Source: Barthelona sp. PCE (taxonomy: Eukaryota). From it: a stretch of DNA of 64,000 nt. The DNA lies in the NCBI GenBank assembly GCA_040285745.1, contig JAUFOR010000008.1:1550001-1614000 (forward strand), written 5' to 3'. Shown one piece after another: positions 1 to 64,000 of the stretch. The notes under the pieces are model-generated. The model was not told where the DNA came from. It saw only the letters and a program-made list of their open reading frames with translations, and searched no databases. Position numbers and translations under genes: made by a program. How positions within the stretch are numbered: position 1 is the stretch's first letter; every line of letters starts with the position of its first letter.

Positions 1-261
1 TAACTTGTAAGCAAAGTTCAACATAGTTAAGAATTTCGTGCGTTTCTGTAGACGATCGCATTTCTGCTTACACAAATCGATTTCACTTTGATCCACACCC
101 TCATCGGTGTACAGGGCCACCATTAGCTCGTCAGCTTGTTTCTTAAGAGTGACTGCATTGTTTTTAGAGTGTTTTAAAACTAGTGCAATTACCTTACCCA
201 CAATGAATTGGATTAAGTACAGCCCAATTGCCCAGGCGCAGAAAGAAATCTCAGAGTGCAT
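1..261 (-). CDS. Partial CDS running off the window start; N-terminal TM segment followed by a coiled coil (Get1/TMCO1-like layout, tentative)
   Basis: Not in the ORF track. Manual translation from ATG 261 is open to base 1: MHSEISFCAWAIGLYLIQFIVGKVIALVLKHSKNNAVTLKKQADELMVALYTDEGVDQSEIDLCKQKCDRLQKRTKFLTMLNFAYKL. Confidence 0.5.
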   Translation of the reverse strand, partial: MHSEISFCAWAIGLYLIQFIVGKVIALVLKHSKNNAVTLKKQADELMVALYTDEGVDQSEIDLCKQKCDRLQKRTKFLTMLNFAYKL

Positions 262-441
262 ATATTCGGTTGATTTGAACGTGATGAAGGGGAAATTGAG
301 GCAAACAAGGATAGATCTTCTTAATACCTATTTGTGGACACATTCCATACAATATGTTGTTAAACACTCGATAATTGAGCTATGGTACGTGGATTGAACA
401 TTATTTGAACCGTAAACATACATCTTACTCTTCTCAACGCT

Positions 442-3102
442 ATGTTCTTCAATAGCGATAAAAGAACTTCTTTAGGTGGAAAAGAGCACACAGAGGATGA
501 AAACCTTATGATAGATCGATGGTGGGAGGAATTCGTTCAGAATACATACCTGTCCTCGCCCACGTTTCTTGCAATCTATTTAATTTACTTCTCTAGGGCG
601 TACCGTGTTGTTGATAGCGTGCCTATTTCACTCATTTTGTTTTGCTTGCATGTTTTGGGTCAGAGTTTTGTTAAGCGAACGTGGCAACGTCCATTTCTGG
701 AGAGTTTGCACAATTTTGTATTTTTCACAGTCCTATATGTTTTACATTTGAGAGATGTTACATCTGTACTCTCCATATACTGTCTTTTTCGAAGTGTAAG
801 ACCCTGTATTCGTTCGACTACAATTGCAATACTGAACGCTTGGTTTTTGGCCTTTGTAACAATAGTGGTTGTGAAAACACCATTGGGTACACCAATATTC
901 GCTGCTATTGATGATAAAAATTTGTTTTTTTTCATAGCAACTAAATTATATAGTTTTTTACACGTTGACTTTACGATATACTATGGCTTCTCTATCACGG
1001 TGGTAGGCATGCGCAGGACCCAGCGGCGTATCAACAAGCTTTTGTTTGAAATAAGACAGGCTTCTTCACACATTAATGTTAAGAGAGTATTGTCTCGCTT
1101 TTCATCAAAATTGAGAACAGACGAGCAGATAAATGCATGTTTTAAGCGGCATAAGAGGTACGTAGATATATTTTTGAATGGAGATATTGAAAAATCAATG
1201 AATTTATTGAAAATATCAAAGACAGCCGGTTTAGGCATTCGTTTAAGCAATGTTCCAGTTTTGTTCGTGCATTTCCATGAAGAACAGGAGTGTTCTCTTA
1301 CGATTCGCTTCTTTCGCACGTTTTTTCTTTTTGTTCAGTCGTTTTTAATGGATTCTTCAGAACTTCGTAATGAAGTAGTACTGGAGCCTCATCCGAACGG
1401 CTTCGTTTTATTCCCTCTGTTTCTTACCAACGAGAAACCAGTCTGTAAGATGATGGCACTTGCTTATAACTACAATGATTTTTCACGAACCAAACGGAAG
1501 AAAATTGAAACATTGTTTTTTTCACTCTTTTATCGCATGGGTTTCTTCGTTAAGCAGATGGAAAAGACAAGACCGTGTCTTTCAATGGTGATGTTGAAGG
1601 ATGACGTCATAGTCTTGGATGCCTTCCGTATTTCCACTTGGCCAACCCGATATTTTAAATTGTTTTGTGATGTCCAAGAGTCTAGACCACTTTTTGCTGT
1701 AGAAAAAGGCCTGGATTTACCGAATTGGATTGACATAGAAGAGGAACAGCTGTTGCAACAAACTGGAAAAAAAGTGAGCATTGTTTTTTTTAGTTTTTTC
1801 AAATCAGTGGCTCCATCTCAATTCCACTCACAGTTTCGCATCTCACTAGAGGATTTATCCTTTCTAATGAGCTTTATCTTTTCAAATGGAGAGTGTGCGG
1901 ACGAGCTGAAACCTTTAGGAATTTTCTTAACTAGAAACAATGATTTGCGTGGTCTGAGCTTTGAAAAATCACGTAGAAACAAAGGTATGAAAGAGTTTAT
2001 TAAGTCAGTACGTCGTACACCTTTCGTTCACACACTTATGAGCTTTCAGCTGTTTTTTTCATTTATTTCCATGGTTCTTTGCCAGGAAAATCGATACCAT
2101 GTGGCATTACTTGTTTTTTTACAAGCTTTCAGGACATTCTGCATTTATAATTTGCGTTTTAGATATTCTTACACAAAGTACACAAAATCTTCTTTTTTCT
2201 ATGACGTAGGGGGGCTGCTTATCATGGGGGTTTACGCATATATTTTCAAGGAGCACGGGCTTGAGAAATGGGCATTTTTTTTTTTCAATGGTTGCTTTTT
2301 GGATTCTGCTTACTCGCACATCATATCAATGGTTTTCACAGATTTCGATCTTACACGCATCATTGTGCACTATACAGTGGCTCATACGATAAGCGCGTTT
2401 GTTAATTACATTGTCGTAGTTCATGAGAGAATTTTTTTATCGTTGCGCAAGACTTCATTCAGTATGCCCTTCTTCTACGGGCCCCTTCTGTACGAGACTC
2501 TGCTCCAGAAGGACTTTGCGGTCTTTAATTGTTATCATATAAATGGAAGTATTGATCCAGCGATTCCTTTTTCGCTAGGTGAAGTGACAGACCACTCTCC
2601 GGAGTCATGTGGCATCCCCTACACGCTCGCATGGTATCCATTCCGGCATATGCTCGAGAAAGGGCAATTGATATGTGTCCCTCGTAGTATCTTCAGTTTT
2701 GCGCATCGTTTCAGCATCGATCATGCCAATCCGGATAGTTTGTCATTTGACTCGCGGTGGCTTGATGCGTTAATCGCAGGACTGGAGAACCTGGTCATCA
2801 ATATTGGCATATTCGATGAGAAAAGTTCTTTGGGTGATTATGGTTGTTTTTGCAGTGTTTATAAAACGATTTCATCTGTAACGACCGCAGGTTACAATTT
2901 TTTGGAATACGTGCCACTGTACTCGTCAATAACGCGTGGATTCAGAGCAGGTCCACACTGCTTGACAACAGAGATAGATGATGATATTGAGAGAGCACTG
3001 TATGCTTTGGAAGGAAAACCGCAGTATTATACTAAGTACGAAAGGATACGTCAGCTCTGGGATGAGATAAAAAAAACTGTGTTTTACAATGAATGTAATT
3101 AG
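442..3102 (+). CDS. Hypothetical multi-pass membrane protein (two TM clusters, each followed by a soluble domain)
   Basis: 886-aa ORF; hydrophobic clusters at about aa 40-190 and aa 530-670. Confidence 0.65.
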   Translation: MFFNSDKRTSLGGKEHTEDENLMIDRWWEEFVQNTYLSSPTFLAIYLIYFSRAYRVVDSVPISLILFCLHVLGQSFVKRTWQRPFLESLHNFVFFTVLYVLHLRDVTSVLSIYCLFRSVRPCIRSTTIAILNAWFLAFVTIVVVKTPLGTPIFAAIDDKNLFFFIATKLYSFLHVDFTIYYGFSITVVGMRRTQRRINKLLFEIRQASSHINVKRVLSRFSSKLRTDEQINACFKRHKRYVDIFLNGDIEKSMNLLKISKTAGLGIRLSNVPVLFVHFHEEQECSLTIRFFRTFFLFVQSFLMDSSELRNEVVLEPHPNGFVLFPLFLTNEKPVCKMMALAYNYNDFSRTKRKKIETLFFSLFYRMGFFVKQMEKTRPCLSMVMLKDDVIVLDAFRISTWPTRYFKLFCDVQESRPLFAVEKGLDLPNWIDIEEEQLLQQTGKKVSIVFFSFFKSVAPSQFHSQFRISLEDLSFLMSFIFSNGECADELKPLGIFLTRNNDLRGLSFEKSRRNKGMKEFIKSVRRTPFVHTLMSFQLFFSFISMVLCQENRYHVALLVFLQAFRTFCIYNLRFRYSYTKYTKSSFFYDVGGLLIMGVYAYIFKEHGLEKWAFFFFNGCFLDSAYSHIISMVFTDFDLTRIIVHYTVAHTISAFVNYIVVVHERIFLSLRKTSFSMPFFYGPLLYETLLQKDFAVFNCYHINGSIDPAIPFSLGEVTDHSPESCGIPYTLAWYPFRHMLEKGQLICVPRSIFSFAHRFSIDHANPDSLSFDSRWLDALIAGLENLVINIGIFDEKSSLGDYGCFCSVYKTISSVTTAGYNFLEYVPLYSSITRGFRAGPHCLTTEIDDDIERALYALEGKPQYYTKYERIRQLWDEIKKTVFYNECN

Positions 3103-3195
3103 TGGTAATGAATAAATAATAGATTCCTAAAGAAGTTGGAACCTAACTCGGTTACGAGATTTTAAACTTGTGATTGGTAATTTTGTACAGTGTTC

Positions 3196-3999
3196 TTAGT
3201 CGCATTTCATTGGGGAGACCATTCTACGGCTCTCCTCATCAAGAAAATCAACTTCAATTTGCTGACTGTCCTCTAACGAGAGAAGTTCATCATCCTTATC
3301 CAGGACGGTACGGAGCCACTTCTCGCTGTTGACACAATCGTGCAACTTATTTATATCCACTAGCGACCACGTTGGAGGATCTACGCGATCTTCATGATTG
3401 ATAAAGTTGAACACCTGCTCACACTCACCGTAGGAATTCCAATCTAAGTGGAGGAGGTTGGATCCTCTCTGCTCAATGTCCATTACGAACGTTTTGTAGC
3501 AAGATGAGAGTCCTTCTAAGTATGCAATCGGAATACCTGACTCACACTCACGCTTACGGATGTTGACGATACGGTTCAAGCACTCATCCGGCTCAACGTC
3601 CAGGAAGATGGAGACGTGTGGAACTGGTACAAGACTCAAAAGATAATCACGCAGTTCGTAGTAATATGCGTAACCTGCTTCATCAATAAAACCATCGATA
3701 TGGGTTTGATCAGCAAAGACCGAGTCGGAGAAGATGCTACGATCAAGGATAACATCATTTCCTTCGAGAACGAGGGAAAGAGCATGAGCATAGTAGCGGA
3801 AACGATTGCGAAGCAAGAAAAGTTGCATGGGCAGTGCGTACTTGTGGGGATCTTGATAGAAAAGCTTCAGGAAGGGGTTAGAGTCAGTAGGTTCAAAGAG
3901 AATAATAAGTTTCTCGTCAAGCTCTTGCAATCCTTTGCAAAGCGTTGATTTACCTGCTGCGATGTTGCCTTCGACAATAATGAGCTTGCCAACAGTCAT
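3196..3999 (-). CDS. Deoxynucleoside kinase (dCK/dGK/dAK family)
   Basis: P-loop EGNIAAGKST, EP motif, DRSIFSD, lid R-KRECE. Confidence 0.92.
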   Translation of the reverse strand: MTVGKLIIVEGNIAAGKSTLCKGLQELDEKLIILFEPTDSNPFLKLFYQDPHKYALPMQLFLLRNRFRYYAHALSLVLEGNDVILDRSIFSDSVFADQTHIDGFIDEAGYAYYYELRDYLLSLVPVPHVSIFLDVEPDECLNRIVNIRKRECESGIPIAYLEGLSSCYKTFVMDIEQRGSNLLHLDWNSYGECEQVFNFINHEDRVDPPTWSLVDINKLHDCVNSEKWLRTVLDKDDELLSLEDSQQIEVDFLDEESRRMVSPMKCD

Positions 4000-4390
4000 G
4001 ACTAGAACAATAACAGTGAAAAATGGGTTAGCAAGTCACAACATGTGTAGCTACATAACTCGGTACATTTGTATCAATGTGTCGAGCTCTACTTGCCATA
4101 TTTTGCACGAATACTGTACTTAAAGTTAATTTGCATAAAGTTGCGGTTTTGAGGTTTTTTGATAAATCTTTTTATGGAACTTCCAGGATACTTTTAACAT
4201 GCAATTAATATTCACCATTTAAAAATACACTCACAACACGTGTGAATTCATACCCTAATCGTAAAAATATTGGAGTAAAATTAAAGTTAACGTGCTGATG
4301 TTTGAACTAAATAAAACCTGTGGTAACAGGTGTGAGTTGTTTGTTTACACGTGAAAAAGGAAATAGAATCCTATTTATTCCATTGGATGA

Positions 4391-4804
4391 TTACTCAACG
4401 TCTTCCTCGACGAACTTGCCCTTCTCCATGCTCTTGTGCTGAGCAATGTTCTTGAACAGATCAAGACGAGTGGCTGTCATCTTGAGCTCGGTCAAGACAC
4501 AGTTAGAAGGATGGACGGGGATGGGAATGGATTCACCTGACTTCTTGACACGGTTAACGTTCTGGACGTGAATGATGTTCTGAGCTCTGGCGACAGCGAT
4601 GACCTTACCGGTGACCTGGTTCTTACCACGGACAATCTTGACGGTATCATCACGACGGACGGGGAGAGTGCGAATCAAGTGCTTTTCACGTAACTCCTGG
4701 GACAAGGTGATGCACATAGACTTAGAACGATCGAGAGAGTTCTGTTGGAAGTAGCGAGCGCGGTTCTTTCTACGATCAGAAGAAACAGAGGGATTGACCT
4801 TCAT
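4391..4804 (-). CDS. RPL26: 60S ribosomal protein L26 (uL24)
   Basis: MKVNPSVSSDRRKNRARYF, KOW region VRRDDTVKIVRG, IPVHPSNC. Confidence 0.96.
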   Translation of the reverse strand: MKVNPSVSSDRRKNRARYFQQNSLDRSKSMCITLSQELREKHLIRTLPVRRDDTVKIVRGKNQVTGKVIAVARAQNIIHVQNVNRVKKSGESIPIPVHPSNCVLTELKMTATRLDLFKNIAQHKSMEKGKFVEEDVE

Positions 4805-4814
4805 CTTGAGATTG

Positions 4815-4860
4815 CTAAGTGTTAGATGGATGCCCTGAGAAGAACAAAAAAGCTACATAC
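4815..4860 (-). other. Probable spliceosomal intron in the RPL26 5' UTR (46 nt; alternative donor at 4984)
   Basis: GTATGT at 4860 and TCTAACACTTAG ending at 4815, 10 nt before the ATG; same 3' pattern as the RPS11 and RUVBL2 introns. Confidence 0.65.
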
Positions 4861-5141
4861 GAATAAAAAAGGTATCAAACGAAAAAGGAGTACATAAACG
4901 CTATTTATTCAAACCTGAAGCATCACACGGGGCTCTTCCAGGCTGGAGAGTCACATAATGTTCAATAAAATGAGAAAAACATACAACAATGAAGAGAATA
5001 AAAAATTAAACCTCTCAATACATTATTGCATTTATATACACACACCTACAGCGTACCACATCATCTCACTATCCACATTATTTATATTAACAAACAAAAA
5101 AACCAGGTAAAACAGAGAAAAAGATAAAAGCGATTTTAGGT

Positions 5142-6524
5142 TTACATGCTTGCAAAGTTAAACATATCTAACTGTGGTTCAACGTCAGTGAGGTCCATTG
5201 CGCTCTCCTCATCCTCATCAGGAACGTCTTCCATAATAAAAGTGGAAACATACTGAGGCTCAGGCATCTGGTCATTTTCTTCCTCTTCGAGATCAAAGTC
5301 AATATTCATTTGTATGGAAGAGGTTGATATCTGTGGTACATAGAAGGAAGGCTCCTCTTGCTCATCGAACGTATCATTTTGGAACAGCATTGATTTTGGG
5401 GGAGAGAACTTAGCCATGAACGTCTTCATAACTTCTCTTCCCTCTTCCAACTCTGCCAATTCCTCTTCAGTTGGTGGTGGAACTGGGTCCAAAGGCACAG
5501 GGTCGATTGTTGTTACCTTCTTCTTTGCGCTTAAAAGCTCCAACCAATTAACGCTCTCTTTTTCATCTTCCTCCTCCTCACTCTCATCTGACATATCACT
5601 AGTCTCAGACGCGGTTTCAAACGAATCTTCCTCGATAAAATTACTCTCATGACGTTCCACAAAAGCCTTTTCCTTTGGTGTCAAGATGATTTCGCTATAC
5701 GGATTGTTTTCATACACTGTATACTTTCTCTCCTCTGCTGTGATCAAATCCCGTTGCTCAGCCAAGGTAAAGCACTCCTCAGCCTCATCGTACCTCCCTA
5801 ATTCCTGCAACAAATGAGCAAGTGTAAAGGAGGCGTTGGGCTCGTTTCGTTTAATAGCTTTTCGATAATATTCTATTGCCTTCTCCACAAGGTCCATGGA
5901 TTCGTATATCTTGCCCAGGATGTAAGGAGAGTTTGGACAGCTAAGCTCATCACTTATCTTCAGTAAAAAGATAGCTCGATTGTTGTCAGTCTTGATCAGG
6001 TTTTTATAACCACTGTAATGATATTTTCCAAGAGTATACAGCGCTTCTCTGTGCTTTAGAAGGGATGCAGCCTTTAGGTAAGAGATACCCTTCAGTTGTG
6101 ATGACTTTTGTGATTCATCCAAGAATGTTTGTGATTTTTCATACAGGTAGGCAGGAAGCTCTTCAATATCCAAAAAGATGCCTCTGAAGTCGCGTAGCTC
6201 CTTCAACTCGGCATCAAAGTCATCCCTCATTGCTTTTATCCGCTTCTGGTAATGAGTCTCAACAGTACTCCGGTGAACGTTCAACTCTTTTCTCATTTCG
6301 GCAAGCTGCTCTGCAACATAGTTGCGAACATCCTGTCTGTGCCTCAGCGTGGGGATTGCCCGGTTGTCAGAGTACATAACTTCGTTTAATTTGGACCTCT
6401 CAAGATCAAGCTCAAGTGCTTCAATGCGCGCTTGGAGTTTATCAACAAGACTCTCGTACTCTGTCAGACGCTGGCGGTGTGAAACATCTACGGGTTCTGG
6501 TACTTTAAAACTGGAAAGTAGCAT
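5142..6524 (-). CDS. Sel1/TPR repeat protein with N-terminal coiled coil and acidic tail
   Basis: ALYTLGKYHYSG...RAIFLLK, SPYILGKIY...KAIEYYRKA, ASFTLAHL repeats. Confidence 0.8.
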   Translation of the reverse strand: MLLSSFKVPEPVDVSHRQRLTEYESLVDKLQARIEALELDLERSKLNEVMYSDNRAIPTLRHRQDVRNYVAEQLAEMRKELNVHRSTVETHYQKRIKAMRDDFDAELKELRDFRGIFLDIEELPAYLYEKSQTFLDESQKSSQLKGISYLKAASLLKHREALYTLGKYHYSGYKNLIKTDNNRAIFLLKISDELSCPNSPYILGKIYESMDLVEKAIEYYRKAIKRNEPNASFTLAHLLQELGRYDEAEECFTLAEQRDLITAEERKYTVYENNPYSEIILTPKEKAFVERHESNFIEEDSFETASETSDMSDESEEEEDEKESVNWLELLSAKKKVTTIDPVPLDPVPPPTEEELAELEEGREVMKTFMAKFSPPKSMLFQNDTFDEQEEPSFYVPQISTSSIQMNIDFDLEEEENDQMPEPQYVSTFIMEDVPDEDEESAMDLTDVEPQLDMFNFASM

Positions 6525-6691
6525 ACTTTTGTGGGAATGTGCTTGTAATAGAGAAAATGAAAAATTAAGACCAAAAGATGGGCGAGTGCGTTAGAAAACA
6601 ATGTACACTCTGCGAAAGTGTGTAGTTTTGTTAATACAAGAAAAATTTTCAATGCTTCTTTCTATTAGTCCTTTTTCTTAAACTAAACAAA

Positions 6692-7846
6692 ATGGAACCT
6701 ACTGAATCTGGAAGAAAACGCCGAAGAGGCAGGAATAATCGTCGTAGAGGTAAAGACCGCAAACCAGCTCAAACGAAGGATCAACCTCAACAGCCTGTTG
6801 ATGAATCAGACCTTGGAAACCCCATGTCGTTCACGTTTGTGCTTTTCAAATCGCTTTTCAGCGGAGCTCGAAAACGTATTTCAGCAATGGCTTCTGACAA
6901 CAAGTGTCCCATCAAGGATCAGGTATCTATCTCAACAATTACAATTGAATGTGAGGAGATTGAGGACGCAGAAGACGGCCCGTACGGTCCAGAATGTCTT
7001 GCTGTTGTTGACTACCGTCCTTTTGCGGGTGTCGACACTGAAGGACTCAACATAAGTGTAGAGGAACAGTTGACCGCCCGTCTCGGTCTTACACACTTCC
7101 TCAGTATTCCTCTATATGACCATGATGCGTTCTGTGATGCTTGTGCTGAATACGGAGCTCTTGTTCTGGAGAATTGCATGGGTTCATCCAACGTTATTGG
7201 GAAGGGACGTTTGCATCTATCCCTCGGCCTGTTTGTCCTGTATAACAACGAGATGGTCCGTTCAGTCATAGAGAGAGTCACCGAAGTTATTCATGAGATA
7301 GTCCCAAAGAAGTTCGAGCTGGGTGACTGGAGACTCGGTCATTTCGGAGAGAATGTTTTGTTTATTGAGCCCAACGGGCCAAACACGAATGAATTAAGCG
7401 AGGGATTCAAAGAGTTCTACGGGAAAAGAATCAATCTACATAATACTCTATGGAAGAGTCGTTCTCGAAGAGGAAAAGACAAAAAACGCATTAAATTCAA
7501 GCAGATTGCCTCTTACATGGACCAACAACTCAAATCATTTGATGATAATGAGATGAAAGAAGAAACTGAAACAATTATTGAATCGTCTGCACCGTTTGAA
7601 CTTGATGGAATGGTCGAAGTGCAGCCTGTTGTTGAGATGGACAAGACAAATATGCCTACTGAAGTGACCGAAGTAGGCGAAGCTATCCAAACAAGCAATG
7701 AACAAATCAATAACATTGAGGAAATGGTACGCGTAGCACAAGCGCTGCAGGGCATGGCTTTGACCATAGACAAGATCCACCTCGAGTGGATGCGAACAAA
7801 GAATGATAAGTACATAACCAACCACGTATTTGAATTACCCGAGTAA
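6692..7846 (+). CDS. 2H phosphoesterase, AKAP7/ASCC1-like
   Basis: THFLSIPL lead-in and two HxS/T motifs (LHLSL, LHNTL); basic N-terminus. Confidence 0.75.
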   Translation: MEPTESGRKRRRGRNNRRRGKDRKPAQTKDQPQQPVDESDLGNPMSFTFVLFKSLFSGARKRISAMASDNKCPIKDQVSISTITIECEEIEDAEDGPYGPECLAVVDYRPFAGVDTEGLNISVEEQLTARLGLTHFLSIPLYDHDAFCDACAEYGALVLENCMGSSNVIGKGRLHLSLGLFVLYNNEMVRSVIERVTEVIHEIVPKKFELGDWRLGHFGENVLFIEPNGPNTNELSEGFKEFYGKRINLHNTLWKSRSRRGKDKKRIKFKQIASYMDQQLKSFDDNEMKEETETIIESSAPFELDGMVEVQPVVEMDKTNMPTEVTEVGEAIQTSNEQINNIEEMVRVAQALQGMALTIDKIHLEWMRTKNDKYITNHVFELPE

Positions 7847-8281
7847 AGAGAGGATCTCATCCCGATCAACCGAGACATGGGTGCTTCTCGCAGGATGGCG
7901 CAGCTTAAAGGCGTTTGTGATGAGCAGTGCATGATGAAGAGCAGTTTTAGATACGCGTTCCATCGTTCCTGCCACGTGGTGTACCTGGATTGTGCACGGG
8001 GTACTTGCGATATGCGAGATGAGTGTCATTGCCGACCAAACGTGCCTGAATGATTGGAACGGGCATCGCACAATAAAAATACCCGATGGTTTGTGCATGT
8101 ACATAACGCTGATCTTGGCAGCCTTTACGCGACCAATAAGCCCGAACACGCGACCGATCACGTGCTTTATTTCGAATGCAACGTCCTTTTTTGTATAATC
8201 AGTGAATATTCCCCCATTTTGTACAACATCATTGTGAAAGAGTGCTTGGCAGCAAAAGTAGCGTCGTTTTGTACGTACCAT
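7835..8281 (-). CDS. POP5: RNase P/MRP subunit POP5 (Rpp14/Pop5 family)
   Basis: MVRTKRRYF start (ATG 8281), FGLIG, FIVRC, VWSAMTLI, HVAGTM; 3' end overlaps the convergent gene by 12 nt. Confidence 0.85.
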   Translation of the reverse strand: MVRTKRRYFCCQALFHNDVVQNGGIFTDYTKKDVAFEIKHVIGRVFGLIGRVKAAKISVMYMHKPSGIFIVRCPFQSFRHVWSAMTLISHIASTPCTIQVHHVAGTMERVSKTALHHALLITNAFKLRHPARSTHVSVDRDEILSLLG

Positions 8282-8705
8282 AAGTGAAATAGAGAAAATT
8301 CTGTATAGCACATCATTTTTTAATCTCTGCTCCTCATCACTTTATTCACTTTTAAAAGGTAAAAATTGAAACAACAAAATTTTGCCACCCACTTAAGACA
8401 TGATAATTGCTTGTAAAAGTCTTTATAGTAGATATTTTAGTTAATGTTTTTAATATGGCTAATTTCGCGTTCAACTATCATTTTCCAAAGCGATATTAAC
8501 TTTCCAAACTTTTCAACCGGAGGTGTTCAATTCTTAAAAAAGTTTTAAATTATTGACTTTAAAGTATGTTACAGCTTTTTTAACAGATGAAATAATTGTG
8601 TCTATAAATGTGGCAGCTTGGAAGAGAAGTTCTTACGTCAATACGTTACTAGTGCTGTGTATTTCAAATTTCCCAACTATTCTCCTGCAGAGATCATTTT
8701 TCACC

Positions 8706-9017
8706 ATGGATAGGGTTGTGTGCATGCCCGTCCCCCGATATGATGCACATCTATTGCATGTATATGATACAGAATCTCATGATATTTATAATACTCCAAG
8801 TGAGTTTCTCAGCACTGCAACATCCATTTTCACAGAAGAGTCCCCCTGGGAAGACCAAGAAAGTGGGTATAGTCGTAATACATCTCCTGTACCAAACATA
8901 CCACCACAAATGATTTATTCAACGCTTGCTAATTCTTCAGATACACTGGCAGATTCTAACACATCAAGCATGTCTTGTGTGAGTATTCTTTCAATCTTTA
9001 GTTCAAACGAAGATTAG
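8706..9017 (+). CDS. Small Ser-rich hypothetical protein
   Basis: ORF from ATG 8706 (MDRVVCMPVPRY...), 103 aa; no recognisable motif. Confidence 0.45.
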   Translation: MDRVVCMPVPRYDAHLLHVYDTESHDIYNTPSEFLSTATSIFTEESPWEDQESGYSRNTSPVPNIPPQMIYSTLANSSDTLADSNTSSMSCVSILSIFSSNED

Positions 9018-9078
9018 GAATACGTTACAAATTTCTTTGCATTCATTAATACTTTTTCGCTTAAAAATAAAATCATGA

Positions 9079-9777
9079 TCATTTTAAAACTGTACATGTG
9101 CTGTCAGTGAACATACAATTCTCATACTCCCCCGTCAATAAAGCACCATATTCTTCAGGAAATCCTTCAACACTTACTAAACCGTTCATTCTTCGTTTAT
9201 ATACACACTCAAAATGCCCCCTATGCATGGAAACCTCTCCAAGGTTGAATGATTTGGAGATATTTGCCTGTAAAAACATTTCATAGAACATATCTGCATT
9301 TATGCATGTGATACTGTACAGCTCAGTATATTGGTTAAGGTATGCTTCAATACACTTGAAATACGTCTGCTGTCGCGTCTGTGTAGGTGTCGGGTCAGGT
9401 TCGTAAGAGAAAAGCAGACATCCTGCCTCAATGTGGAGCTCTTCCTCGTTAACAATTTGTGCCATGTCAGACAGTATTTTTGTGACATCAGGGTGTGTCC
9501 ATACGCCTCTGAGGGTGAGCTGACTCATGATACTGTACTTCCAGCAGTCATCAGTTCCCTGTAATATGGTAATTATATGTGGAACGAGCTTAAACTGGTT
9601 GCGCTCTTCGATTTTGTTTAGTCTTGAGTATATTGAACCTGCTACTGGCCAATTCACATCGGCCAACCATTCAAGAAAGCTCCATAACAAAGATAAATCA
9701 GCAAATAATTCATCATCTGTGCATTGTGCAAATCTGTTTGTGGACTCCTGGTCATCCTTTTGTGTAGGTGGTTGCAT
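9079..9777 (-). CDS. DUF5071-like domain protein
   Basis: FLEWLADVNWPVA...LVPHIITILQGTDDCWKY resembles the DUF5071 pattern as I recall it. Confidence 0.7.
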   Translation of the reverse strand: MQPPTQKDDQESTNRFAQCTDDELFADLSLLWSFLEWLADVNWPVAGSIYSRLNKIEERNQFKLVPHIITILQGTDDCWKYSIMSQLTLRGVWTHPDVTKILSDMAQIVNEEELHIEAGCLLFSYEPDPTPTQTRQQTYFKCIEAYLNQYTELYSITCINADMFYEMFLQANISKSFNLGEVSMHRGHFECVYKRRMNGLVSVEGFPEEYGALLTGEYENCMFTDSTCTVLK

Positions 9778-10053
9778 TCCTTGCAGACTCTTTGCTTTTG
9801 AAAGTAGGTAAAATAAGGTAATTCAGTAAAAAAGAAATGTGGCGGTCGTTTTGTGGGGCGCAACAAATTTCCTCACTTAAAAAGGTACTTTTTCGAGATA
9901 TAATGGAGGTTGTCACGTTTAGAAAGTCTGTGATATTCCTTTAATCTTGTTTAAGGTTTCACAACTTTTATCTCGTACTAAAGAATTGCAGGACAACGTG
10001 CAAGGCATAATTTTTTATAACAACACCACTATACTCATAAACACAATCAAAAC

Positions 10054-10608
10054 ATGGGTTTACATACAGTTCTCAAAGCTCTGAAAAAAGAAGAGCACTC
10101 AATGCGTATTTTAGTTCTTGGCCTCGATAACAGTGGCAAGACCACGATTGTCAAGCGTTTTATTGGTGAAGATATTCACTCAATTTCACCCACGCTTGGA
10201 TTTAACACCGTAACTACGTTTCATAATGGTTTCCGTATTAACCTGATGGACGTCGGTGGCCAGAAGACCATCCGCGCGTACTGGAAGAATCATTTTGAGG
10301 AAACCGATGCCGTTATCTGGGTGATTGACTCAGCTGACAAAATCCGACTTGAAGAGACTCACGATGAGTTACATGCTGTTCTGCAGGCGGAACGTCTCGC
10401 AGGCGCTTCACTCCTCGTATGTGCAAACAAGCAGGATATCGAGGGAGCGCTTTCTGTGGAGGAGATTACTGATGTTCTGCAGTTGAATAACATTGAACGC
10501 AGACACTGGCTCTGCGCCTGTGTTAGTGCAGTGACCGGTCGTGGCCTGAAGGAGGCAATTAACTGGGTCGTCAGCGATGTTGCTAACCGTGTTTATCAAT
10601 TTGAATAA
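10054..10608 (+). CDS. ARL2: ADP-ribosylation factor-like GTPase 2
   Basis: GLDNSGKTT, ISPTLGFN, DVGGQKTIRAYWKNHFE, ERLAGASLL, NKQD. Confidence 0.95.
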   Translation: MGLHTVLKALKKEEHSMRILVLGLDNSGKTTIVKRFIGEDIHSISPTLGFNTVTTFHNGFRINLMDVGGQKTIRAYWKNHFEETDAVIWVIDSADKIRLEETHDELHAVLQAERLAGASLLVCANKQDIEGALSVEEITDVLQLNNIERRHWLCACVSAVTGRGLKEAINWVVSDVANRVYQFE

Positions 10609-10634
10609 ATGATCAATTTTTTTTAATTTATTAA

Positions 10635-11588
10635 TTACATGGGGTCAATCTTCTTATCCTTAACATCTTCCCAGTTTGTGCTTAGTACTGTACCATTGCT
10701 TTCTCTCAAACTCTTCATTATAGCTTTTTGTTTATCTTCATCAGCATTATAGGCATCAGCAATAACATTCTCTAGGCTTTGAGGCGTATGCTTCTTACGT
10801 TCTTCTTCTAAGACTTCTAAATTCTTTTCTATTGACTCCCATTTCGAAAGGTTTTCACTGTGCTCAAACACACGTGTTAATGTTGGCCATTTCAACGAAC
10901 TCTTCTTTGATAGCCTTATTTCAACTCTATTTCTTACAGAAACTACAAAATCTATACATTCATCATACAACAAGAACTCAAAAACATGGTCTACATCATC
11001 TGTGGTAATAAAGATTGATAACACAGTTCCCTCCAGTTCTACATCAACACCTTCAGCTGTTGTCTCAACAAAGAACTCTAGAAATACAGTATTCGAATTC
11101 TGAGACCATCTTTGCTCAATACTAGATTTGTTATCATGGATGGAATGGCTGGATAATGATCTTTTAAGACCATTCTTCTCTCCAGAATCTCGTCGAATAC
11201 CATGTGCTGCAATTTCTTTATCTACTTTACCCTTTAGGTCTTTAACTATACGTTCGTAATATAAAGAAGGTGCTCTCATATGTATTAACTTCTCAAGAAT
11301 GGAAGCTGCTTGTAAGCTCTGTTCATAAAAGACATAACATTGTGCTTGGATTGCTAAAGGAATAAAAGATTCGCGCAACTGGTTGGAAATTTCGGCATCA
11401 AGCAAAGATTCCTCAAATCGCTCAAGCTCAAAGAAACAACGTGACCTTAACAGGAAGAGATCTGCTTTTAAGTCATCTGCGATGGAAGATCCTTCAAAGA
11501 ATGCTTCTAGGTTGGCTATTAAGTCCAAACACTCATCCACCCTGCCCTGGTTATACAACTGTAATGCCTCATAAAAGATATCTTTCAT
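10635..11588 (-). CDS. SGT1: SGT1 HSP90 co-chaperone (TPR-CS-SGS)
   Basis: N-terminal TPRs, CS domain (WSQN...VEIRLSK..W), SGS motif AIMKSLRESNGTVLSTNWEDV. Confidence 0.92.
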   Translation of the reverse strand: MKDIFYEALQLYNQGRVDECLDLIANLEAFFEGSSIADDLKADLFLLRSRCFFELERFEESLLDAEISNQLRESFIPLAIQAQCYVFYEQSLQAASILEKLIHMRAPSLYYERIVKDLKGKVDKEIAAHGIRRDSGEKNGLKRSLSSHSIHDNKSSIEQRWSQNSNTVFLEFFVETTAEGVDVELEGTVLSIFITTDDVDHVFEFLLYDECIDFVVSVRNRVEIRLSKKSSLKWPTLTRVFEHSENLSKWESIEKNLEVLEEERKKHTPQSLENVIADAYNADEDKQKAIMKSLRESNGTVLSTNWEDVKDKKIDPM

Positions 11589-11890
11589 TTTGAGAAAAGT
11601 AAGAGGTTTTAAAAATGTAATGTTGAAGATGTCTTATATTAAGTATTGTAACTGGCGGCAAAAGTATTGTACAGATATGCCTGTCTCAGAAACCTGTATG
11701 TGATCATTCTTATGAAAGCTTTAGAAAATCTCAAATTTTCTGGAGTTAGCCTTGATATAAGAGTTATTTTTGAGTATGATTTCGATCTGTATGGATATCT
11801 GTGGGCGTTTTGATATTTTATTTGAATAATTGAGTCTTAATAATCTTAGATTCTTATTATAAAAAAATTATAAAAAAAAACACAAGTTTA

Positions 11891-14800
11891 TTATTTTTCC
11901 CCGATTTCAAAGGTTGAACGCTGAAAGTAGATGGGACAGTCCACATTTATACACTCAATATCAGCGTAGTGTGTCAATTGACAGTCGTAGCACTTTGATT
12001 TAGCCTTACGATGCAAAAAAGCACGCGTTGACCTATTTCGCTGCAGCATCCTCGAGCAAAGGGCGCCGTTATGCTGTGAATTCAAAGGCATTCCACAATT
12101 TTCACAGTTTTTAACTAAAATCAGATTAAGAGCGTTATTCTTTTTGATTACAACTCTTCTAATCTTATAAAACTTTGTTACATCAATGCCCAAGGACCCT
12201 ACCACTCTGTTTAAGGCTGGTATGATTTGTTTGGATATGTAATAGTGAAAATTCAGAGTCTTTCCTTCTTGCACAAAACGCCATGGATACATAACTAGAT
12301 TCTCGAGCAAAGGGCGCTTCCCAGGTTGTACGTGATCAGCAACTAGAAAGCTAATACGTTCTCCGTATCGTGGAAGATCTCGATCGTTTCCTGCTTCACG
12401 TACTGCCAGCACTGCAACTGGAGGTGGCTTTTTGTACCTTCCCAGTTTGACACGTCGTCGGAACATAAAGTCGCTTAGCGGGTACCGCATGTTGCAAATA
12501 TCACTGAATAATCTCTTGCAAAATTTCGATATACCATCCAACTTTTTTGAAAAAACTTCATCAACAACCATACGCAACGCCTTCCCCACGATCGGACACG
12601 AGTCTCTTCGTATTGTCTCCACACCTTTTGCTTTGAAAGTACCATTGTCTTTCGGGTGGTCATATGAGACTCCCATATATCTATTTTTGCGTAATAAAAA
12701 GGATGGAAAAAACACGTTTTCGAACTGAAGGCACATTGGGAACGGTAGCTGCTTATTTACGATATCAACAACCTTTTTTGCGGTAACAAAAGTTTTTTCG
12801 AGTGAAAATCCTTTGAATTCAACAAAAAGTGAGTCTGTAGCACCATAAACAACTCGTCCTCCGAGGGAAACGGCTGCATCTGATGCCATCTTCACGTATT
12901 CGCGACCAAGTTGCACTATGCTATCGCTTATTTCAACACAAGGCATTCTTCCAGAGAAACCCGCACCAGTATATCCATAAGCTACATTTGCTATCATTTT
13001 CAAGGCATACTGCTTGAAGTTTAATGCTTTTTTCTCGAATTCACTCAAACGTTCTGTTTTTATCCTCTCTTTAACACGCAATCGAGTTGAAATAATGTCG
13101 TAAAGCATCGCAGGGAACATACCCAGGCGGACACTTGGGCGAACATACATGTTACCGAGGGGACATATGAAAAGCTCGTCGTTTAAAAGCAAACGGCGAA
13201 GTAATCTCTTTGAATACGTTACACTGTCGCACCCCAGTTTAACAGTGAGCAGGTCTCCCTCCGCAGTCAGGTCAGTTTCGCGTGGAACTCGCCCAAGAGA
13301 CGTTGTGTAGCAGAGGTTATGCGCAATAATTAGGGTGGGATAGAGAGACAGGAAGTCAAAGACTGCGATTGGGTCGGGGTGGAACCCACTGATCGGCTCC
13401 ATGATGAGCGGGGATGCGCATATCTCCGCTTGAGATAGAACCTGTTTTCGAGATGGACTGAAAAGCGCAATGTTGTAGAAGGCAGCAACCCTGCCAAGTT
13501 TACCCTCCACTTTGTACTGTGACCCTCTGCTCATGACTTCCAGGAACGAAATACCGACCGAACGCGCATATTCGGCGGTTCTCTTAAAAAAGTCCAGCTG
13601 AAAGAAAAGTCGAAGCACCAGCAGAGTTCTCTTTAGCAACCGACGAATAGGTCCCCTGCAGTTCGTGTTATGGGCAGCTGCTTCTGCATGTGGCGCAATC
13701 TCTGGAAAGGTGATGCCAAAGAAGCTATTGATGACATGGCAGAAGGTATACGAGTGTAATTTTTTGTTTTTTTTGACGATACGCCATGCACACATGCATA
13801 GTCGACCGGGAACGGGGAGGGAGAACTGGTCACCGAATGGTTTACCGCCTTCTATCCTCTCAAAAATATTACGGTGCTGAACCGCCCATTTCGTTCGAGA
13901 AATTTTGCGTATCAGCGGGAACCCAATGGACTCCGATCTCTCAAGGAGATACCCGAGCCCAAGACGGGTTATATCATAGCTTAGAATGACGTCAGGATCA
14001 TGATCACTAACAAACAGGGCAAAGTGCTCGAAGAGCCCAATCTCATCAAAAGCTGTAACAGTGGAGGCGACAATACTAGTGTACGGTAGTGCATCACTGT
14101 TATCAAGCGATATATCGTCAACAGAACCTAAATTTGAGACTTCAAAGATTTTTGCTGTAAGATGTGAGCGAGAGAACGAGTCGTCTGTTGCAATGGCGAC
14201 TATGGCGACCACGGCATCCCCACGGGGGTCAGGCATCGTGCCCTTTGTGTTTGTGATAATCTCCACAAACACAGTCCTCATGTCCATGAACTCGTGCTGC
14301 TGTGTTGTCTGCTCTCTCACAATCGGCGCAGTACGAGACAGCGACCTAGCCTTCAGCGTTCCTTTCTGCTCTTTTTCAGCAACATCACTTTCCTGAAAGG
14401 GTGGGAGCTCATTAAACGGTGGTGGATCTACTATCCTCACACCCAACGCCATCCCTTGATGGAACGCCAACTCGCCAAGCGTGCACTCATCAGCGTGTGC
14501 GTCCAGCAGTGACTTGAGTTTCTTCGGACGCTTCATGCTCCTCTTTTGGAGATCTCGATGTAAAATGCTGGAATCGCTGAACACGGGACGCTGATGAACA
14601 ACATCCACCATGCCTAGCTCTTCAAACCGCGGTAGATCATTGAATGGCACAATGATTTCATCGGTAGGAGTTTCTGAGAGAGATCGCTGAAAGGCGTTCA
14701 GGGGTTCAGGCACATCTTCACATTCGCTGTCGCTATCACTTATATAACCGCTATTGTCCGTTTCCTGCTCCATTTCTCCGTGAGAATGTGCAAAAAGTGT

Positions 14801-15871
14801 AGCCTTGATGATATCCTCAAACATATTAGAAGACTGATCCAAATCTTCATCATCCTCCGCATGATCCACCGCATGATCATCTTCCTCATCGTCTATCTCT
14901 TCAATTTCTGCGCGTGGTGGAGGCAACTGTGTCATTGTGAGCTTCATAGTGTAATCTATCATGGTATTATTCGAAAGACTCAGCCTGTCCAAAAGATCCT
15001 CCTCACTCTGCTCCATTGTTGATTCCGCTGGGTATGAGAACATGTCGTATGCAAAAAGCTCGTCGTACACGTTATCAACAGCACTGTATGACGGGATGTC
15101 CTTCTCTACCCGAAGAATGTAATACAAACTATTCATAATGAAACGTGCTGATGGGAAGAGCTGTGGGTGCTGAAGCTGGTTTGCACGTAGTACAGGTGGT
15201 TCTCTTTCGTTACAAAACACTGCGCTATGATGTATATCCATTTCAACTAATGATCGCACTGTTCTTGGAAGGAAACTAGTATTAAAATCACTAATAGAGC
15301 GTCCTACGAGGCTATCTACGAACGGGTTTGGGCGAATATGAATCGCTTCTAGGTCTTCTATCGATAGAAAATCCATAGGATTAATGAACTTTGCAGTGAA
15401 GAATTGTTGCGACAGGGTTATATGAGCATTGCACACGTTTGCTTCGAACCCAAAAACCATCGTGTCGCTCTCCTGCAAGGCCTTAACAAGCGCTGATCGG
15501 ACAGATGTTCGAAAACAGCTGACTTTGATGAATAAAGAGTCTCTGTCACTGTACCCGTAACCGTACAGTGCTTCTACAACGTTCATTGTTGCAATATGCG
15601 GTGGCTGGATTTCGCTTGCCATGCATATATCGATGAACCGATCATAAACTGTTGAGAGTAGAGTTTGGGAACATGTTAGAGACGGAAGTCTTACAAAGAA
15701 GTGTGGAAAGTAACCATGGACGTGCAAACACACACGTTGCATTTCTTCTGTTATACCAAAAATCCTTAAATTAACAACACGGCCCTCAACATCTTCTGTA
15801 TCATCATTGAGATCGATACTCTGCACGTCCTCATTCACAGTGTCGAAATTCACCACCCGGACCCTAAGCAT
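11891..15871 (-). CDS. REV3: DNA polymerase zeta catalytic subunit (family B)
   Basis: RVCLHVHGYFPHFFV, SRGSQYKVE, DFLSLYP, KMIANVAYGYTGAGFSGRMPCVEISDSIV, KGVETIRRD, C-terminal Cys clusters; likely ATG 15871. Confidence 0.95.
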   Translation of the reverse strand: MLRVRVVNFDTVNEDVQSIDLNDDTEDVEGRVVNLRIFGITEEMQRVCLHVHGYFPHFFVRLPSLTCSQTLLSTVYDRFIDICMASEIQPPHIATMNVVEALYGYGYSDRDSLFIKVSCFRTSVRSALVKALQESDTMVFGFEANVCNAHITLSQQFFTAKFINPMDFLSIEDLEAIHIRPNPFVDSLVGRSISDFNTSFLPRTVRSLVEMDIHHSAVFCNEREPPVLRANQLQHPQLFPSARFIMNSLYYILRVEKDIPSYSAVDNVYDELFAYDMFSYPAESTMEQSEEDLLDRLSLSNNTMIDYTMKLTMTQLPPPRAEIEEIDDEEDDHAVDHAEDDEDLDQSSNMFEDIIKATLFAHSHGEMEQETDNSGYISDSDSECEDVPEPLNAFQRSLSETPTDEIIVPFNDLPRFEELGMVDVVHQRPVFSDSSILHRDLQKRSMKRPKKLKSLLDAHADECTLGELAFHQGMALGVRIVDPPPFNELPPFQESDVAEKEQKGTLKARSLSRTAPIVREQTTQQHEFMDMRTVFVEIITNTKGTMPDPRGDAVVAIVAIATDDSFSRSHLTAKIFEVSNLGSVDDISLDNSDALPYTSIVASTVTAFDEIGLFEHFALFVSDHDPDVILSYDITRLGLGYLLERSESIGFPLIRKISRTKWAVQHRNIFERIEGGKPFGDQFSLPVPGRLCMCAWRIVKKNKKLHSYTFCHVINSFFGITFPEIAPHAEAAAHNTNCRGPIRRLLKRTLLVLRLFFQLDFFKRTAEYARSVGISFLEVMSRGSQYKVEGKLGRVAAFYNIALFSPSRKQVLSQAEICASPLIMEPISGFHPDPIAVFDFLSLYPTLIIAHNLCYTTSLGRVPRETDLTAEGDLLTVKLGCDSVTYSKRLLRRLLLNDELFICPLGNMYVRPSVRLGMFPAMLYDIISTRLRVKERIKTERLSEFEKKALNFKQYALKMIANVAYGYTGAGFSGRMPCVEISDSIVQLGREYVKMASDAAVSLGGRVVYGATDSLFVEFKGFSLEKTFVTAKKVVDIVNKQLPFPMCLQFENVFFPSFLLRKNRYMGVSYDHPKDNGTFKAKGVETIRRDSCPIVGKALRMVVDEVFSKKLDGISKFCKRLFSDICNMRYPLSDFMFRRRVKLGRYKKPPPVAVLAVREAGNDRDLPRYGERISFLVADHVQPGKRPLLENLVMYPWRFVQEGKTLNFHYYISKQIIPALNRVVGSLGIDVTKFYKIRRVVIKKNNALNLILVKNCENCGMPLNSQHNGALCSRMLQRNRSTRAFLHRKAKSKCYDCQLTHYADIECINVDCPIYFQRSTFEIGEK

Positions 15872-15959
15872 GCATAAACAATAACAATTTGCATTAAGAA
15901 AGAGGAGTTTTTTCGTAAACAACATTTCCATCTTTATCAAGTTGTGGACGATCGTTGCA

Positions 15960-17330
15960 ATGTCTTTGTTGCCCAACGCGTTCCTGTTCGACCTCGCACT
16001 TGTGCCCGTTCACCCTGCAGTGAATGAAAGTCGATTGCAGCAATTTCTCAGTGAATTCAAGGCTGAAGAAGAAAATTCAGACATCCTCACATTCATATGG
16101 TTCAGACAGGCAGCTCCGCGCGTGTTTATGTTTGATGATATCGTTATTAACACATTGTGGAATTTGTATTGCTTTTCTCTTGAAGGATTGCACAGTTGGG
16201 TCGATGAGGTGGACTTCCTACGCTTCTTTTGCTTCCTGTTTGCTTTTAAGTCCAATTCTCAAAATGGTGCTTCCCCCGTTAGAGTAACCACAGGTGAAAA
16301 TTGGCCTTCCCTATCTGTGGGAAGCCCCATGTCATCAAGCTCCACGGTGTTTGACAGAGATGCGCTGCTTAAAAAGCGTTGCAGCTTCCTTGACACATCA
16401 TTATCATCTCTTTACACGATGTTAGGTGATGATTTCAGTCCTGATTTACTGAATGTCTTTGTCTACTCCCCGACAGGCAGTCCAGTTGAGACTATACTCG
16501 AGGCTGAAGAGCTTTTTTATACCCAGGAAAACAAAGATGAATTCCATTGCAATGTTATTGATTTAATTGATACAACAAGCTCGCATGTGAACATCATGCG
16601 CAGATGTAATCTCATCAAGAAGGTAGAAGTCCTTGAGACAAACGAGCTTCAGCATTGTGTACTGTCAAACTGCACTGGATCTAATGTATATATTCAAGGA
16701 CGATGTAACGCAGTTATTCTTACTGAGGTGTCGAAGTGCACAGTTTATGTGCCTGCATCAACGTTTATTTATTTAAATCACTGTAAGAACGTGAAGATTG
16801 TGGGTACAACTCGTGTTTTACGATTGCACTCTTGTTTCAACTGTGTAGTCAACGTGCATACCTCACAGATGGCCCCCCTGATCACGGGACGCACACAGAA
16901 CACAGTTTTTGGGCCTTTCCATCTCGCAAAAGCACCAACATCACTTGGAACGATGATGCTCAGTCATGGTATTTCAACAAGAAGAGACTCAGCAGAACCT
17001 CTGTGGAAGAAGCCAATTGTGCTTAAGGACATTATGAGTAATTTTGAGAGCTACACAATTATGCCCGCAGCAGAACACACTCCATTTGTTTTACCACTTA
17101 TTGGAGCTGACGAAGAAGTCACAATGACTCCCGTTAAAGTGCCAAACGAGTATCTTTTGGCACTTGAGGAGAAGAAAACTGTGTTTGATATTACCAGAGA
17201 AACAATAGCCGAATTACCCCCACAGGATCAGATCCAACTAGAACAGGCTCTTAAAGGACAATTTTTATCTTGGATGATGAAGAATGACAGCTTTAACAGT
17301 GTTGCAAACTTCCTGAATATGGAAGAATAA
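15960..17330 (+). CDS. TBCCD1: TBCC-domain-containing protein 1-like
   Basis: Cys-rich beta-helix repeats (SNCTGSNVYI, SKCTVYV, HCKNVKI, SCFNCVVNVH), PLITG..VFGPF, C-terminal QFLSW. Confidence 0.75.
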   Translation: MSLLPNAFLFDLALVPVHPAVNESRLQQFLSEFKAEEENSDILTFIWFRQAAPRVFMFDDIVINTLWNLYCFSLEGLHSWVDEVDFLRFFCFLFAFKSNSQNGASPVRVTTGENWPSLSVGSPMSSSSTVFDRDALLKKRCSFLDTSLSSLYTMLGDDFSPDLLNVFVYSPTGSPVETILEAEELFYTQENKDEFHCNVIDLIDTTSSHVNIMRRCNLIKKVEVLETNELQHCVLSNCTGSNVYIQGRCNAVILTEVSKCTVYVPASTFIYLNHCKNVKIVGTTRVLRLHSCFNCVVNVHTSQMAPLITGRTQNTVFGPFHLAKAPTSLGTMMLSHGISTRRDSAEPLWKKPIVLKDIMSNFESYTIMPAAEHTPFVLPLIGADEEVTMTPVKVPNEYLLALEEKKTVFDITRETIAELPPQDQIQLEQALKGQFLSWMMKNDSFNSVANFLNMEE

Positions 17331-17388
17331 ACAAGATTGGTTTTTATATTGTTTTCTGTATTATAACCTATTTCGAATATAAGGGTGC

Positions 17389-18282
17389 ATGGAACACCCG
17401 GAAATTGAGATTACACCACCTCTGGTGGGACAGACAGGTCCAATAATCCCTCCAACTCTTGAATTTTCGAGTCCTCGAGCCACATTGCAAGAGGAGGAGG
17501 CTGATGACATGCTGCTTTCACAGATGATCGACAGTTTCCTCGAGACAGCTGAGGGAACAGAGCTTATGAACTCGATGATCACTACCTGGCTGACAGACTT
17601 ACCAAAGATCAAAGAGAGACCTGAATCGGCCCTTGTGACGCTCACACAAAACCTTGTACGCTTGATGATGCAGCACAAAGGACCAATCACAAGAAATGAG
17701 GCGTTGAGTGCTTTGGATGTTAAAAGCCGACGTTTGTATGAAGTAACCAATGGTCTGGAGGGCCTGGGTCTGCTACAAACGAACCAGGGGAAGCTAGAAT
17801 GGCACGGACCAGACATGACAATGACCGATGATGAGAAAGAGAGAATGGCAGAATTAGAGAAAGAATTATCAGCTTTAGAGTTGGAAAATAGTGTTTTGGA
17901 GGACAAAATTGCTCAATCCAACACTAAATATGCAAAAATGGTTAAGGATCCAGCGATATCTATAACAAGTGATGAATTGATCGAGATGGATATAATGAGT
18001 GGTTACAGACTCATAACAGCGCAGTGTGGGATCGAGACCGATATCACAGTACCAGAACAAGGCTCATATCTAGATGGGAATACTAATGAACTACCTTATT
18101 ATATGGAACTTCGTAGCAATTCCGAAATTGTGGTTATGGATATTACTTCAAGACCTAGTGCTGAGGATGCTGAGGGAGAAACTGTCCCCAATTCACCATT
18201 TTATTCAAAAAACGGAGTTGGTCGGCATAAATACAATAATTTTGTCACACCAGATGATTTTAAGTTACTAGAGCTTTTTTAG
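17389..18282 (+). CDS. E2F: E2F-family transcription factor
   Basis: ESALVTLTQNL, SRRLYEVTNGLEGLGLL..W winged helix, then coiled coil and marked-box-like region. Confidence 0.85.
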   Translation: MEHPEIEITPPLVGQTGPIIPPTLEFSSPRATLQEEEADDMLLSQMIDSFLETAEGTELMNSMITTWLTDLPKIKERPESALVTLTQNLVRLMMQHKGPITRNEALSALDVKSRRLYEVTNGLEGLGLLQTNQGKLEWHGPDMTMTDDEKERMAELEKELSALELENSVLEDKIAQSNTKYAKMVKDPAISITSDELIEMDIMSGYRLITAQCGIETDITVPEQGSYLDGNTNELPYYMELRSNSEIVVMDITSRPSAEDAEGETVPNSPFYSKNGVGRHKYNNFVTPDDFKLLELF

Positions 18283-18407
18283 TAACATAGTAAATAATAA
18301 TCCAGTATTGCATCATGTTTGATGGAAATAAAATCCACTCTCCGTCTTGTTATTGAGCAAATTATGTTACACAATATCTCACCAATTTCGCGGGGGTCGA
18401 TTACATT

Positions 18408-19625
18408 ATGTCTTTTGAACTACAGAAGCAGATAAGGGAGAACGCAAACGTTTTCAGTTCATGTGTTAATTCATTAAAGCAATGGACGAAGGATATTTCT
18501 GAGGAAGATGAACGCTTGCTTGAACAGAGTAGAACCAGTGAACCTGTGAAGCGTTTTGAGAACGGGGAGAAGGTTAACAACACAGAGAATGCTGAAAAAC
18601 ATAAAGAATTAGGTAACCGATTTTTTAAGAAATCTGATTTTGGGCAGGCTATTGCCCAGTACACAAAGGGTCTTGAATTCGCTGCCGACCACCATGTGTT
18701 GTTAGGTAACCGCGGTATGTGTTATCTTCGACTTCAACAATACGAGCATTGCGTAGCTGATTCTTCTAAGGCAATTCGGATTAAGCCTGACTATGTCAAG
18801 CCATATGACCGCAAGGGCAAAGCACTAAAGGCTCTGGGGAAGTTTGAAGAGGCCTTGGCAGTGTATGAAGAAGGTCTAGTGCATTGTAAGACTGAGAAGC
18901 AAAACAGGATGTTTGCTGTTGCGATGGATGATATAGCCAAGACACTGAAGGAAATGGAGGAACTCATGGGACCGTATACCAGCCTGGATTCTAATATCAA
19001 GAAACAAGATTTGAAAGAAAAAAAGGTTGTGCAAATGAAAGAGCCTGAACCAGTTGCTGTTGAGGAGGAAATTCCAAAACCCAAACCTAAAAAGAAGAAG
19101 AGGATCATCATCATTGAATCTGATTCAGACAGTGAGGAAGAACCGATGATTGAGGAGGCTCCAATCTCCGCAAAGGAGGAAGAGCCTGCCGTTGATGAAA
19201 TCCCTGAAGAGAAGGAAGAGCAAAATGATGCAGAAATAATTGCTCTCGCTGCCAAACATGATATTGCATCTTCTGCATATAGTTTTGAACGCATTTATAA
19301 CGAGATCAAGACCTCCCCTAAGGCATTGTTTACGTATTTGATGAGAATAGATCCTCAGCAAATTTCAGTATTTATTGGTACCATTTCAAACGGTGTGATT
19401 TTTGGAAAGATTATCAACGCATTGTATCTAGAAATGACAGTGAGCAATGTGCACGACATCTCCGGTATTGTACAGAGTTTTACAACCATTAACAGACTGA
19501 GTATTCTGAGAAGAAGTTTGAGCAGTGATGCTGTTAGTGAATTACAACAACTCGTTGCTTTTGTTGAGGAAAATGATGCCGGAAACATGACAACGGTGCG
19601 AAAGAAGTTCAAAATGAAGAAATAA
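18408..19625 (+). CDS. RPAP3: RPAP3/SPAG1-like TPR co-chaperone
   Basis: N-terminal QIRENA...LKQW, carboxylate-clamp TPR (KELGNRFFK, GNRGMCYLRL), C-terminal SAYSFER...RL domain. Confidence 0.85.
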   Translation: MSFELQKQIRENANVFSSCVNSLKQWTKDISEEDERLLEQSRTSEPVKRFENGEKVNNTENAEKHKELGNRFFKKSDFGQAIAQYTKGLEFAADHHVLLGNRGMCYLRLQQYEHCVADSSKAIRIKPDYVKPYDRKGKALKALGKFEEALAVYEEGLVHCKTEKQNRMFAVAMDDIAKTLKEMEELMGPYTSLDSNIKKQDLKEKKVVQMKEPEPVAVEEEIPKPKPKKKKRIIIIESDSDSEEEPMIEEAPISAKEEEPAVDEIPEEKEEQNDAEIIALAAKHDIASSAYSFERIYNEIKTSPKALFTYLMRIDPQQISVFIGTISNGVIFGKIINALYLEMTVSNVHDISGIVQSFTTINRLSILRRSLSSDAVSELQQLVAFVEENDAGNMTTVRKKFKMKK

Positions 19626-19690
19626 AAAATTTTGGCTGTTTATTCATTTGTTACGTTTTTCACGGTTTCTTTGAATTGAACTGATTAGCC

Positions 19691-22600
19691 ATGGAAGACG
19701 CAACCACAAAGGGTGCATTAACTGAACAAGAACTGTTACAGGATGATTCATTATTCCAACAAACGGATTACAGCGATGAATACGATGTTGAACGACAGGA
19801 ATTAGAGCAAAGGGTAGTCGACCTCTTCCTTGAGCACATTGATGAGTACAGGGAATATGTTAAAACTGGTATTTCTGAGTATCCTGGTCTCTTGAAGGAG
19901 ATTGATGTCGATTTACTCTACAAGAAGGCAGAAGGTCATATAGATGAGAGGACCAGTACACCTACACCAATGGACGAGGTGGTTATGCCACCTATAAGTG
20001 TTCGCCATTCAAAGCACCGTTATAAGGCACGTGATCTTGCCTCACCTCACACAGTCGACCACACGACGCCATTTGTCACTTCTTCTGTCTTTACGCAACC
20101 TAAATGTATGATAAATGGAGTTCTACGATCGCACCAGATTAGCGGTCTTTCTTTCTTACTACGCGCAATTGAAACGGTTGGCGGCGCCATCCTTGCCGAC
20201 GAAATGGGTCTCGGCAAGACCATTCAAGCCATTGCACTGATTGCCAATCTGTACGAGGCAAAATCAAACGAGAAGAAAATGAGATTTATTCGGGATCGTT
20301 CGTTCAGATTACAGATGGAACGCCAGGCGAGGGAAGAGGCAAGCGAGGAGACAGAAGAAGACGAGGGTGAGCTTGAGATGGAAGAGATTCCTGAGCTTGA
20401 AGAAAAATCTGAGGAGGAAAATTCCGAGGAAGAAAACAGTGATGAAGATGATGATGATGATGGATTGGAAAGCCTCAAGTGGCTTCCTCTATGGTGGATT
20501 GAAAAAGAAGATCCAATTCATGAATTTTTTAACAAAGGGGATGACAAATTCCTGGTAGTTGTACCCAAATCCACATTGCCCAATTGGGATCTAGAGTTCA
20601 AGAAATGGGTACCCTCCGTCGAGACATTTGTGTTTTGGGGAGAGTCTGTGGAAAGATCATTGATGGTTAGATCCCAATCATCACCAATGAAGAACGGTTG
20701 CTTTGACGTCTGTATTACAACATACGACGTTGTCATGCGTGAGATGGCGGCATTCAACAGGTTTAACTGGCGTATAGCTATCTTTGATGAGGGCCACAAG
20801 CTCAAAAACAAAAATGCCCAAATTACTCAGAAGTGTAAGGCTATTTCTGCTGATGCTCGTGTTCTTCTCACTGGAACGCCTCTCCAAAACGACATGTATG
20901 AACTATGGTCCATCCTTAACGTTTTGAACCCGTCTATTTTTGACAACGAAGCAACCTTCATCCGTTGGTTCTGTCGGCCGAAACATCTTGCATCTGATGT
21001 GTTAGATGGGTACCGTGCAACCATTGCGGCTGGGAAACAGATTAGGTGCCGTCTGAAACCGATATATGAGCTGAACGAGGACGTTGTGCACAAGTTGCAT
21101 GTTGTTTTACAGATGGTGATGCTCAGGAGAGTCAAGAGCGAGGTGGAGAACATCCCACCAAAGGTAGAGACAAAAATCATTGCACCATTGACAGTTTTGC
21201 AACTGCGCATATACCAACAGATTATAGTGAATGGTCTAGCACAGAAGGCCCGGAATGATTTGTTCGAGCCCGGCACAAACACCCAGTACGCATCCACGGA
21301 CCTGCAAAATACCATCATGGAGCTTAGGAAGTGCGTTAACCACCCATATTTGTTCAAAGGTGTGGAACCACAGCCGTTCATAGAAGGTGAGCACCTAGTT
21401 GAGGCCAGCGGCAAGATGCGCCTGCTAGATATGCTCCTGGCGCGATTGAAGCAGCGTGGATCAAAGGTTCTCCTGTTCTCACAGTTCACAATGATGCTTG
21501 ACGTTCTACAAGACTACTGTATCATGCGTGGACACAGCTTCTGCCGCCTTGACGGCAGTACTAGGTACGAGGATCGCGCAAAGGGCATCGCCAGGTTCAA
21601 CAACGATGAAAGTGTGTTCTTGTACCTTCTATCAACCCGTGCAGGAGGCCTTGGCATCAACCTCACAAAGGCAGACGTTGTCATCCTCTACGACAGCGAC
21701 TGGAACGCACAGGTCGACCTACAGGCCATCGACAGGTGCCATCGCATTGGGCAACGCAAACCTGTATCGGTCTTCCGGCTCATGACGATGAGTGTAGAGC
21801 AGCGCATCGTAGAGCGCGCGGAGGCCAAGCTCCGGCTGGACGCTCTCGTGATGGAACAGGCACGTGTCGCCGAACTTAACCAAAACCTTTCTAAAGACCA
21901 GCTTCTTTCTCTGATCAGCTACGGTAGCGACAGAATATTCTCTGCAGTTGGTTCATTCGACAGTGTAGGGGGCATTGAGGATCTTGAGGTTGGTGAGAAC
22001 GACAAAGATCTTGTCTTTTTTAGTGACGATGCAAAGCTAGATGATACGTTTGTTTCTCAAATTCTTGATGAGAACACGCAGGGTATCACCACGGCCCTGC
22101 AGACGGAGGCAAAGACGCTTGCGGACGAGGCTGAAGTAACTGAGGACTTGCTCAAGATGTCAATGATCCAGACGGCGGAAGACGGTGACATGACCTCCGC
22201 TTTGGAGAGCAGGATCCATACCCTTGTTGAAGACGAAGACGAGAACAAGCGCGCGGAGAAGCGTCGTCTGCGTCTAGAGAGGCAGCGCGAGTTACTGAAT
22301 AAGAAGAAGAGGGAAGCAAAGAACGTCAAATTCGCCAAGCCGACCAAGCCAAAGACACTGTTCTATCACCTCGTAAGCAGCGAGCACGCACAGCTCATGC
22401 AAAAGAAGTACGAGCACGAGAAGACAGTGTATGACTGGTCGATGGCGAACTTCGAGCTCCTAAATGATTTAGCCCCTTTAGAATCAAAGCAGGAGCTGTC
22501 TGATGCTGAAGCAGAGAAGCTGGTTGATCTCAAGAGAAAGCACGCAGTCGCACGACGGGGGTTGCAACAGCAACTAAATGAACAGGGCGAGTTTACTGCT

Positions 22601-23242
22601 ATGGAGGAGACAAGGCTCACCGAGCTCGCAACCGACGGTTACACTGACTTCCGCAGGAAGGACTACAACGCGTTCATCAACGTCCTGCGCGAACACATTG
22701 ATAGCTCTGTAGAATTAATCGTGCAGGAGCTCAACAACGAATTAGATGAGTTAGATGATATTCAGTGCAAAAACTATTATACTCGATTCATGCAGCTGGC
22801 AACTGATGGCATTGACCCGTATGCACGTGAGATACAGAAGGTGCACCAGTACATCAAAAGGCAATATGCAGCAGATATGAAGAAGAAGCTAAGGGCTACA
22901 TGCATCACGGAACATATCTCCAGATTGGGCACACATAAAGCAGATGCGGAGTTCAGAACTCTCATGCCCATCACAGTCGGAAACCCCATCGCGCGGATGT
23001 CTTTATGTGGAATGGCAGCTGCTGGTTCAGAAAACGCAACAAGTGATATTATGGAGTTTGTGCGTGATAGTAAGACAGCGCTTTGTGATTTCTATATGCA
23101 AAGCGTTGAGGAGCCTGAGATCAAAGAAGAGCTCAAGAGCCATATAAAGAAAATGCAAGCCAAATATGAGAAAGAAAATCCCATTCCTGCTCGCCCTGAT
23201 CCGCAAAAAGGTGGACTCTCCAAGAAGAAGCAGCGAACATAA
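19691..23242 (+). CDS. SNF2-family chromatin remodeler, ISWI-like
   Basis: [75 protein letters not shown]; SANT-like GYTDF.RKDY; acidic insertion after motif I. Confidence 0.92.
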   Translation: [1183 protein letters not shown]

Positions 23243-23267
23243 TCACATTTACAATAATTTCATCAAG

Positions 23268-24518
23268 CTATTCATTCTTTAGCTTCTTCATGTTGCGACG
23301 TTCCCGTATCCTAGAGATTGCACCATAGGTGACCCATAGACCGAGGCCTACTGCCCACATCCAGTACTTCCAGTACATCTTGGGCTTGCCAATAAACAAA
23401 TATCCAGAATGTCTTGCGATGAATAATATCTCTGACAAAACCATAAAGAGAGCCAACCACGCCGATTGTCTCAACTTCGCCTTCCTCTTTGTCGCCCATT
23501 CGTACAGCTCGGCGGCACCAAGCAATGAGCTCAAGAACCAAAGTAAAAGTCTATACAGATTCCAATTGTGGGTTGTTGGAACCAACAAAATCGACTTCCA
23601 CCAAAATGCATTGAGGTCCACAACCTCGAGCATGATCATGACGAGTGTGGCGCCGAAGAAACGGCGCATGGACTCGAACATGCCCCAGTGGTAAGAAGTG
23701 AATGAATACGGAGCAACCAAGTTAATCTTTCTGCTAACAAACGATTTGCCAGCCTCCTTCTTTTTCCTGTCCTTCGGTTTGAGCCATGAGAACGTCTTAA
23801 TACTGAGATACTCGCATGTGATCATTCCAAAGTGGATACCAAGACCGTTGCACAGTAATACATCAATTACCCAGCTATCCCACCAGCATTCACTGAAATT
23901 GACGAGGACGTGCTTGAAAGTGAGCTCCACGAACTCAAACAGAATGGATGTAATCCACAGCATTTTGTAGTCGCGCAGAATGAGGGCCTTCATGTGCCAA
24001 CCGATGATATGTGCGAAGAAAAATTCATCGTCAATGATAGGCTTAATGTTAACCCACTTTACGGAGCAGTCACCCATGTAATCACGCTCAGCAACAGTCT
24101 CAATTCCCGTGATCGGGTCAATCTTGTTCAGAATACCTCGTGTTATATCCAAGGGCATGAATGCTAAAAACAGCATAAAGCAACCGTATAAGAGTTGTAC
24201 TGCGTTTAGGCAGCGCCAAAAGACGGGATGTGGACGTTGAAAGATTATATCTTTTCCCTGAAAAACAAAAAAAAGCACTACACCAAAACAAATTACCTTA
24301 ATTGCACGGAACACTTGTCCTTCTAAAGTTTCTGGCATTTTCGACATGAAAAGATACGCTGCAAGTGCGGCGAAGCCCACAAAAAGTGCTGTGATGGTAT
24401 GTGGAGTGCTAAGCACTGTTGGAATATCTTTCTCTTCGTAGATACTATGTTCGTCAACATATTCTTCGTCCAAATCGGTCCTCAGCGCCTCTCGGAGACT
24501 CTCCATATCCATACTCAT
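23268..24518 (-). CDS. Phosphatidylserine synthase (base-exchange PSS/PTDSS family)
   Basis: RPHPVFWR, AHIIGW, FEFVELTFKHVLVNFSECWWDSWVIDVLLCNGLGI, DLNAF. Confidence 0.95.
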   Translation of the reverse strand: MSMDMESLREALRTDLDEEYVDEHSIYEEKDIPTVLSTPHTITALFVGFAALAAYLFMSKMPETLEGQVFRAIKVICFGVVLFFVFQGKDIIFQRPHPVFWRCLNAVQLLYGCFMLFLAFMPLDITRGILNKIDPITGIETVAERDYMGDCSVKWVNIKPIIDDEFFFAHIIGWHMKALILRDYKMLWITSILFEFVELTFKHVLVNFSECWWDSWVIDVLLCNGLGIHFGMITCEYLSIKTFSWLKPKDRKKKEAGKSFVSRKINLVAPYSFTSYHWGMFESMRRFFGATLVMIMLEVVDLNAFWWKSILLVPTTHNWNLYRLLLWFLSSLLGAAELYEWATKRKAKLRQSAWLALFMVLSEILFIARHSGYLFIGKPKMYWKYWMWAVGLGLWVTYGAISRIRERRNMKKLKNE

Positions 24519-24827
24519 AATAATTTAAATGGCTGGTGAAGAAAAGGGCAACAATTTCGAAAACATTATTACAATAATATCTGTGTTAAGAAGGGGATAA
24601 TTATTAGTTTTTTGAGGCATTTACTGAATCGAAATTTTTGTGAATTGGTTCTATGTTAACCTGCCTCTTTTAAAGCTAAGCTTTCCCATTCTTTGCGCAT
24701 AACGTAAATCACATTATATATTATTGAATCTCCTGTTTTGGTTGTTAAAACAACAGCACGGTGATGCTGTTGTAAATAGTCAGCAAAAAAGTGTATGGTA
24801 ATTTTACTCATCTGATGTCGTAGATGT

Positions 24828-25766
24828 CTACATCATAGCGAACTTCTTCTTCTTCAGACTGATCTCCTGAGCCTCAACACCGAGAACGTTGAAACGAACA
24901 GTCTTAGAAAGAGGACGGCACTCACCAATGGTAACAATATCACCATCCTTGCAACGGTAAGCGGGGGAGATGTGAGCGGGAACGTTGGAGTGACGCTTCT
25001 CGTATCTGTTGTACTTCTTGATGTAATGAAGGTAATCACGACGGACAATAATGGTACGCTTCATCTTGGAAGAGTGAACAATACCACGAAGAATACGGCC
25101 ACGAATGGAGACGTTACCGACGAAGGGGCACTTCTTATCGATGTAAGTACCGTTAATGGCGGTCTGAGGGGTCTTGATACCAAGACCAACCTCCTTAACA
25201 AAGCGAGTGGCCTTCTTGCCCTTCTTAAGAGACATGTTCTTACCAACGAAAATGGTAGGTTGCTTCTGGAAGCCAGCTTCAGTTTGAATCTAGGTATTAG
25301 TTAAGTATGGACTAAAAATGCAAATATTTAGGCAATTGTAAATGAGTATGTGCTATACTAGGGAGCAGTACGGGGATACCACCCAACTAGATATAGCATA
25401 CGATAGAAAAACAGTACCAAGAAGTAGTAAATAAAACCTCAGTACCCCTTGCGTTTTGAACCGTTTATGTAATGCGATCACGCATCGATTCGTGCATATA
25501 TTTGGTTTGGGTGTGTATATATGCGTTTCAACAATTTTGGGGATTGTATTTCTGATATATATCTTTGGGGAAGATATACATCTATTTGAAACTTGGGAAT
25601 CCATGCCACGCCATCCCGTTTATATCAGGACAAGCATAAACGACTGTTTTAGAAACTACAAAACACATAAGAAAAAAAAGCTCTATATACCAACGGAGAA
25701 AAGGCTTTTGATGGGGATAAACCTTTTCGCCAGCATGCTTGCATTAAAAATACATACATCAGACAT
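24828..25766 (-). CDS. RPS11: 40S ribosomal protein S11 (uS17); exons 25766-25758 and 25289-24828 (156 aa)
   Basis: Spliced N-terminus [17 protein letters not shown] restores the conserved S11 start; [28 protein letters not shown]. Confidence 0.95.
25290..25757 (-). other. Spliceosomal intron in RPS11 (468 nt, phase 0)
   Basis: GTATGT...ACTAATACCTAG; removal gives an in-frame conserved protein. Confidence 0.9.
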
Positions 25767-26080
25767 TCTAAAAAGAGAAGTAAAAGTAAAAGGAAGTTAC
25801 TCTCACTTGCTATAGCTTTTCCATCTCTATTCGTTTACAATAAGCCTTGATCAAAGGAGACAAACGTCAAAACATGTGAATAACATATGTATATAAGAAT
25901 TTTGCAATGTATGAATTTTTTCTTGAATGAACAACAATAAATGAATGTTTTATGACGATGCCACAACGTAATAGACGCTATATAGTCTATGTGGGAGCTT
26001 GACAGTTCCATTTAGTAAACGAACAACTTCCTTTTTCTTTTCTCTGCATTTTTACGTTTAGTTTCTTAAACTTTTTGAAA

Positions 26081-26530
26081 ATGGTTGAAATCAAGCAGAA
26101 CGAAGTCTCTATGCGTGTTCGTAAGTTCATGACTAACCCTATCCTCAGCCGCAAGCAAATGCTCGTTGATGTCTACCACTACGGTGTTAAGAGCACATCT
26201 GCCGTCTCCCGTAAGGCCATTGCTGAGCGCCTCTCCATCCTTTACAACGTTGCTTCTCCCCAGCTCGTTCACGTCTTCAATGTCGCTACTGCTTTCGGTG
26301 GTGGTAAGACCACTTGCAAGGCTCACATCTACGACAGAGTTGAGGACCTTGAGGCCATCGAGCCCCGCTTCAGACGCTGGAGAAACCTCGAAGAGGAGCA
26401 GAAGAAACAGCTCCTCGACGACAGAAGATCTTCCCGTAAGACTAGAGTCGTTCGTCGTTCCACCAAGAACAAGCTGAAGAAGTTCTTCAAGAAGCCTTCC
26501 AAGGATAAGGTTGCTGTTAAGAACTCTTAA
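26081..26530 (+). CDS. RPS24: 40S ribosomal protein S24 (eS24)
   Basis: RKFMTNPILSRKQMLVDV.H, TAFGGGKT, IYD, EPRFR; head-to-head with RPS11. Confidence 0.95.
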   Translation: MVEIKQNEVSMRVRKFMTNPILSRKQMLVDVYHYGVKSTSAVSRKAIAERLSILYNVASPQLVHVFNVATAFGGGKTTCKAHIYDRVEDLEAIEPRFRRWRNLEEEQKKQLLDDRRSSRKTRVVRRSTKNKLKKFFKKPSKDKVAVKNS

Positions 26531-26877
26531 TCGCGCTTATTTGTTTAACTACTACTGTGCTAAGACAGAGAGTAAAGTGCTATTCTGAATAGTTTTGTTT
26601 TTTATGTTGAAATATATTAAATTGCAGTGTTTGTTATAACATCAACCTACATTGTTTTTTGAATAAATCAACCCTTTAAATCACCATATTCTTTTATTTG
26701 TACCCTTCTAATACCATAATAATCTTTCGATATTGTGATACAAAGAATATTACAAAAATATTTGGACATTACCAGATAACAAGAAATACATACCCTCTAC
26801 AGACCACAAAACAGCATTTCAGGCGGTATAACAGGCAACAAAGGAAAACGAAATGCAAACCTGTTTTCAACCTTATA

Positions 26878-27120
26878 ATGACTAAACACACTAAAAGTTC
26901 AAAGAAAAGCTTTGTTCGCAACACAAGAGAGGTCAATATCATCAGAAAATCCAAATTTACAACCAAAAAGAAAGTAGAAAAAGCAACACTTGATCAATTT
27001 AAACAAATATTCATTGATCCATTTAAAAAACTGGCTCAAAAGGAAGGATTCGCTGTGTTACATGAGTTTTCGCTCATAATAAGTGGAAAATCAATACGAT
27101 TCGTTCAAACCGCCTATTGA
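26878..27120 (+). CDS. Small basic hypothetical protein (80 aa)
   Basis: ATG 26878, Lys-rich; 3' end overlaps EB1 by 7 nt. Confidence 0.4.
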   Translation: MTKHTKSSKKSFVRNTREVNIIRKSKFTTKKKVEKATLDQFKQIFIDPFKKLAQKEGFAVLHEFSLIISGKSIRFVQTAY

Positions 27121-27794
27121 GCAACATTACCCTCTAAAATATTTAAAATCTGTTCAGAAACTTCATTCTCGGGGTATTGCGAGATCAGTAAAGCAATTTC
27201 TTGAAGTTTTTCTTTATAAAACGTAACTTTTTTCTCCATGCCAACTATATCAAGCTGCAATTTCGCAACATGTTCTTTTTGTTCGTCCACAGCGGCTTTT
27301 CCGTTCCTACGAAGAGGTGAAGCCTCAGTTCTACGTGTTCTAGCAACTCTTCCATTACTACGCTTTGCTTTCTGAGGTGAAGGTGCAACTGCCACAGTTC
27401 CATCACCATAAGGTGACCTGTTAAAGTTTTTGGTTGCCCTCACACGCTCACCACCATCATATCCAATGGACTCATCAAAATGAGCTGTCCAATACTCGTA
27501 CAAAAATTGTAACAAAAGGTAGTTCGCCTGGAAGCGACCCTTGGCTATGGGCTCGATCTCAATAGCGTTTTGAATTCCATTTTTAAGATAAGCTTTCTGT
27601 AAACGCTTTAAATTCTCTCTGCGACTTGATTCTGTATTTGCGCCAAAGTCAACAAGCCGTACAGGGACATTTTGATGACAAGCGTCAATGATAAGCGGAT
27701 AAATTGCCGCAGATTCAGCAACCTTCATCAAATCAGGGTATGAAACAGAAAATAGGTCGTTGATCCAGTTCGTTAATGCTGTTCGAGATGTCAT
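27114..27794 (-). CDS. EB1: Microtubule end-binding protein EB1 (CH domain and EBH)
   Basis: SRTALTNWIN, NLKRLQKAY, KGRFQANYLLLQF, FYKEKLQEI. Confidence 0.9.
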   Translation of the reverse strand: MTSRTALTNWINDLFSVSYPDLMKVAESAAIYPLIIDACHQNVPVRLVDFGANTESSRRENLKRLQKAYLKNGIQNAIEIEPIAKGRFQANYLLLQFLYEYWTAHFDESIGYDGGERVRATKNFNRSPYGDGTVAVAPSPQKAKRSNGRVARTRRTEASPLRRNGKAAVDEQKEHVAKLQLDIVGMEKKVTFYKEKLQEIALLISQYPENEVSEQILNILEGNVAQ

Positions 27795-27996
27795 GTGTGT
27801 AATAGGCCCAAGAAAGAGGAATACTATTCTAATGCAGCTGACTGTTTCGTCATTTGGTATTTACTGGTTATTCGTTGGTTGTTTCCTGATTATTATATGC
27901 TTTCCATATCAAAACCAGGCTTGAAAATCCCATTAAAGTACTCAAAGCCTGTATATTTTTTCAATACCTTCTTCAACTTAATCAACTTTTTGTGAC

Positions 27997-29019
27997 ATGG
28001 AAAACGCCAAAATTAACCGTGTGGCCATCATAGGTGGCCTGGGATACATAGGAAGCCACACAGTTCGATGTTTGCTTGAGCATAACGTTCCAATCGTAGT
28101 ATTCGACAACCTTAGCGCTGGATACGATCGCGCTATCCCCCCACATGTGGATTTATTCGAGGGAGATATCCGTAACCCCACAGACATCGATGCATTTTTT
28201 TCAAAATTCGATGATGTTACGTCAGTCATTCATTTTGCAGCAAAGATCGAGGTGGGTGAGTCGATGAAGGACCCAGCCATCTTCTACAGAAACAATGTTA
28301 TCGGCACAATCAATCTACTCGATGGAATGCGAAAGGCAGGTGTGAACCACATTGTTTTTAGTTCAACAGCTGCTGTTTTTGGAGAACCAGAGGTCGTTCC
28401 CATCTCAATTTCTGCGTCTAAGCAGCCGATAAACCCCTATGGAAGAACCAAGAACATGGTTGAAGAGATTTTGAGCGATTATTCCATGGCTTATGGATTG
28501 AATTTTGCAGCACTTCGTTACTTCAACGCATGTGGTGCACACCCCAGTGGAGAGATCGGCGAGAGCCATTCACCTGAATCTCACCTCATACCTCTGGTGT
28601 TGCAAGTCCCTTTGGGTCAACGAGAGAAGATTTTTATATTCGGTGACGATTATGATACTGAAGATGGAACCTGTGTTAGGGACTACATTCATGTGTGCGA
28701 CCTGGCAGAGATCCACTATCTCGCGCTTCAACGTATTTTCGAACCCCAACATAACAAATTATTGTTGAATCTCGGATACGGACATGGGTACTCCGTCAAG
28801 GAAGTTATTGAGACAGCCAGGGAAGTTACAGGGCATGCAATCCCAGCGCAGATTGCTGATCGTCGCCCTGGTGATCCAGCTGTTTTAATTGCAAATGGTG
28901 AAGGGTTGAGAGAATTTGGATATGTACCGCAATATGATGACCTTAAACAGATCATTTCACATGCTTGGAAGTGGCACAGTAACAACCCCAACGGTTTCAG
29001 AGAAGATCTTCTGGAATAG
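27997..29019 (+). CDS. galE: UDP-glucose 4-epimerase
   Basis: GGLGYIGSH, HFAA, FSSTAAVFG, YGRTK, LRYFN, DGTCVRDYIHV. Confidence 0.95.
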   Translation: MENAKINRVAIIGGLGYIGSHTVRCLLEHNVPIVVFDNLSAGYDRAIPPHVDLFEGDIRNPTDIDAFFSKFDDVTSVIHFAAKIEVGESMKDPAIFYRNNVIGTINLLDGMRKAGVNHIVFSSTAAVFGEPEVVPISISASKQPINPYGRTKNMVEEILSDYSMAYGLNFAALRYFNACGAHPSGEIGESHSPESHLIPLVLQVPLGQREKIFIFGDDYDTEDGTCVRDYIHVCDLAEIHYLALQRIFEPQHNKLLLNLGYGHGYSVKEVIETAREVTGHAIPAQIADRRPGDPAVLIANGEGLREFGYVPQYDDLKQIISHAWKWHSNNPNGFREDLLE

Positions 29020-29221
29020 ATACCTAAACATTAATATTTAAATAAAGCAGGTGCAAAATTCTTTATTCTGGAATAAACACTTGATACATAAGACCAACAT
29101 GCTGTGTGAACAGGTACCCAAGCATTAAAAAGAATAAATATTAAACATGCAATTGTTACCCACAAAAACTCCTTTTTCTAATCGCACTTTGTACATTTAT
29201 CGCTTAGGAACACAATAACAC

Positions 29222-30748
29222 ATGTTTTCCAACGCAAAATCTTCATTCAAGCGCCGTAAAGGTCGCTCATCTGCAACAGAGCGTATCCTCACCACAAAAA
29301 CTCGAGGCAAGAGCGACATTGATCTTGACACCGAGCTAATCAATCAGCTGTACGAGAACGCATCATATGATCACAAATTATGTGTAGAAATGCTTCAAGA
29401 GGGATCTATTGATTCTTTTATTGAGTTCTTCGAGTTTACTCACCCACAACCGCCTTGCATTGGATCCCATGAGGTCCATGTACCCGAGGGTGAGAAGCCA
29501 ATCATGCACAATTCAAAGGAACTTCGTGACTGTCTGATAACCCTTGAAAACGCTTCTTTTTCGGGTGATGAACTTCTCGTACAAGAGGCATACGACACCA
29601 TCAGCAACTACTTCCTGAGGCTATCGATGAATTTATCAGAGAATCAATCAAAACTTGTTATCGAGCAAAGATTGATGTATCTTGAACAGCAACTCAACCA
29701 TGCACGGGATAACGGTTACCCCATGCATGAGGGCCGTGTTCTGCAGACTATTGGCTCCATTTACAAATCGCTCAGTATGTATGATGAGGCAATATCATTT
29801 TATACTGATTCTTGTACATGCTACATTAGCATTCAACAAGATCATTCTGTTTTAAGTGAGTTGAGCGAGAATTACACTGTTTTAATAGAGATTTTTGGTA
29901 TTTTGACTGAAAACGCATTCAAATCCAATCAGTTGCTGGAGGCACTCAATTTCCAAACAACAATAATTGAATTTGCTGAAAAACTCAGCGATGAACGTGT
30001 GCTCCTGAAGAACTTGCACAAGCTGGGCAGGTATTACTACCTCACAAAGCAATATCAAAATGCCATTGACGCCTTCAAGAAGGAACTGATTATTGGTCGA
30101 AAGCTTAAGATGCAAGGTGATCATACTGGCGATGAGGCCATTGCCCTCGCAGCCGCAGGCCTCGCAGAGGTATACTATGACTCACAGCAACAGCAGCGGG
30201 CGATGAAGTACCTGATGTTAACATACAAATTTGCCATTCAGTCGAAGAAGCCGGGAATCCTCTCTCAATCATGTGCTGATATCGGTCGTGTCTACCGCCG
30301 TAAGGGAACGGACGACTCTCTGTCCTCTGCAATATCATTCTATGAGAAACATTTTGCACTTTCGCTAAGAGAGAAGAACCAAAGCGAGATCGATAGAGCA
30401 CGTATACAGATTGGGCTGACCCAGGGCGATGCAGTCTTTGAGGAGTTCATGGCCGGAGTACAGACACAGCAGTTCAAAATCCCAGAAACTAGCCAAAGCG
30501 AAGTGCGAGTTGATCATGATGCGCTGGCACAGCTTGACAACACAGATGTAACATTAGATGACTGCAGTGATGTCGAATGGGAGTTACCAAACGGCGTAAG
30601 CGAGAAAGAACACGTTGAAGAAGAGATTGTTGATCCTGGTGATGTTCTCATCTCTGAGAAAGTTGATGTTGTTACAGAAGAACCTGTTGTAACTCTCATT
30701 GAGGAGAGGAGTATTCCGACAGCCATGAGCGATTCGTCAAATATGTAA
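29222..30748 (+). CDS. TTC29: Tetratricopeptide repeat protein, TTC29-like (flagellar)
   Basis: LCVEMLQEG..DSFIEFF N-terminal motif, TPRs, ARIQIGL near the C-terminus. Confidence 0.65.
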   Translation: MFSNAKSSFKRRKGRSSATERILTTKTRGKSDIDLDTELINQLYENASYDHKLCVEMLQEGSIDSFIEFFEFTHPQPPCIGSHEVHVPEGEKPIMHNSKELRDCLITLENASFSGDELLVQEAYDTISNYFLRLSMNLSENQSKLVIEQRLMYLEQQLNHARDNGYPMHEGRVLQTIGSIYKSLSMYDEAISFYTDSCTCYISIQQDHSVLSELSENYTVLIEIFGILTENAFKSNQLLEALNFQTTIIEFAEKLSDERVLLKNLHKLGRYYYLTKQYQNAIDAFKKELIIGRKLKMQGDHTGDEAIALAAAGLAEVYYDSQQQQRAMKYLMLTYKFAIQSKKPGILSQSCADIGRVYRRKGTDDSLSSAISFYEKHFALSLREKNQSEIDRARIQIGLTQGDAVFEEFMAGVQTQQFKIPETSQSEVRVDHDALAQLDNTDVTLDDCSDVEWELPNGVSEKEHVEEEIVDPGDVLISEKVDVVTEEPVVTLIEERSIPTAMSDSSNM

Positions 30749-30770
30749 AGTAAGCGATTATTATGTGCAT

Positions 30771-31400
30771 TTACTGATTTGATTGGACGTTTAACTTTAT
30801 AGACCGAACAGTATGAAGTTTTGAACCTTTGCTGAGATAACCGGTACCCCTTTCTACGCGTTTAGCGGATCGGGATTCAACAACAAGAAGTATAACAAGA
30901 CAGACTATAAGCACAACTATGCCAACATCTTGATAGAACTTAGAAACGTTATTTGTGACAAACAATGCAAAGGCAAAGAGGTAGCAGACCCAAAAGAAGT
31001 ACTGCACAATATCAAAAAACGATATAGTATCAATTACAGCATAGGTTGGAAAATTTCTGGCACTTAAAAACAAAGAAAGAAAGCAAAAAACAAGTAAAGT
31101 GACAATGCCAACAGAAATTACCGTTGAGTAATGATCAGAACAAATAATGATAGCTCCAGGAAACGTAATCGCTACCATGGAGCATAAGAAGCTAAGGCAT
31201 ATTTGATGAATGCGAATTGCAAGCTTGCCGTACGCTCTAGACGGGTGTCGATATGCAGCAAGCGAAACCGTATGCAAAAAAAAGAGAAAATAGTTGACTG
31301 CACAGAAGCCATCAAAACAGACTTCTTTGAGTATCATGTGAGAGTGGGATGCAAAAACGGGCGCCAAAAAAGTTGATAAAGAGAAAAATAGCAAAGCCAC
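30771..31400 (-). CDS. Hypothetical multi-pass membrane protein (start uncertain)
   Basis: About 6 hydrophobic segments; no in-frame ATG at the 5' end. Confidence 0.55.
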   Translation of the reverse strand: MALLFFSLSTFLAPVFASHSHMILKEVCFDGFCAVNYFLFFLHTVSLAAYRHPSRAYGKLAIRIHQICLSFLCSMVAITFPGAIIICSDHYSTVISVGIVTLLVFCFLSLFLSARNFPTYAVIDTISFFDIVQYFFWVCYLFAFALFVTNNVSKFYQDVGIVVLIVCLVILLVVESRSAKRVERGTGYLSKGSKLHTVRSIKLNVQSNQ

Positions 31401-31454
31401 GTAATACTTTAGGGATAGAATTGTAATCTTTTTTTTAACCCATCTCTATAAAAC

Positions 31455-32078
31455 ATGGACACACACACAACGACCATGTCCATCCAGGAGGCTATAGAAA
31501 ACCTCCTTTCAATGTTTCCCAATGTAGAGCTCTTTATTGTGGAGTCTGTTCTCGCTACAACACACGGCAACATGAATCTAGCGGTGGCAAAGCTGCTAGA
31601 AATATCAGATCCCGAGTTTAGTCGGCATGAGAACCCCACACGTCAAGTTACAGAAGAAGAGGAGGAACAGATCAAGCATGATGAGCAACTCGCCCGCATG
31701 TTGCAAGAGCAGTGGTTCCGCGAGGAGGTGAGCAACCACCCTGCACTTTCAGGGTTAAATACAACAGAACGTGAGCTTCTTAGAAGAGGGCCTTCAGAAT
31801 CTTCAGGACGTCCCAGGAGCAACTCAGATGAGGGGGTGTGGTCAAAACTCAGCACAGGAACGAAGAACATCCTGCGTCGTATTGGAAATGCGTTTTCAGG
31901 CAATGAAAATACATATCGTGAAGAGGAAGGTTCAAGGCTAATTGTAACTCGCTCTGATGACGAGATAGATCTCTCTGATAACGAATTGGAGTTGGTTGGA
32001 CATGAACAACTGCAGCATGACCCAGACTTAATGATGAATTCTGATATTTTAGTTGCTGAAACAAGAAAACTCCATTAA
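31455..32078 (+). CDS. CUE-domain ubiquitin-binding protein
   Basis: LLSMFPNV...IVESVL...GNMNLAVAKLL, then QIKHDEQLARMLQ. Confidence 0.85.
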   Translation: MDTHTTTMSIQEAIENLLSMFPNVELFIVESVLATTHGNMNLAVAKLLEISDPEFSRHENPTRQVTEEEEEQIKHDEQLARMLQEQWFREEVSNHPALSGLNTTERELLRRGPSESSGRPRSNSDEGVWSKLSTGTKNILRRIGNAFSGNENTYREEEGSRLIVTRSDDEIDLSDNELELVGHEQLQHDPDLMMNSDILVAETRKLH

Positions 32079-32096
32079 ATATGTAAATAGTGTTTA

Positions 32097-34403
32097 CTAT
32101 AACATTACGCTGTATGCTTTGCGAAGGGAATTTGTAGAACCACCTTGACTCAGGTTAACTGATTGCCTCATCTTTGATTTAACCGACCTCAACGCACGAT
32201 TTGACAAATGCTCGTCAACGTTGGTCATGGACTGCGTGCGTGTCATCCTACGCATGTCTCTTTGCTCCAAGAGGAAGTTCAACATTGCTACCCACTCGTT
32301 CGCAATTCCTGGTTCGTCTGCTACCAAATCCAGGGTTCTTTCACGCGTCACAACACTGAAAGACTGCTGCTCACGCCCGCGTACACCTGAATTACGTGCA
32401 AAAACCTCAGTAGTTTGGCCTGATACGATGTTCAAAATTTCAGAAACAAAAAGAAAACTCTTTGCCAGATTCTTCTTAAAGTCTGATTCCTTGCCCCAAC
32501 ACAACATATCGTGCCCTTCTGAAAGCCATACATATCTTGTATTTGGATTTCCACGCATTCCATGCTTGATGAAGTGAGTGCCCTGTTCCATTGTTTTATA
32601 CAAATGCTGTTCGTGTTCGATACGCTGCCTTTCAACATACGCCTTCTCCTCGTTTCTCCTACGCTTCTCAGCTTTCTCACGTGCTTTGAACTTCATCTCA
32701 ATCTCGCGGTGTTTTTCGTCCTTCTTCTTCTGCTCTATAGCTTCCAACTGGCGTCTGCGCTCGTCTTCCACACTCTGCATCTCTTTACGAAGCTTATTAA
32801 GCTCAGATTCCTTCTTCATTCGAAGCTCAATTAACCTACGCTTCCTCTGGCGCTCGATACGTCTGCGACGGTCATCCTCTGCAGCCATGAGCGCAAGCTC
32901 GCGGCCCCTGCGCTTCTCTTGCATGCGCATGAACTCCCTGCGTTCTTTTGCCAATTTCCAGAGGGATCTTTCCTCGATCGCCTCCAGCGCCCTTTGACTA
33001 GCAAGCATCTCAATACGTCGTCTGTCCTCAGCGAACATTGCTACACGTTCTCTGGACTCGCATGCTTTTTCATGCTCTTCTCGCTTCCTGGATTCTTCAT
33101 CATTTTCTGCCATTGAATCTGCCTCTCTCATATACGCATTGCGGTTGTCATCTTCCTTCTGTCGGGACCAGGCATCAAGCTCCTCCATTTGCATACGCTC
33201 CTGCTCAATACGGTCTTTTCTGACACCTCTTTCGTCGATCAGTGTATTAACACACTTGTCTCTAGCATCGGCTATCTGCAAAGAGTATACCTCGTGGCGT
33301 ACGCGCTTCTTATCGGCCTCCTTGAGAACATTAAATCTATCTTCTACAACCAACTTACCACCGAACTCATGCTCCAACACAGGCCCAAGTGTTGAAAAAA
33401 ACTCACTTTCGATTTGCTGCTTAACATCAGTGTCATTGGGCAGGCCCAGTAGAGCGTCGCCGTTGGCAGCAGCGTACCCATCAAATAAATCCAAGATACG
33501 CTGCAAAACAACGGAACCATACTGATCAAGAACCGAAAGTGTCACTTCGTCAAAGACGCGTGCTACAGTAGCCTTCCTCTGCTCCTCCAGCTCCTTTTCC
33601 TTGGCGAGGAAGGGCTTCCACAGCTTCATGCTCTCCTCTTCCCGTGCCTTTCTCTCTGCAGCTACCTCACTGTTCTTCATCATTTGTAATCGTTGACTGT
33701 TGATAAAATTGTCTGTTTTCGTCTGTAGTGAGTGCAAGAACACCTTTTGCTCCCGGTCTCGGTCCTCCTTCTGCGACTGCAACATTGTGTCCATGAGCTC
33801 ACTGTACAAACCCTTCAAACTATCCATCTCCTTGTTGCTCTCCTTCAGCACCTCGTTGGCACGCTGCCTGATTGTTTCTGTAGCGTTCTTCCTTGCCAGT
33901 TCTCGTACACGCTCCATTCTACTCTCGTACTGTTGCAGATTCTCCTGGACAAGAGAGTGTGTTGCGTATCCGTGTGCTCCCTGTGACTCTTTAGCTCTTG
34001 TTGAAACGATGTCTTTAAGCTCATCACGAGCCAGAGCACGCTTTTCAGCTAAATTGATGGATGAATTGATCAATGTGGAATATGTCGACAACGCAGCATA
34101 TTTCTCGTTCGAGGACCCGTTCTTCAGGACATTGTCGAACGATGGCTCACTGTACAGAGACTGAATTTGGTCTATACGACGAGTCTTCCTTTTCTTCCTT
34201 CGCTTTTGAGTTTTTTGTGTGAGTGAAGGTGATAACGGTACTTTATCGTTGGGTACTCGGTGCATTGTCGCTGTCAATGTGCTTTTTAATCGACTTACAC
34301 TTGGCGATTTTTTGAAGTGGGGTTTGGATATCTCCCTGCGATATTCGCCCTTATTCTTGAGTGCTCCCTCCGAATCTGTCCGTAGAGTGTCAAAAATTGA
34401 CAT
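32097..34403 (-). CDS. Coiled-coil protein with C-terminal PH domain (PLC/Mcp5-type)
   Basis: Long E/K/R-rich coiled coil; GTHFIKHG.RG.P..R, GQTTEVF, SFSVV..RTLDL.A...EW. Confidence 0.8.
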   Translation of the reverse strand: MSIFDTLRTDSEGALKNKGEYRREISKPHFKKSPSVSRLKSTLTATMHRVPNDKVPLSPSLTQKTQKRRKKRKTRRIDQIQSLYSEPSFDNVLKNGSSNEKYAALSTYSTLINSSINLAEKRALARDELKDIVSTRAKESQGAHGYATHSLVQENLQQYESRMERVRELARKNATETIRQRANEVLKESNKEMDSLKGLYSELMDTMLQSQKEDRDREQKVFLHSLQTKTDNFINSQRLQMMKNSEVAAERKAREEESMKLWKPFLAKEKELEEQRKATVARVFDEVTLSVLDQYGSVVLQRILDLFDGYAAANGDALLGLPNDTDVKQQIESEFFSTLGPVLEHEFGGKLVVEDRFNVLKEADKKRVRHEVYSLQIADARDKCVNTLIDERGVRKDRIEQERMQMEELDAWSRQKEDDNRNAYMREADSMAENDEESRKREEHEKACESRERVAMFAEDRRRIEMLASQRALEAIEERSLWKLAKERREFMRMQEKRRGRELALMAAEDDRRRRIERQRKRRLIELRMKKESELNKLRKEMQSVEDERRRQLEAIEQKKKDEKHREIEMKFKAREKAEKRRRNEEKAYVERQRIEHEQHLYKTMEQGTHFIKHGMRGNPNTRYVWLSEGHDMLCWGKESDFKKNLAKSFLFVSEILNIVSGQTTEVFARNSGVRGREQQSFSVVTRERTLDLVADEPGIANEWVAMLNFLLEQRDMRRMTRTQSMTNVDEHLSNRALRSVKSKMRQSVNLSQGGSTNSLRKAYSVML

Positions 34404-34471
34404 CAACAAGACGAAATTATGTGGAAACGGCAGATAATAAAAAAAACATTAATTTACTTCTTTAATAATTG

Positions 34472-35944
34472 TTAATCTTCATCATCAACGACCAGTTTGC
34501 TCAGTACTTCTTCAACTGTGCACTCGTTAACCACAAAATCAAACTCTTCAGCGGTCTCTCTCATCAAACTGTTTGTCTCACCATCAACAAATGTAAAGAC
34601 AAATCCATCGTAACCGAATCGACCACATCGGCCTGCACGGTGTACGTATTCCTGATGAGGGTCTGTTACTCCTTCAATTACGGGTGGGAAATTTAAGTTG
34701 ATAACGTGTGACACAGAAACGTTATCGTATCCTCTGGCAATCATAGATGAAGCAACAAGGACGTTGATGGTCTTATTTTGGAATTTCTCAATTGTCTGTT
34801 GCCTCTCTTGTGGGGTAAGACTTCCGTGCATGACACCAACTGATGCTACAGTACCTAGCTCAGCACCAATTTGACGCGCCACGCTGTCTGCCTCACGTTT
34901 TCTGTTAACAAACACAATAACCTGATCGAAACTCAAAGATTGCAAAAAAATTCGGATGTTTGCAATTTTCTGAGTCAAATCCGACTCTTGGATTGCAAAG
35001 TGTAGGATATTGGCGGGAACCTTCTGAACGTGCTTAAACAGACGGGGTTTGGAGCTCTTAAAGAGCGTCTGAATGAACGCCTTCACTTTCTTCGGGAATG
35101 TTGCGCTACTCAGAATAGTAAGGAAAGGAACCTGAGCGTAATTTACCTCCTCCTCGCGTGAGAAATCCGTTTTCTTGACGATTTCATCATTGCTGTAAAC
35201 ATGGGTAAGCATATCGTCGCGCTTCAATGCCCATCTTTGCTCAAGTGTATCTCTGATACGAAGTATGGATACACCCTGTCCTTCCTGTACCCTTGTGGAC
35301 GCGGTACGGCCGCCTCTACCTCTTCGGTTATTAGTTTTTGAACGAGTACCACGAGCCTCCTCCGACAGGAGCTCGTCCGCCTCGTCGATGATCATCATCT
35401 TAATATTGTTAATCGAGATAAGGCCACCCTCGATGCAATTGCGGATACCGCGTGCTGTTCCGACAATTATTCGTGCTGAAAAGCTCTCACTATGGCCAGA
35501 ACCATAACAAGTAGCGACCAATTTGTCCGAATTCTCAATCAGTGAGCCAAGTTCGCGCAGAACTGCAGCAACTTGGTCACATAACTGCTGGGTGTGACAG
35601 AAAATGAGAACTTGTGGTTGATCTACCTCAGGTCTCATCATTACGTATGAACAAAGACCGAACGTGATTGTTTTTCCCGATCCTGTAGGTGACTGTATGA
35701 CCCAACTGGTGTTTTTCTCAATAAATTTGGGAAGAATATTGGCTTGAGCAAAGGTAAGCGTTTGGATGTTGAACTTCGATACCATCGAGTCCCCCACGGC
35801 GGTTAAGTGTGGCGCCTGTGTACCAAGCAGTTCTTTAAACTCTGTGATTCCCATTTGTGAAAGATATTGTTCAGTGTCTTGCGTTCTCTTCGCTTTACGG
35901 CCGAAACCACCACTGCGTTGTTTGCTGATTCCTGATGAAGTCAT
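34472..35944 (-). CDS. DEAD-box RNA helicase, DBP5/DDX19-like
   Basis: Q motif, QSPTGSGKT, DEAD, SATF, ARGYD, HRAGRCGRFG. Confidence 0.85.
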   Translation of the reverse strand: MTSSGISKQRSGGFGRKAKRTQDTEQYLSQMGITEFKELLGTQAPHLTAVGDSMVSKFNIQTLTFAQANILPKFIEKNTSWVIQSPTGSGKTITFGLCSYVMMRPEVDQPQVLIFCHTQQLCDQVAAVLRELGSLIENSDKLVATCYGSGHSESFSARIIVGTARGIRNCIEGGLISINNIKMMIIDEADELLSEEARGTRSKTNNRRGRGGRTASTRVQEGQGVSILRIRDTLEQRWALKRDDMLTHVYSNDEIVKKTDFSREEEVNYAQVPFLTILSSATFPKKVKAFIQTLFKSSKPRLFKHVQKVPANILHFAIQESDLTQKIANIRIFLQSLSFDQVIVFVNRKREADSVARQIGAELGTVASVGVMHGSLTPQERQQTIEKFQNKTINVLVASSMIARGYDNVSVSHVINLNFPPVIEGVTDPHQEYVHRAGRCGRFGYDGFVFTFVDGETNSLMRETAEEFDFVVNECTVEEVLSKLVVDDED

Positions 35945-36015
35945 TCAAAATCAATGAAACGAAGTATAAGGGAAGAAAAATGCTAAGCAAAAAAAATTCA
36001 TAACCGCCAAAACAA

Positions 36016-36972
36016 TTAGCGAAGTTTTACATTCTCATACTCAAACGTGGGTGGTACTTGACCCTCATGTAAAGCCATCCAAGCAATCTTTGCTGCACCC
36101 CAGGCTGCTGTGTCTTTCAAGAAAACAATAGATCCTTCATATGATATATGCATTTTAAACAGGTCAAATGAATTCCAGACGGAGCCCACTGCAACTAATG
36201 TGTCGAATGGATGTTGTTTAAGTAGCAACTTTATAAGTACATCCAGCTCCTTACCTAATTCCTCAAATCTATACGTTAGATACTCACTTTCGCTGGCTAA
36301 CGGGGCCATCTTGCCACACAAACTAGCAATATGGGACTTATTAAAGTGATGATAGAATTGATCTACAATGTCATGCCTGGTTACCGCATCAAAATGGTTC
36401 ATGACAGTCTCTACAACAACACTGTCGAGCGGAATCGGGTGCTCGTAGCCGTCCATGCGCATGCAAACATCCTTAACGATCTTCTGTGCAAGAGAATATG
36501 CGCAGGCGTCCTCCCATATCAAATGACCAAATCCACTAGCTGTGGCAACAACAAAGTCCCCCGTAGCGATGCGTGAGAGATCGACGGTCCTGCCACAGGA
36601 TCCTGAACCTGCAATAAGCACAGCTCCAACACTGTTTGTGACTGTTGCTGCTCCTCCGACTGCATCGTTAATGAGCGATACTTGGAGCTCGTCGTCTGCA
36701 AATATGGTGCGTAAGGCGTTTACCATCGCTATACGGTTCTTCTCACCCTCAACTCCACTTAAACAACCTCCAATAGCCTTTAAAAGGTATTGTTTGTTTG
36801 TTGAAAGAGTATTGTACAGATCGTGGAAAAGGTTTGCTGTGTTTTCGAAGCCCTCAAGATAAGGATTGCTGCCCTTTGCAACTTTCACTTCCCCAAGCTT
36901 CTCCATTTGCATATCACATAGTATGGCCTTTGTATTTGACGCTCCGCCTTCAATTGCAAGGATAACTTCCAT
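36016..36972 (-). CDS. NAGK: N-acetylglucosamine kinase (BadF/BadG/BcrA family)
   Basis: IEGGASNT, LSG, INDA, LIAGSGS, GFGHL, VGSVWNS. Confidence 0.88.
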   Translation of the reverse strand: MEVILAIEGGASNTKAILCDMQMEKLGEVKVAKGSNPYLEGFENTANLFHDLYNTLSTNKQYLLKAIGGCLSGVEGEKNRIAMVNALRTIFADDELQVSLINDAVGGAATVTNSVGAVLIAGSGSCGRTVDLSRIATGDFVVATASGFGHLIWEDACAYSLAQKIVKDVCMRMDGYEHPIPLDSVVVETVMNHFDAVTRHDIVDQFYHHFNKSHIASLCGKMAPLASESEYLTYRFEELGKELDVLIKLLLKQHPFDTLVAVGSVWNSFDLFKMHISYEGSIVFLKDTAAWGAAKIAWMALHEGQVPPTFEYENVKLR

Positions 36973-37045
36973 TTAAAAAGGTCGATAGAGGTAAAAAATC
37001 CAAACACCTTCTCAACAAGGAAAAAAAGCATTTATTACTATTAAT

Positions 37046-37537
37046 CTAATAAAAGAACTTGTCGTGATAACGTGCGACATCCTTCATCTGAGAGATAAGA
37101 TCCTTCCCGGGTTTGAGGAAAGTGAAAATATCATCCAAAGCTTCGCGACCAATAGCCATTGAATAACCGCAGTCAAGACACATTGCTTGTCTAATAACAA
37201 TCTTTGCGTCAGTACGAATTTCACCAATCTCAACTGTGTCTTCGTTATGGCTTTCCCATATTGAACCTTTCTCGCTATCAAACGATACACCATATCCAGC
37301 GAACTTTAGACCGAGGTGGAAGCTTGAATATTCGTAGCTCGTCTTAACTAAGACAATCTTAACTTTTTGCTTGGTGATTACATTGCCCTTGTATTCAAAC
37401 AATGGTGGTCCATCGTTAAATACATAGAAATTATGTGCTCCATATTTACCGACAGGGCAACGCGGAGGTTGGAAATACCCATTAGTTCTGATAAAGGCTG
37501 TTGTGAACAGCAAAAAAAATATGACAGTAAGTTTCAT
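37046..37537 (-). CDS. Hypothetical secreted protein
   Basis: Signal-peptide-like MKLTVIFFLLFTTAF. Confidence 0.55.
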   Translation of the reverse strand: MKLTVIFFLLFTTAFIRTNGYFQPPRCPVGKYGAHNFYVFNDGPPLFEYKGNVITKQKVKIVLVKTSYEYSSFHLGLKFAGYGVSFDSEKGSIWESHNEDTVEIGEIRTDAKIVIRQAMCLDCGYSMAIGREALDDIFTFLKPGKDLISQMKDVARYHDKFFY

Positions 37538-38367
37538 GCTTATTAAAGAATTTTTCAATAAAAGAGATGTGGAACAGGAAATTTGTAATAGTAGAGCTGA
37601 AGTAAGCTGATATTGGGAATATATCCTAATGCATATTAATATTAACAGTACCAGGTTATCCTTACAAATACATGGTGTCTCTCATCCATGACATTCGTGT
37701 AATTGAATGTTTTTTTGCAATAGAACCATATAACGCAGTAGAATATTCATCTTTTGGAACTAGCTAGAATTTATCTTTGAAAATCTGCAAAATGAACTAA
37801 AGCCTATCTAATAAAATCGCATTTGAAGTTAAAAATGACATTAAACTTTGTTCAAAATACCTGTTCAAAAAAAAATATGGAATCTTTTCTTTACTATATT
37901 TTTATATCGTCCATTGGAGTTGAATATGGTCTAAAACAAGCTGTTTTTTACGGAACAAGTGAAAAATGCTTTATGGAGATATATAAGAATTTGTTCTTCG
38001 AGAATAGTACGTATTTGATTAATATTCGTGCTTTTTTTGTTACAATGTCATGTTGATTGGATGATGAAATGTTTCACTACTCAAAAAGAACTATCCTCAA
38101 TTGAATACCACCATTACACAGGATACATTGATCATTTCCCATGTTATAAAACTCATTGCACCACGTTAATACCATGAAAGCAGTAAATAATACACTTCCC
38201 AAAAAGCTCACTGAAAAATCAGCTATTTACACGTTTACACATCATTCATTCACGATTTGTGGTTGCGCAAGAATAGACAGGCTCATGATAAAAAGCCTTG
38301 TGTGCGAATAGGACAGCAAACATCCGCTTTCCATTTTCAACCCTACTTCAATCAGTACAACTTCCAA

Positions 38368-38826
38368 ATGGCTAAAAATCAACTCTCAATCAAGCTCAAG
38401 AAGGGGGCTAGAATCTCAATTCCCACAAAAGGAAAGAAGAAAAAACCGGTTGCTCAACAATCTCAAAAGTCCAAGCTTTCCCCTGTTAAAAAACAGAAAA
38501 GTATCAAAACTTCCGTTGGAAACGTTAGCAAGAAGATCAAAGTTAAGAAAACAGTGAAAGAACAACCAAAAGTGAAACTTTCTTTTCTTAACAACAAGAC
38601 AGTTATTCGTCTGAAGACCAAAGCCAAGCCCGTCCCCAAACCCGTGTCTAAACCAAGACCAGTTAAGCCGGTTTCGAATAACAAGAAAGCAAACATCTTT
38701 GCTGTATATAACATCACAGCTTCAAACATCAAACACCGTCAATACCCACCTGTTGCCATACCCACCGGCAACCACACCCGTCAGATAACCCATAGAAATA
38801 GCTCAAATACCATAGCATTTTGGTAA
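38368..38826 (+). CDS. Lys-rich basic low-complexity protein
   Basis: ATG 38368; K/P/V-rich; ends 1 nt from the stop of the convergent gene. Confidence 0.55.
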   Translation: MAKNQLSIKLKKGARISIPTKGKKKKPVAQQSQKSKLSPVKKQKSIKTSVGNVSKKIKVKKTVKEQPKVKLSFLNNKTVIRLKTKAKPVPKPVSKPRPVKPVSNNKKANIFAVYNITASNIKHRQYPPVAIPTGNHTRQITHRNSSNTIAFW

Positions 38827-38827
38827 G

Positions 38828-40219
38828 TTATTCTTTACTATTCTTCAAAAAATTGTAACCCTTTTTAACTATATCTAGTGCGTTTTCGTGAAAACTGTAC
38901 GGAACAGATAGATTAACAGTAAATCCTTTGAGATGATGCAGTTTAGATGGTCGTATACATGATAAATGTAAGCACCGTAAGATTGGAGGATATACACTCG
39001 TATATCCCTTTAAAACCCAGGTATTTTGGCAGGGCAACTGGCATTCTGAACATTTTAAACTGCTCTCAGTTTCAACAAACGTAACGTTCATAACATTCAC
39101 CTCTTTTTCTTCTTCTTTCTCTTCCTTCTTCTTTGTACGATCTTCATCCTGCGGAAGATCGATGTGAAATGTCTGCATAATACCCTTTTCAGTGCAGTAC
39201 TCCTTATACTCATCAATCCAGATGGTTAACTGCTGTCGGAATTCTACATCAAACATGCCAAACATTTGGTACAGACGGCGCAGCAACTCTGCGAATATCG
39301 ACGGCCGAACCGCGTCCTCCTCGAAAGATGCGCGGCATAGTGGGCACACTGGCTTGTTAGTGGCTTCCGACATGAATGATACACAGCGCTCACAGTACAC
39401 GTGCTGACAAGGTAACATAACAGGCGATATATATGGGTGCATGCATATGCAGCACCTGCAGCACTCCTGCAATGAATCGAGTACAAGCTTTGATATTTGT
39501 TCACGTTCTTTAGTGTGAATTGTTACTGCCTTCCTGCTGTTTTTGAGGAAAGTTATTCTTTTTGACAGAATATCCATCTTTTGTGTGTTTACGCGCGCCT
39601 CTTTCCGCATCTCTGTTACTCTTTGCAGTAAATTTTCCTCATTTTCAGCCGTTTTCTGTAACTTCTCCTGCACATCTGAAAAAGTACGTTTAACGTCGCT
39701 GTATGGATCTATCACAACCGGTATCTCAACATAATCTGGGTGCCCATCCCCGCTAAACAGGCGAAAAGCTATTGTGAGATCGTCGTGGGCCGATGCAGGT
39801 GTGAACAGTATGGTCTGATCTGTTATGGCAACAGGCGCATGGCTATAGACACGCACATGATCCCCGTTCGCTGCCGTAACGTATGTCCCTGAGTGTGAGC
39901 ATTCATCGAACAGCAACAGATCGTGCTCTTTGGTAAGCAACACAGAAGCATGCACACGAGATATATACTTATATATGGAAGGTAAGGCGATATTATTTCC
40001 TTTATGGCGCCCTATGAACAGCCGTTTACCATAAAATTCTTTGGAAAACGGAATAAAGAAGCCCAATCGTCTTTTACCGGAATTTTTCTCTTGCAATAAC
40101 AGGAATCCCTCCTTGTTTGTGTGTTTTTTGTGCCGCCTGTCGTATTCTAAGGACATTGTAGCATTGTAAAGAGGTCTTAAAAAGCGAAACATTATTACTC
40201 TAATATCACACAATCTCAT
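38828..40219 (-). CDS. FHA-coiled coil-RING E3 ligase (RNF8/CHFR-like) with a C-terminal Zn finger
   Basis: FHA (IGR...ISRVHA...SHSGTYV), RING (CCIC...PCQHVYCERC...CPLCR), C-terminal CSEC...HLSC. Confidence 0.85.
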   Translation of the reverse strand: MRLCDIRVIMFRFLRPLYNATMSLEYDRRHKKHTNKEGFLLLQEKNSGKRRLGFFIPFSKEFYGKRLFIGRHKGNNIALPSIYKYISRVHASVLLTKEHDLLLFDECSHSGTYVTAANGDHVRVYSHAPVAITDQTILFTPASAHDDLTIAFRLFSGDGHPDYVEIPVVIDPYSDVKRTFSDVQEKLQKTAENEENLLQRVTEMRKEARVNTQKMDILSKRITFLKNSRKAVTIHTKEREQISKLVLDSLQECCRCCICMHPYISPVMLPCQHVYCERCVSFMSEATNKPVCPLCRASFEEDAVRPSIFAELLRRLYQMFGMFDVEFRQQLTIWIDEYKEYCTEKGIMQTFHIDLPQDEDRTKKKEEKEEEKEVNVMNVTFVETESSLKCSECQLPCQNTWVLKGYTSVYPPILRCLHLSCIRPSKLHHLKGFTVNLSVPYSFHENALDIVKKGYNFLKNSKE

Positions 40220-40352
40220 TGACCCCTACAGCTAACCTACAATCTTGGTGTAGAACTACTTGTTGCAAAAGTCAAGAAAAGTTTTCATAACTACAATGTT
40301 TATATAAAACTCTTCCTTTTCATGTTGGCAGTACTTCATTGAATATCTCAAA

Positions 40353-41279
40353 ATGCCCAGGGTCTTACAAGAACAAGATGAACCTTATGAAAGGAAAGTT
40401 ATTTGTTTCGATAGAGTACAAACTTTAACTGTAGACAGTTCATTTGATTACAAAACGCACTTACACGATGAAAATACATGTGTGTATAATGTGGGAACAA
40501 GCATTGCAGATATGCAACACTTTATATATTGGGTTCTGAGTGATATTTGCATAATTTATGTTTTTTCAACCGAATTGGGCCATTTACATAACGTTCGTCT
40601 CAATTTTAACCCAACATTAGGACGCCCAATCCCTTATCTAATTAGTAGTATGTATTATATGTTATATTTCCCACATAAATGTTATGTCGTTTATGATGAA
40701 GCTGCAACGCCACTGTATGTGCGCGATTTGGATGAAAGAGAGCATATTATCGGCATTGATGACGATGAAATATATACTTTTCGGGCACATTTTCCTTCAC
40801 AAATTATAGCTTATGATAAAGAATGGGAGTACGATGAAGAGACTCTCGTCATCAACTGGGCGTGTCCTGCTGATATCATCCCCGGTTACTCACAGATATT
40901 GAAGCATTACACAATAGCCGTTGAAAATGGCACGATTAAGTCACTAAATTTCCGCAGTATGAACACAAATGAATGGAAGAATCAGTTACCGCGACCCTGT
41001 GTTGTGGGAAAGTTCGACGCAAGTTATTTATTTGGGCTTAAAAACGATGAGTGTGTGTTGCTCCTTCTTGGTTCAAATGTTACAATTTTGCACATAAGCA
41101 ACAGTGAAGTGTGTGTATATACGGTGAAATGGTGCACCCATGTATTGGTTGAATGGCCGTATTTCATTTTTGAAGATTTTTCACATTTCCTTTCGCATAT
41201 TCACGGTTTTGAACTTGAAACAAACGGAAATGATCACAAAATAGAGATATCACTGCATTTTGACCCTCAAATTAGGTAA
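40353..41279 (+). CDS. Hypothetical beta-rich protein
   Basis: 308-aa ORF; no recognised motif. Confidence 0.6.
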   Translation: MPRVLQEQDEPYERKVICFDRVQTLTVDSSFDYKTHLHDENTCVYNVGTSIADMQHFIYWVLSDICIIYVFSTELGHLHNVRLNFNPTLGRPIPYLISSMYYMLYFPHKCYVVYDEAATPLYVRDLDEREHIIGIDDDEIYTFRAHFPSQIIAYDKEWEYDEETLVINWACPADIIPGYSQILKHYTIAVENGTIKSLNFRSMNTNEWKNQLPRPCVVGKFDASYLFGLKNDECVLLLLGSNVTILHISNSEVCVYTVKWCTHVLVEWPYFIFEDFSHFLSHIHGFELETNGNDHKIEISLHFDPQIR

Positions 41280-41300
41280 AAAATACAATTTGTTAAAATT

Positions 41301-44300
41301 TTATTTGCTTTCAGAAAAGTACTCGTAATACTGTTCAGTTGCAGCTGGTCCTCTTGGGCTGTCTGGGATCTCTGATTTGCGTGATGCCAACAACAGCTGG
41401 ATATCAGAATGTGCTGTATCTGTAAATTTAGGACTGGTTAAAGGTGAAGTATTGTTTGAGAAACTTGAAAGATTAAGCTGCAAATCTTCAAAACGGCGGG
41501 TACGCTTGCTGCTCCTGGGGCGTGATTGTGATCCTGGGCGTGATGAAGTGAAGCTAGTGCGTGATTTGGGACGAGCACTACCCAGTTTGGAGGAAGGTGG
41601 CGGACTTCCATCAAAGAAGTTATCTTCCAAATTAGGTAAGAGCTCTCGGTCCCTCTCAATACGTTTGAGAAGCGCCTTTTTAGAGCGTTTCTCCTTTGCC
41701 AACTGTTTCTCCAACGAGGCTACCTTGCGTTTATAACGCGAGACCTCATCAACAGTGTGCGACTCGCTATTCTTCTCTCTATCCCTCAGCTTCTGTAGAG
41801 CAGCATCCTTGGCCTTGAGCTCCAACAACAGCTTGTCGATATCGAGCTTATCAAGTCGAGCAAACTTCTCGAGTTTATCCTCAAGTTCTTGCAACTTACG
41901 CTCACGTGATACCTTCCACTGTAGCAGGGCAAGCTTACCCTTCTCCTTGACCTGTAAATCACGTTCAACAACGGTCAATTTTCCTTGCAACATATCTACT
42001 TGTTGTTGCAAAGTTGAAATACGGTTCTTAAGTACAATCTCACGGCGTTTAAGCAGCTGCTCATAGAAACTGACACTCTGCTCCAGCTCAGACTTCTCAA
42101 TCAACAAGGAACGCCTCTCCAACTCCCGATCGTTCTCATCACCCTTGAGCGTGAGGTCCTGAACCATTTTTTCGTTTACCTGACGCGTCTCCAGGTCAAT
42201 AACCTGTTTTGTGAGTGAATGAACCTTCTCCTCCAAGCGAAGTTGAATATCGTTCTTCTCCTTGATATTTGTCAAAATGTTCTCCTCAGCCAATCGTTTA
42301 GAAACGGAATTTAGCGTGTTCATCTTGATTTCGTACAGTTTCTCAAACACGTTCTTACCCATCTGTGTCTGGAAGGTTTGATATGAGCCCTTGAGCGAGT
42401 TGATCTTTCCAATGAGGTCTCTGATGGTCGAATCGTACTTTTTCTGCATCTTAAGCTCTGTTTTCTCAACCAGGGAATGTGCGTTGGCCTCCATAATACC
42501 AATCTGTCCCTCAAGACGACTCACCTCAAAGAGTGCAGTGTACGATCGATCAACCGACTCATGTTGAATTCGACGCTCAACGCTGTCGTTCATCGCGGAA
42601 ATGTCATACTCAAGCTGTTTGATGCGGTTCAGCGTGCCCTCAAGGAACGTTGTAAACATTCCCTCCAGGTTCTTCATGTCACTGCGCATGGTATCGACGG
42701 AAGTAAGCTGGTGACCGTAAAAGGCTACTGTGAAGTGCTTAAGTGTTTCGACCATCTTGGGACAGCTGATGATGAAATGTAAATCGTCGCTCTGGCCCAG
42801 CGGGTCGTAATCAAGTGTACCACATTGAAGTAATGAAGAAAATAGGTCGCGCATCAAATCTGAGCGCATGAGAAGGTCTCTGACAACGTCATCTGACTCC
42901 TTAGCAAGCTCCATAGACTTTCCGTAGCGCAGAACCTTGTGATAAACATCATCGCTCAATTTGTACAACATAATGTTCTCCGGGAGTCTGCCTTGTGCCT
43001 GTGACATCATGAACTCCTGACGGACACGACTCAACACCATCTGGCAGTATATGTGCTGATGCTCCAACAGGTTGACATGCATCATGTTCAGAAGAATGTA
43101 AGAGACGGCCCTCACGAACTTGAGCGGGTTTGCCTGCATGAACAACAGTAGCTGACCCATCTTGTCATATGTTGTAACGGGCATCTTCTCGAGTACATGG
43201 GACGGGCGCCAGCTGAAAACGTGACAAAGTGCTTCCTCCATGACAGATACTGGGGGCAGATCCACCTCATCCTCGCTGTCGAGTGAGGGCGTGATGTAGC
43301 TTTCAGGGATGGACATCTTGTCGAAAACAACAATGCGCATTATTGTTCCGAAAATGTCTCCAAGCGGAAGGTGAAGCGTCTCAAGCAAGTCTATGGAATC
43401 AAATGGGCGCTCTCCTGCGTCCTCTAGCTCCCTCTGCAGTACAAAAAACGCACTCATCCTCACCAATCCAATAAGGGCCTCGTAGTGGTCAAGATAATTG
43501 AGTGCTATCTTGCTGAATTCAATAGGTTCCGTCTCTGGGTTCATGAGCCCAGCCTCGTTTGACACCTCGTCAAGCAAAAGCTCAAACGACAAGTGCTCAG
43601 CGCCCATCGCCATACGGTATGCCATGGGCAGGCGCTGGTACAATTCCATGAGCTCTTCATAGTTTGAGAGATGGAATATACGACAGATACGGTCGAGCAA
43701 CCTGACCTGACAGCGCGCATACTCGATTTGCTGCATTCTGTCCTTTGTTGTGTTTTGATCTTTCTCATTCTCCGTCAGCGGAGGGATCGAATTGGACTGG
43801 ATAACGTTGTGCCTGATGTGGATAATCTGCATGCGCGCGAACCTAAACAGGAGCTCAGACTGCAGTGCGAAATACTGCAAAAGCTCATCTACTGCAATGC
43901 GCTCTGTGTTGATATCCTGCATGTCAAGAAGGTTCGCAAATAGCTTTCCAATTGTGCTAGACACGATTGCAGGTTCAAACGATGGGTTTCCGAGCATGAA
44001 GGCCTCAAAAAAGTCGGCCAAAAGGGAGAAATACTGAACGTTGATCGACAGGAGCTTGACGCGATCTTGCAATTCAACGTCTTGGTACAGAGTGATAACG
44101 TCGTTAAGAGATGGTACCTCGAGCAGCGCGGATGTCTTCACGACAAATGTGGTTTGCAAGAAGTAATGCTCACTCTTATCAATGTCTACATTACCGTCGG
44201 CATAGGGGTCGAATGAAGCATCTATTTCAGATGGTTTGAATACTTTCAGGTACGAAGGGCGGGTGATAGACAGTGGGTGGAGCACCTCACTGTCAAAATC

Positions 44301-47300
44301 ATCAAATAAACGTCGGACTCTGTTAAGATTGGTGTTTAGCATCCTTCGCAGATACATGGGCTTGCATTCATCAATGAAATTACTGTAGAATCCAAATATA
44401 AGTTCCTCAAGGCGATCAGTTGTGAGCTCAACGTGCTGATATCTCTTCAGCCAAGCGTTTCGCAAATTTACCTTCGTCTTTGATATTGAGTAAAAATGTC
44501 TCGAAATAACACTTAAAAACTTCTTCCTAAAGATACGAATGACCTCTTCGTCAACTCTCTGCATCTCAGCCTCGGTTGTAACGTGCTCGGTGAGGAATGC
44601 ACGATCAATGAAGAACTGAAGATAGTTGAGATAATAAATATCGACGAACAGGCAATGATATCGTGTGACAATATCATAGATGGTCAGACACATCTTTTCA
44701 ACGAGCAAACCAATGCCTAAATGATGGATGTGATCTGTTGAGAGCCGCACCTCAAGCTTCGGATCAGTGATCATATAATCATCATCAAACTCATCAATAG
44801 CATGGCTGTTACCATCAAACGTAAAGTCTGATGTGAAGGGCGTGGGACCATCTGTCTGGATGGACAACGTGGTTGCTTGCATCTCATATACAGTGCGGGA
44901 TAATTGCCCTCGGTACTGGATCGTTGTGAAGCGATGTTGCAGCACAACACTGGTGATTGCATTCAGGTATATCTGGACTTCTTTTGACACCTTGCCACGG
45001 GGTTTTTCGAGTGAAGCTTGCCACTGCTTGAGCTTGGGGAAACGCGAATAGTCAGGATATATCAGTTCGTCCACTAAAAGATTAACGGGGGTCTTGTTCA
45101 GGTAGTACTTGAGACGCTCGTTGAGCTCAAACGGGTCTGTCTGCTTAAATATAAGGGTGTCTTCGCTGAACTCTGATGGAATCGCAGCAATAGCATTCTC
45201 AAGCACCAAACAGTTCAAAACGCTGCGCTCGTGCAGAGTCCTGGGCTTTATGAGCTTCTCAAACTGATCGCGCTGATCACATATCGCATCATACAAGCCG
45301 AGAATTGAATCTAAGTTGTTAAATATCGTAAACAATTCGGTCTTGTGCGACTGGGGGCTCAGGGATATCAGTGGCAGAGGTGTGTCGGTGATTGCCTCAG
45401 GCAAACCGTGCAAGAAGTTGAGCTCCTTCAGATTGGGCGTCATTTTCTTTAAAAACAGCTTCTCTTCCTTAATAAGTCGATGTATAACATCACCAAAGAA
45501 GGTGGCTTCCATGTCAGCCTCGATGATCTGTATCCACCAGTCATTTAAAAAGTAATTCTTCGAAAAGTCCGTCTTGGGTGCTTGCTCACACATTGAAAGC
45601 ACATGCGTCGCCAGTTGCAGTCTGGCCTTTGTGAACAAGGAGTGGTTGAACATCTCCATAAATGAATTAATCCTCTTAATCTTTGCGCTCTCGAAATTAA
45701 AAGCTGCCTCCAAAACATCATTTAAAACACCAATATAATCGGGTTCCCGTTTTGCAAACACGTACTTATCCGGATCACTGACGTCCATGAACAGCTGGTC
45801 CTTGATTGAAGCGAATGCTTCTTGTTGGGACGAATTGAGTTTAACACCTCTCTCGAGCTTCTCAAGAGTGACCAAAACTTCAGCTGGATCGATGTTGGTG
45901 CTATAACTGTTGACAAAGTGGGAGGCTATACGCACAATAAATGAGAGATACTTGTTCCAATGCTTGATGGCCGTGTCATACACAATAAAGTTACCTTCAT
46001 CATCCCTTACCAGTTGGATATGATTGGCGCTGACTCGGACGTATGTATTGAGCCTCATGCCTTCCATGGTGTTCGTCTCCATCGCGTTGAGGTAAACAAT
46101 AATGTTGTGCTTGACACTCTCGAGATAGTTGAAAAAGAAGAGCAACTTGCTAATGATCTGGCGCAACTTGAGGTGCCTCAACAGATAGATACAAAGAAGA
46201 GGGTTAGTTGGCACCTCTGTGTTGAGCAACGAAAGAACGTTTTCAACATGAGTCGTTTTGTGGTTCAAAGAGTGCACATATACATTCCAGCCGCGGATGG
46301 GATCAATCTGAGCCTTCTCGCGCAACCGCCTGATGACAGCATCCTGGTCGTCGTTGAACAAGAACGCCAACTCCGATTGTATATGAGTATTGATATCAAC
46401 ACTTGTGCCAGCCGTTGCTGTGAATATATCCATTGGTACCCGAAGCTCGCCTCCGATGATATCAAAGTCGAGGAGATCTGCGCTGTTAGCGTGATGCGTC
46501 TTGATACGATTAATGAGCAGAACCCCACCAGTCTCCTCGTAATTAGTGAGGCCGACATCGCTAACGAGCTTGAGCTTGAAATTATTCGTCTCCTTCGGCG
46601 ACTCGTCAACGATACGGCGCCACGCGTCACTGTGTGTTGACTCCTTATACTCCACCGTCTCGCTAGCGTTCATACGATTAATTATCGTTGAAAACGATGG
46701 AATCGCGCTTGCTTCAGCGCAAATAGCCGCAATGTCAATGTTCTGGACATTTCCGAGCTTGATACCGCCCTTAAAGAACTTAAATAAAGCGTCTAAGCTC
46801 TCGTTTTCGGATAAAAAGAATTTTGATACTTCAAAGTAAAAATTCTCCTCGTTATCTAACGAAATACCAAGTAAAAACTGGTTACGGAGCACCTTCAGCT
46901 CATCCATCATGCGTGCGCGGCCCGAATGATACAGAGGATGGGTCATCAACTGCGATTCGAGGGGAATGCGTCTGAACAATGTCGTTGACTTCTGCGGACC
47001 AACATGGATGTGTTTGATCTTCTCAAAGTCAGACCAGATGCTGTATCGCTCTGTATCTAACAGACTGTTGATCTGAAGCTCCAATGGTTTCAAATGATTG
47101 ATGGCGTTGAGTCTGTAACAGATAAACCTCAGAGCGGGGATGCAGTCCTGCAACTGTGTCTCGGCGTTGATGTCCATTCTCCCCACTGTCTGTTTTGAGT
47201 GGGAAATCTCATTATTAAGATACGAGAAGCTATCGGTCACAATGCGGTGGATTGTGTCCAATTTGCCCTCCATGGTCGCCATCTCTGTGTCGGTGAGGTC

Positions 47301-47861
47301 GCACAGGCGGTGTAACAAGTGATGGAACCTTACCAAAAACAAGTACTTCTTGTTCGACAGCATGTCTTGATGCAACTTCGCAAAAGATCTAAATATCTCA
47401 CTGTTCTGGGGTATCACCTCGTTGAGGCTCTCGTTGGTGAGTGATAGAGAATCCAAATCGATCTCCTGTGGCTTGTACTTATCAAATACTTTGAACTTCT
47501 TCATCTCTTCCATACGATCTTTACGCAATTTTTTTATATCTGGAGCAGTTGTTACAGTGTGCACGAGAGGAATAGGCTCATTGTTGACATCTTTGAAAGG
47601 AGAAGCAAACAACTCACTCTTGAGAGCAAAAATTTCATTAATACTGCTTAAAACACGTTGAAGCTTCATTTCACCTTGTGTTACTCGCAGATTACATCCC
47701 TTTATCAGGTTTTCAGTCACAATTTCGGATTCTGAAACTTCAGAGAGACTGCGGATGGCGTTAAGTTCGTTTTCGTGACCTTTGACGAAGCAAAATGCAT
47801 CTTTAAAGCTCTCATCCAGAAACTCCTCAAAGGACAAACCCTTTCTTGCTGAATTAAACAT
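41301..47861 (-). CDS. Very large helical protein with C-terminal coiled coil (possibly CCDC162-like)
   Basis: About 2190-aa ORF from ATG 47861; family call tentative. Confidence 0.7.
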   Translation of the reverse strand: MFNSARKGLSFEEFLDESFKDAFCFVKGHENELNAIRSLSEVSESEIVTENLIKGCNLRVTQGEMKLQRVLSSINEIFALKSELFASPFKDVNNEPIPLVHTVTTAPDIKKLRKDRMEEMKKFKVFDKYKPQEIDLDSLSLTNESLNEVIPQNSEIFRSFAKLHQDMLSNKKYLFLVRFHHLLHRLCDLTDTEMATMEGKLDTIHRIVTDSFSYLNNEISHSKQTVGRMDINAETQLQDCIPALRFICYRLNAINHLKPLELQINSLLDTERYSIWSDFEKIKHIHVGPQKSTTLFRRIPLESQLMTHPLYHSGRARMMDELKVLRNQFLLGISLDNEENFYFEVSKFFLSENESLDALFKFFKGGIKLGNVQNIDIAAICAEASAIPSFSTIINRMNASETVEYKESTHSDAWRRIVDESPKETNNFKLKLVSDVGLTNYEETGGVLLINRIKTHHANSADLLDFDIIGGELRVPMDIFTATAGTSVDINTHIQSELAFLFNDDQDAVIRRLREKAQIDPIRGWNVYVHSLNHKTTHVENVLSLLNTEVPTNPLLCIYLLRHLKLRQIISKLLFFFNYLESVKHNIIVYLNAMETNTMEGMRLNTYVRVSANHIQLVRDDEGNFIVYDTAIKHWNKYLSFIVRIASHFVNSYSTNIDPAEVLVTLEKLERGVKLNSSQQEAFASIKDQLFMDVSDPDKYVFAKREPDYIGVLNDVLEAAFNFESAKIKRINSFMEMFNHSLFTKARLQLATHVLSMCEQAPKTDFSKNYFLNDWWIQIIEADMEATFFGDVIHRLIKEEKLFLKKMTPNLKELNFLHGLPEAITDTPLPLISLSPQSHKTELFTIFNNLDSILGLYDAICDQRDQFEKLIKPRTLHERSVLNCLVLENAIAAIPSEFSEDTLIFKQTDPFELNERLKYYLNKTPVNLLVDELIYPDYSRFPKLKQWQASLEKPRGKVSKEVQIYLNAITSVVLQHRFTTIQYRGQLSRTVYEMQATTLSIQTDGPTPFTSDFTFDGNSHAIDEFDDDYMITDPKLEVRLSTDHIHHLGIGLLVEKMCLTIYDIVTRYHCLFVDIYYLNYLQFFIDRAFLTEHVTTEAEMQRVDEEVIRIFRKKFLSVISRHFYSISKTKVNLRNAWLKRYQHVELTTDRLEELIFGFYSNFIDECKPMYLRRMLNTNLNRVRRLFDDFDSEVLHPLSITRPSYLKVFKPSEIDASFDPYADGNVDIDKSEHYFLQTTFVVKTSALLEVPSLNDVITLYQDVELQDRVKLLSINVQYFSLLADFFEAFMLGNPSFEPAIVSSTIGKLFANLLDMQDINTERIAVDELLQYFALQSELLFRFARMQIIHIRHNVIQSNSIPPLTENEKDQNTTKDRMQQIEYARCQVRLLDRICRIFHLSNYEELMELYQRLPMAYRMAMGAEHLSFELLLDEVSNEAGLMNPETEPIEFSKIALNYLDHYEALIGLVRMSAFFVLQRELEDAGERPFDSIDLLETLHLPLGDIFGTIMRIVVFDKMSIPESYITPSLDSEDEVDLPPVSVMEEALCHVFSWRPSHVLEKMPVTTYDKMGQLLLFMQANPLKFVRAVSYILLNMMHVNLLEHQHIYCQMVLSRVRQEFMMSQAQGRLPENIMLYKLSDDVYHKVLRYGKSMELAKESDDVVRDLLMRSDLMRDLFSSLLQCGTLDYDPLGQSDDLHFIISCPKMVETLKHFTVAFYGHQLTSVDTMRSDMKNLEGMFTTFLEGTLNRIKQLEYDISAMNDSVERRIQHESVDRSYTALFEVSRLEGQIGIMEANAHSLVEKTELKMQKKYDSTIRDLIGKINSLKGSYQTFQTQMGKNVFEKLYEIKMNTLNSVSKRLAEENILTNIKEKNDIQLRLEEKVHSLTKQVIDLETRQVNEKMVQDLTLKGDENDRELERRSLLIEKSELEQSVSFYEQLLKRREIVLKNRISTLQQQVDMLQGKLTVVERDLQVKEKGKLALLQWKVSRERKLQELEDKLEKFARLDKLDIDKLLLELKAKDAALQKLRDREKNSESHTVDEVSRYKRKVASLEKQLAKEKRSKKALLKRIERDRELLPNLEDNFFDGSPPPSSKLGSARPKSRTSFTSSRPGSQSRPRSSKRTRRFEDLQLNLSSFSNNTSPLTSPKFTDTAHSDIQLLLASRKSEIPDSPRGPAATEQYYEYFSESK

Positions 47862-48256
47862 GTAAGCCCGTTGAATATGAGTAGAATACAAGAAAACTTG
47901 TTACAAATTTGACTTACAGGCTCAATTCTGTGCCACCGTGGCCATCTGCTCGTTGCGTCCTAGATTTAACCGCGTGCAAACTGAGAATGTTTTTACTGTG
48001 TTTTGCAGTTTTTTTGCTTTATTTATAATAAATATTGTACCTAAAAAGACTCATACGTATCGCTTCTCATCGTTACATCCAGAAGATCCGCCACAATATG
48101 CAAAAAAAAAAGAGTTATTGAAATACAACGCAAATAGCACACATATCAATATTCTCTCGACAAATAAGCCGAATGCCGACAAAAAACAAACGTTTGTGTA
48201 CGATTTTGACGAATTATGCCAATTTGGTTCGAACTTATATTATTGACTCTTTTCAA

Positions 48257-49870
48257 ATGTACTCGAGCACATTATTGTGTGTCGTCGTGGGCTTTTTTGC
48301 TGTTGTGGCTGCGCTAAATACTGATTATGCAGATCTACTGACTCGCGGTTACACAATTGATGAAGAAAATCCGAAAATGGCGCTGTATCGTGGCTCTGAT
48401 TACCAAGTTTTCAAGGAAGAAAACCCGCACTTCAAACCCGATGCTGCAAACGATGATACCGGACCAATGGCATTTATACCAAATTTCCTGGGTAACTTGA
48501 TGCCAAGTACATCTCGCCACAAACTTGTACCTATGGGATCAGGAAAATGCTTTGAAGAGATAAAAATGTCCCTAATCTTGAATGAAGAGAAGGCACAAAT
48601 GAACTTAAGAATGGTATTGGGATATCCAAAGGGGTTCACTTGCACTGATCATTTTCTTTTTCTGACGCTTTCTGATTACTACACCAGTCTCGCTCGTTTT
48701 CGAAGTGGAGTGTTTGATATCGTACTGAAGGGCGTTCAGAAATCAGAATTTAAGTACATTCGTGAAAACGGTCTAGTTGTTTTTGCAGCCTCTAAAGGAA
48801 TCTTTGGAACAATTTCCTCGCTGTACAGTACTGCACGTCTTTTCATTGGCTCGCAGACAGAGGAAAACGTAATTAAACACATGCGCAGTTACGGATTCAA
48901 GTTGGAGAAACGTCACCGCTACAACATTCCATTTCCCAAAGAGCGCCTTCGCAGTGGAGATGTGTTCTTCTTGTTTGACCCCTCAGGCATCGATGCTCTG
49001 ATAGGTCAAGGAACAGCGTCGCTCATTGGACACGTTGGTATCGTTGTTGAAAATGAACAAGGCGTGAAAGAAGTCTGCGAATCTGTTTCGTATGAAGCAT
49101 TCGTTGATCCAGCAGAGGCTGAGTTGCCTACAGGTATCATTTGCACAGAGTATATTGAGTTCATGAAGTTACAAGAAACTAGTAGACACATTGTTATCGG
49201 ACGTCTGAAGGATGAGCTGAGCGAGAAATTTATTTCAAACATAGAAAAGGTTCGAACCTTGTACAGAGAGTTAAAGACGCCTTACTACGGTTACGAGGGG
49301 CTCTTTGGATCATTCATTGACGTTCCAGGAGATGCGAATATGCCCTTCGGCACCACTGAAATGCTAGGCTTTATTATCCGTGCGGCACACAGTATGAAGC
49401 CTGAAGTCATCGATCTGCTATTTAAGCAGGGCATTGCATGGCGCCTTGGTTTTGACCATGATGTAGCCTGGGATTTTGATGATCTTATGATATATACACA
49501 GCATATGAAGAAGCAACTGGGTGAGATTATGGCTGTTGTTGAGAACCAGGGCCGAAAGTACACCAAGAGCAACGGAGATCAAGTCGAAAGTATGATCTGT
49601 TCTGCCTTTGTAATGAGAATGCTTCAAGCCGGTGGTGTATTCGGTGACCTTGAGTTTAATGCCCCTGAAACAACACCAGCTGATCTCAGCTATCTGGACA
49701 TATTCGATAAGGATATCGCATGGCCAGCTGAGTTTTGCACTGGAACTGAACGGGGTTACTGTCAGTTCTGGGGTGCTTTAGATTTTGATCTTCCCCACTT
49801 CAGTACCATCAAACCGTATGCCCATATGAATGAGCGCTGTCCAACTGATCGCTTCCACATGAAATGCTAA
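48257..49870 (+). CDS. Secreted permuted papain-like (NlpC/P60, YiiX/YebB-like) hydrolase, paralog 1
   Basis: Signal peptide; RSGDVF, IGHVGIV, EVCES, later MICSAFV (His before Cys), TPADL. Confidence 0.75.
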   Translation: MYSSTLLCVVVGFFAVVAALNTDYADLLTRGYTIDEENPKMALYRGSDYQVFKEENPHFKPDAANDDTGPMAFIPNFLGNLMPSTSRHKLVPMGSGKCFEEIKMSLILNEEKAQMNLRMVLGYPKGFTCTDHFLFLTLSDYYTSLARFRSGVFDIVLKGVQKSEFKYIRENGLVVFAASKGIFGTISSLYSTARLFIGSQTEENVIKHMRSYGFKLEKRHRYNIPFPKERLRSGDVFFLFDPSGIDALIGQGTASLIGHVGIVVENEQGVKEVCESVSYEAFVDPAEAELPTGIICTEYIEFMKLQETSRHIVIGRLKDELSEKFISNIEKVRTLYRELKTPYYGYEGLFGSFIDVPGDANMPFGTTEMLGFIIRAAHSMKPEVIDLLFKQGIAWRLGFDHDVAWDFDDLMIYTQHMKKQLGEIMAVVENQGRKYTKSNGDQVESMICSAFVMRMLQAGGVFGDLEFNAPETTPADLSYLDIFDKDIAWPAEFCTGTERGYCQFWGALDFDLPHFSTIKPYAHMNERCPTDRFHMKC

Positions 49871-50250
49871 TCACATTAATAAATAATTTCTTTTCAACCT
49901 TTTACGCAATCTTTGCTTCACAGAAGATATAAATTATTTTGAGGAAGACAACATTTCAAAAAAGAAGTTTAATGTTGCGTCGAAAAAAGAAAAAAAAAAT
50001 TTTTCGGTGTTGTGCACTTGTTTGGCCGTTAGTTCCTCCCTCCACTGTGCTTAAACTTGAGTAAGAGTTTTTCTACACTATTTTCTAAAGAGAACAAAAT
50101 ATAAAAGCTGAACCAATTTCTAGCAGTAATTTATCTTATATTCTCCCTACATAAGTTCAATACATTTAAGAAAGCTCAAAACTGGTAAACAAATTCAATT
50201 TAAACATACAGATATTGAATTCAAATGTATCATCCATTTCCTTGCATTGA

Positions 50251-51783
50251 ATGTCATTCTTGGATATCAGGATGAATATTTCATTGGTTTTATTAGTAGT
50301 TGTAATACTACCAAGAGTATATTCCATAAGAGATATCAACATTAAGGGCTCTGAAGACAAGGCAAGCTTATGGTCACGTGTCTTATCGAAAACCGATAAA
50401 GAAGGTGAGTGGGAAAACGCATACGACTTCATTCCTACATATGCTGCTCATATACGTCCTCATAGTGATTATCATCTACCTTCTAACTTGGGAACGTGTT
50501 TTGATAACATAAATATACACGTTGTATTAGAATCAGACAGGGTAAAAGTAACAGTTAAGCTTTCAGACCCCAGGAAAAAGACATGTTCAGAACGTCTGCT
50601 TTTCCAAACCTTAACTCTCATAAATACACGTCTGTTCTTTCGTCGTGGTACCCATAATTTTGTATTTAAAAACGTAACCCAGGGCCAAAAAACATTCATA
50701 GAAACGCACGGTCTTATAGTTTCAGTTGCTCAGCGTTCTTTCCCAAAATCAATCAAAAAAATATACAAACTTTACCGTCTCTTTTCAGGAAAACTAAAGG
50801 ACTCTGAGATGTTTGAGTACTACAGATCGTTTGGTTATGCATTGGAACCGCGATATCATGCAGATCGAGTTTTACCCAAATCCTTGATTCCTAATGGTGC
50901 TGTTTTCTTCTCGTTTTATCCGAGTGTAACTGATGCATTCCTACTTACATTCACAGAAAATATCGTTGCACATGCTGCTGTAGCGTTCTGGGATGATGGA
51001 GAACTTTATATCGTTGAGAGTACTTTTTATGACGATGAATCGATGGATCTAAAGGGAATATTCCGCATGCCGTACGATGAATGGATTGAACTACAGACAG
51101 GTGATGACACACATATTGTGATGGTTCGATTAAAACAACACTACCAACAGCAGCTGGAGTCAAATATGGATGCGGTTTGGGAGTACTTCCATGATCATGT
51201 TTCCCCAGCATATGCATTTAAGAACTTTTACTATTCGGAGTTCAGTTGCTCAGGAGGACAGCATACACCTGCTAATGTTCACAGTGATTCGTTTTCCTTT
51301 TTACTATCTATGGTACATCGATTTGCTCCAGAATTATGCCAAAAGCACTTCAGTGAGTCTATTGGGAGTCGGCTAGGAATCAGTGAAGCAAATGTAACAT
51401 GCGATATTTTACTGCACTCAATGGAAGAGCAAGGAACTTCATTGGCTCAAATTTTAAGTTCCCTGGAGCCTGATGAAAGTATATATAATGATGGTTTTCA
51501 GATGCACTGTGGTGCCATAGTTTATAAGCTGTTAAGCGTTGGTGTTGAAGATTTGAGAGCCATCACCGCCAATTTCTTTGATCCTCCTGATATCTCGTAC
51601 ATCGATATATACGATACAGAATACGTGTACCCTGCTGATCACTGCCCTGATTCGACGAACGGTGTGTGTCAATTTTATGGTAAGTATAAATTCGACCTTA
51701 GAAGTTTTTCCTCCGTTCCAATCAATCGTTTCAGACAATACAGTATTGATAAATGCCTGAGCTCTTTCCCAAGAACACATTAA
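50251..51783 (+). CDS. Secreted permuted papain-like hydrolase, paralog 2
   Basis: Collinear with paralog 1 (FIP, GxCF, YG..LE.R, AHAAVA, IVES, MHCGAIV, CQFYG). Confidence 0.72.
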   Translation: MSFLDIRMNISLVLLVVVILPRVYSIRDINIKGSEDKASLWSRVLSKTDKEGEWENAYDFIPTYAAHIRPHSDYHLPSNLGTCFDNINIHVVLESDRVKVTVKLSDPRKKTCSERLLFQTLTLINTRLFFRRGTHNFVFKNVTQGQKTFIETHGLIVSVAQRSFPKSIKKIYKLYRLFSGKLKDSEMFEYYRSFGYALEPRYHADRVLPKSLIPNGAVFFSFYPSVTDAFLLTFTENIVAHAAVAFWDDGELYIVESTFYDDESMDLKGIFRMPYDEWIELQTGDDTHIVMVRLKQHYQQQLESNMDAVWEYFHDHVSPAYAFKNFYYSEFSCSGGQHTPANVHSDSFSFLLSMVHRFAPELCQKHFSESIGSRLGISEANVTCDILLHSMEEQGTSLAQILSSLEPDESIYNDGFQMHCGAIVYKLLSVGVEDLRAITANFFDPPDISYIDIYDTEYVYPADHCPDSTNGVCQFYGKYKFDLRSFSSVPINRFRQYSIDKCLSSFPRTH

Positions 51784-52504
51784 TGTATGGCTTTTAACAA
51801 AATGTGATGAAGAAGCTAGCTATAGCCTGAATGAATATACACATATCCATTAATCTCTTTCAGACTTTTTACTGTTGTATGCAAACGTATATAACAGAAC
51901 AAAACGGAGTAAATATAAATTGTAATGATACAATACTGATAAATTCCCAATAATCAACATTTTCTCTTAATTTGCAATAAAGCAATTCTCTTTCAACGAA
52001 GCACGTACCATCATCAACATGGAAAACCTCAGTAGAGAATAAATAGGGGCCCAATCACAATCTTCGTGACTAATTCAATGTAGAATGGCAAACCCAAACG
52101 GAAAGACGTGGAAATACACCGGCAACGTTCTCTTCCCAACTATGCATTGAGCAACTGAAAATCCTACTACTCAGACGTGCGGCCTCCAGACTCTGAAAAT
52201 GCTAACTGTATGCTACATATACAATATCCATCTCAAATCTCAAAAAGAATCCTTGCCCCGCTTACCACTCATTAATACGGATAAGCTATAAAGAGAAACA
52301 GGTTAAAAAAGTGTTTACAAGCAGGAAAAAAGGGTTCTTTTTTTTCTGTTCAAATACCATGTTTCTGTTCAATTTATTTGGGATTTCATTGAGCAGAAAC
52401 CACGAATATGATACTAAAATGGACGAAATAGCACTTCTCCCCAAAAAAAGGGTAGTTTAGAGTGAAATCATATTATTTTTATTGGTTGGTTTCTGCATTC
52501 TATT

Positions 52505-52577
52505 ACCAACGTGGCGGAATGGCTAACGCGACAGTCTTAAGATCTGTTTTTCGCAGGTTCGATTCCTGTCGTTGGTA
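52505..52577 (+). tRNA. tRNA-Leu(UAA), atypical (5-nt variable loop)
   Basis: ACCAACG/CGTTGGT+A; D loop with GG; ACAGT-CTTAAGA-TCTGT; GCAGG-TTCGATT-CCTGT; T-run downstream. Confidence 0.85.
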
Positions 52578-52658
52578 CTTTTTTTCCTCTTCTTTTTTCC
52601 CACAACTCAACCAACAAACAACAACAAAAACATCAATCAATCAAAAGCCAAAAATGAA

Positions 52659-52730
52659 TATCCTAGGTAAGAATCGAACTCACGACCTTTTGATTAGAAG
52701 TCAAATACACTTCCGCTGTGTTACTAGGAC
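52659..52730 (-). tRNA. tRNA-Arg(UCU)
   Basis: GTCCTAG/CTAGGAT; TTTGA-CTTCTAA-TCAAA; GTTCGATT. Confidence 0.93.
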
Positions 52731-52809
52731 AACAATATCGGAAATCATCAACAAGAAGAAAGGTAATTAGCTAAATATACTATGATGTTGTTGAAAAAAG
52801 ATATCAAAA

Positions 52810-52881
52810 AGTGGTTACCGAGATTTGAACTCGGGACCCATAGATTTGCAATCTATTGCTCTACCCCTGAGCTATAACCAC
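52810..52881 (-). tRNA. tRNA-Cys(GCA)
   Basis: GTGGTTA/TAACCAC+T; ATAGA-TTGCAAA-TCTAT; GTTCAAAT. Confidence 0.95.
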
Positions 52882-52965
52882 TGCTACTGCCGGAAATTAC
52901 TCAATGAATACAACTAATGCTCATCTATATTCATTGTTTTCTAATGTTGGACAAAAACAATATAG

Positions 52966-53040
52966 CATCCCAACAGGGAATCGAACCCTGGACCCCATGA
53001 TTAAAAGTCATGTGCTACTACCAAACTGAGCTATTGAGAC
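52966..53040 (-). tRNA. tRNA-Lys(UUU)
   Basis: GTCTCAA/TTGGGAT+G; CATGA-CTTTTAA-TCATG; one extra T in the D arm (TAGTAGC). Confidence 0.92.
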
Positions 53041-53112
53041 ATATCGGAAAACAACAATACATTTAATTAAAACTTTATAATTTTTGAACGTCTCTGCTTT
53101 AATTGTCAAAAA

Positions 53113-53183
53113 TACACCCGGGGGGAATCGAACCCCCGGCACATGGATGGCAACCATGAGTTTTACCACTAAACTACAGGCGT
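53113..53183 (-). tRNA. tRNA-Gly(GCC)
   Basis: ACGCCTG/CGGGTGT+A; CATGG-TTGCCAT-CCATG; GGGGG-TTCGATT-CCCCC. Confidence 0.93.
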
Positions 53184-53268
53184 ATGTTTGTACGGAAAAT
53201 TAACTAAAATATTTTAAATTGACATACATATTGATACAATTATTTGTGTTGGTCAAAAATTGTTAGTT

Positions 53269-53340
53269 GGTCCCAACTGGGAATTGAACCCAGGACCTTT
53301 CCCACCCTAAGGGAACGAGATACCACTACACCATTGGGAC
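53269..53340 (-). tRNA. tRNA-Pro(AGG)
   Basis: GTCCCAA/TTGGGAC+C; TTCCC-TTAGGGT-GGGAA; GTTCAATT. Confidence 0.93.
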
Positions 53341-53606
53341 GCTTTGACTAAAGCGGAAATTTTGCATCATTTATTTTAAGATTCCTAATAATAGACCTAA
53401 AAAACTTGCGTAAGCGGGTTCTCGATTTCCTGTGGGTAGATTTGAATTTTAATTCCTTTAATGATACTTTTATGGGGTGTTAATATGAAATTTGATGAAT
53501 TTTAAAATCCAATTGAAAAAAAGGAAAAAAATGTATATTGGATAGATAGAGCTTTAATATTTGTTATTTTATGATAAAAATTCCATATAATACTGATAAA
53601 TTGTGT

Positions 53607-53844
53607 AAAAATTTATACTGAAGTAGGTTTATTGACGTCGGGGAACGCTCACGTGGGAAGGCTCGCCTTCACGTGTAGAGGGTGTTTCGTCCGGGAAGTG
53701 GCCTAAAACCCTTTTTTTTTGAAAAAGGTAAGAAAAACCGTATCGGGTCCTACGGACACCTACTACACATGACGGTTCGCTTCGTCCCCCTCCGCTGTTT
53801 ACTACCTCAAGTATAAAGTCTGAAGGCTAGCGCCTGTATGTCAC
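53607..53844 (-). ncRNA. Unidentified ~240-nt rod-shaped structured RNA candidate
   Basis: GC-rich island in AT-rich DNA; five nested long-range helices with G-U pairs only on the minus strand; TTTTCG upstream and T5 downstream. Confidence 0.6.
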
Positions 53845-54058
53845 CGAAAATTTAAAAATGGGTATAACAGCAAAACAAAAAATTATCATGTGTTGAGCGG
53901 AATAGCTTTGCTATACAGGGAAATACCAACCCGAGCAGACCTTATTCTGGTTTTCTGATTCTAATTCAATGTCTATGTTATTCATAGAAGGATAATGTTT
54001 ACAGTATGACAGATGACCCTTCTTATAAAAATATTTTTTTTATTCAAATTTTTTGTGT

Positions 54059-55987
54059 TTATTCAAAGCTATCAAAGGAAGAGAATAAGTATGTTATGTC
54101 ACAGGATGAAAGGAAATCAATGACATTAAATCTGTTGCACTTATTTATATACCTTTTTTCATTTGAGTCAAACTGTAAAATGTTCATCTCAATAACGTAA
54201 GTATTAATGTATATGTAAGCAACAGCAATACCCCGTTTAGGTGAGTGCAATTCAGCCCTAGGTGAGATGGGAAAAGTTTCAAAAATTCCATTAGCATCAT
54301 AGTGATAAATATTCTTCCCAAAAATTAGTACACCAATGTCAATAAAACAAGCCCTAGCGTTATAATTAGAAGGAATTTGAAACGTATCAAGAAGAAATTC
54401 CTCTGGATCAAACCTGAAAATATAACAAGAATACCGAGTAAAGACAACACACTCATACTCATCGCATGCGTATGGGTTAGCAACAAGTTCATAATCTTCA
54501 ATCCCATCTTTAATAATGTGTTCAACTCCTGTAGTTATTCTTCCTGTATGCTCATCTAGGATGAACATTGTGACCTTTTTCTTTTGATTAACCAAGAAAA
54601 TGCAATTACCAACCAATTTATGGCTTATGTATGCATCAATAATGTATTCCCTCCCGTTGACCGTAACCATCTTACTTTCGGGTGTGCAATTGTGATTGTA
54701 TCCGACAACGCAGTGTTTGCCATTATATTCAATTTTTGGGGAAATGAGCTGTTCTACGTGTCTATAAACCTCAATTCCTCCAATATAAAAGAAAAAGGTG
54801 TCATAGTTTATAGTTACAAAGATAATGCGCCATTGTTCAGCTGCAAGATCAAAAAATCGAACAATATTAAAGAGGGTGTGGTCTTTGTAATCTGGTGAAG
54901 GAGTTAACAGAATAGCCGAGTTGTTATAGTAGTCAGGGATGATAGGGAACTCCTTCAGCATGGTCATATTGATACTGTATGTTAAAGGTACGTTTGAGAT
55001 GCCTAACAAAAACATGCACTTGTACTCTTGCTTTCGTACTTGATAGAAGTTTGTTCTCCCTGTACGTCTATCGTACACGGTGCAATAGATCTCACCATCG
55101 AGCAAAACGTAATACCAGTCTGAAGAAAAAGTAAGCCTGGATTCACTTGGAGAATCGGGACTAGTGATGACTGTGTTGAAGATTTGGACAAACTTAGATC
55201 CCCTTGGTATGCTCATTTTCTGAAGATTCTTCAAGTATATTGTGACAAATTTTTTTTTCACTGTCGAAATTTGGTAGAGCTCTCCACATTCTTCAAATAT
55301 TGCATGGTTGTTACCCAAAGATAGGTCTAGAGCATATACGTTCTGACATAACTGCAACGGAATGTTGGAAATAAGTTGAGGTATGTTGTTGTGAAACTTG
55401 ATCATGAAGCTAATCATATTATCTCCCTCAAAAAGAGTATAAGGAACTCCATCTTGGACAAAACAATGCAAACGCTTGTATGATTGACGTAACGTGACTC
55501 TAAACACATTTGAATCAGTTTCAATATCATCAATTAAAAGTGAAACTTTTGGTTTCCAGTATTCTAAGCAGCTTAAAATGTTTTTTTGCTTAACTTCTTG
55601 AACCTTCATGTGCAATACAAACCGTCTGTTTAAGAAAAAACAGTCAGGAAACTTATATAAATCTACAGTTAAAAAATAGCGGTTTAAAAACGTAAACACA
55701 CCATTGCTAAATATAAAGAGCTCTACAACTGAATCTTTGCTTGGTAAACGGGATGTACGATGAAAAATGAACGGTTCAAGTAATGTAGGTTTCAGCATTG
55801 AAAATTCTTCAATGTTGGGTGGGAGTGATTCATCAATAGGCGGATCACGAATAAGTGTATGCACCTCCCTATCAATAAAACATAGCTTTCTGTTGTTTGC
55901 AGTTTCATCTGTAGAAACAAGAACCAAATTTTCATTTAAACGTGTAATAGATAAGCCCTGGGATACTATAGCTTTAATACGTGGCAT
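54059..55987 (-). CDS. Hypothetical beta-rich protein (probably lineage-specific)
   Basis: About 640-aa ORF from ATG 55987; no recognised motif. Confidence 0.65.
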   Translation of the reverse strand: MPRIKAIVSQGLSITRLNENLVLVSTDETANNRKLCFIDREVHTLIRDPPIDESLPPNIEEFSMLKPTLLEPFIFHRTSRLPSKDSVVELFIFSNGVFTFLNRYFLTVDLYKFPDCFFLNRRFVLHMKVQEVKQKNILSCLEYWKPKVSLLIDDIETDSNVFRVTLRQSYKRLHCFVQDGVPYTLFEGDNMISFMIKFHNNIPQLISNIPLQLCQNVYALDLSLGNNHAIFEECGELYQISTVKKKFVTIYLKNLQKMSIPRGSKFVQIFNTVITSPDSPSESRLTFSSDWYYVLLDGEIYCTVYDRRTGRTNFYQVRKQEYKCMFLLGISNVPLTYSINMTMLKEFPIIPDYYNNSAILLTPSPDYKDHTLFNIVRFFDLAAEQWRIIFVTINYDTFFFYIGGIEVYRHVEQLISPKIEYNGKHCVVGYNHNCTPESKMVTVNGREYIIDAYISHKLVGNCIFLVNQKKKVTMFILDEHTGRITTGVEHIIKDGIEDYELVANPYACDEYECVVFTRYSCYIFRFDPEEFLLDTFQIPSNYNARACFIDIGVLIFGKNIYHYDANGIFETFPISPRAELHSPKRGIAVAYIYINTYVIEMNILQFDSNEKRYINKCNRFNVIDFLSSCDITYLFSSFDSFE

Positions 55988-56647
55988 AAAATGCAATAAT
56001 AAAAAGCCCTTCTAACCTAAAAAAGTGAAAAAGGTGATAAAAGTAAAAACATGGTCCAATTTTGTTGTTTATTTTGGAGCAATTATTGCATTTTTTTCAT
56101 GTTAATTAGCTATTTTCAGACACAAATTTTTGTATTTGACTTGAATATACCCTTAATAGGTTCAACCTTTAGCAGTAGATCTTGAGGTTTTTGTATCTGA
56201 AAATTGCACTAAATCAATCATTTTCCTATGATATGAGATGTTCATAAAGCGCATGATATTGATATGTCCGGTGTAATTGAGTATTTCTAATTATTATTAC
56301 TCTAAACTATCGTTAAAATTGGTGCAAAAACTGAAGTAATTCAGTTTTTAATATCCTTCTTTTGTTTTGCTGTAATATTGGTCAAGTATTATGCGTGCCA
56401 ATCGCAATTTCAAAATTAAGCAGATAGATTGTCAAAGAAAGATTCTCTTTGTGCAGGGGAAAACTGTTTTTGGTTTACTTATTTCCACGCTAGTGAGACA
56501 TGCAAACCGGTGTATACTTAATGATTAACCTGCGAACGACCACTAGATAAGTAACTATATATCCACTTGCTTGCTATTTATATTCTTTCCTTTTCTTTTT
56601 ATTTTCCGCAAGTTTTGCTTTAACTTTCGCAAATAGTGTACTCAAAC

Positions 56648-59701
<3,054 letters not shown>

Positions 59702-59732
59702 ATCAGTGTTTTTTGTTTTTCTTCCCTTTTCC

Positions 59733-60674
59733 ATGATTTCAATCGATCAAGGGCGAACAAAGGAGGAGGAGGTCGACAAGTCCGTGTACTGGGGGTTACC
59801 AAGTCATGTGACAACAGATATGCAGCACTTACAGTTCATCACAAAAAGAATTTCGCGGACAATGAAAGCGCCTAAATTACAACGCACTATGGAGAGCATG
59901 TCATTCGAGTACAAACAGGACACACTGTTTGCGACAGATGCACAAGGTAATTCATTTCTTCCCAGCGCTGTCGAGCCTGTGTTTGTTCTCGTTCGTGTAG
60001 AGAACGCCACAGGGTCCACATATCACATGGTTCCTTCAACCACACTTAAAATGGGGCTACTACCAAAGAAAATTACAGAAGACGAATTGGAAGAGACAAT
60101 TCACAAAGTCAATACTACAATTAATCATCGGGAGGAGACAGCCTTTATTCCCAAGTTCCTGCGCCCCTTAAACGAGGAGTACAGGACAGAGACGTACTTA
60201 CAGGAAGATACAGGAGCGAAAGGGGAAGAGTTTGATTTTGAAGCAACTTATTCTGATGATGATGAGGCAGGAGAGATTGGAGAAATATATTTAAATAACG
60301 AATTTAGTGATTTTGAGGAGGAGGATGAGAAGGAAGAACCAACAATGAGTGTTAGACAGTTGAAACGTAAGAGACAAGCTAATGTTTTAGAACGGAAGCC
60401 TGTCCAGAAAATGGAGCCAAAGATGAAAGTACAGGCGATTTCAACAGGTGCAGTGCCACGTAGTGCATTGCAGGAGCTGGATGCAAACCTTACATTGTTG
60501 TTAAGAGCGGGATCAAAGAAAATTAAAGAGCTCAGTACGAATCCTACCATACAAGAATCAATTGCAAAGATTAATGAGACCTCAAAGAAGCCATTTAGGT
60601 TACTTAAACATCTTAAAAGTTCACCTTTGTTTAGACAAACAAACAAGAGAACAAAGTGGTGTCTGGCAAAGTAA
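59733..60674 (+). CDS. Probable TFIIF large subunit (RAP74/Tfg1-like)
   Basis: GEEFDFEATYSDDDE acidic motif, preceding beta region, C-terminal winged-helix-like region. Confidence 0.5.
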   Translation: MISIDQGRTKEEEVDKSVYWGLPSHVTTDMQHLQFITKRISRTMKAPKLQRTMESMSFEYKQDTLFATDAQGNSFLPSAVEPVFVLVRVENATGSTYHMVPSTTLKMGLLPKKITEDELEETIHKVNTTINHREETAFIPKFLRPLNEEYRTETYLQEDTGAKGEEFDFEATYSDDDEAGEIGEIYLNNEFSDFEEEDEKEEPTMSVRQLKRKRQANVLERKPVQKMEPKMKVQAISTGAVPRSALQELDANLTLLLRAGSKKIKELSTNPTIQESIAKINETSKKPFRLLKHLKSSPLFRQTNKRTKWCLAK

Positions 60675-60700
60675 ATACTGTTTTTTAACTTTTTACATTT

Positions 60701-62014
60701 ATGGAAGGGGTGAATCATGACGAGGAATCCGTGTCTGATGAGATTGAAGTAACGAAATATGGTGAGGATTGGGTTTTTCCTGAGGTTGTACTTGAAAACT
60801 CTCCATTACGATTAAATGGGTTGACAGGTGAAGAGGAGCTGCTGTATTTGCGTCTCACAGTCAATTTTGTACATTCTCTTGGGTCATTGAGGGATTCTTC
60901 TGTTGTTAACATTGCCCGTGCTTGTCTTTTGGCGCAGCGGTACTTTATGCTGCACCCTTTCGAGTACGTGGCGATCGAGAACGTGGAAGAAGACGATAAT
61001 AGAAAGATTGAGTGCCTTGCCGTAGCTATGGCCGCGTTACACATTATTTGGCGTCTAGAGGAGTATCCAATTGGTGCTAGCAGCATAGATAAAGGATTCT
61101 TGACGTACTATTTGATGCACATATTTGGAAAGAAGTCAGAAAAAATTCCCAAACTTTCAGAGTCAACAACTTTCCATGATGTCGAGGAACATATGTCCAT
61201 GCCTGAGGTGAAAATAGTATATACAGCGTCACAACACATTGAAATAAGGCTTATGATTCTTATGAATGGACACTGCTCCTTGCTGCTACCCCATTTTATA
61301 ATCTTCAATTTTGTAGGACTGTTTGGCATCAGTGTCTTTTCGAATACACTCACATGGGTGTGCCTATTCCTACAACAGGCATTTTACTCTAGGTTGTATT
61401 TGAAGCACTCAATCGTCGACATTGCTTGTTCAGCATTGTATGCAAGCCGAATCGACATCAGGGCGTTCCCTTCAAGTCTTTCTCACATTGTAACGGAGGA
61501 TATCAAACCAATGGAGTGGTACATGCTTTTTGGAACCTCGATCGAGACGATTCAGGAGATCATTGGTGAGGTTATGGCTTTACCACGTGAGTACCAGCTA
61601 GTTGACGCCCCACCTGCCCAGTTTTACGATCCAGACGCACGTAGACGGCGGAAACAACATGATAGGGAGAGAAAACATACGACAGGGAGGAAACACAGAC
61701 AACCAAGCCATCAGAACAAGTTCCAGCCACCTGTGAAGCAGCAGAGAGTTATGTATCCACCACCACCGGGGCTTCCTAACCATTTCAGGCATGCACCACC
61801 ACCACCACCACAAGGTATGACACCTCAGTACCAACCCAGAGTACACATGGCGCCTCACATGGCGCAAAGGCCGCATCACATGGCACAGGGACCGCTACCA
61901 CACGTAGTACAACAACCACCGCACATCCACCACCAGGCACAGCACACACAGCCTCCGATGCTTTACACACAACAACATCAGCAGTTCCCACCAGCCTATT
62001 CCCGAAGATACTAA
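60701..62014 (+). CDS. Transcriptional cyclin (cyclin L/K/T-like) with Pro/Gln/His-rich tail
   Basis: ACLLAQRYF, VAMAALHIIWRLEE, LPHFII, IACSALY, WYMLFG. Confidence 0.75.
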   Translation: MEGVNHDEESVSDEIEVTKYGEDWVFPEVVLENSPLRLNGLTGEEELLYLRLTVNFVHSLGSLRDSSVVNIARACLLAQRYFMLHPFEYVAIENVEEDDNRKIECLAVAMAALHIIWRLEEYPIGASSIDKGFLTYYLMHIFGKKSEKIPKLSESTTFHDVEEHMSMPEVKIVYTASQHIEIRLMILMNGHCSLLLPHFIIFNFVGLFGISVFSNTLTWVCLFLQQAFYSRLYLKHSIVDIACSALYASRIDIRAFPSSLSHIVTEDIKPMEWYMLFGTSIETIQEIIGEVMALPREYQLVDAPPAQFYDPDARRRRKQHDRERKHTTGRKHRQPSHQNKFQPPVKQQRVMYPPPPGLPNHFRHAPPPPPQGMTPQYQPRVHMAPHMAQRPHHMAQGPLPHVVQQPPHIHHQAQHTQPPMLYTQQHQQFPPAYSRRY

Positions 62015-62021
62015 CGTCTAT

Positions 62022-62708
62022 TTATTCTTTTTTCCTTCCGAATGAGCGCACCATTTCAAGGTAATGCAACGTTAATTTCTGTGATTCTTGTGTTAAGTGC
62101 CTCATGTACTCGTTGAAAAAATCCTGGAACAATTCTGCATCGGCGGAATGCACACTAGTAAATGCCCTCTGGAGCACATACAGATCCATGGCTTTGTCTT
62201 TGTGATTAACCGTCATGAAGCTCAATCCAAAGTCTATTACGGAAAGTTGCTCGTTCTCACTGTTCCACATCATGTTGAGTGTCGTCAAATCACCGTGAAT
62301 GAGCTCATTGTTATGGAGTCGGGCAATGGAATCTGCCATCTTACACAATATGATACTTCTTTGCTCAGGTATATTGAAAAGTGCTTCTTTCACAGTTATT
62401 CCGTCAATCTTGCTCATGACTATATGTGTGGGTGGAATTACAGCTAGTACACTGGGTGTATTCACACCATATGTACTGGCTCTGAATAAATTTTTCACTT
62501 CCCTAATGTTTCTGGTTTCAAGAATACTCCGATCAAGCTCTGGGACACGATATGTCTTCGAGAATCGTTCCTTAACGATGACATCCTGTCCTTGATAGAT
62601 TCCTGAGTAGATACATCCTTCTGCTCCCTGACTGATAAGTTCAAAGTCATGTGAACTTCCCCTTTGGATGATTCCAATATCGTACTGTGGCATTTTTTTC
62701 TTTCCCAT
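62022..62708 (-). CDS. BUD32: KEOPS kinase Bud32/PRPK
   Basis: SQGAEG, KERFSKTYRVPELD, HGDLTT.N, IDFGLS, KAMDLYVL, GRK tail. Confidence 0.95.
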   Translation of the reverse strand: MGKKKMPQYDIGIIQRGSSHDFELISQGAEGCIYSGIYQGQDVIVKERFSKTYRVPELDRSILETRNIREVKNLFRASTYGVNTPSVLAVIPPTHIVMSKIDGITVKEALFNIPEQRSIILCKMADSIARLHNNELIHGDLTTLNMMWNSENEQLSVIDFGLSFMTVNHKDKAMDLYVLQRAFTSVHSADAELFQDFFNEYMRHLTQESQKLTLHYLEMVRSFGRKKE

Positions 62709-62749
62709 TGTGAAATAATGCAAAAAAATATTTACACTTGTTCATAGTC

Positions 62750-63469
62750 TTAATCTAAATCTGTGTCATCTTCTTCATCAGAATTACCCGTACGCCACGT
62801 GTTTAGCTCCTCAACTTCTTTTGAAGCTTCCATATTCTGTAAATTGCGTTTTTTTATCCGCTGGGTCTCCATAAATGTATTTAATTGATTATCCCATTTC
62901 TCTAGGTTCTTGTGGAGTTCCTGATCCTTCTTTCTGATCGATTTTGAAAACTCTACAATACCAAACGAACTAGGCATTTTGTCCTTTTTGTAAAAATCTT
63001 GTGAATATTCAACCTGCTTGTAGCTTTTGTCTCCTGTTTCTGTCAGCTTCTCAAACCCCCTACCCTTGCGTGTCATCTCTTTTTCAAGATTCTTATAGCG
63101 TATTGAAGGATCTATATTGTGTGTAATGTGTCTCCTCTCAACATGATCGAATATGTATGTGTCTTTGCAATGTTTTTGTTCATAATGCCTCCGCTCAGGC
63201 AAACGGAACTGCTTTGCTGAGGGGGGTTGAATGCACTTCTTGGCTGGTCGAGAAGTTTGTGGAGGAAAAGAAAGTTTAATGGGTCTCTTTCCTGGTTTTG
63301 CACCAAACTGCATGGTTTCCGACCTTCTTTCTGTGAAATACTTCCTCCCACTAGGTTTGGCAGGCTCTAACTGTAAAGTAGGCCTCTTACTGTCTTGAAA
63401 ATGACGTTTTTGTCTTATATTAAATGTTACAGGCTGCGTTCCCGCTATAGGCGGCAACGTTAACGACAT
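62750..63469 (-). CDS. Basic protein, possibly SPATS1-like
   Basis: GDKSYKQVEYSQDFYK and C-terminal EVEELNTW resemble SPATS1-family motifs as I recall them. Confidence 0.5.
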   Translation of the reverse strand: MSLTLPPIAGTQPVTFNIRQKRHFQDSKRPTLQLEPAKPSGRKYFTERRSETMQFGAKPGKRPIKLSFPPQTSRPAKKCIQPPSAKQFRLPERRHYEQKHCKDTYIFDHVERRHITHNIDPSIRYKNLEKEMTRKGRGFEKLTETGDKSYKQVEYSQDFYKKDKMPSSFGIVEFSKSIRKKDQELHKNLEKWDNQLNTFMETQRIKKRNLQNMEASKEVEELNTWRTGNSDEEDDTDLD

Positions 63470-63549
63470 TTACGAGGTTCAAAACTTTGTAAAGGAGGTG
63501 AATAATCTTTTTACACCCATTTCAACATTTAAAGGACTTCTGAAGCCAG

Positions 63550-64000
63550 ATGTTCCTAAAAATCTTTGCAAAACCCAATTCTGAGGCGCTAGTGGTGGAT
63601 TTGAATGAGAATTCAACACTACTTGCGAATTCAAACTTATTTTCAAGCATATTCGAGCAGTTTGTAGATACCGCAGAGGAGGAAGACAGGCATTTGGACA
63701 TTGTTCTGAGCGAATTTTTTGATGATAGCGACACAGCGCTGACTTTTTTCACACCTGGCGCATTTGAACGTTTGTCTTTATTTTTGGAGAATATTGATTA
63801 TCTGCAGGAATATGTCGATTGCAGAAGCACGATTCTGAGTCTTCGTGAAGACTTTGAGGTTGGTGTTAACGAACTGAAAATGAACTTGCTCAAGGAAGAT
63901 GAAAAACTCGTTAAAAATCTTCAATCGAAGCTCGAGAAGCATGTAATATTGACAACCAAGTGTCTTAAGAACGAAACAGAGCGTCTAAACCAGGCATTGA
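63550..64000 (+). CDS. Partial CDS running off the window end; hypothetical helical protein
   Basis: Not in the ORF track. Open from ATG 63550 (MFLKIFAKPNSEALVVDL...) to the window end. Confidence 0.65.
   Translation, partial: MFLKIFAKPNSEALVVDLNENSTLLANSNLFSSIFEQFVDTAEEEDRHLDIVLSEFFDDSDTALTFFTPGAFERLSLFLENIDYLQEYVDCRSTILSLREDFEVGVNELKMNLLKEDEKLVKNLQSKLEKHVILTTKCLKNETERLNQAL

Follow-up and report, generated by a model that had tools for sequence, protein, structure and literature searches.

A tRNA-Leu(UAA) gene without the long variable arm in Barthelona: possible use of a class I-shaped leucine tRNA in a nuclear-cytosolic system

Introduction

Can a leucine tRNA that has lost its long variable arm serve cytosolic translation in a eukaryote, or is a gene for such a tRNA merely a relic of one that did? 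This question is raised by a gene with a UAA anticodon that lies in a 64-kb stretch of DNA from Barthelona sp. PCE. The whole of this stretch, hereafter called the window, was analyzed for the anatomy and descent of the gene, for its genomic setting and transcription signals, and for the use of the codon that it would read.

Barthelona sp. PCE is a metamonad with a genome of 10.2 Mbp, which the available text of the genome paper describes as the smallest among known free-living eukaryotes; according to the same text, the assembly was made from Nanopore R9.5 reads with Illumina error correction at 308x (PMC11316075). The term "tRNA" has 0 occurrences in the main text of that paper (PMC11316075), and in the five of its six supplementary files that contain text the single tRNA-related match is an expression row for TyrRS.

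Results

A class I cloverleaf with a UAA anticodon

The gene was recognized by two tools (Table 1). ARAGORN predicts a tRNA-Leu(taa) at 52505-52578, and the Rfam model RF00005 matches 52505-52577 over its full length (model positions 1-71 of 71) with 62.5 bits, compared with a gathering score of 29; this value falls inside the range of 52.8-71.3 bits obtained for the five neighboring tRNAs. The acceptor stem forms Watson-Crick pairs at seven of seven positions, and the D arm, as aligned by Infernal, consists of G10-C25, C11-G24, and G12-C23 together with G13/A22. The anticodon loop CTTAAGA provides U33, the UAA anticodon, G37, and A38. The T stem is built from a G49-U65 wobble and four Watson-Crick pairs and carries the T loop TTCGATT, and the discriminator is A73. 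In the place between the anticodon and T stems that a variable stem-loop of over 10 nt would occupy in a class II tRNA, the gene has a variable loop of 5 nt, which is the class I length.

All the invariant nucleotides considered (U8, A14, G18G19, U33, T54, U55, C56, and A58) are kept, as are the leucine determinants A73, G37, A35, and the elbow of G18G19 and the T loop. Broken stems and loss of invariant nucleotides, the usual marks of a pseudogene, were not found: the 21 stem pairs of the gene all pair except 31-39, and U31-U39 is the sole pair flagged by Infernal. The original prediction, a 73-nt cloverleaf with a Leu-type D arm, G37, A73, and a TTTTC variable loop, is thereby borne out by the sequence, ARAGORN, and Rfam, together with the perfect acceptor stem, the U31-U39 mismatch, and the internal run of five T residues (T5) that it had listed. 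The T arm, which it had called intact, does pair fully, but with one G-U wobble it is partly non-Watson-Crick. The minimum free energy fold of the bare sequence is not the cloverleaf, but since the same is true of all five neighbors, this is uninformative about the gene. In energy, its cloverleaf exceeds the minimum by 3.1 kcal/mol, compared with 0.4-4.9 kcal/mol for the neighbors.

Table 1. Features of the leucine tRNA gene and of the adjoining tRNA genes, in window coordinates
Feature	Position	Strand	Basis
tRNA gene, 73 nt, anticodon UAA, class I cloverleaf	52505..52577	+	ARAGORN, Rfam RF00005, alignment to class II references
Anticodon TAA, positions 34-36, with U33 before and G37 A38 after	52538..52540	+	Sequence, ARAGORN (anticodon at 34)
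Variable loop TTTTC, positions 44-48	52548..52552	+	Single alignment gap versus references; Infernal alignment
Internal T5 (U43 and U44-U47), then C; could act as a Pol III terminator	52547..52551	+	Sequence
T7, presumed Pol III terminator, starting 2 nt after the discriminator	52579..52585	+	Sequence
TTTCTG, one mismatch to TTTCCG, 9 nt upstream of +1 of the leucine tRNA gene	52490..52495	+	Sequence
Five neighboring tRNA genes, standard for local promoter and terminator	52659..53340	-	ARAGORN, Rfam
tRNA-Arg(UCU)	52659-52730	-	ARAGORN, Rfam
tRNA-Cys(GCA)	52810-52881	-	ARAGORN, Rfam
tRNA-Lys(UUU)	52966-53040	-	ARAGORN, Rfam
tRNA-Gly(GCC)	53113-53183	-	ARAGORN, Rfam
tRNA-Pro(AGG)	53269-53340	-	ARAGORN, Rfam
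TTTCCG, preceding each of the five neighbors by 4-13 nt	52739-44, 52891-96, 53045-50, 53193-98, 53354-59	-	Motif search
First downstream T-run of the neighbors, exact T5, then G	52650-54, 52806-10, 52953-57, 53108-12, 53255-59	-	Sequence

Genomic setting

The gene stands at the end of a cluster of six tRNA genes, of which the other five lie on the minus strand and are convergent with it. The window is gene-dense and includes genes for a REV3-type DNA polymerase, SNF2, Arf, SGT1, TBCC, E2F/DP, RPAP3, phosphatidylserine synthase (PSS), RuvBL2, and cathepsin; for the PSS of the window, no relative exceeds 34% identity. These neighbors (in particular REV3, SNF2, Arf, E2F/DP, RuvBL2, and PSS) are eukaryotic, and the contig that bears the gene is 2,170,504 bp long, so the gene is nuclear, as had been proposed. 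To our knowledge, metamonad organelles have no genome and no translation, and an organellar role for the tRNA is therefore not expected. Its flanks are unique sequence.

Neither ARAGORN nor Rfam found a second Leu(UAA) gene in the 64-kb window, and no LeuRS gene is encoded there. Very compact genomes carry few pseudogenes and few redundant tRNA copies, so that nonfunctional or duplicated tRNA genes are expected to be rare in a genome of such extreme compactness. Gene structure in the window is mostly simple: the RuvBL2 gene (58249-59698, plus strand) has two exons, 58249-~58500 and ~58535-59698, around an intron of ~35 nt, unlike most other genes of the window, which are single open reading frames (ORFs).

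Descent from a class II tRNA-Leu(UAA)

Public collections were scanned with a motif made up of the D loop TGGCNGANTGG, the anticodon loop CTTAAGA, and the T loop GGTTCGA, in which only the spacing between the anticodon loop and the T loop was varied. With class II spacing, the scan returned at least 120 loci in viral_contigs, and the 30 of these that were run through ARAGORN were all predicted as tRNA-Leu(taa) of 81-88 nt. As references we used at least 120 class II genes, each with at least six acceptor pairs, of which 94 were unique among the matches listed. The references (L009-L128) are eukaryote-type tRNA-Leu(UAA) from viral contigs, mostly giant-virus MAG; since they are viral and were picked by a pattern modeled on the window tRNA, the conservation figures given below depend on that choice of pattern.

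All 73 nt of the gene can be aligned with the 94 unique references among the matches listed, and its identity to the ten closest of these matches is 67-71%. The alignment to the matches listed contains a single gap, of 8-11 nt, placed exactly at the variable arm of the references. Given this end-to-end alignment interrupted once, at the arm, we take it as established, at the level of sequence comparison, that the gene is a descendant of a tRNA-Leu(UAA) from which the arm was excised. A different tRNA that had gained a UAA anticodon was ruled out by the same full-length alignment.

The gene and the class II references are alike in the D arm, the CTTAAGA loop with G37, the T loop, and A73, the last being present in 93 of 94 references among the matches listed; with one reference (L054), the gene also shares ACCA...TGGTA acceptor ends. 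Unlike the references, it has no arm, carries A15 for G15, has the pairs 12-23 and 51-63 swapped, and contains the internal T5. Seventeen reference columns were at least 90% conserved among the matches listed and not fixed by the pattern, and the gene deviates at six of them. Five of the six deviations preserve pairing. Four of these are compensated on both sides of a stem (C12-G23 to G12-C23 and G51-C63 to A51-U63), and in the fifth, the C of column 65, found in 92 of 94 references among the matches listed, is replaced by U, so that the pair 49-65 is now G-U. The remaining deviation is A15, where 94 of 94 references among the matches listed have G15. As C48 is retained, the G15-C48 tertiary pair usual in eukaryote-type class II leucine tRNAs is lost. 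The U31-U39 mismatch had been considered a sign of decay, but this view does not hold: the 31-39 pair is noncanonical in 38 of the 94 references among the matches listed (A-C in 32 and U-U in 6), and U-U at this place is thus within the normal variation of Leu(UAA).

Rarity of short-armed tRNA-Leu(UAA) in public collections

With class I spacing, the same motif scan gave 0 matches in viral_contigs and 0 matches in 185,579 prokaryote genomes, on which grounds a viral or prokaryotic origin of the gene was rejected. Eight loci were returned from 241 million metagenome records; the arm-less form of tRNA-Leu(UAA) is rare. These loci were considered as relatives of the window tRNA and rejected, as 0 of 8 are related to Barthelona. 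In three of them (L004, L005, and L007), the match coincides with a tRNA-Leu(taa) predicted by ARAGORN, which assigns the match in L003 to tRNA-Lys(ctt) and gives no tRNA prediction for L001, L002, L006, and L008.

The L004 locus (238-309, plus strand) holds a tRNA of Leu(UAA) type whose acceptor ends are ACCA...TGGTA and in which part of the variable arm and of the T stem is gone; we presume that it resembles animal tRNA-Leu. Like the window gene, it is of Leu(UAA) type, has a shortened arm region, and is still predicted by ARAGORN, but it is without part of the T stem, whereas the window gene keeps both flanking stems and a 5-nt loop. Judged by its sequence, L004 looks like a decayed copy and an example of an arm-deletion pseudogene.

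The two other predicted loci, L005 (117-189) and L007 (215-288), both on the minus strand, are short-armed tRNA-Leu(taa) of 73-74 nt within tRNA clusters. They are like the window gene in length (73-74 nt), in the UAA anticodon, G37, and A73, and in sharing the D-loop motif, and L007 is 71% identical to the window tRNA by a count from the alignment, a likeness that is largely forced because of the search pattern. The spacers between their genes, unlike those in the window, are only 3-4 nt. L007 also carries a 77-nt tRNA-Leu(tag), an 86-nt bacterial-type long tRNA-Tyr, and an ORF matching phrog_16275. The tRNA-Tyr and this ORF make a phage or bacterial source of L005 and L007 likely, and the two are probably phage-borne class I-like leucine tRNAs.

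Promoter and terminator signals of the tRNA cluster

The internal promoter of the gene appears whole. In the Infernal alignment, the A box is TGGCGGAATGG at positions 8-18 and the B box is GGTTCGATTCC at 52-62, and both are intact when compared with what we take to be the consensus sequences of these boxes.

The five neighbors served as the local standard for signals outside the genes. Upstream of each of them lies an exact TTTCCG. This hexamer occurs in 24 copies in the whole window, counting both strands, and at that frequency the probability of five chance placements would be of the order of 1e-13. The corresponding site of the leucine tRNA gene has the modal spacing of 9 nt, the same as at the Gly and Cys genes, and reads TTTCTG, against exact TTTCCG in five of five neighbors. 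The first T-run downstream of each neighbor is T5 followed by G. Among the exact T5 runs of the window, 81 of 227 are followed by G, so that five of five would be expected by chance with a probability of ~0.006. We regard TTTCCG and T5G as candidate Pol III upstream (start-site) and terminator signals of this metamonad; no description of either signal was found in the literature examined.

Several other short sequences were seen near these signals. The Arg and Lys genes have in common an upstream element of 17 nt (52735-52751 and 53041-53057) that is 88% identical between them. Upstream of the leucine tRNA gene, (G)TTTCTG occurs three more times, at 52361-52367 (plus strand), at 52394-52400 (minus strand), and in a direct repeat, TTTCTGTTCAA, at ~52345 and 52362. 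The stretch 52452-52467 was considered as a relic of the 5' part of a tRNA-Gly and set aside, as the match is only 16 nt at 81% and may be due to chance. The extra TTTCTG copies and the Gly-like stretch (52345-52495) may be remnants of earlier tRNA genes or may match by chance.

Inside the leucine tRNA gene, the T5 is as long as the first terminators of the neighbors, which is to say that the gene is not free of internal T-runs of terminator length. An internal T5 is found in 0 of 94 references among the matches listed, and an internal T4 is found in two of the 94. The run lies directly 3' of the anticodon hairpin. In budding yeast, according to the available text of PMC9278858, T5 is the minimal Pol III terminator, the strength of a T-tract depends on its flanking sequence, and a hairpin just upstream of a weak T-tract boosts termination (PMC9278858). 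The concern that the run might act as a Pol III terminator, already part of the original prediction, is a serious one, given that in five of five neighbors the T-run met first downstream is an exact T5. Because the internal T5 would be abolished by any substitution in the loop, its persistence calls for an explanation. Braglia et al. are said to have described weak T5 contexts in 2005. If the G belongs to the terminator signal in Barthelona, read-through of T5C would be possible. Downstream of the gene, the T7 is followed by a T6 at 52593-52598 (plus strand).

A GC-rich island at 53640-53860 (minus strand) stands out in the AT-rich spacer; the palindrome CACGTG occurs in it twice, and two T5C runs lie at its end. 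The part at 53738-53852 (minus strand) was considered as a Pol III gene terminated by T5C and rejected, because it gave no fold signal (z of +0.49) and no Rfam match at E values up to 1. The island is probably promoter sequence of a neighboring gene.

Decoding of UUA in the window

Among the 16,145 codons of 31 ORFs are 1,574 leucine codons, 243 of which are TTA (15.1 per 1,000 codons). The A-ending leucine codons are underused in these 31 ORFs (TTA at 15% and CTA at 8% of leucine codons), and their stop codons are TAA in 24, TAG in 6, and TGA in 1.

At the TTA codons that could be placed against homologues, leucine is the leading residue. It is the top homologue residue, with a frequency of 0.82, at the two TTA codons of RuvBL2 and also, at 0.38, at the six TTA codons of PSS, where CTN codons gave 0.21-0.37. 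Pairwise BLAST of SNF2 places one TTA codon opposite Leu in 141 of 148 homologues and the other in a variable column; these are the only two TTA among the 55 leucine codons of the SNF2 core, and TTA is scarce in conserved columns. Phe reaches at most 0.06 in the TTA columns examined. The ten TTA codons, a small sample, fit standard decoding of TTA as Leu, and the sequences thus agree with the earlier view that TTA is read normally in the window. We know of no anticodon other than UAA that reads UUA in eukaryotes, and on this basis at least one functional gene of this type must be present in the genome.

Discussion

Charging of leucine tRNAs without the arm

According to the available text of a review, neither the anticodon nor the arm of tRNA-Leu is crucial in E. 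coli; minimal or arm-less variants with A73 and the contacts of the D loop with the T loop accept leucine in E. coli and H. sapiens; in yeast, the determinants that are strong in vivo are G18, m1G37, psi55, and A73; and sequence-specific recognition of the arm is confined to Archaea (PMC9976931). From these last limits and from the charged minimal variants, it follows, as far as that text goes, that loss of the arm need not require new LeuRS rules. The original prediction had offered either changed recognition rules or a recent deletion pseudogene; its premise of Leu(UAA) descent stands, but new LeuRS rules are not necessarily needed in light of the available text of PMC9976931.

A natural case is described in the available text on Streptomyces coelicolor, in which one LeuRS charges a type I tRNA-Leu(CAA) as well as type II tRNA-Leu (PMC6614811). 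Like the window gene, this tRNA is short-armed, and it shares its compartment with an ordinary LeuRS (Fan et al. 2019, PMC6614811). It is unlike the window gene in being bacterial, in having a CAA anticodon, and in being recognized without A73, by way of a leucine-specific domain that is specific to Streptomyces (PMC6614811). The available text of PMC6614811 reports no eukaryotic case of a type I tRNA-Leu. Animal mitochondrial tRNA-Leu(UUR) resembles the window gene in its UAA anticodon, its short variable loop, and its A73, which is a determinant; it is described as tolerating mismatches in the anticodon stem (available text of PMC9976931). It is, on the other hand, organellar, is served by a separate mitochondrial LeuRS, and has noncanonical D and T loops, in contrast to the canonical G18G19 and TTCGATT loops, of nuclear eukaryotic type, of the window tRNA. 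No eukaryotic cytosolic short-armed tRNA-Leu was found in literature searches, and none is described in the available text of PMC9976931. Taken together, the variants covered by the review and the S. coelicolor case make it plausible that a eukaryotic LeuRS could charge a tRNA-Leu lacking the arm.

An active gene and its alternatives

The reading that we favor, with a probability of roughly 0.45, is that the gene is an active one for a class I-shaped cytosolic tRNA-Leu(UAA) descended from class II by excision of the arm. An ordinary class II tRNA-Leu(UAA) would have lost its long variable arm by excision, which would have left a canonical 5-nt loop. Transcription would be driven from within the gene by its intact A and B boxes; Pol III would pass the internal T5, which is followed by C, as opposed to the G at the local terminators, and would stop at the T7 directly after the gene. 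The product would fold as a class I L-shape, would be leucylated by the cytosolic LeuRS through A73, G37, A35, and the elbow of G18G19 and the T loop with no need of an arm, and would decode UUA, and also UUG, in translation. This scheme starts from features that are directly observed, namely, the anatomy of the gene, its Leu(UAA) descent, its maintained pairing, and the promoter and terminator signals seen locally, and it draws support from the exactness of the excision down to 5 nt, the retention of pairing, the intact promoter and identity elements, and the compactness of the genome. Also in its favor are the Rfam score and the cloverleaf energy, both within the ranges of the neighbors, the T7 close behind the gene, the match at five of six letters to the upstream motif, the use of TTA in the window, and the C after the internal T5 in place of the G of the local terminators. 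What speaks against activity is the internal T5 next to a hairpin, A15, the mismatch in TTTCTG, and the lack of precedent.

The same points could also be accounted for by a young deletion pseudogene, an explanation that we consider a strong contender, though short of an even chance. One of at least two Leu(UAA) copies would have lost its arm in a single deletion and be decaying slowly; the T-rich junction would have created an internal Pol III terminator, and a canonical class II copy elsewhere would serve UUA. Such an origin would explain why the internal T5 equals the T5 terminators of five of five neighbors and occurs in none of the 94 references among the matches listed, and also why three one-sided transitions (G15 to A, C65 to U, and TTTCCG to TTTCTG) fall at conserved features. 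That arm deletions happen as decay is illustrated by L004, TTA is scarce in well-conserved columns (2 of 55 leucine codons in the SNF2 core), and a cytosolic class I tRNA-Leu is undescribed in eukaryotes, both in our literature searches and in the available text of PMC9976931. Less easily reconciled with decay is the fact that exactly 5 nt are left between untouched flanking stems, which few random deletions would give, and that, leaving aside 31-39, which normally varies, all 21 stem pairs hold. The A and B boxes are likewise intact, as are the T7 terminator and the identity elements. A genome of 10.2 Mbp, the size given in the available text of PMC11316075, is expected to carry few pseudogenes or duplicate tRNA genes. 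The 64 kb around the gene, moreover, hold no second Leu(UAA) gene.

Two further explanations seem to us very improbable. Homopolymers are a weak spot of Nanopore R9.5 chemistry, and Nanopore errors are typically homopolymer indels of 1-2 nt. A normal arm could have been lost from the Nanopore-based consensus during assembly or polishing, and the anomaly does end in a homopolymer of an R9.5 assembly (PMC11316075, available text), but the assembly was corrected with Illumina reads at 308x (PMC11316075, available text), the loss of ~10 nt from a hairpin is atypical of Nanopore errors, and the flanks are unique sequence. Equally slight is the chance that the gene is kept for something other than leucine, be it another synthetase, a binding site for TFIIIC and Pol III, or a source of 5' fragments. 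Because of its class I shape and its A35, A36, and A73, the obvious mischarging risk is PheRS; the B box is intact, and the internal T5 could yield a defined RNA of ~47 nt. The determinants of yeast PheRS, however, include G34 and G20, and the wobble G34 is replaced here by U; the TTA columns match Leu rather than Phe, whose frequency does not exceed 0.06 in those examined; and nothing in the window suggests a boundary or small-RNA function.

Implications for leucine tRNA recognition and Pol III termination

Should the gene prove to be a pseudogene, it would be an ordinary relic of minor interest. Our wider proposal, which we advance tentatively and at somewhat less than even odds, is that a class I-shaped tRNA-Leu(UAA) is in use in Barthelona and may be the sole decoder of UUA there. 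If this is true, Barthelona would be the first eukaryote in which an arm-less tRNA serves as a substrate of the cytosolic LeuRS, and the class II architecture of tRNA-Leu, which is held to be universal outside animal mitochondria, would be dispensable in a nuclear-cytosolic system. As a corollary, the Pol III of the Barthelona lineage would terminate at T5 followed by G and read through T5C. The gene would then offer a natural experiment on how LeuRS recognizes its substrates, on the enzymes that tell Leu from Ser tRNAs, on how far the tRNA core tolerates loss of the arm, and on what Pol III requires of a terminator.

Follow-up and report, generated by a model that had tools for sequence, protein, structure and literature searches.

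We report a candidate small-RNA gene at positions 53607-53844 of a 64-kb stretch of Barthelona sp. PCE DNA, the whole of which is called the window below. The explanation that we favour, tentatively and granting that it may well be wrong, is a lineage-specific gene of the tRNA type, transcribed by RNA polymerase III (Pol III) from the minus strand, whose product would be a scaffold RNA of about 230 nt in the shape of a rod. The island is structured, rich in G+C and free of long ORFs, with a box like that of the tRNAs before it and oligo-T at its end, which makes it, circumstantially, a candidate for such a gene. As far as its sequence tells, the predicted rod RNA is outside all described RNA families. 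The preliminary description of this DNA had proposed either a new non-coding RNA or a derived, SRP-like one. The first proposal is borne out circumstantially by the structure, the lack of an ORF, the box, the T5 tract and the lack of an Rfam family, but the second is not.

Barthelona sp. PCE is a free-living anaerobic metamonad, and its genome may be the smallest known among free-living eukaryotes. The assembly has been reported to comprise 10.2 Mb in 8 contigs, with 40.3% G+C and 4.46% repeats, and to carry an unusual telomere repeat, TATATGGTCT (PMC11316075). Because of this size and repeat content, non-coding DNA without function should be scarce, and where 10 Mb of DNA hold <5% repeats, a non-coding island of 230 nt that is rich in G+C is unlikely to be idle. 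The window itself is gene-dense, mostly intron-free eukaryotic DNA of about 42% G+C with ORFs on both strands, among them those for a REV3-type DNA polymerase, an ISWI-type SNF2 ATPase, cathepsin L, ribosomal protein uS17 and phosphatidylserine synthase. A reassignment of TGA was considered for these ORFs and dropped, as reading TGA as tryptophan merely extends ORFs of the window in the 5' direction and creates spurious overlapping ones.

The spacers between the ORFs measure 100-400 nt, and the element lies within a spacer of 2.3 kb (51784-54058) that is without genes other than the tRNAs described below. Its two arms have a G+C content of 58-60% against a spacer background of 16-28%. Stretches of 60 nt with at least 47% G+C are few among intergenic segments of at least 120 nt; in the 2.3-kb spacer they comprise the tRNAs, the rod element and one other spot at 52094-52200. 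This other island is unstructured (z +0.16 to +1.03), so that structure is not a general property of such G+C islands. No ORF longer than 44 aa occurs in the element, and the one that reaches this length is on the plus strand. Elsewhere in the spacer, the stretches 53900-53950 and 53400-53450 resemble decayed tRNA pieces by eye; they were called by no tool.

Read on the minus strand, the element folds into a small 5' hairpin followed by a long, imperfect rod. The hairpin, AGGC-GCUA-GCCU, occupies 53824-53835 with a mean pair probability of 0.98. The rod is closed by helix a, in which the 5' strand UUUAUACUUGAGGUAG (53802-53817), made up of UUUAUACU-U-GAGGUAG, pairs with the 3' strand CUACUUCAGUAUAAA (53612-53626), made up of CUACUUC-AGUAUAAA, giving 8 + 7 bp with one bulged U (pair probabilities 0.90 and 0.99). 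Helix b joins GCG-GA-GGGGGACG (53783-53795) to CGUUCCCC-GA-CGU (53635-53647), and its 3 + 8 bp flank a symmetric GA/GA loop that places two G.A oppositions in tandem (0.96 and 0.98). Helix c consists of 10 bp between UCAUGUGUAG (53763-53772) and CUACACGUGA (53669-53678), with a pair probability of 0.98; a large asymmetric internal loop separates it from helix b, only 10 nt of which lie on the 5' strand. In helix d, GGUGU-C-CGU (53752-53760) faces ACG-AA-ACACC (53681-53690), the GGUGU/ACACC pairing contributing 5 bp (0.91) and the CGU/ACG pairing 3 bp (0.67). Beyond it, the A/U-rich apex (53691-53751) is weakly paired, with probabilities of 0.33-0.76, and contains two T5 runs (53737-53733 and 53726-53722) followed by an A9 run (53720-53712), which is T9 when read on the plus strand, and then a T4. 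At the other end of the rod, a terminal T5 (53607-53611), the candidate Pol III terminator, abuts the last pair of the closing helix.

One part of the 3' strand has a second way to fold. A local hairpin, CACGUG-AAGG-CGAG-CCUU-CC-CACGUG, which includes two CACGTG palindromes, can form at 53649-53675 (-10.9 kcal/mol, z -1.85); it sits mid-rod and competes with helix c, and forcing it costs 7 kcal/mol (-72.1 vs -79.0). Several short motifs recur in the element. The direct repeat GGACGAARC is found as GGACGAAGC at 53779-53787 and as GGACGAAAC at 53684-53692, on the same strand, and these are its two occurrences in the whole window, where 0.63 would be expected. CAYGUG occurs three times in the element and GUAGUA twice (53805 and 53766), each GUAGUA ending a helix and followed by unpaired bases. 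The 5' hairpin, the helices, the tandem G.A, the two apical T5 runs and the competing hairpin had all been described beforehand; a base-by-base check found them in place on the minus strand, and the MFE fold reproduces the rod.

The fold is strong when judged by shuffling. For the minus strand of 53607-53844 the MFE structure is the rod, at -79.0 kcal/mol (z -3.82), and none of 200 dinucleotide shuffles folded as well; it comprises 69 pairs, seven of them G-U (four in the G+C-rich helices and three in the A/U-rich apex). The plus strand reaches -71.3 kcal/mol (z -1.43), and the rod structure mirrored onto it only -64.1, compared with -79.0 on the minus strand. Taken singly, neither arm folds better than its shuffles (z +1.16 for the 5' arm and -0.31 for the 3' arm; -0.04 for the 3' arm read on the plus strand), so that the stability of the rod comes from pairing between the arms. 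At the DNA level this pairing makes a poor inverted repeat: the arms share no exact 9-nt seed, and blastn with 7-nt words returned only the self match. Such a poor repeat fits selection on RNA pairing, with its G-U pairs and tandem G.A, and not a recent DNA palindrome. Six G-U pairs that would be A-C mismatches on the plus strand had previously been taken as a sign of selection on the RNA. The MFE structure has seven G-U pairs, and the strand asymmetry is real, though a weaker argument than was claimed. Inside the helices all such differences between the arms are of the G-U type, which is partly circular because the helices were defined by pairing. When the 5' arm is aligned globally with the reverse-complemented 3' arm, 67 positions are identical in collinear blocks, and the transitions overall are four of the G-U type and two of the A-C type.

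Comparison with the rest of the window gives a more sober picture. The background consisted of 1062 windows of 240 nt, taken at a step of 120 from both strands of the 64 kb, with MFE regressed on G+C. Against these, the element ranks second for G+C-adjusted MFE (residual z -2.47), eighth for raw MFE and only 38th for pairs spanning >100 nt; the other top-ranking windows are coding. A fold of such quality is, by itself, expected by chance a few times per 64 kb, which suggests that the departure from chance is smaller than the shuffle z-score implies. It is the context, more than the fold, that raises the candidate above background. As regards relatives for an analysis of covariation, the flanking 645-aa protein, when scanned against metagenomes, had matches to 54 stretches, but none of these is a relative, and a 24-nt exact scan gave no match. 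The protein database likewise contains no close relative: its closest ISWI-type protein is 42-46% identical over the best local alignment. We found no account of barthelonid non-coding RNAs in the literature under the genus name or in the main text of PMC11316075.

The context is that of a tRNA cluster. Five tRNAs (Pro, Gly, Lys, Cys and Arg) lie at 52658-53340 on the minus strand, and the element is co-oriented with them, as had been pointed out before. In all of them an exact TTTCCG precedes the mature 5' end by 4-13 nt, and a T5 follows the 3' end at a distance of no more than about 10 nt. With just 24 occurrences of TTTCCG on both strands, 128 kb in all, its presence before five of five tRNAs is not due to chance. 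The element has a partly comparable frame, with TTTTCG at 53845-53850, about 10 nt 5' of the hairpin, and the terminal T5 at 53611-53607. The similar upstream box noted in the preliminary description is therefore there, albeit with one mismatch to the tRNA box. Relaxed to TTT[TC]CG, the motif occurs 65 times in the 128 kb, which amounts to a chance of about 1% for any given 15-nt stretch. A role of the relaxed motif as a general initiator was rejected, as only 5 of 35 ORFs have it in the 100 nt that precede them (about 1.8 expected), and it is mainly a feature of tRNA genes. The base that follows T5 is G in all five tRNAs, C at both apical runs of the element and A at its terminal run; G follows 36% of the exact T5 runs in the window. 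No internal B box was detected on the minus strand of the element, and the plus strand holds a single match with two mismatches, which is at chance level. If Pol III transcribes the element, its promoter would consequently have to lie upstream.

On the reading that we favour, the gene would be organised like the neighbouring tRNA units, with a TTTYCG box just before the start (about 53843-53836) and oligo-T at the end (53611-53607). RNA polymerase III probably transcribes it, although we infer both the transcription and the polymerase. The product would be an RNA of about 230 nt, with a small 5' stem-loop and then the long imperfect rod, its 5' and 3' ends paired with each other and its 3' U-tract abutting the closing helix; making it at full length would require read-through of the two apical T5 runs. 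Stable Pol III scaffold RNAs such as 7SL, Y and vault RNA are laid out in this way, and by analogy with them the rod may act as a scaffold for proteins. The tandem G.A, the large asymmetric loop that separates helix b from helix c, and the repeats GGACGAAR (two copies), GUAGUA (two) and CAYGUG (three) are features of a sort that proteins recognise on such RNAs, and are candidate binding sites. Against this reading count the one mismatch in the box, the lack of a minus-strand B box, the T5 runs at the apex and a fold that is second among the 1062 background windows.

The apical T5 runs open the way to shorter products. Pol III might stop there. The product would then be either the 5' arm by itself, at about 105 nt, or a pair of RNAs, each some 105-110 nt long, that anneal in trans into the same rod, a version that needs a second start within the apex; we consider such an outcome rather unlikely. 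T5 is the terminator of all five neighbouring tRNAs, and a 5-bp local hairpin (CCGUA...UACGG) lies directly 5' of the first apical run. Among budding yeast terminators T4 is reported as nearly non-functional, T5 as partial and T6 as efficient, and in yeast a hairpin no more than 7 nt upstream boosts weak terminators (PMC9278858). With a tRNA-type T5 and a hairpin preceding it at the apex, premature termination is a real possibility. The two pieces would also make a stable cofold (-76.3 vs -47.0 for two monomers), and a weak box-like TTTTCA lies in the apex before the 3' arm. However, no clear box precedes that arm, the apical runs are followed by C and not by the G of all five tRNA runs, and it would be unusual if a stable small RNA, like either arm taken singly (z +1.16 and -0.31), had no more structure than its shuffles. 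Nor are we aware of any earlier case in which two small RNAs form a duplex of about 70 bp. The apex is in fact terminator-like in both directions, with T5 twice on the minus strand and T9 on the plus strand, and this would suit two convergent paralogous small-RNA genes, one running on the minus strand from 53843 to the T5 at 53733 and the other on the plus strand from 53612 to the T9 at 53712-53720. What look like helices would in that case be blocks that the two copies have kept in common, as the 67 identical positions in collinear blocks would allow. We regard this arrangement as highly improbable: neither RNA folds better than its shuffles (z +1.16 and -0.04), the plus-strand copy is without an upstream box or 5' hairpin, the GA/GA site would require two transversions side by side, and the transitions inside the blocks are all compatible with G-U pairing on the minus strand.

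A broader doubt is whether there is an RNA gene at all. The island could be a DNA-level element, such as a cluster of factor-binding sites or a boundary beside the tRNAs, or a decayed gene remnant, or a chance fold in a G+C-rich patch; we think this unlikely, yet it deserves serious weight. The fold lies within the tail of the window background (second of 1062, and 38th for long-range pairs), and a second, unstructured G+C island is present in the same spacer. The two CACGTG palindromes, 20 nt apart, and the stretches of the spacer that look by eye like decayed tRNA pieces also speak for such an explanation. On the other side stand five collinear nested helices with pair probabilities of at least 0.9, G-U and tandem G.A pairing that is meaningful only in RNA, a strand asymmetry in favour of the strand of the tRNAs, and the coincidence of box and T5 exactly with the ends of the fold. 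The imperfect stem of about 69 bp also recalls a Dicer substrate, in which a long hairpin made from a tRNA-type promoter serves as precursor of silencing RNAs, and there has been a survey of RNAi-type small RNAs in two metamonads, Giardia and Trichomonas (PMC2817412). We attach little probability to such a precursor, since large loops break the stem and the element has no similarity or complementarity to the rest of the 64 kb.

The favoured reading, a tRNA-type gene for a scaffold RNA, gives the locus an interest that depends on expression. If it is expressed, barthelonid metamonads would have a small structured RNA of no known family, and the element would offer a handle on the Pol III promoter, with its TTTCCG box, and on the terminator rules of Barthelona sp. 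PCE. The protein partners of the RNA might turn out to belong to a new RNP, or else indicate the extent to which a universal one can drift. If it is not expressed, we would be left with an ordinary chance fold of little interest.

A comparison with Rfam covariance models, which the preliminary description had proposed, matched no known family to the element. At gathering scores the whole window yielded only six tRNAs; at E<=10 nothing relevant appeared on a 901-nt segment, and on 251 nt alone the only match was a 12.8-bit CRISPR-repeat artefact. Individual families were also compared by their features. In U2 snRNA, GUAGUA stands about 30-40 nt from the 5' end, after stem I, and the GUAGUA at 53805, about 38 nt from the presumed start and after the 5' hairpin, fits this placement of the branch-site sequence. 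Giardia U2 is reported to have GUGUAGUU (PMC3510501). The second GUAGUA of the element (53766) occurs as GUGUAGUA. GUGUAGUA, found at 53768, is the canonical U2 branch-site sequence. A U2 identity was nevertheless rejected, as no U2 model matched and the U2/U6 helix I sequence of the GCUAAGAUCA type, which in U2 precedes the branch-site sequence, is absent. RNase P and MRP RNAs have a P3 hairpin on the 5' side and a P4 pseudoknot; no model for them matched, and the 10-nt gap between helices b and c on the 5' strand leaves no P3, in agreement with the earlier statement that their signatures are missing. Telomerase RNA was rejected because the element contains no TATATGGTCT template; a search for 1.7 repeats with up to three mismatches had no match anywhere in the window, and three single repeats with one mismatch lie outside the element (25979, 37923 and 55329). 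A box C/D snoRNA was rejected for want of UGAUGA and CUGA in the element, and an H/ACA snoRNA because the fold is one 230-nt hairpin and not a hairpin-hinge-hairpin with ACA 3 nt from the end.

SRP (7SL) RNA calls for a closer comparison. The rod could be helix 5 of a highly derived or fragmented SRP RNA. Its 5' hairpin would then correspond to an Alu domain in reduced form, and the part that binds SRP54 would have been lost, remodelled or encoded elsewhere; we give this identity scant credence. SRP-like traits are the length of about 230 nt, the rod shape, the small 5' hairpin, the Pol III-like setting and the asymmetric internal loops. Ascomycete and Cryptococcus Alu domains are also reported to be without helices 3 and 4, and real SRP RNAs of basidiomycetes were missed earlier by covariance models (PMC4605306). 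The same report defines SRP RNA by a UGUNR within the Alu domain, by the 5e loop and helix 6, and by a helix 8 that contains an invariant A-C pair with a G next to it and has a conserved A in its apical loop; even the aberrant basidiomycete SRP RNAs that it describes retain a UGUNR as well as the A-C pair and its neighbouring G (PMC4605306). None of the SRP covariance models of Rfam release 15 matched the element at gathering score, at E<=10 on 901 nt or on 251 nt alone. AGCA forms one side of the symmetric loop of SRP helix 8, and between 53600 and 53850 there is no AGCA, no symmetric loop like that of helix 8 and no suitably placed GNRA loop, as the preliminary description had also concluded for the helix 8 motif. 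The sole loose CAGG..GNRA..AGC string (53808) is unable to form the closing stem. There is no helix 6, the fold being unbranched with 53649-53675 as its only side hairpin, and no UGUNR in the 5' domain, the only one in the element being the UGUAG at 53767, inside helix c and about 75 nt from the 5' end. Identity with SRP RNA is thus not supported, for lack of a model match, of helix 8, of helix 6 and of a 5' UGUNR; only the rod is shared. We know of no description of a cytosolic SRP without helix 8. A bolder thought, and a decided long shot, is that the rod may be what remains together of the Alu domain and helix 5 in an SRP RNA that has been radically remodelled or split, with helix 8 lost or on a separate RNA, or, in a milder form, the RNA of a new, abundant, barthelonid-specific Pol III RNP.

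Set beside known systems, the rod has in common with SRP RNA (about 230-300 nt) its size, a presumed Pol III-type gene, the joining of the ends by a long helix-5-like structure, a small 5' domain and a 3' oligo-U; unlike SRP RNA, it has an A/U-rich apex with T5 runs. A MITE, which had been raised as an alternative at the outset, would likewise have about 240 nt and two complementary arms. However, the element is single-copy in the 64-kb window, has no evident terminal inverted repeats or target-site duplication there, and its arms, which share no 9-nt seed and pair with the help of G-U, are not a DNA-level inverted repeat. The orphan and highly divergent small RNAs of Giardia offer a further parallel. 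Genuine snRNAs of this metamonad entered the catalogue as 'Candidate' RNAs whose function was not known, and snRNA candidates proposed earlier by computation had to give way to others. The genuine ones were identified by base-pairing logic together with experiment, and had expression data and covariation from isolate to isolate (PMC3510501). Like them, the rod is a metamonad candidate, in this case one known from sequence alone. Y and vault RNAs are small Pol III scaffold RNAs of about 80-140 nt with paired ends, and vault RNAs have internal A and B boxes. The rod, at about 230 nt, is longer, has no minus-strand B box and matches no Rfam model. As in Y and vault RNAs, its ends form a closing stem with an adjacent 3' oligo-U, and its internal loops and bulges are presumed protein sites; the analogy needs no family-wide conservation of primary sequence.

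All five minus-strand tRNA genes of the cluster (Pro, Gly, Lys, Cys and Arg; 52658-53360) carry an exact TTTCCG 4-13 nt before the mature 5' end, and each of them ends in T5 followed by G. The plus-strand tRNA-Leu gene (52490-52578) has TTTCTG and a T7 run. Together, TTTCCG and T5-G look like a lineage-specific Pol III upstream promoter or start element and a terminator rule.

The gene-free spacer that holds these tRNA genes and the candidate rod-shaped RNA gene (hereafter the element; 53607-53844, minus strand) also contains another G+C-rich, ORF-poor island at 52000-52230. This island includes a perfect minus-strand TTTCCG (52104-52099) and, at 52163-52170 (minus), the sole other copy of GTAGTAGG in the window; folding of the island shows no structure, and a scan against Rfam gave no match. 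Two short stretches resemble parts of a tRNA by eye: GCUCGGGUUGGUA, at 53900-53950 (minus), is D-arm-like, and GGGTTCTCGATTTCC, at 53400-53450 (plus), is T-arm-like. They may be decayed tRNA genes on either side of the element; neither stretch is called by ARAGORN or by Rfam. CACGTG palindromes occur in close pairs at three sites, one within the element (53650-53675, 20 nt apart) and two outside it (4237-4353 and 7973-8164, 111 and 186 nt apart, respectively), and the window contains 16 of these palindromes where 11 are expected, a difference that is not significant.

A Pfam scan of eight large ORFs gave no domain for five of them (442-3102, 41301-47891, 48173-49870, 50251-51783 and 54059-55996; up to 2196 aa long), and the two protein genes bordering the spacer are among these five. 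Stop usage in 31 long ORFs of the window is 23 TAA, 7 TAG and a single TGA. Reading TGA as tryptophan only extended ORFs at their 5' ends and added spurious overlapping ones, so TGA seems to be simply a rare stop.

The ribosomal protein gene uS17 (ORF 24828-25235) encodes 135 aa from the ATG of the ORF, compared with 156 aa in the database protein. Its frame stays open upstream through 25236-25300 (minus), up to the 3' end of an intron, ACTAATACCTAG, and the first exon lies above 25480. Giardia introns are reported (PMC3510501) to have a fused branch-site/3' splice-site motif, AACTAACAC, to which the 3' end of the uS17 intron is similar.
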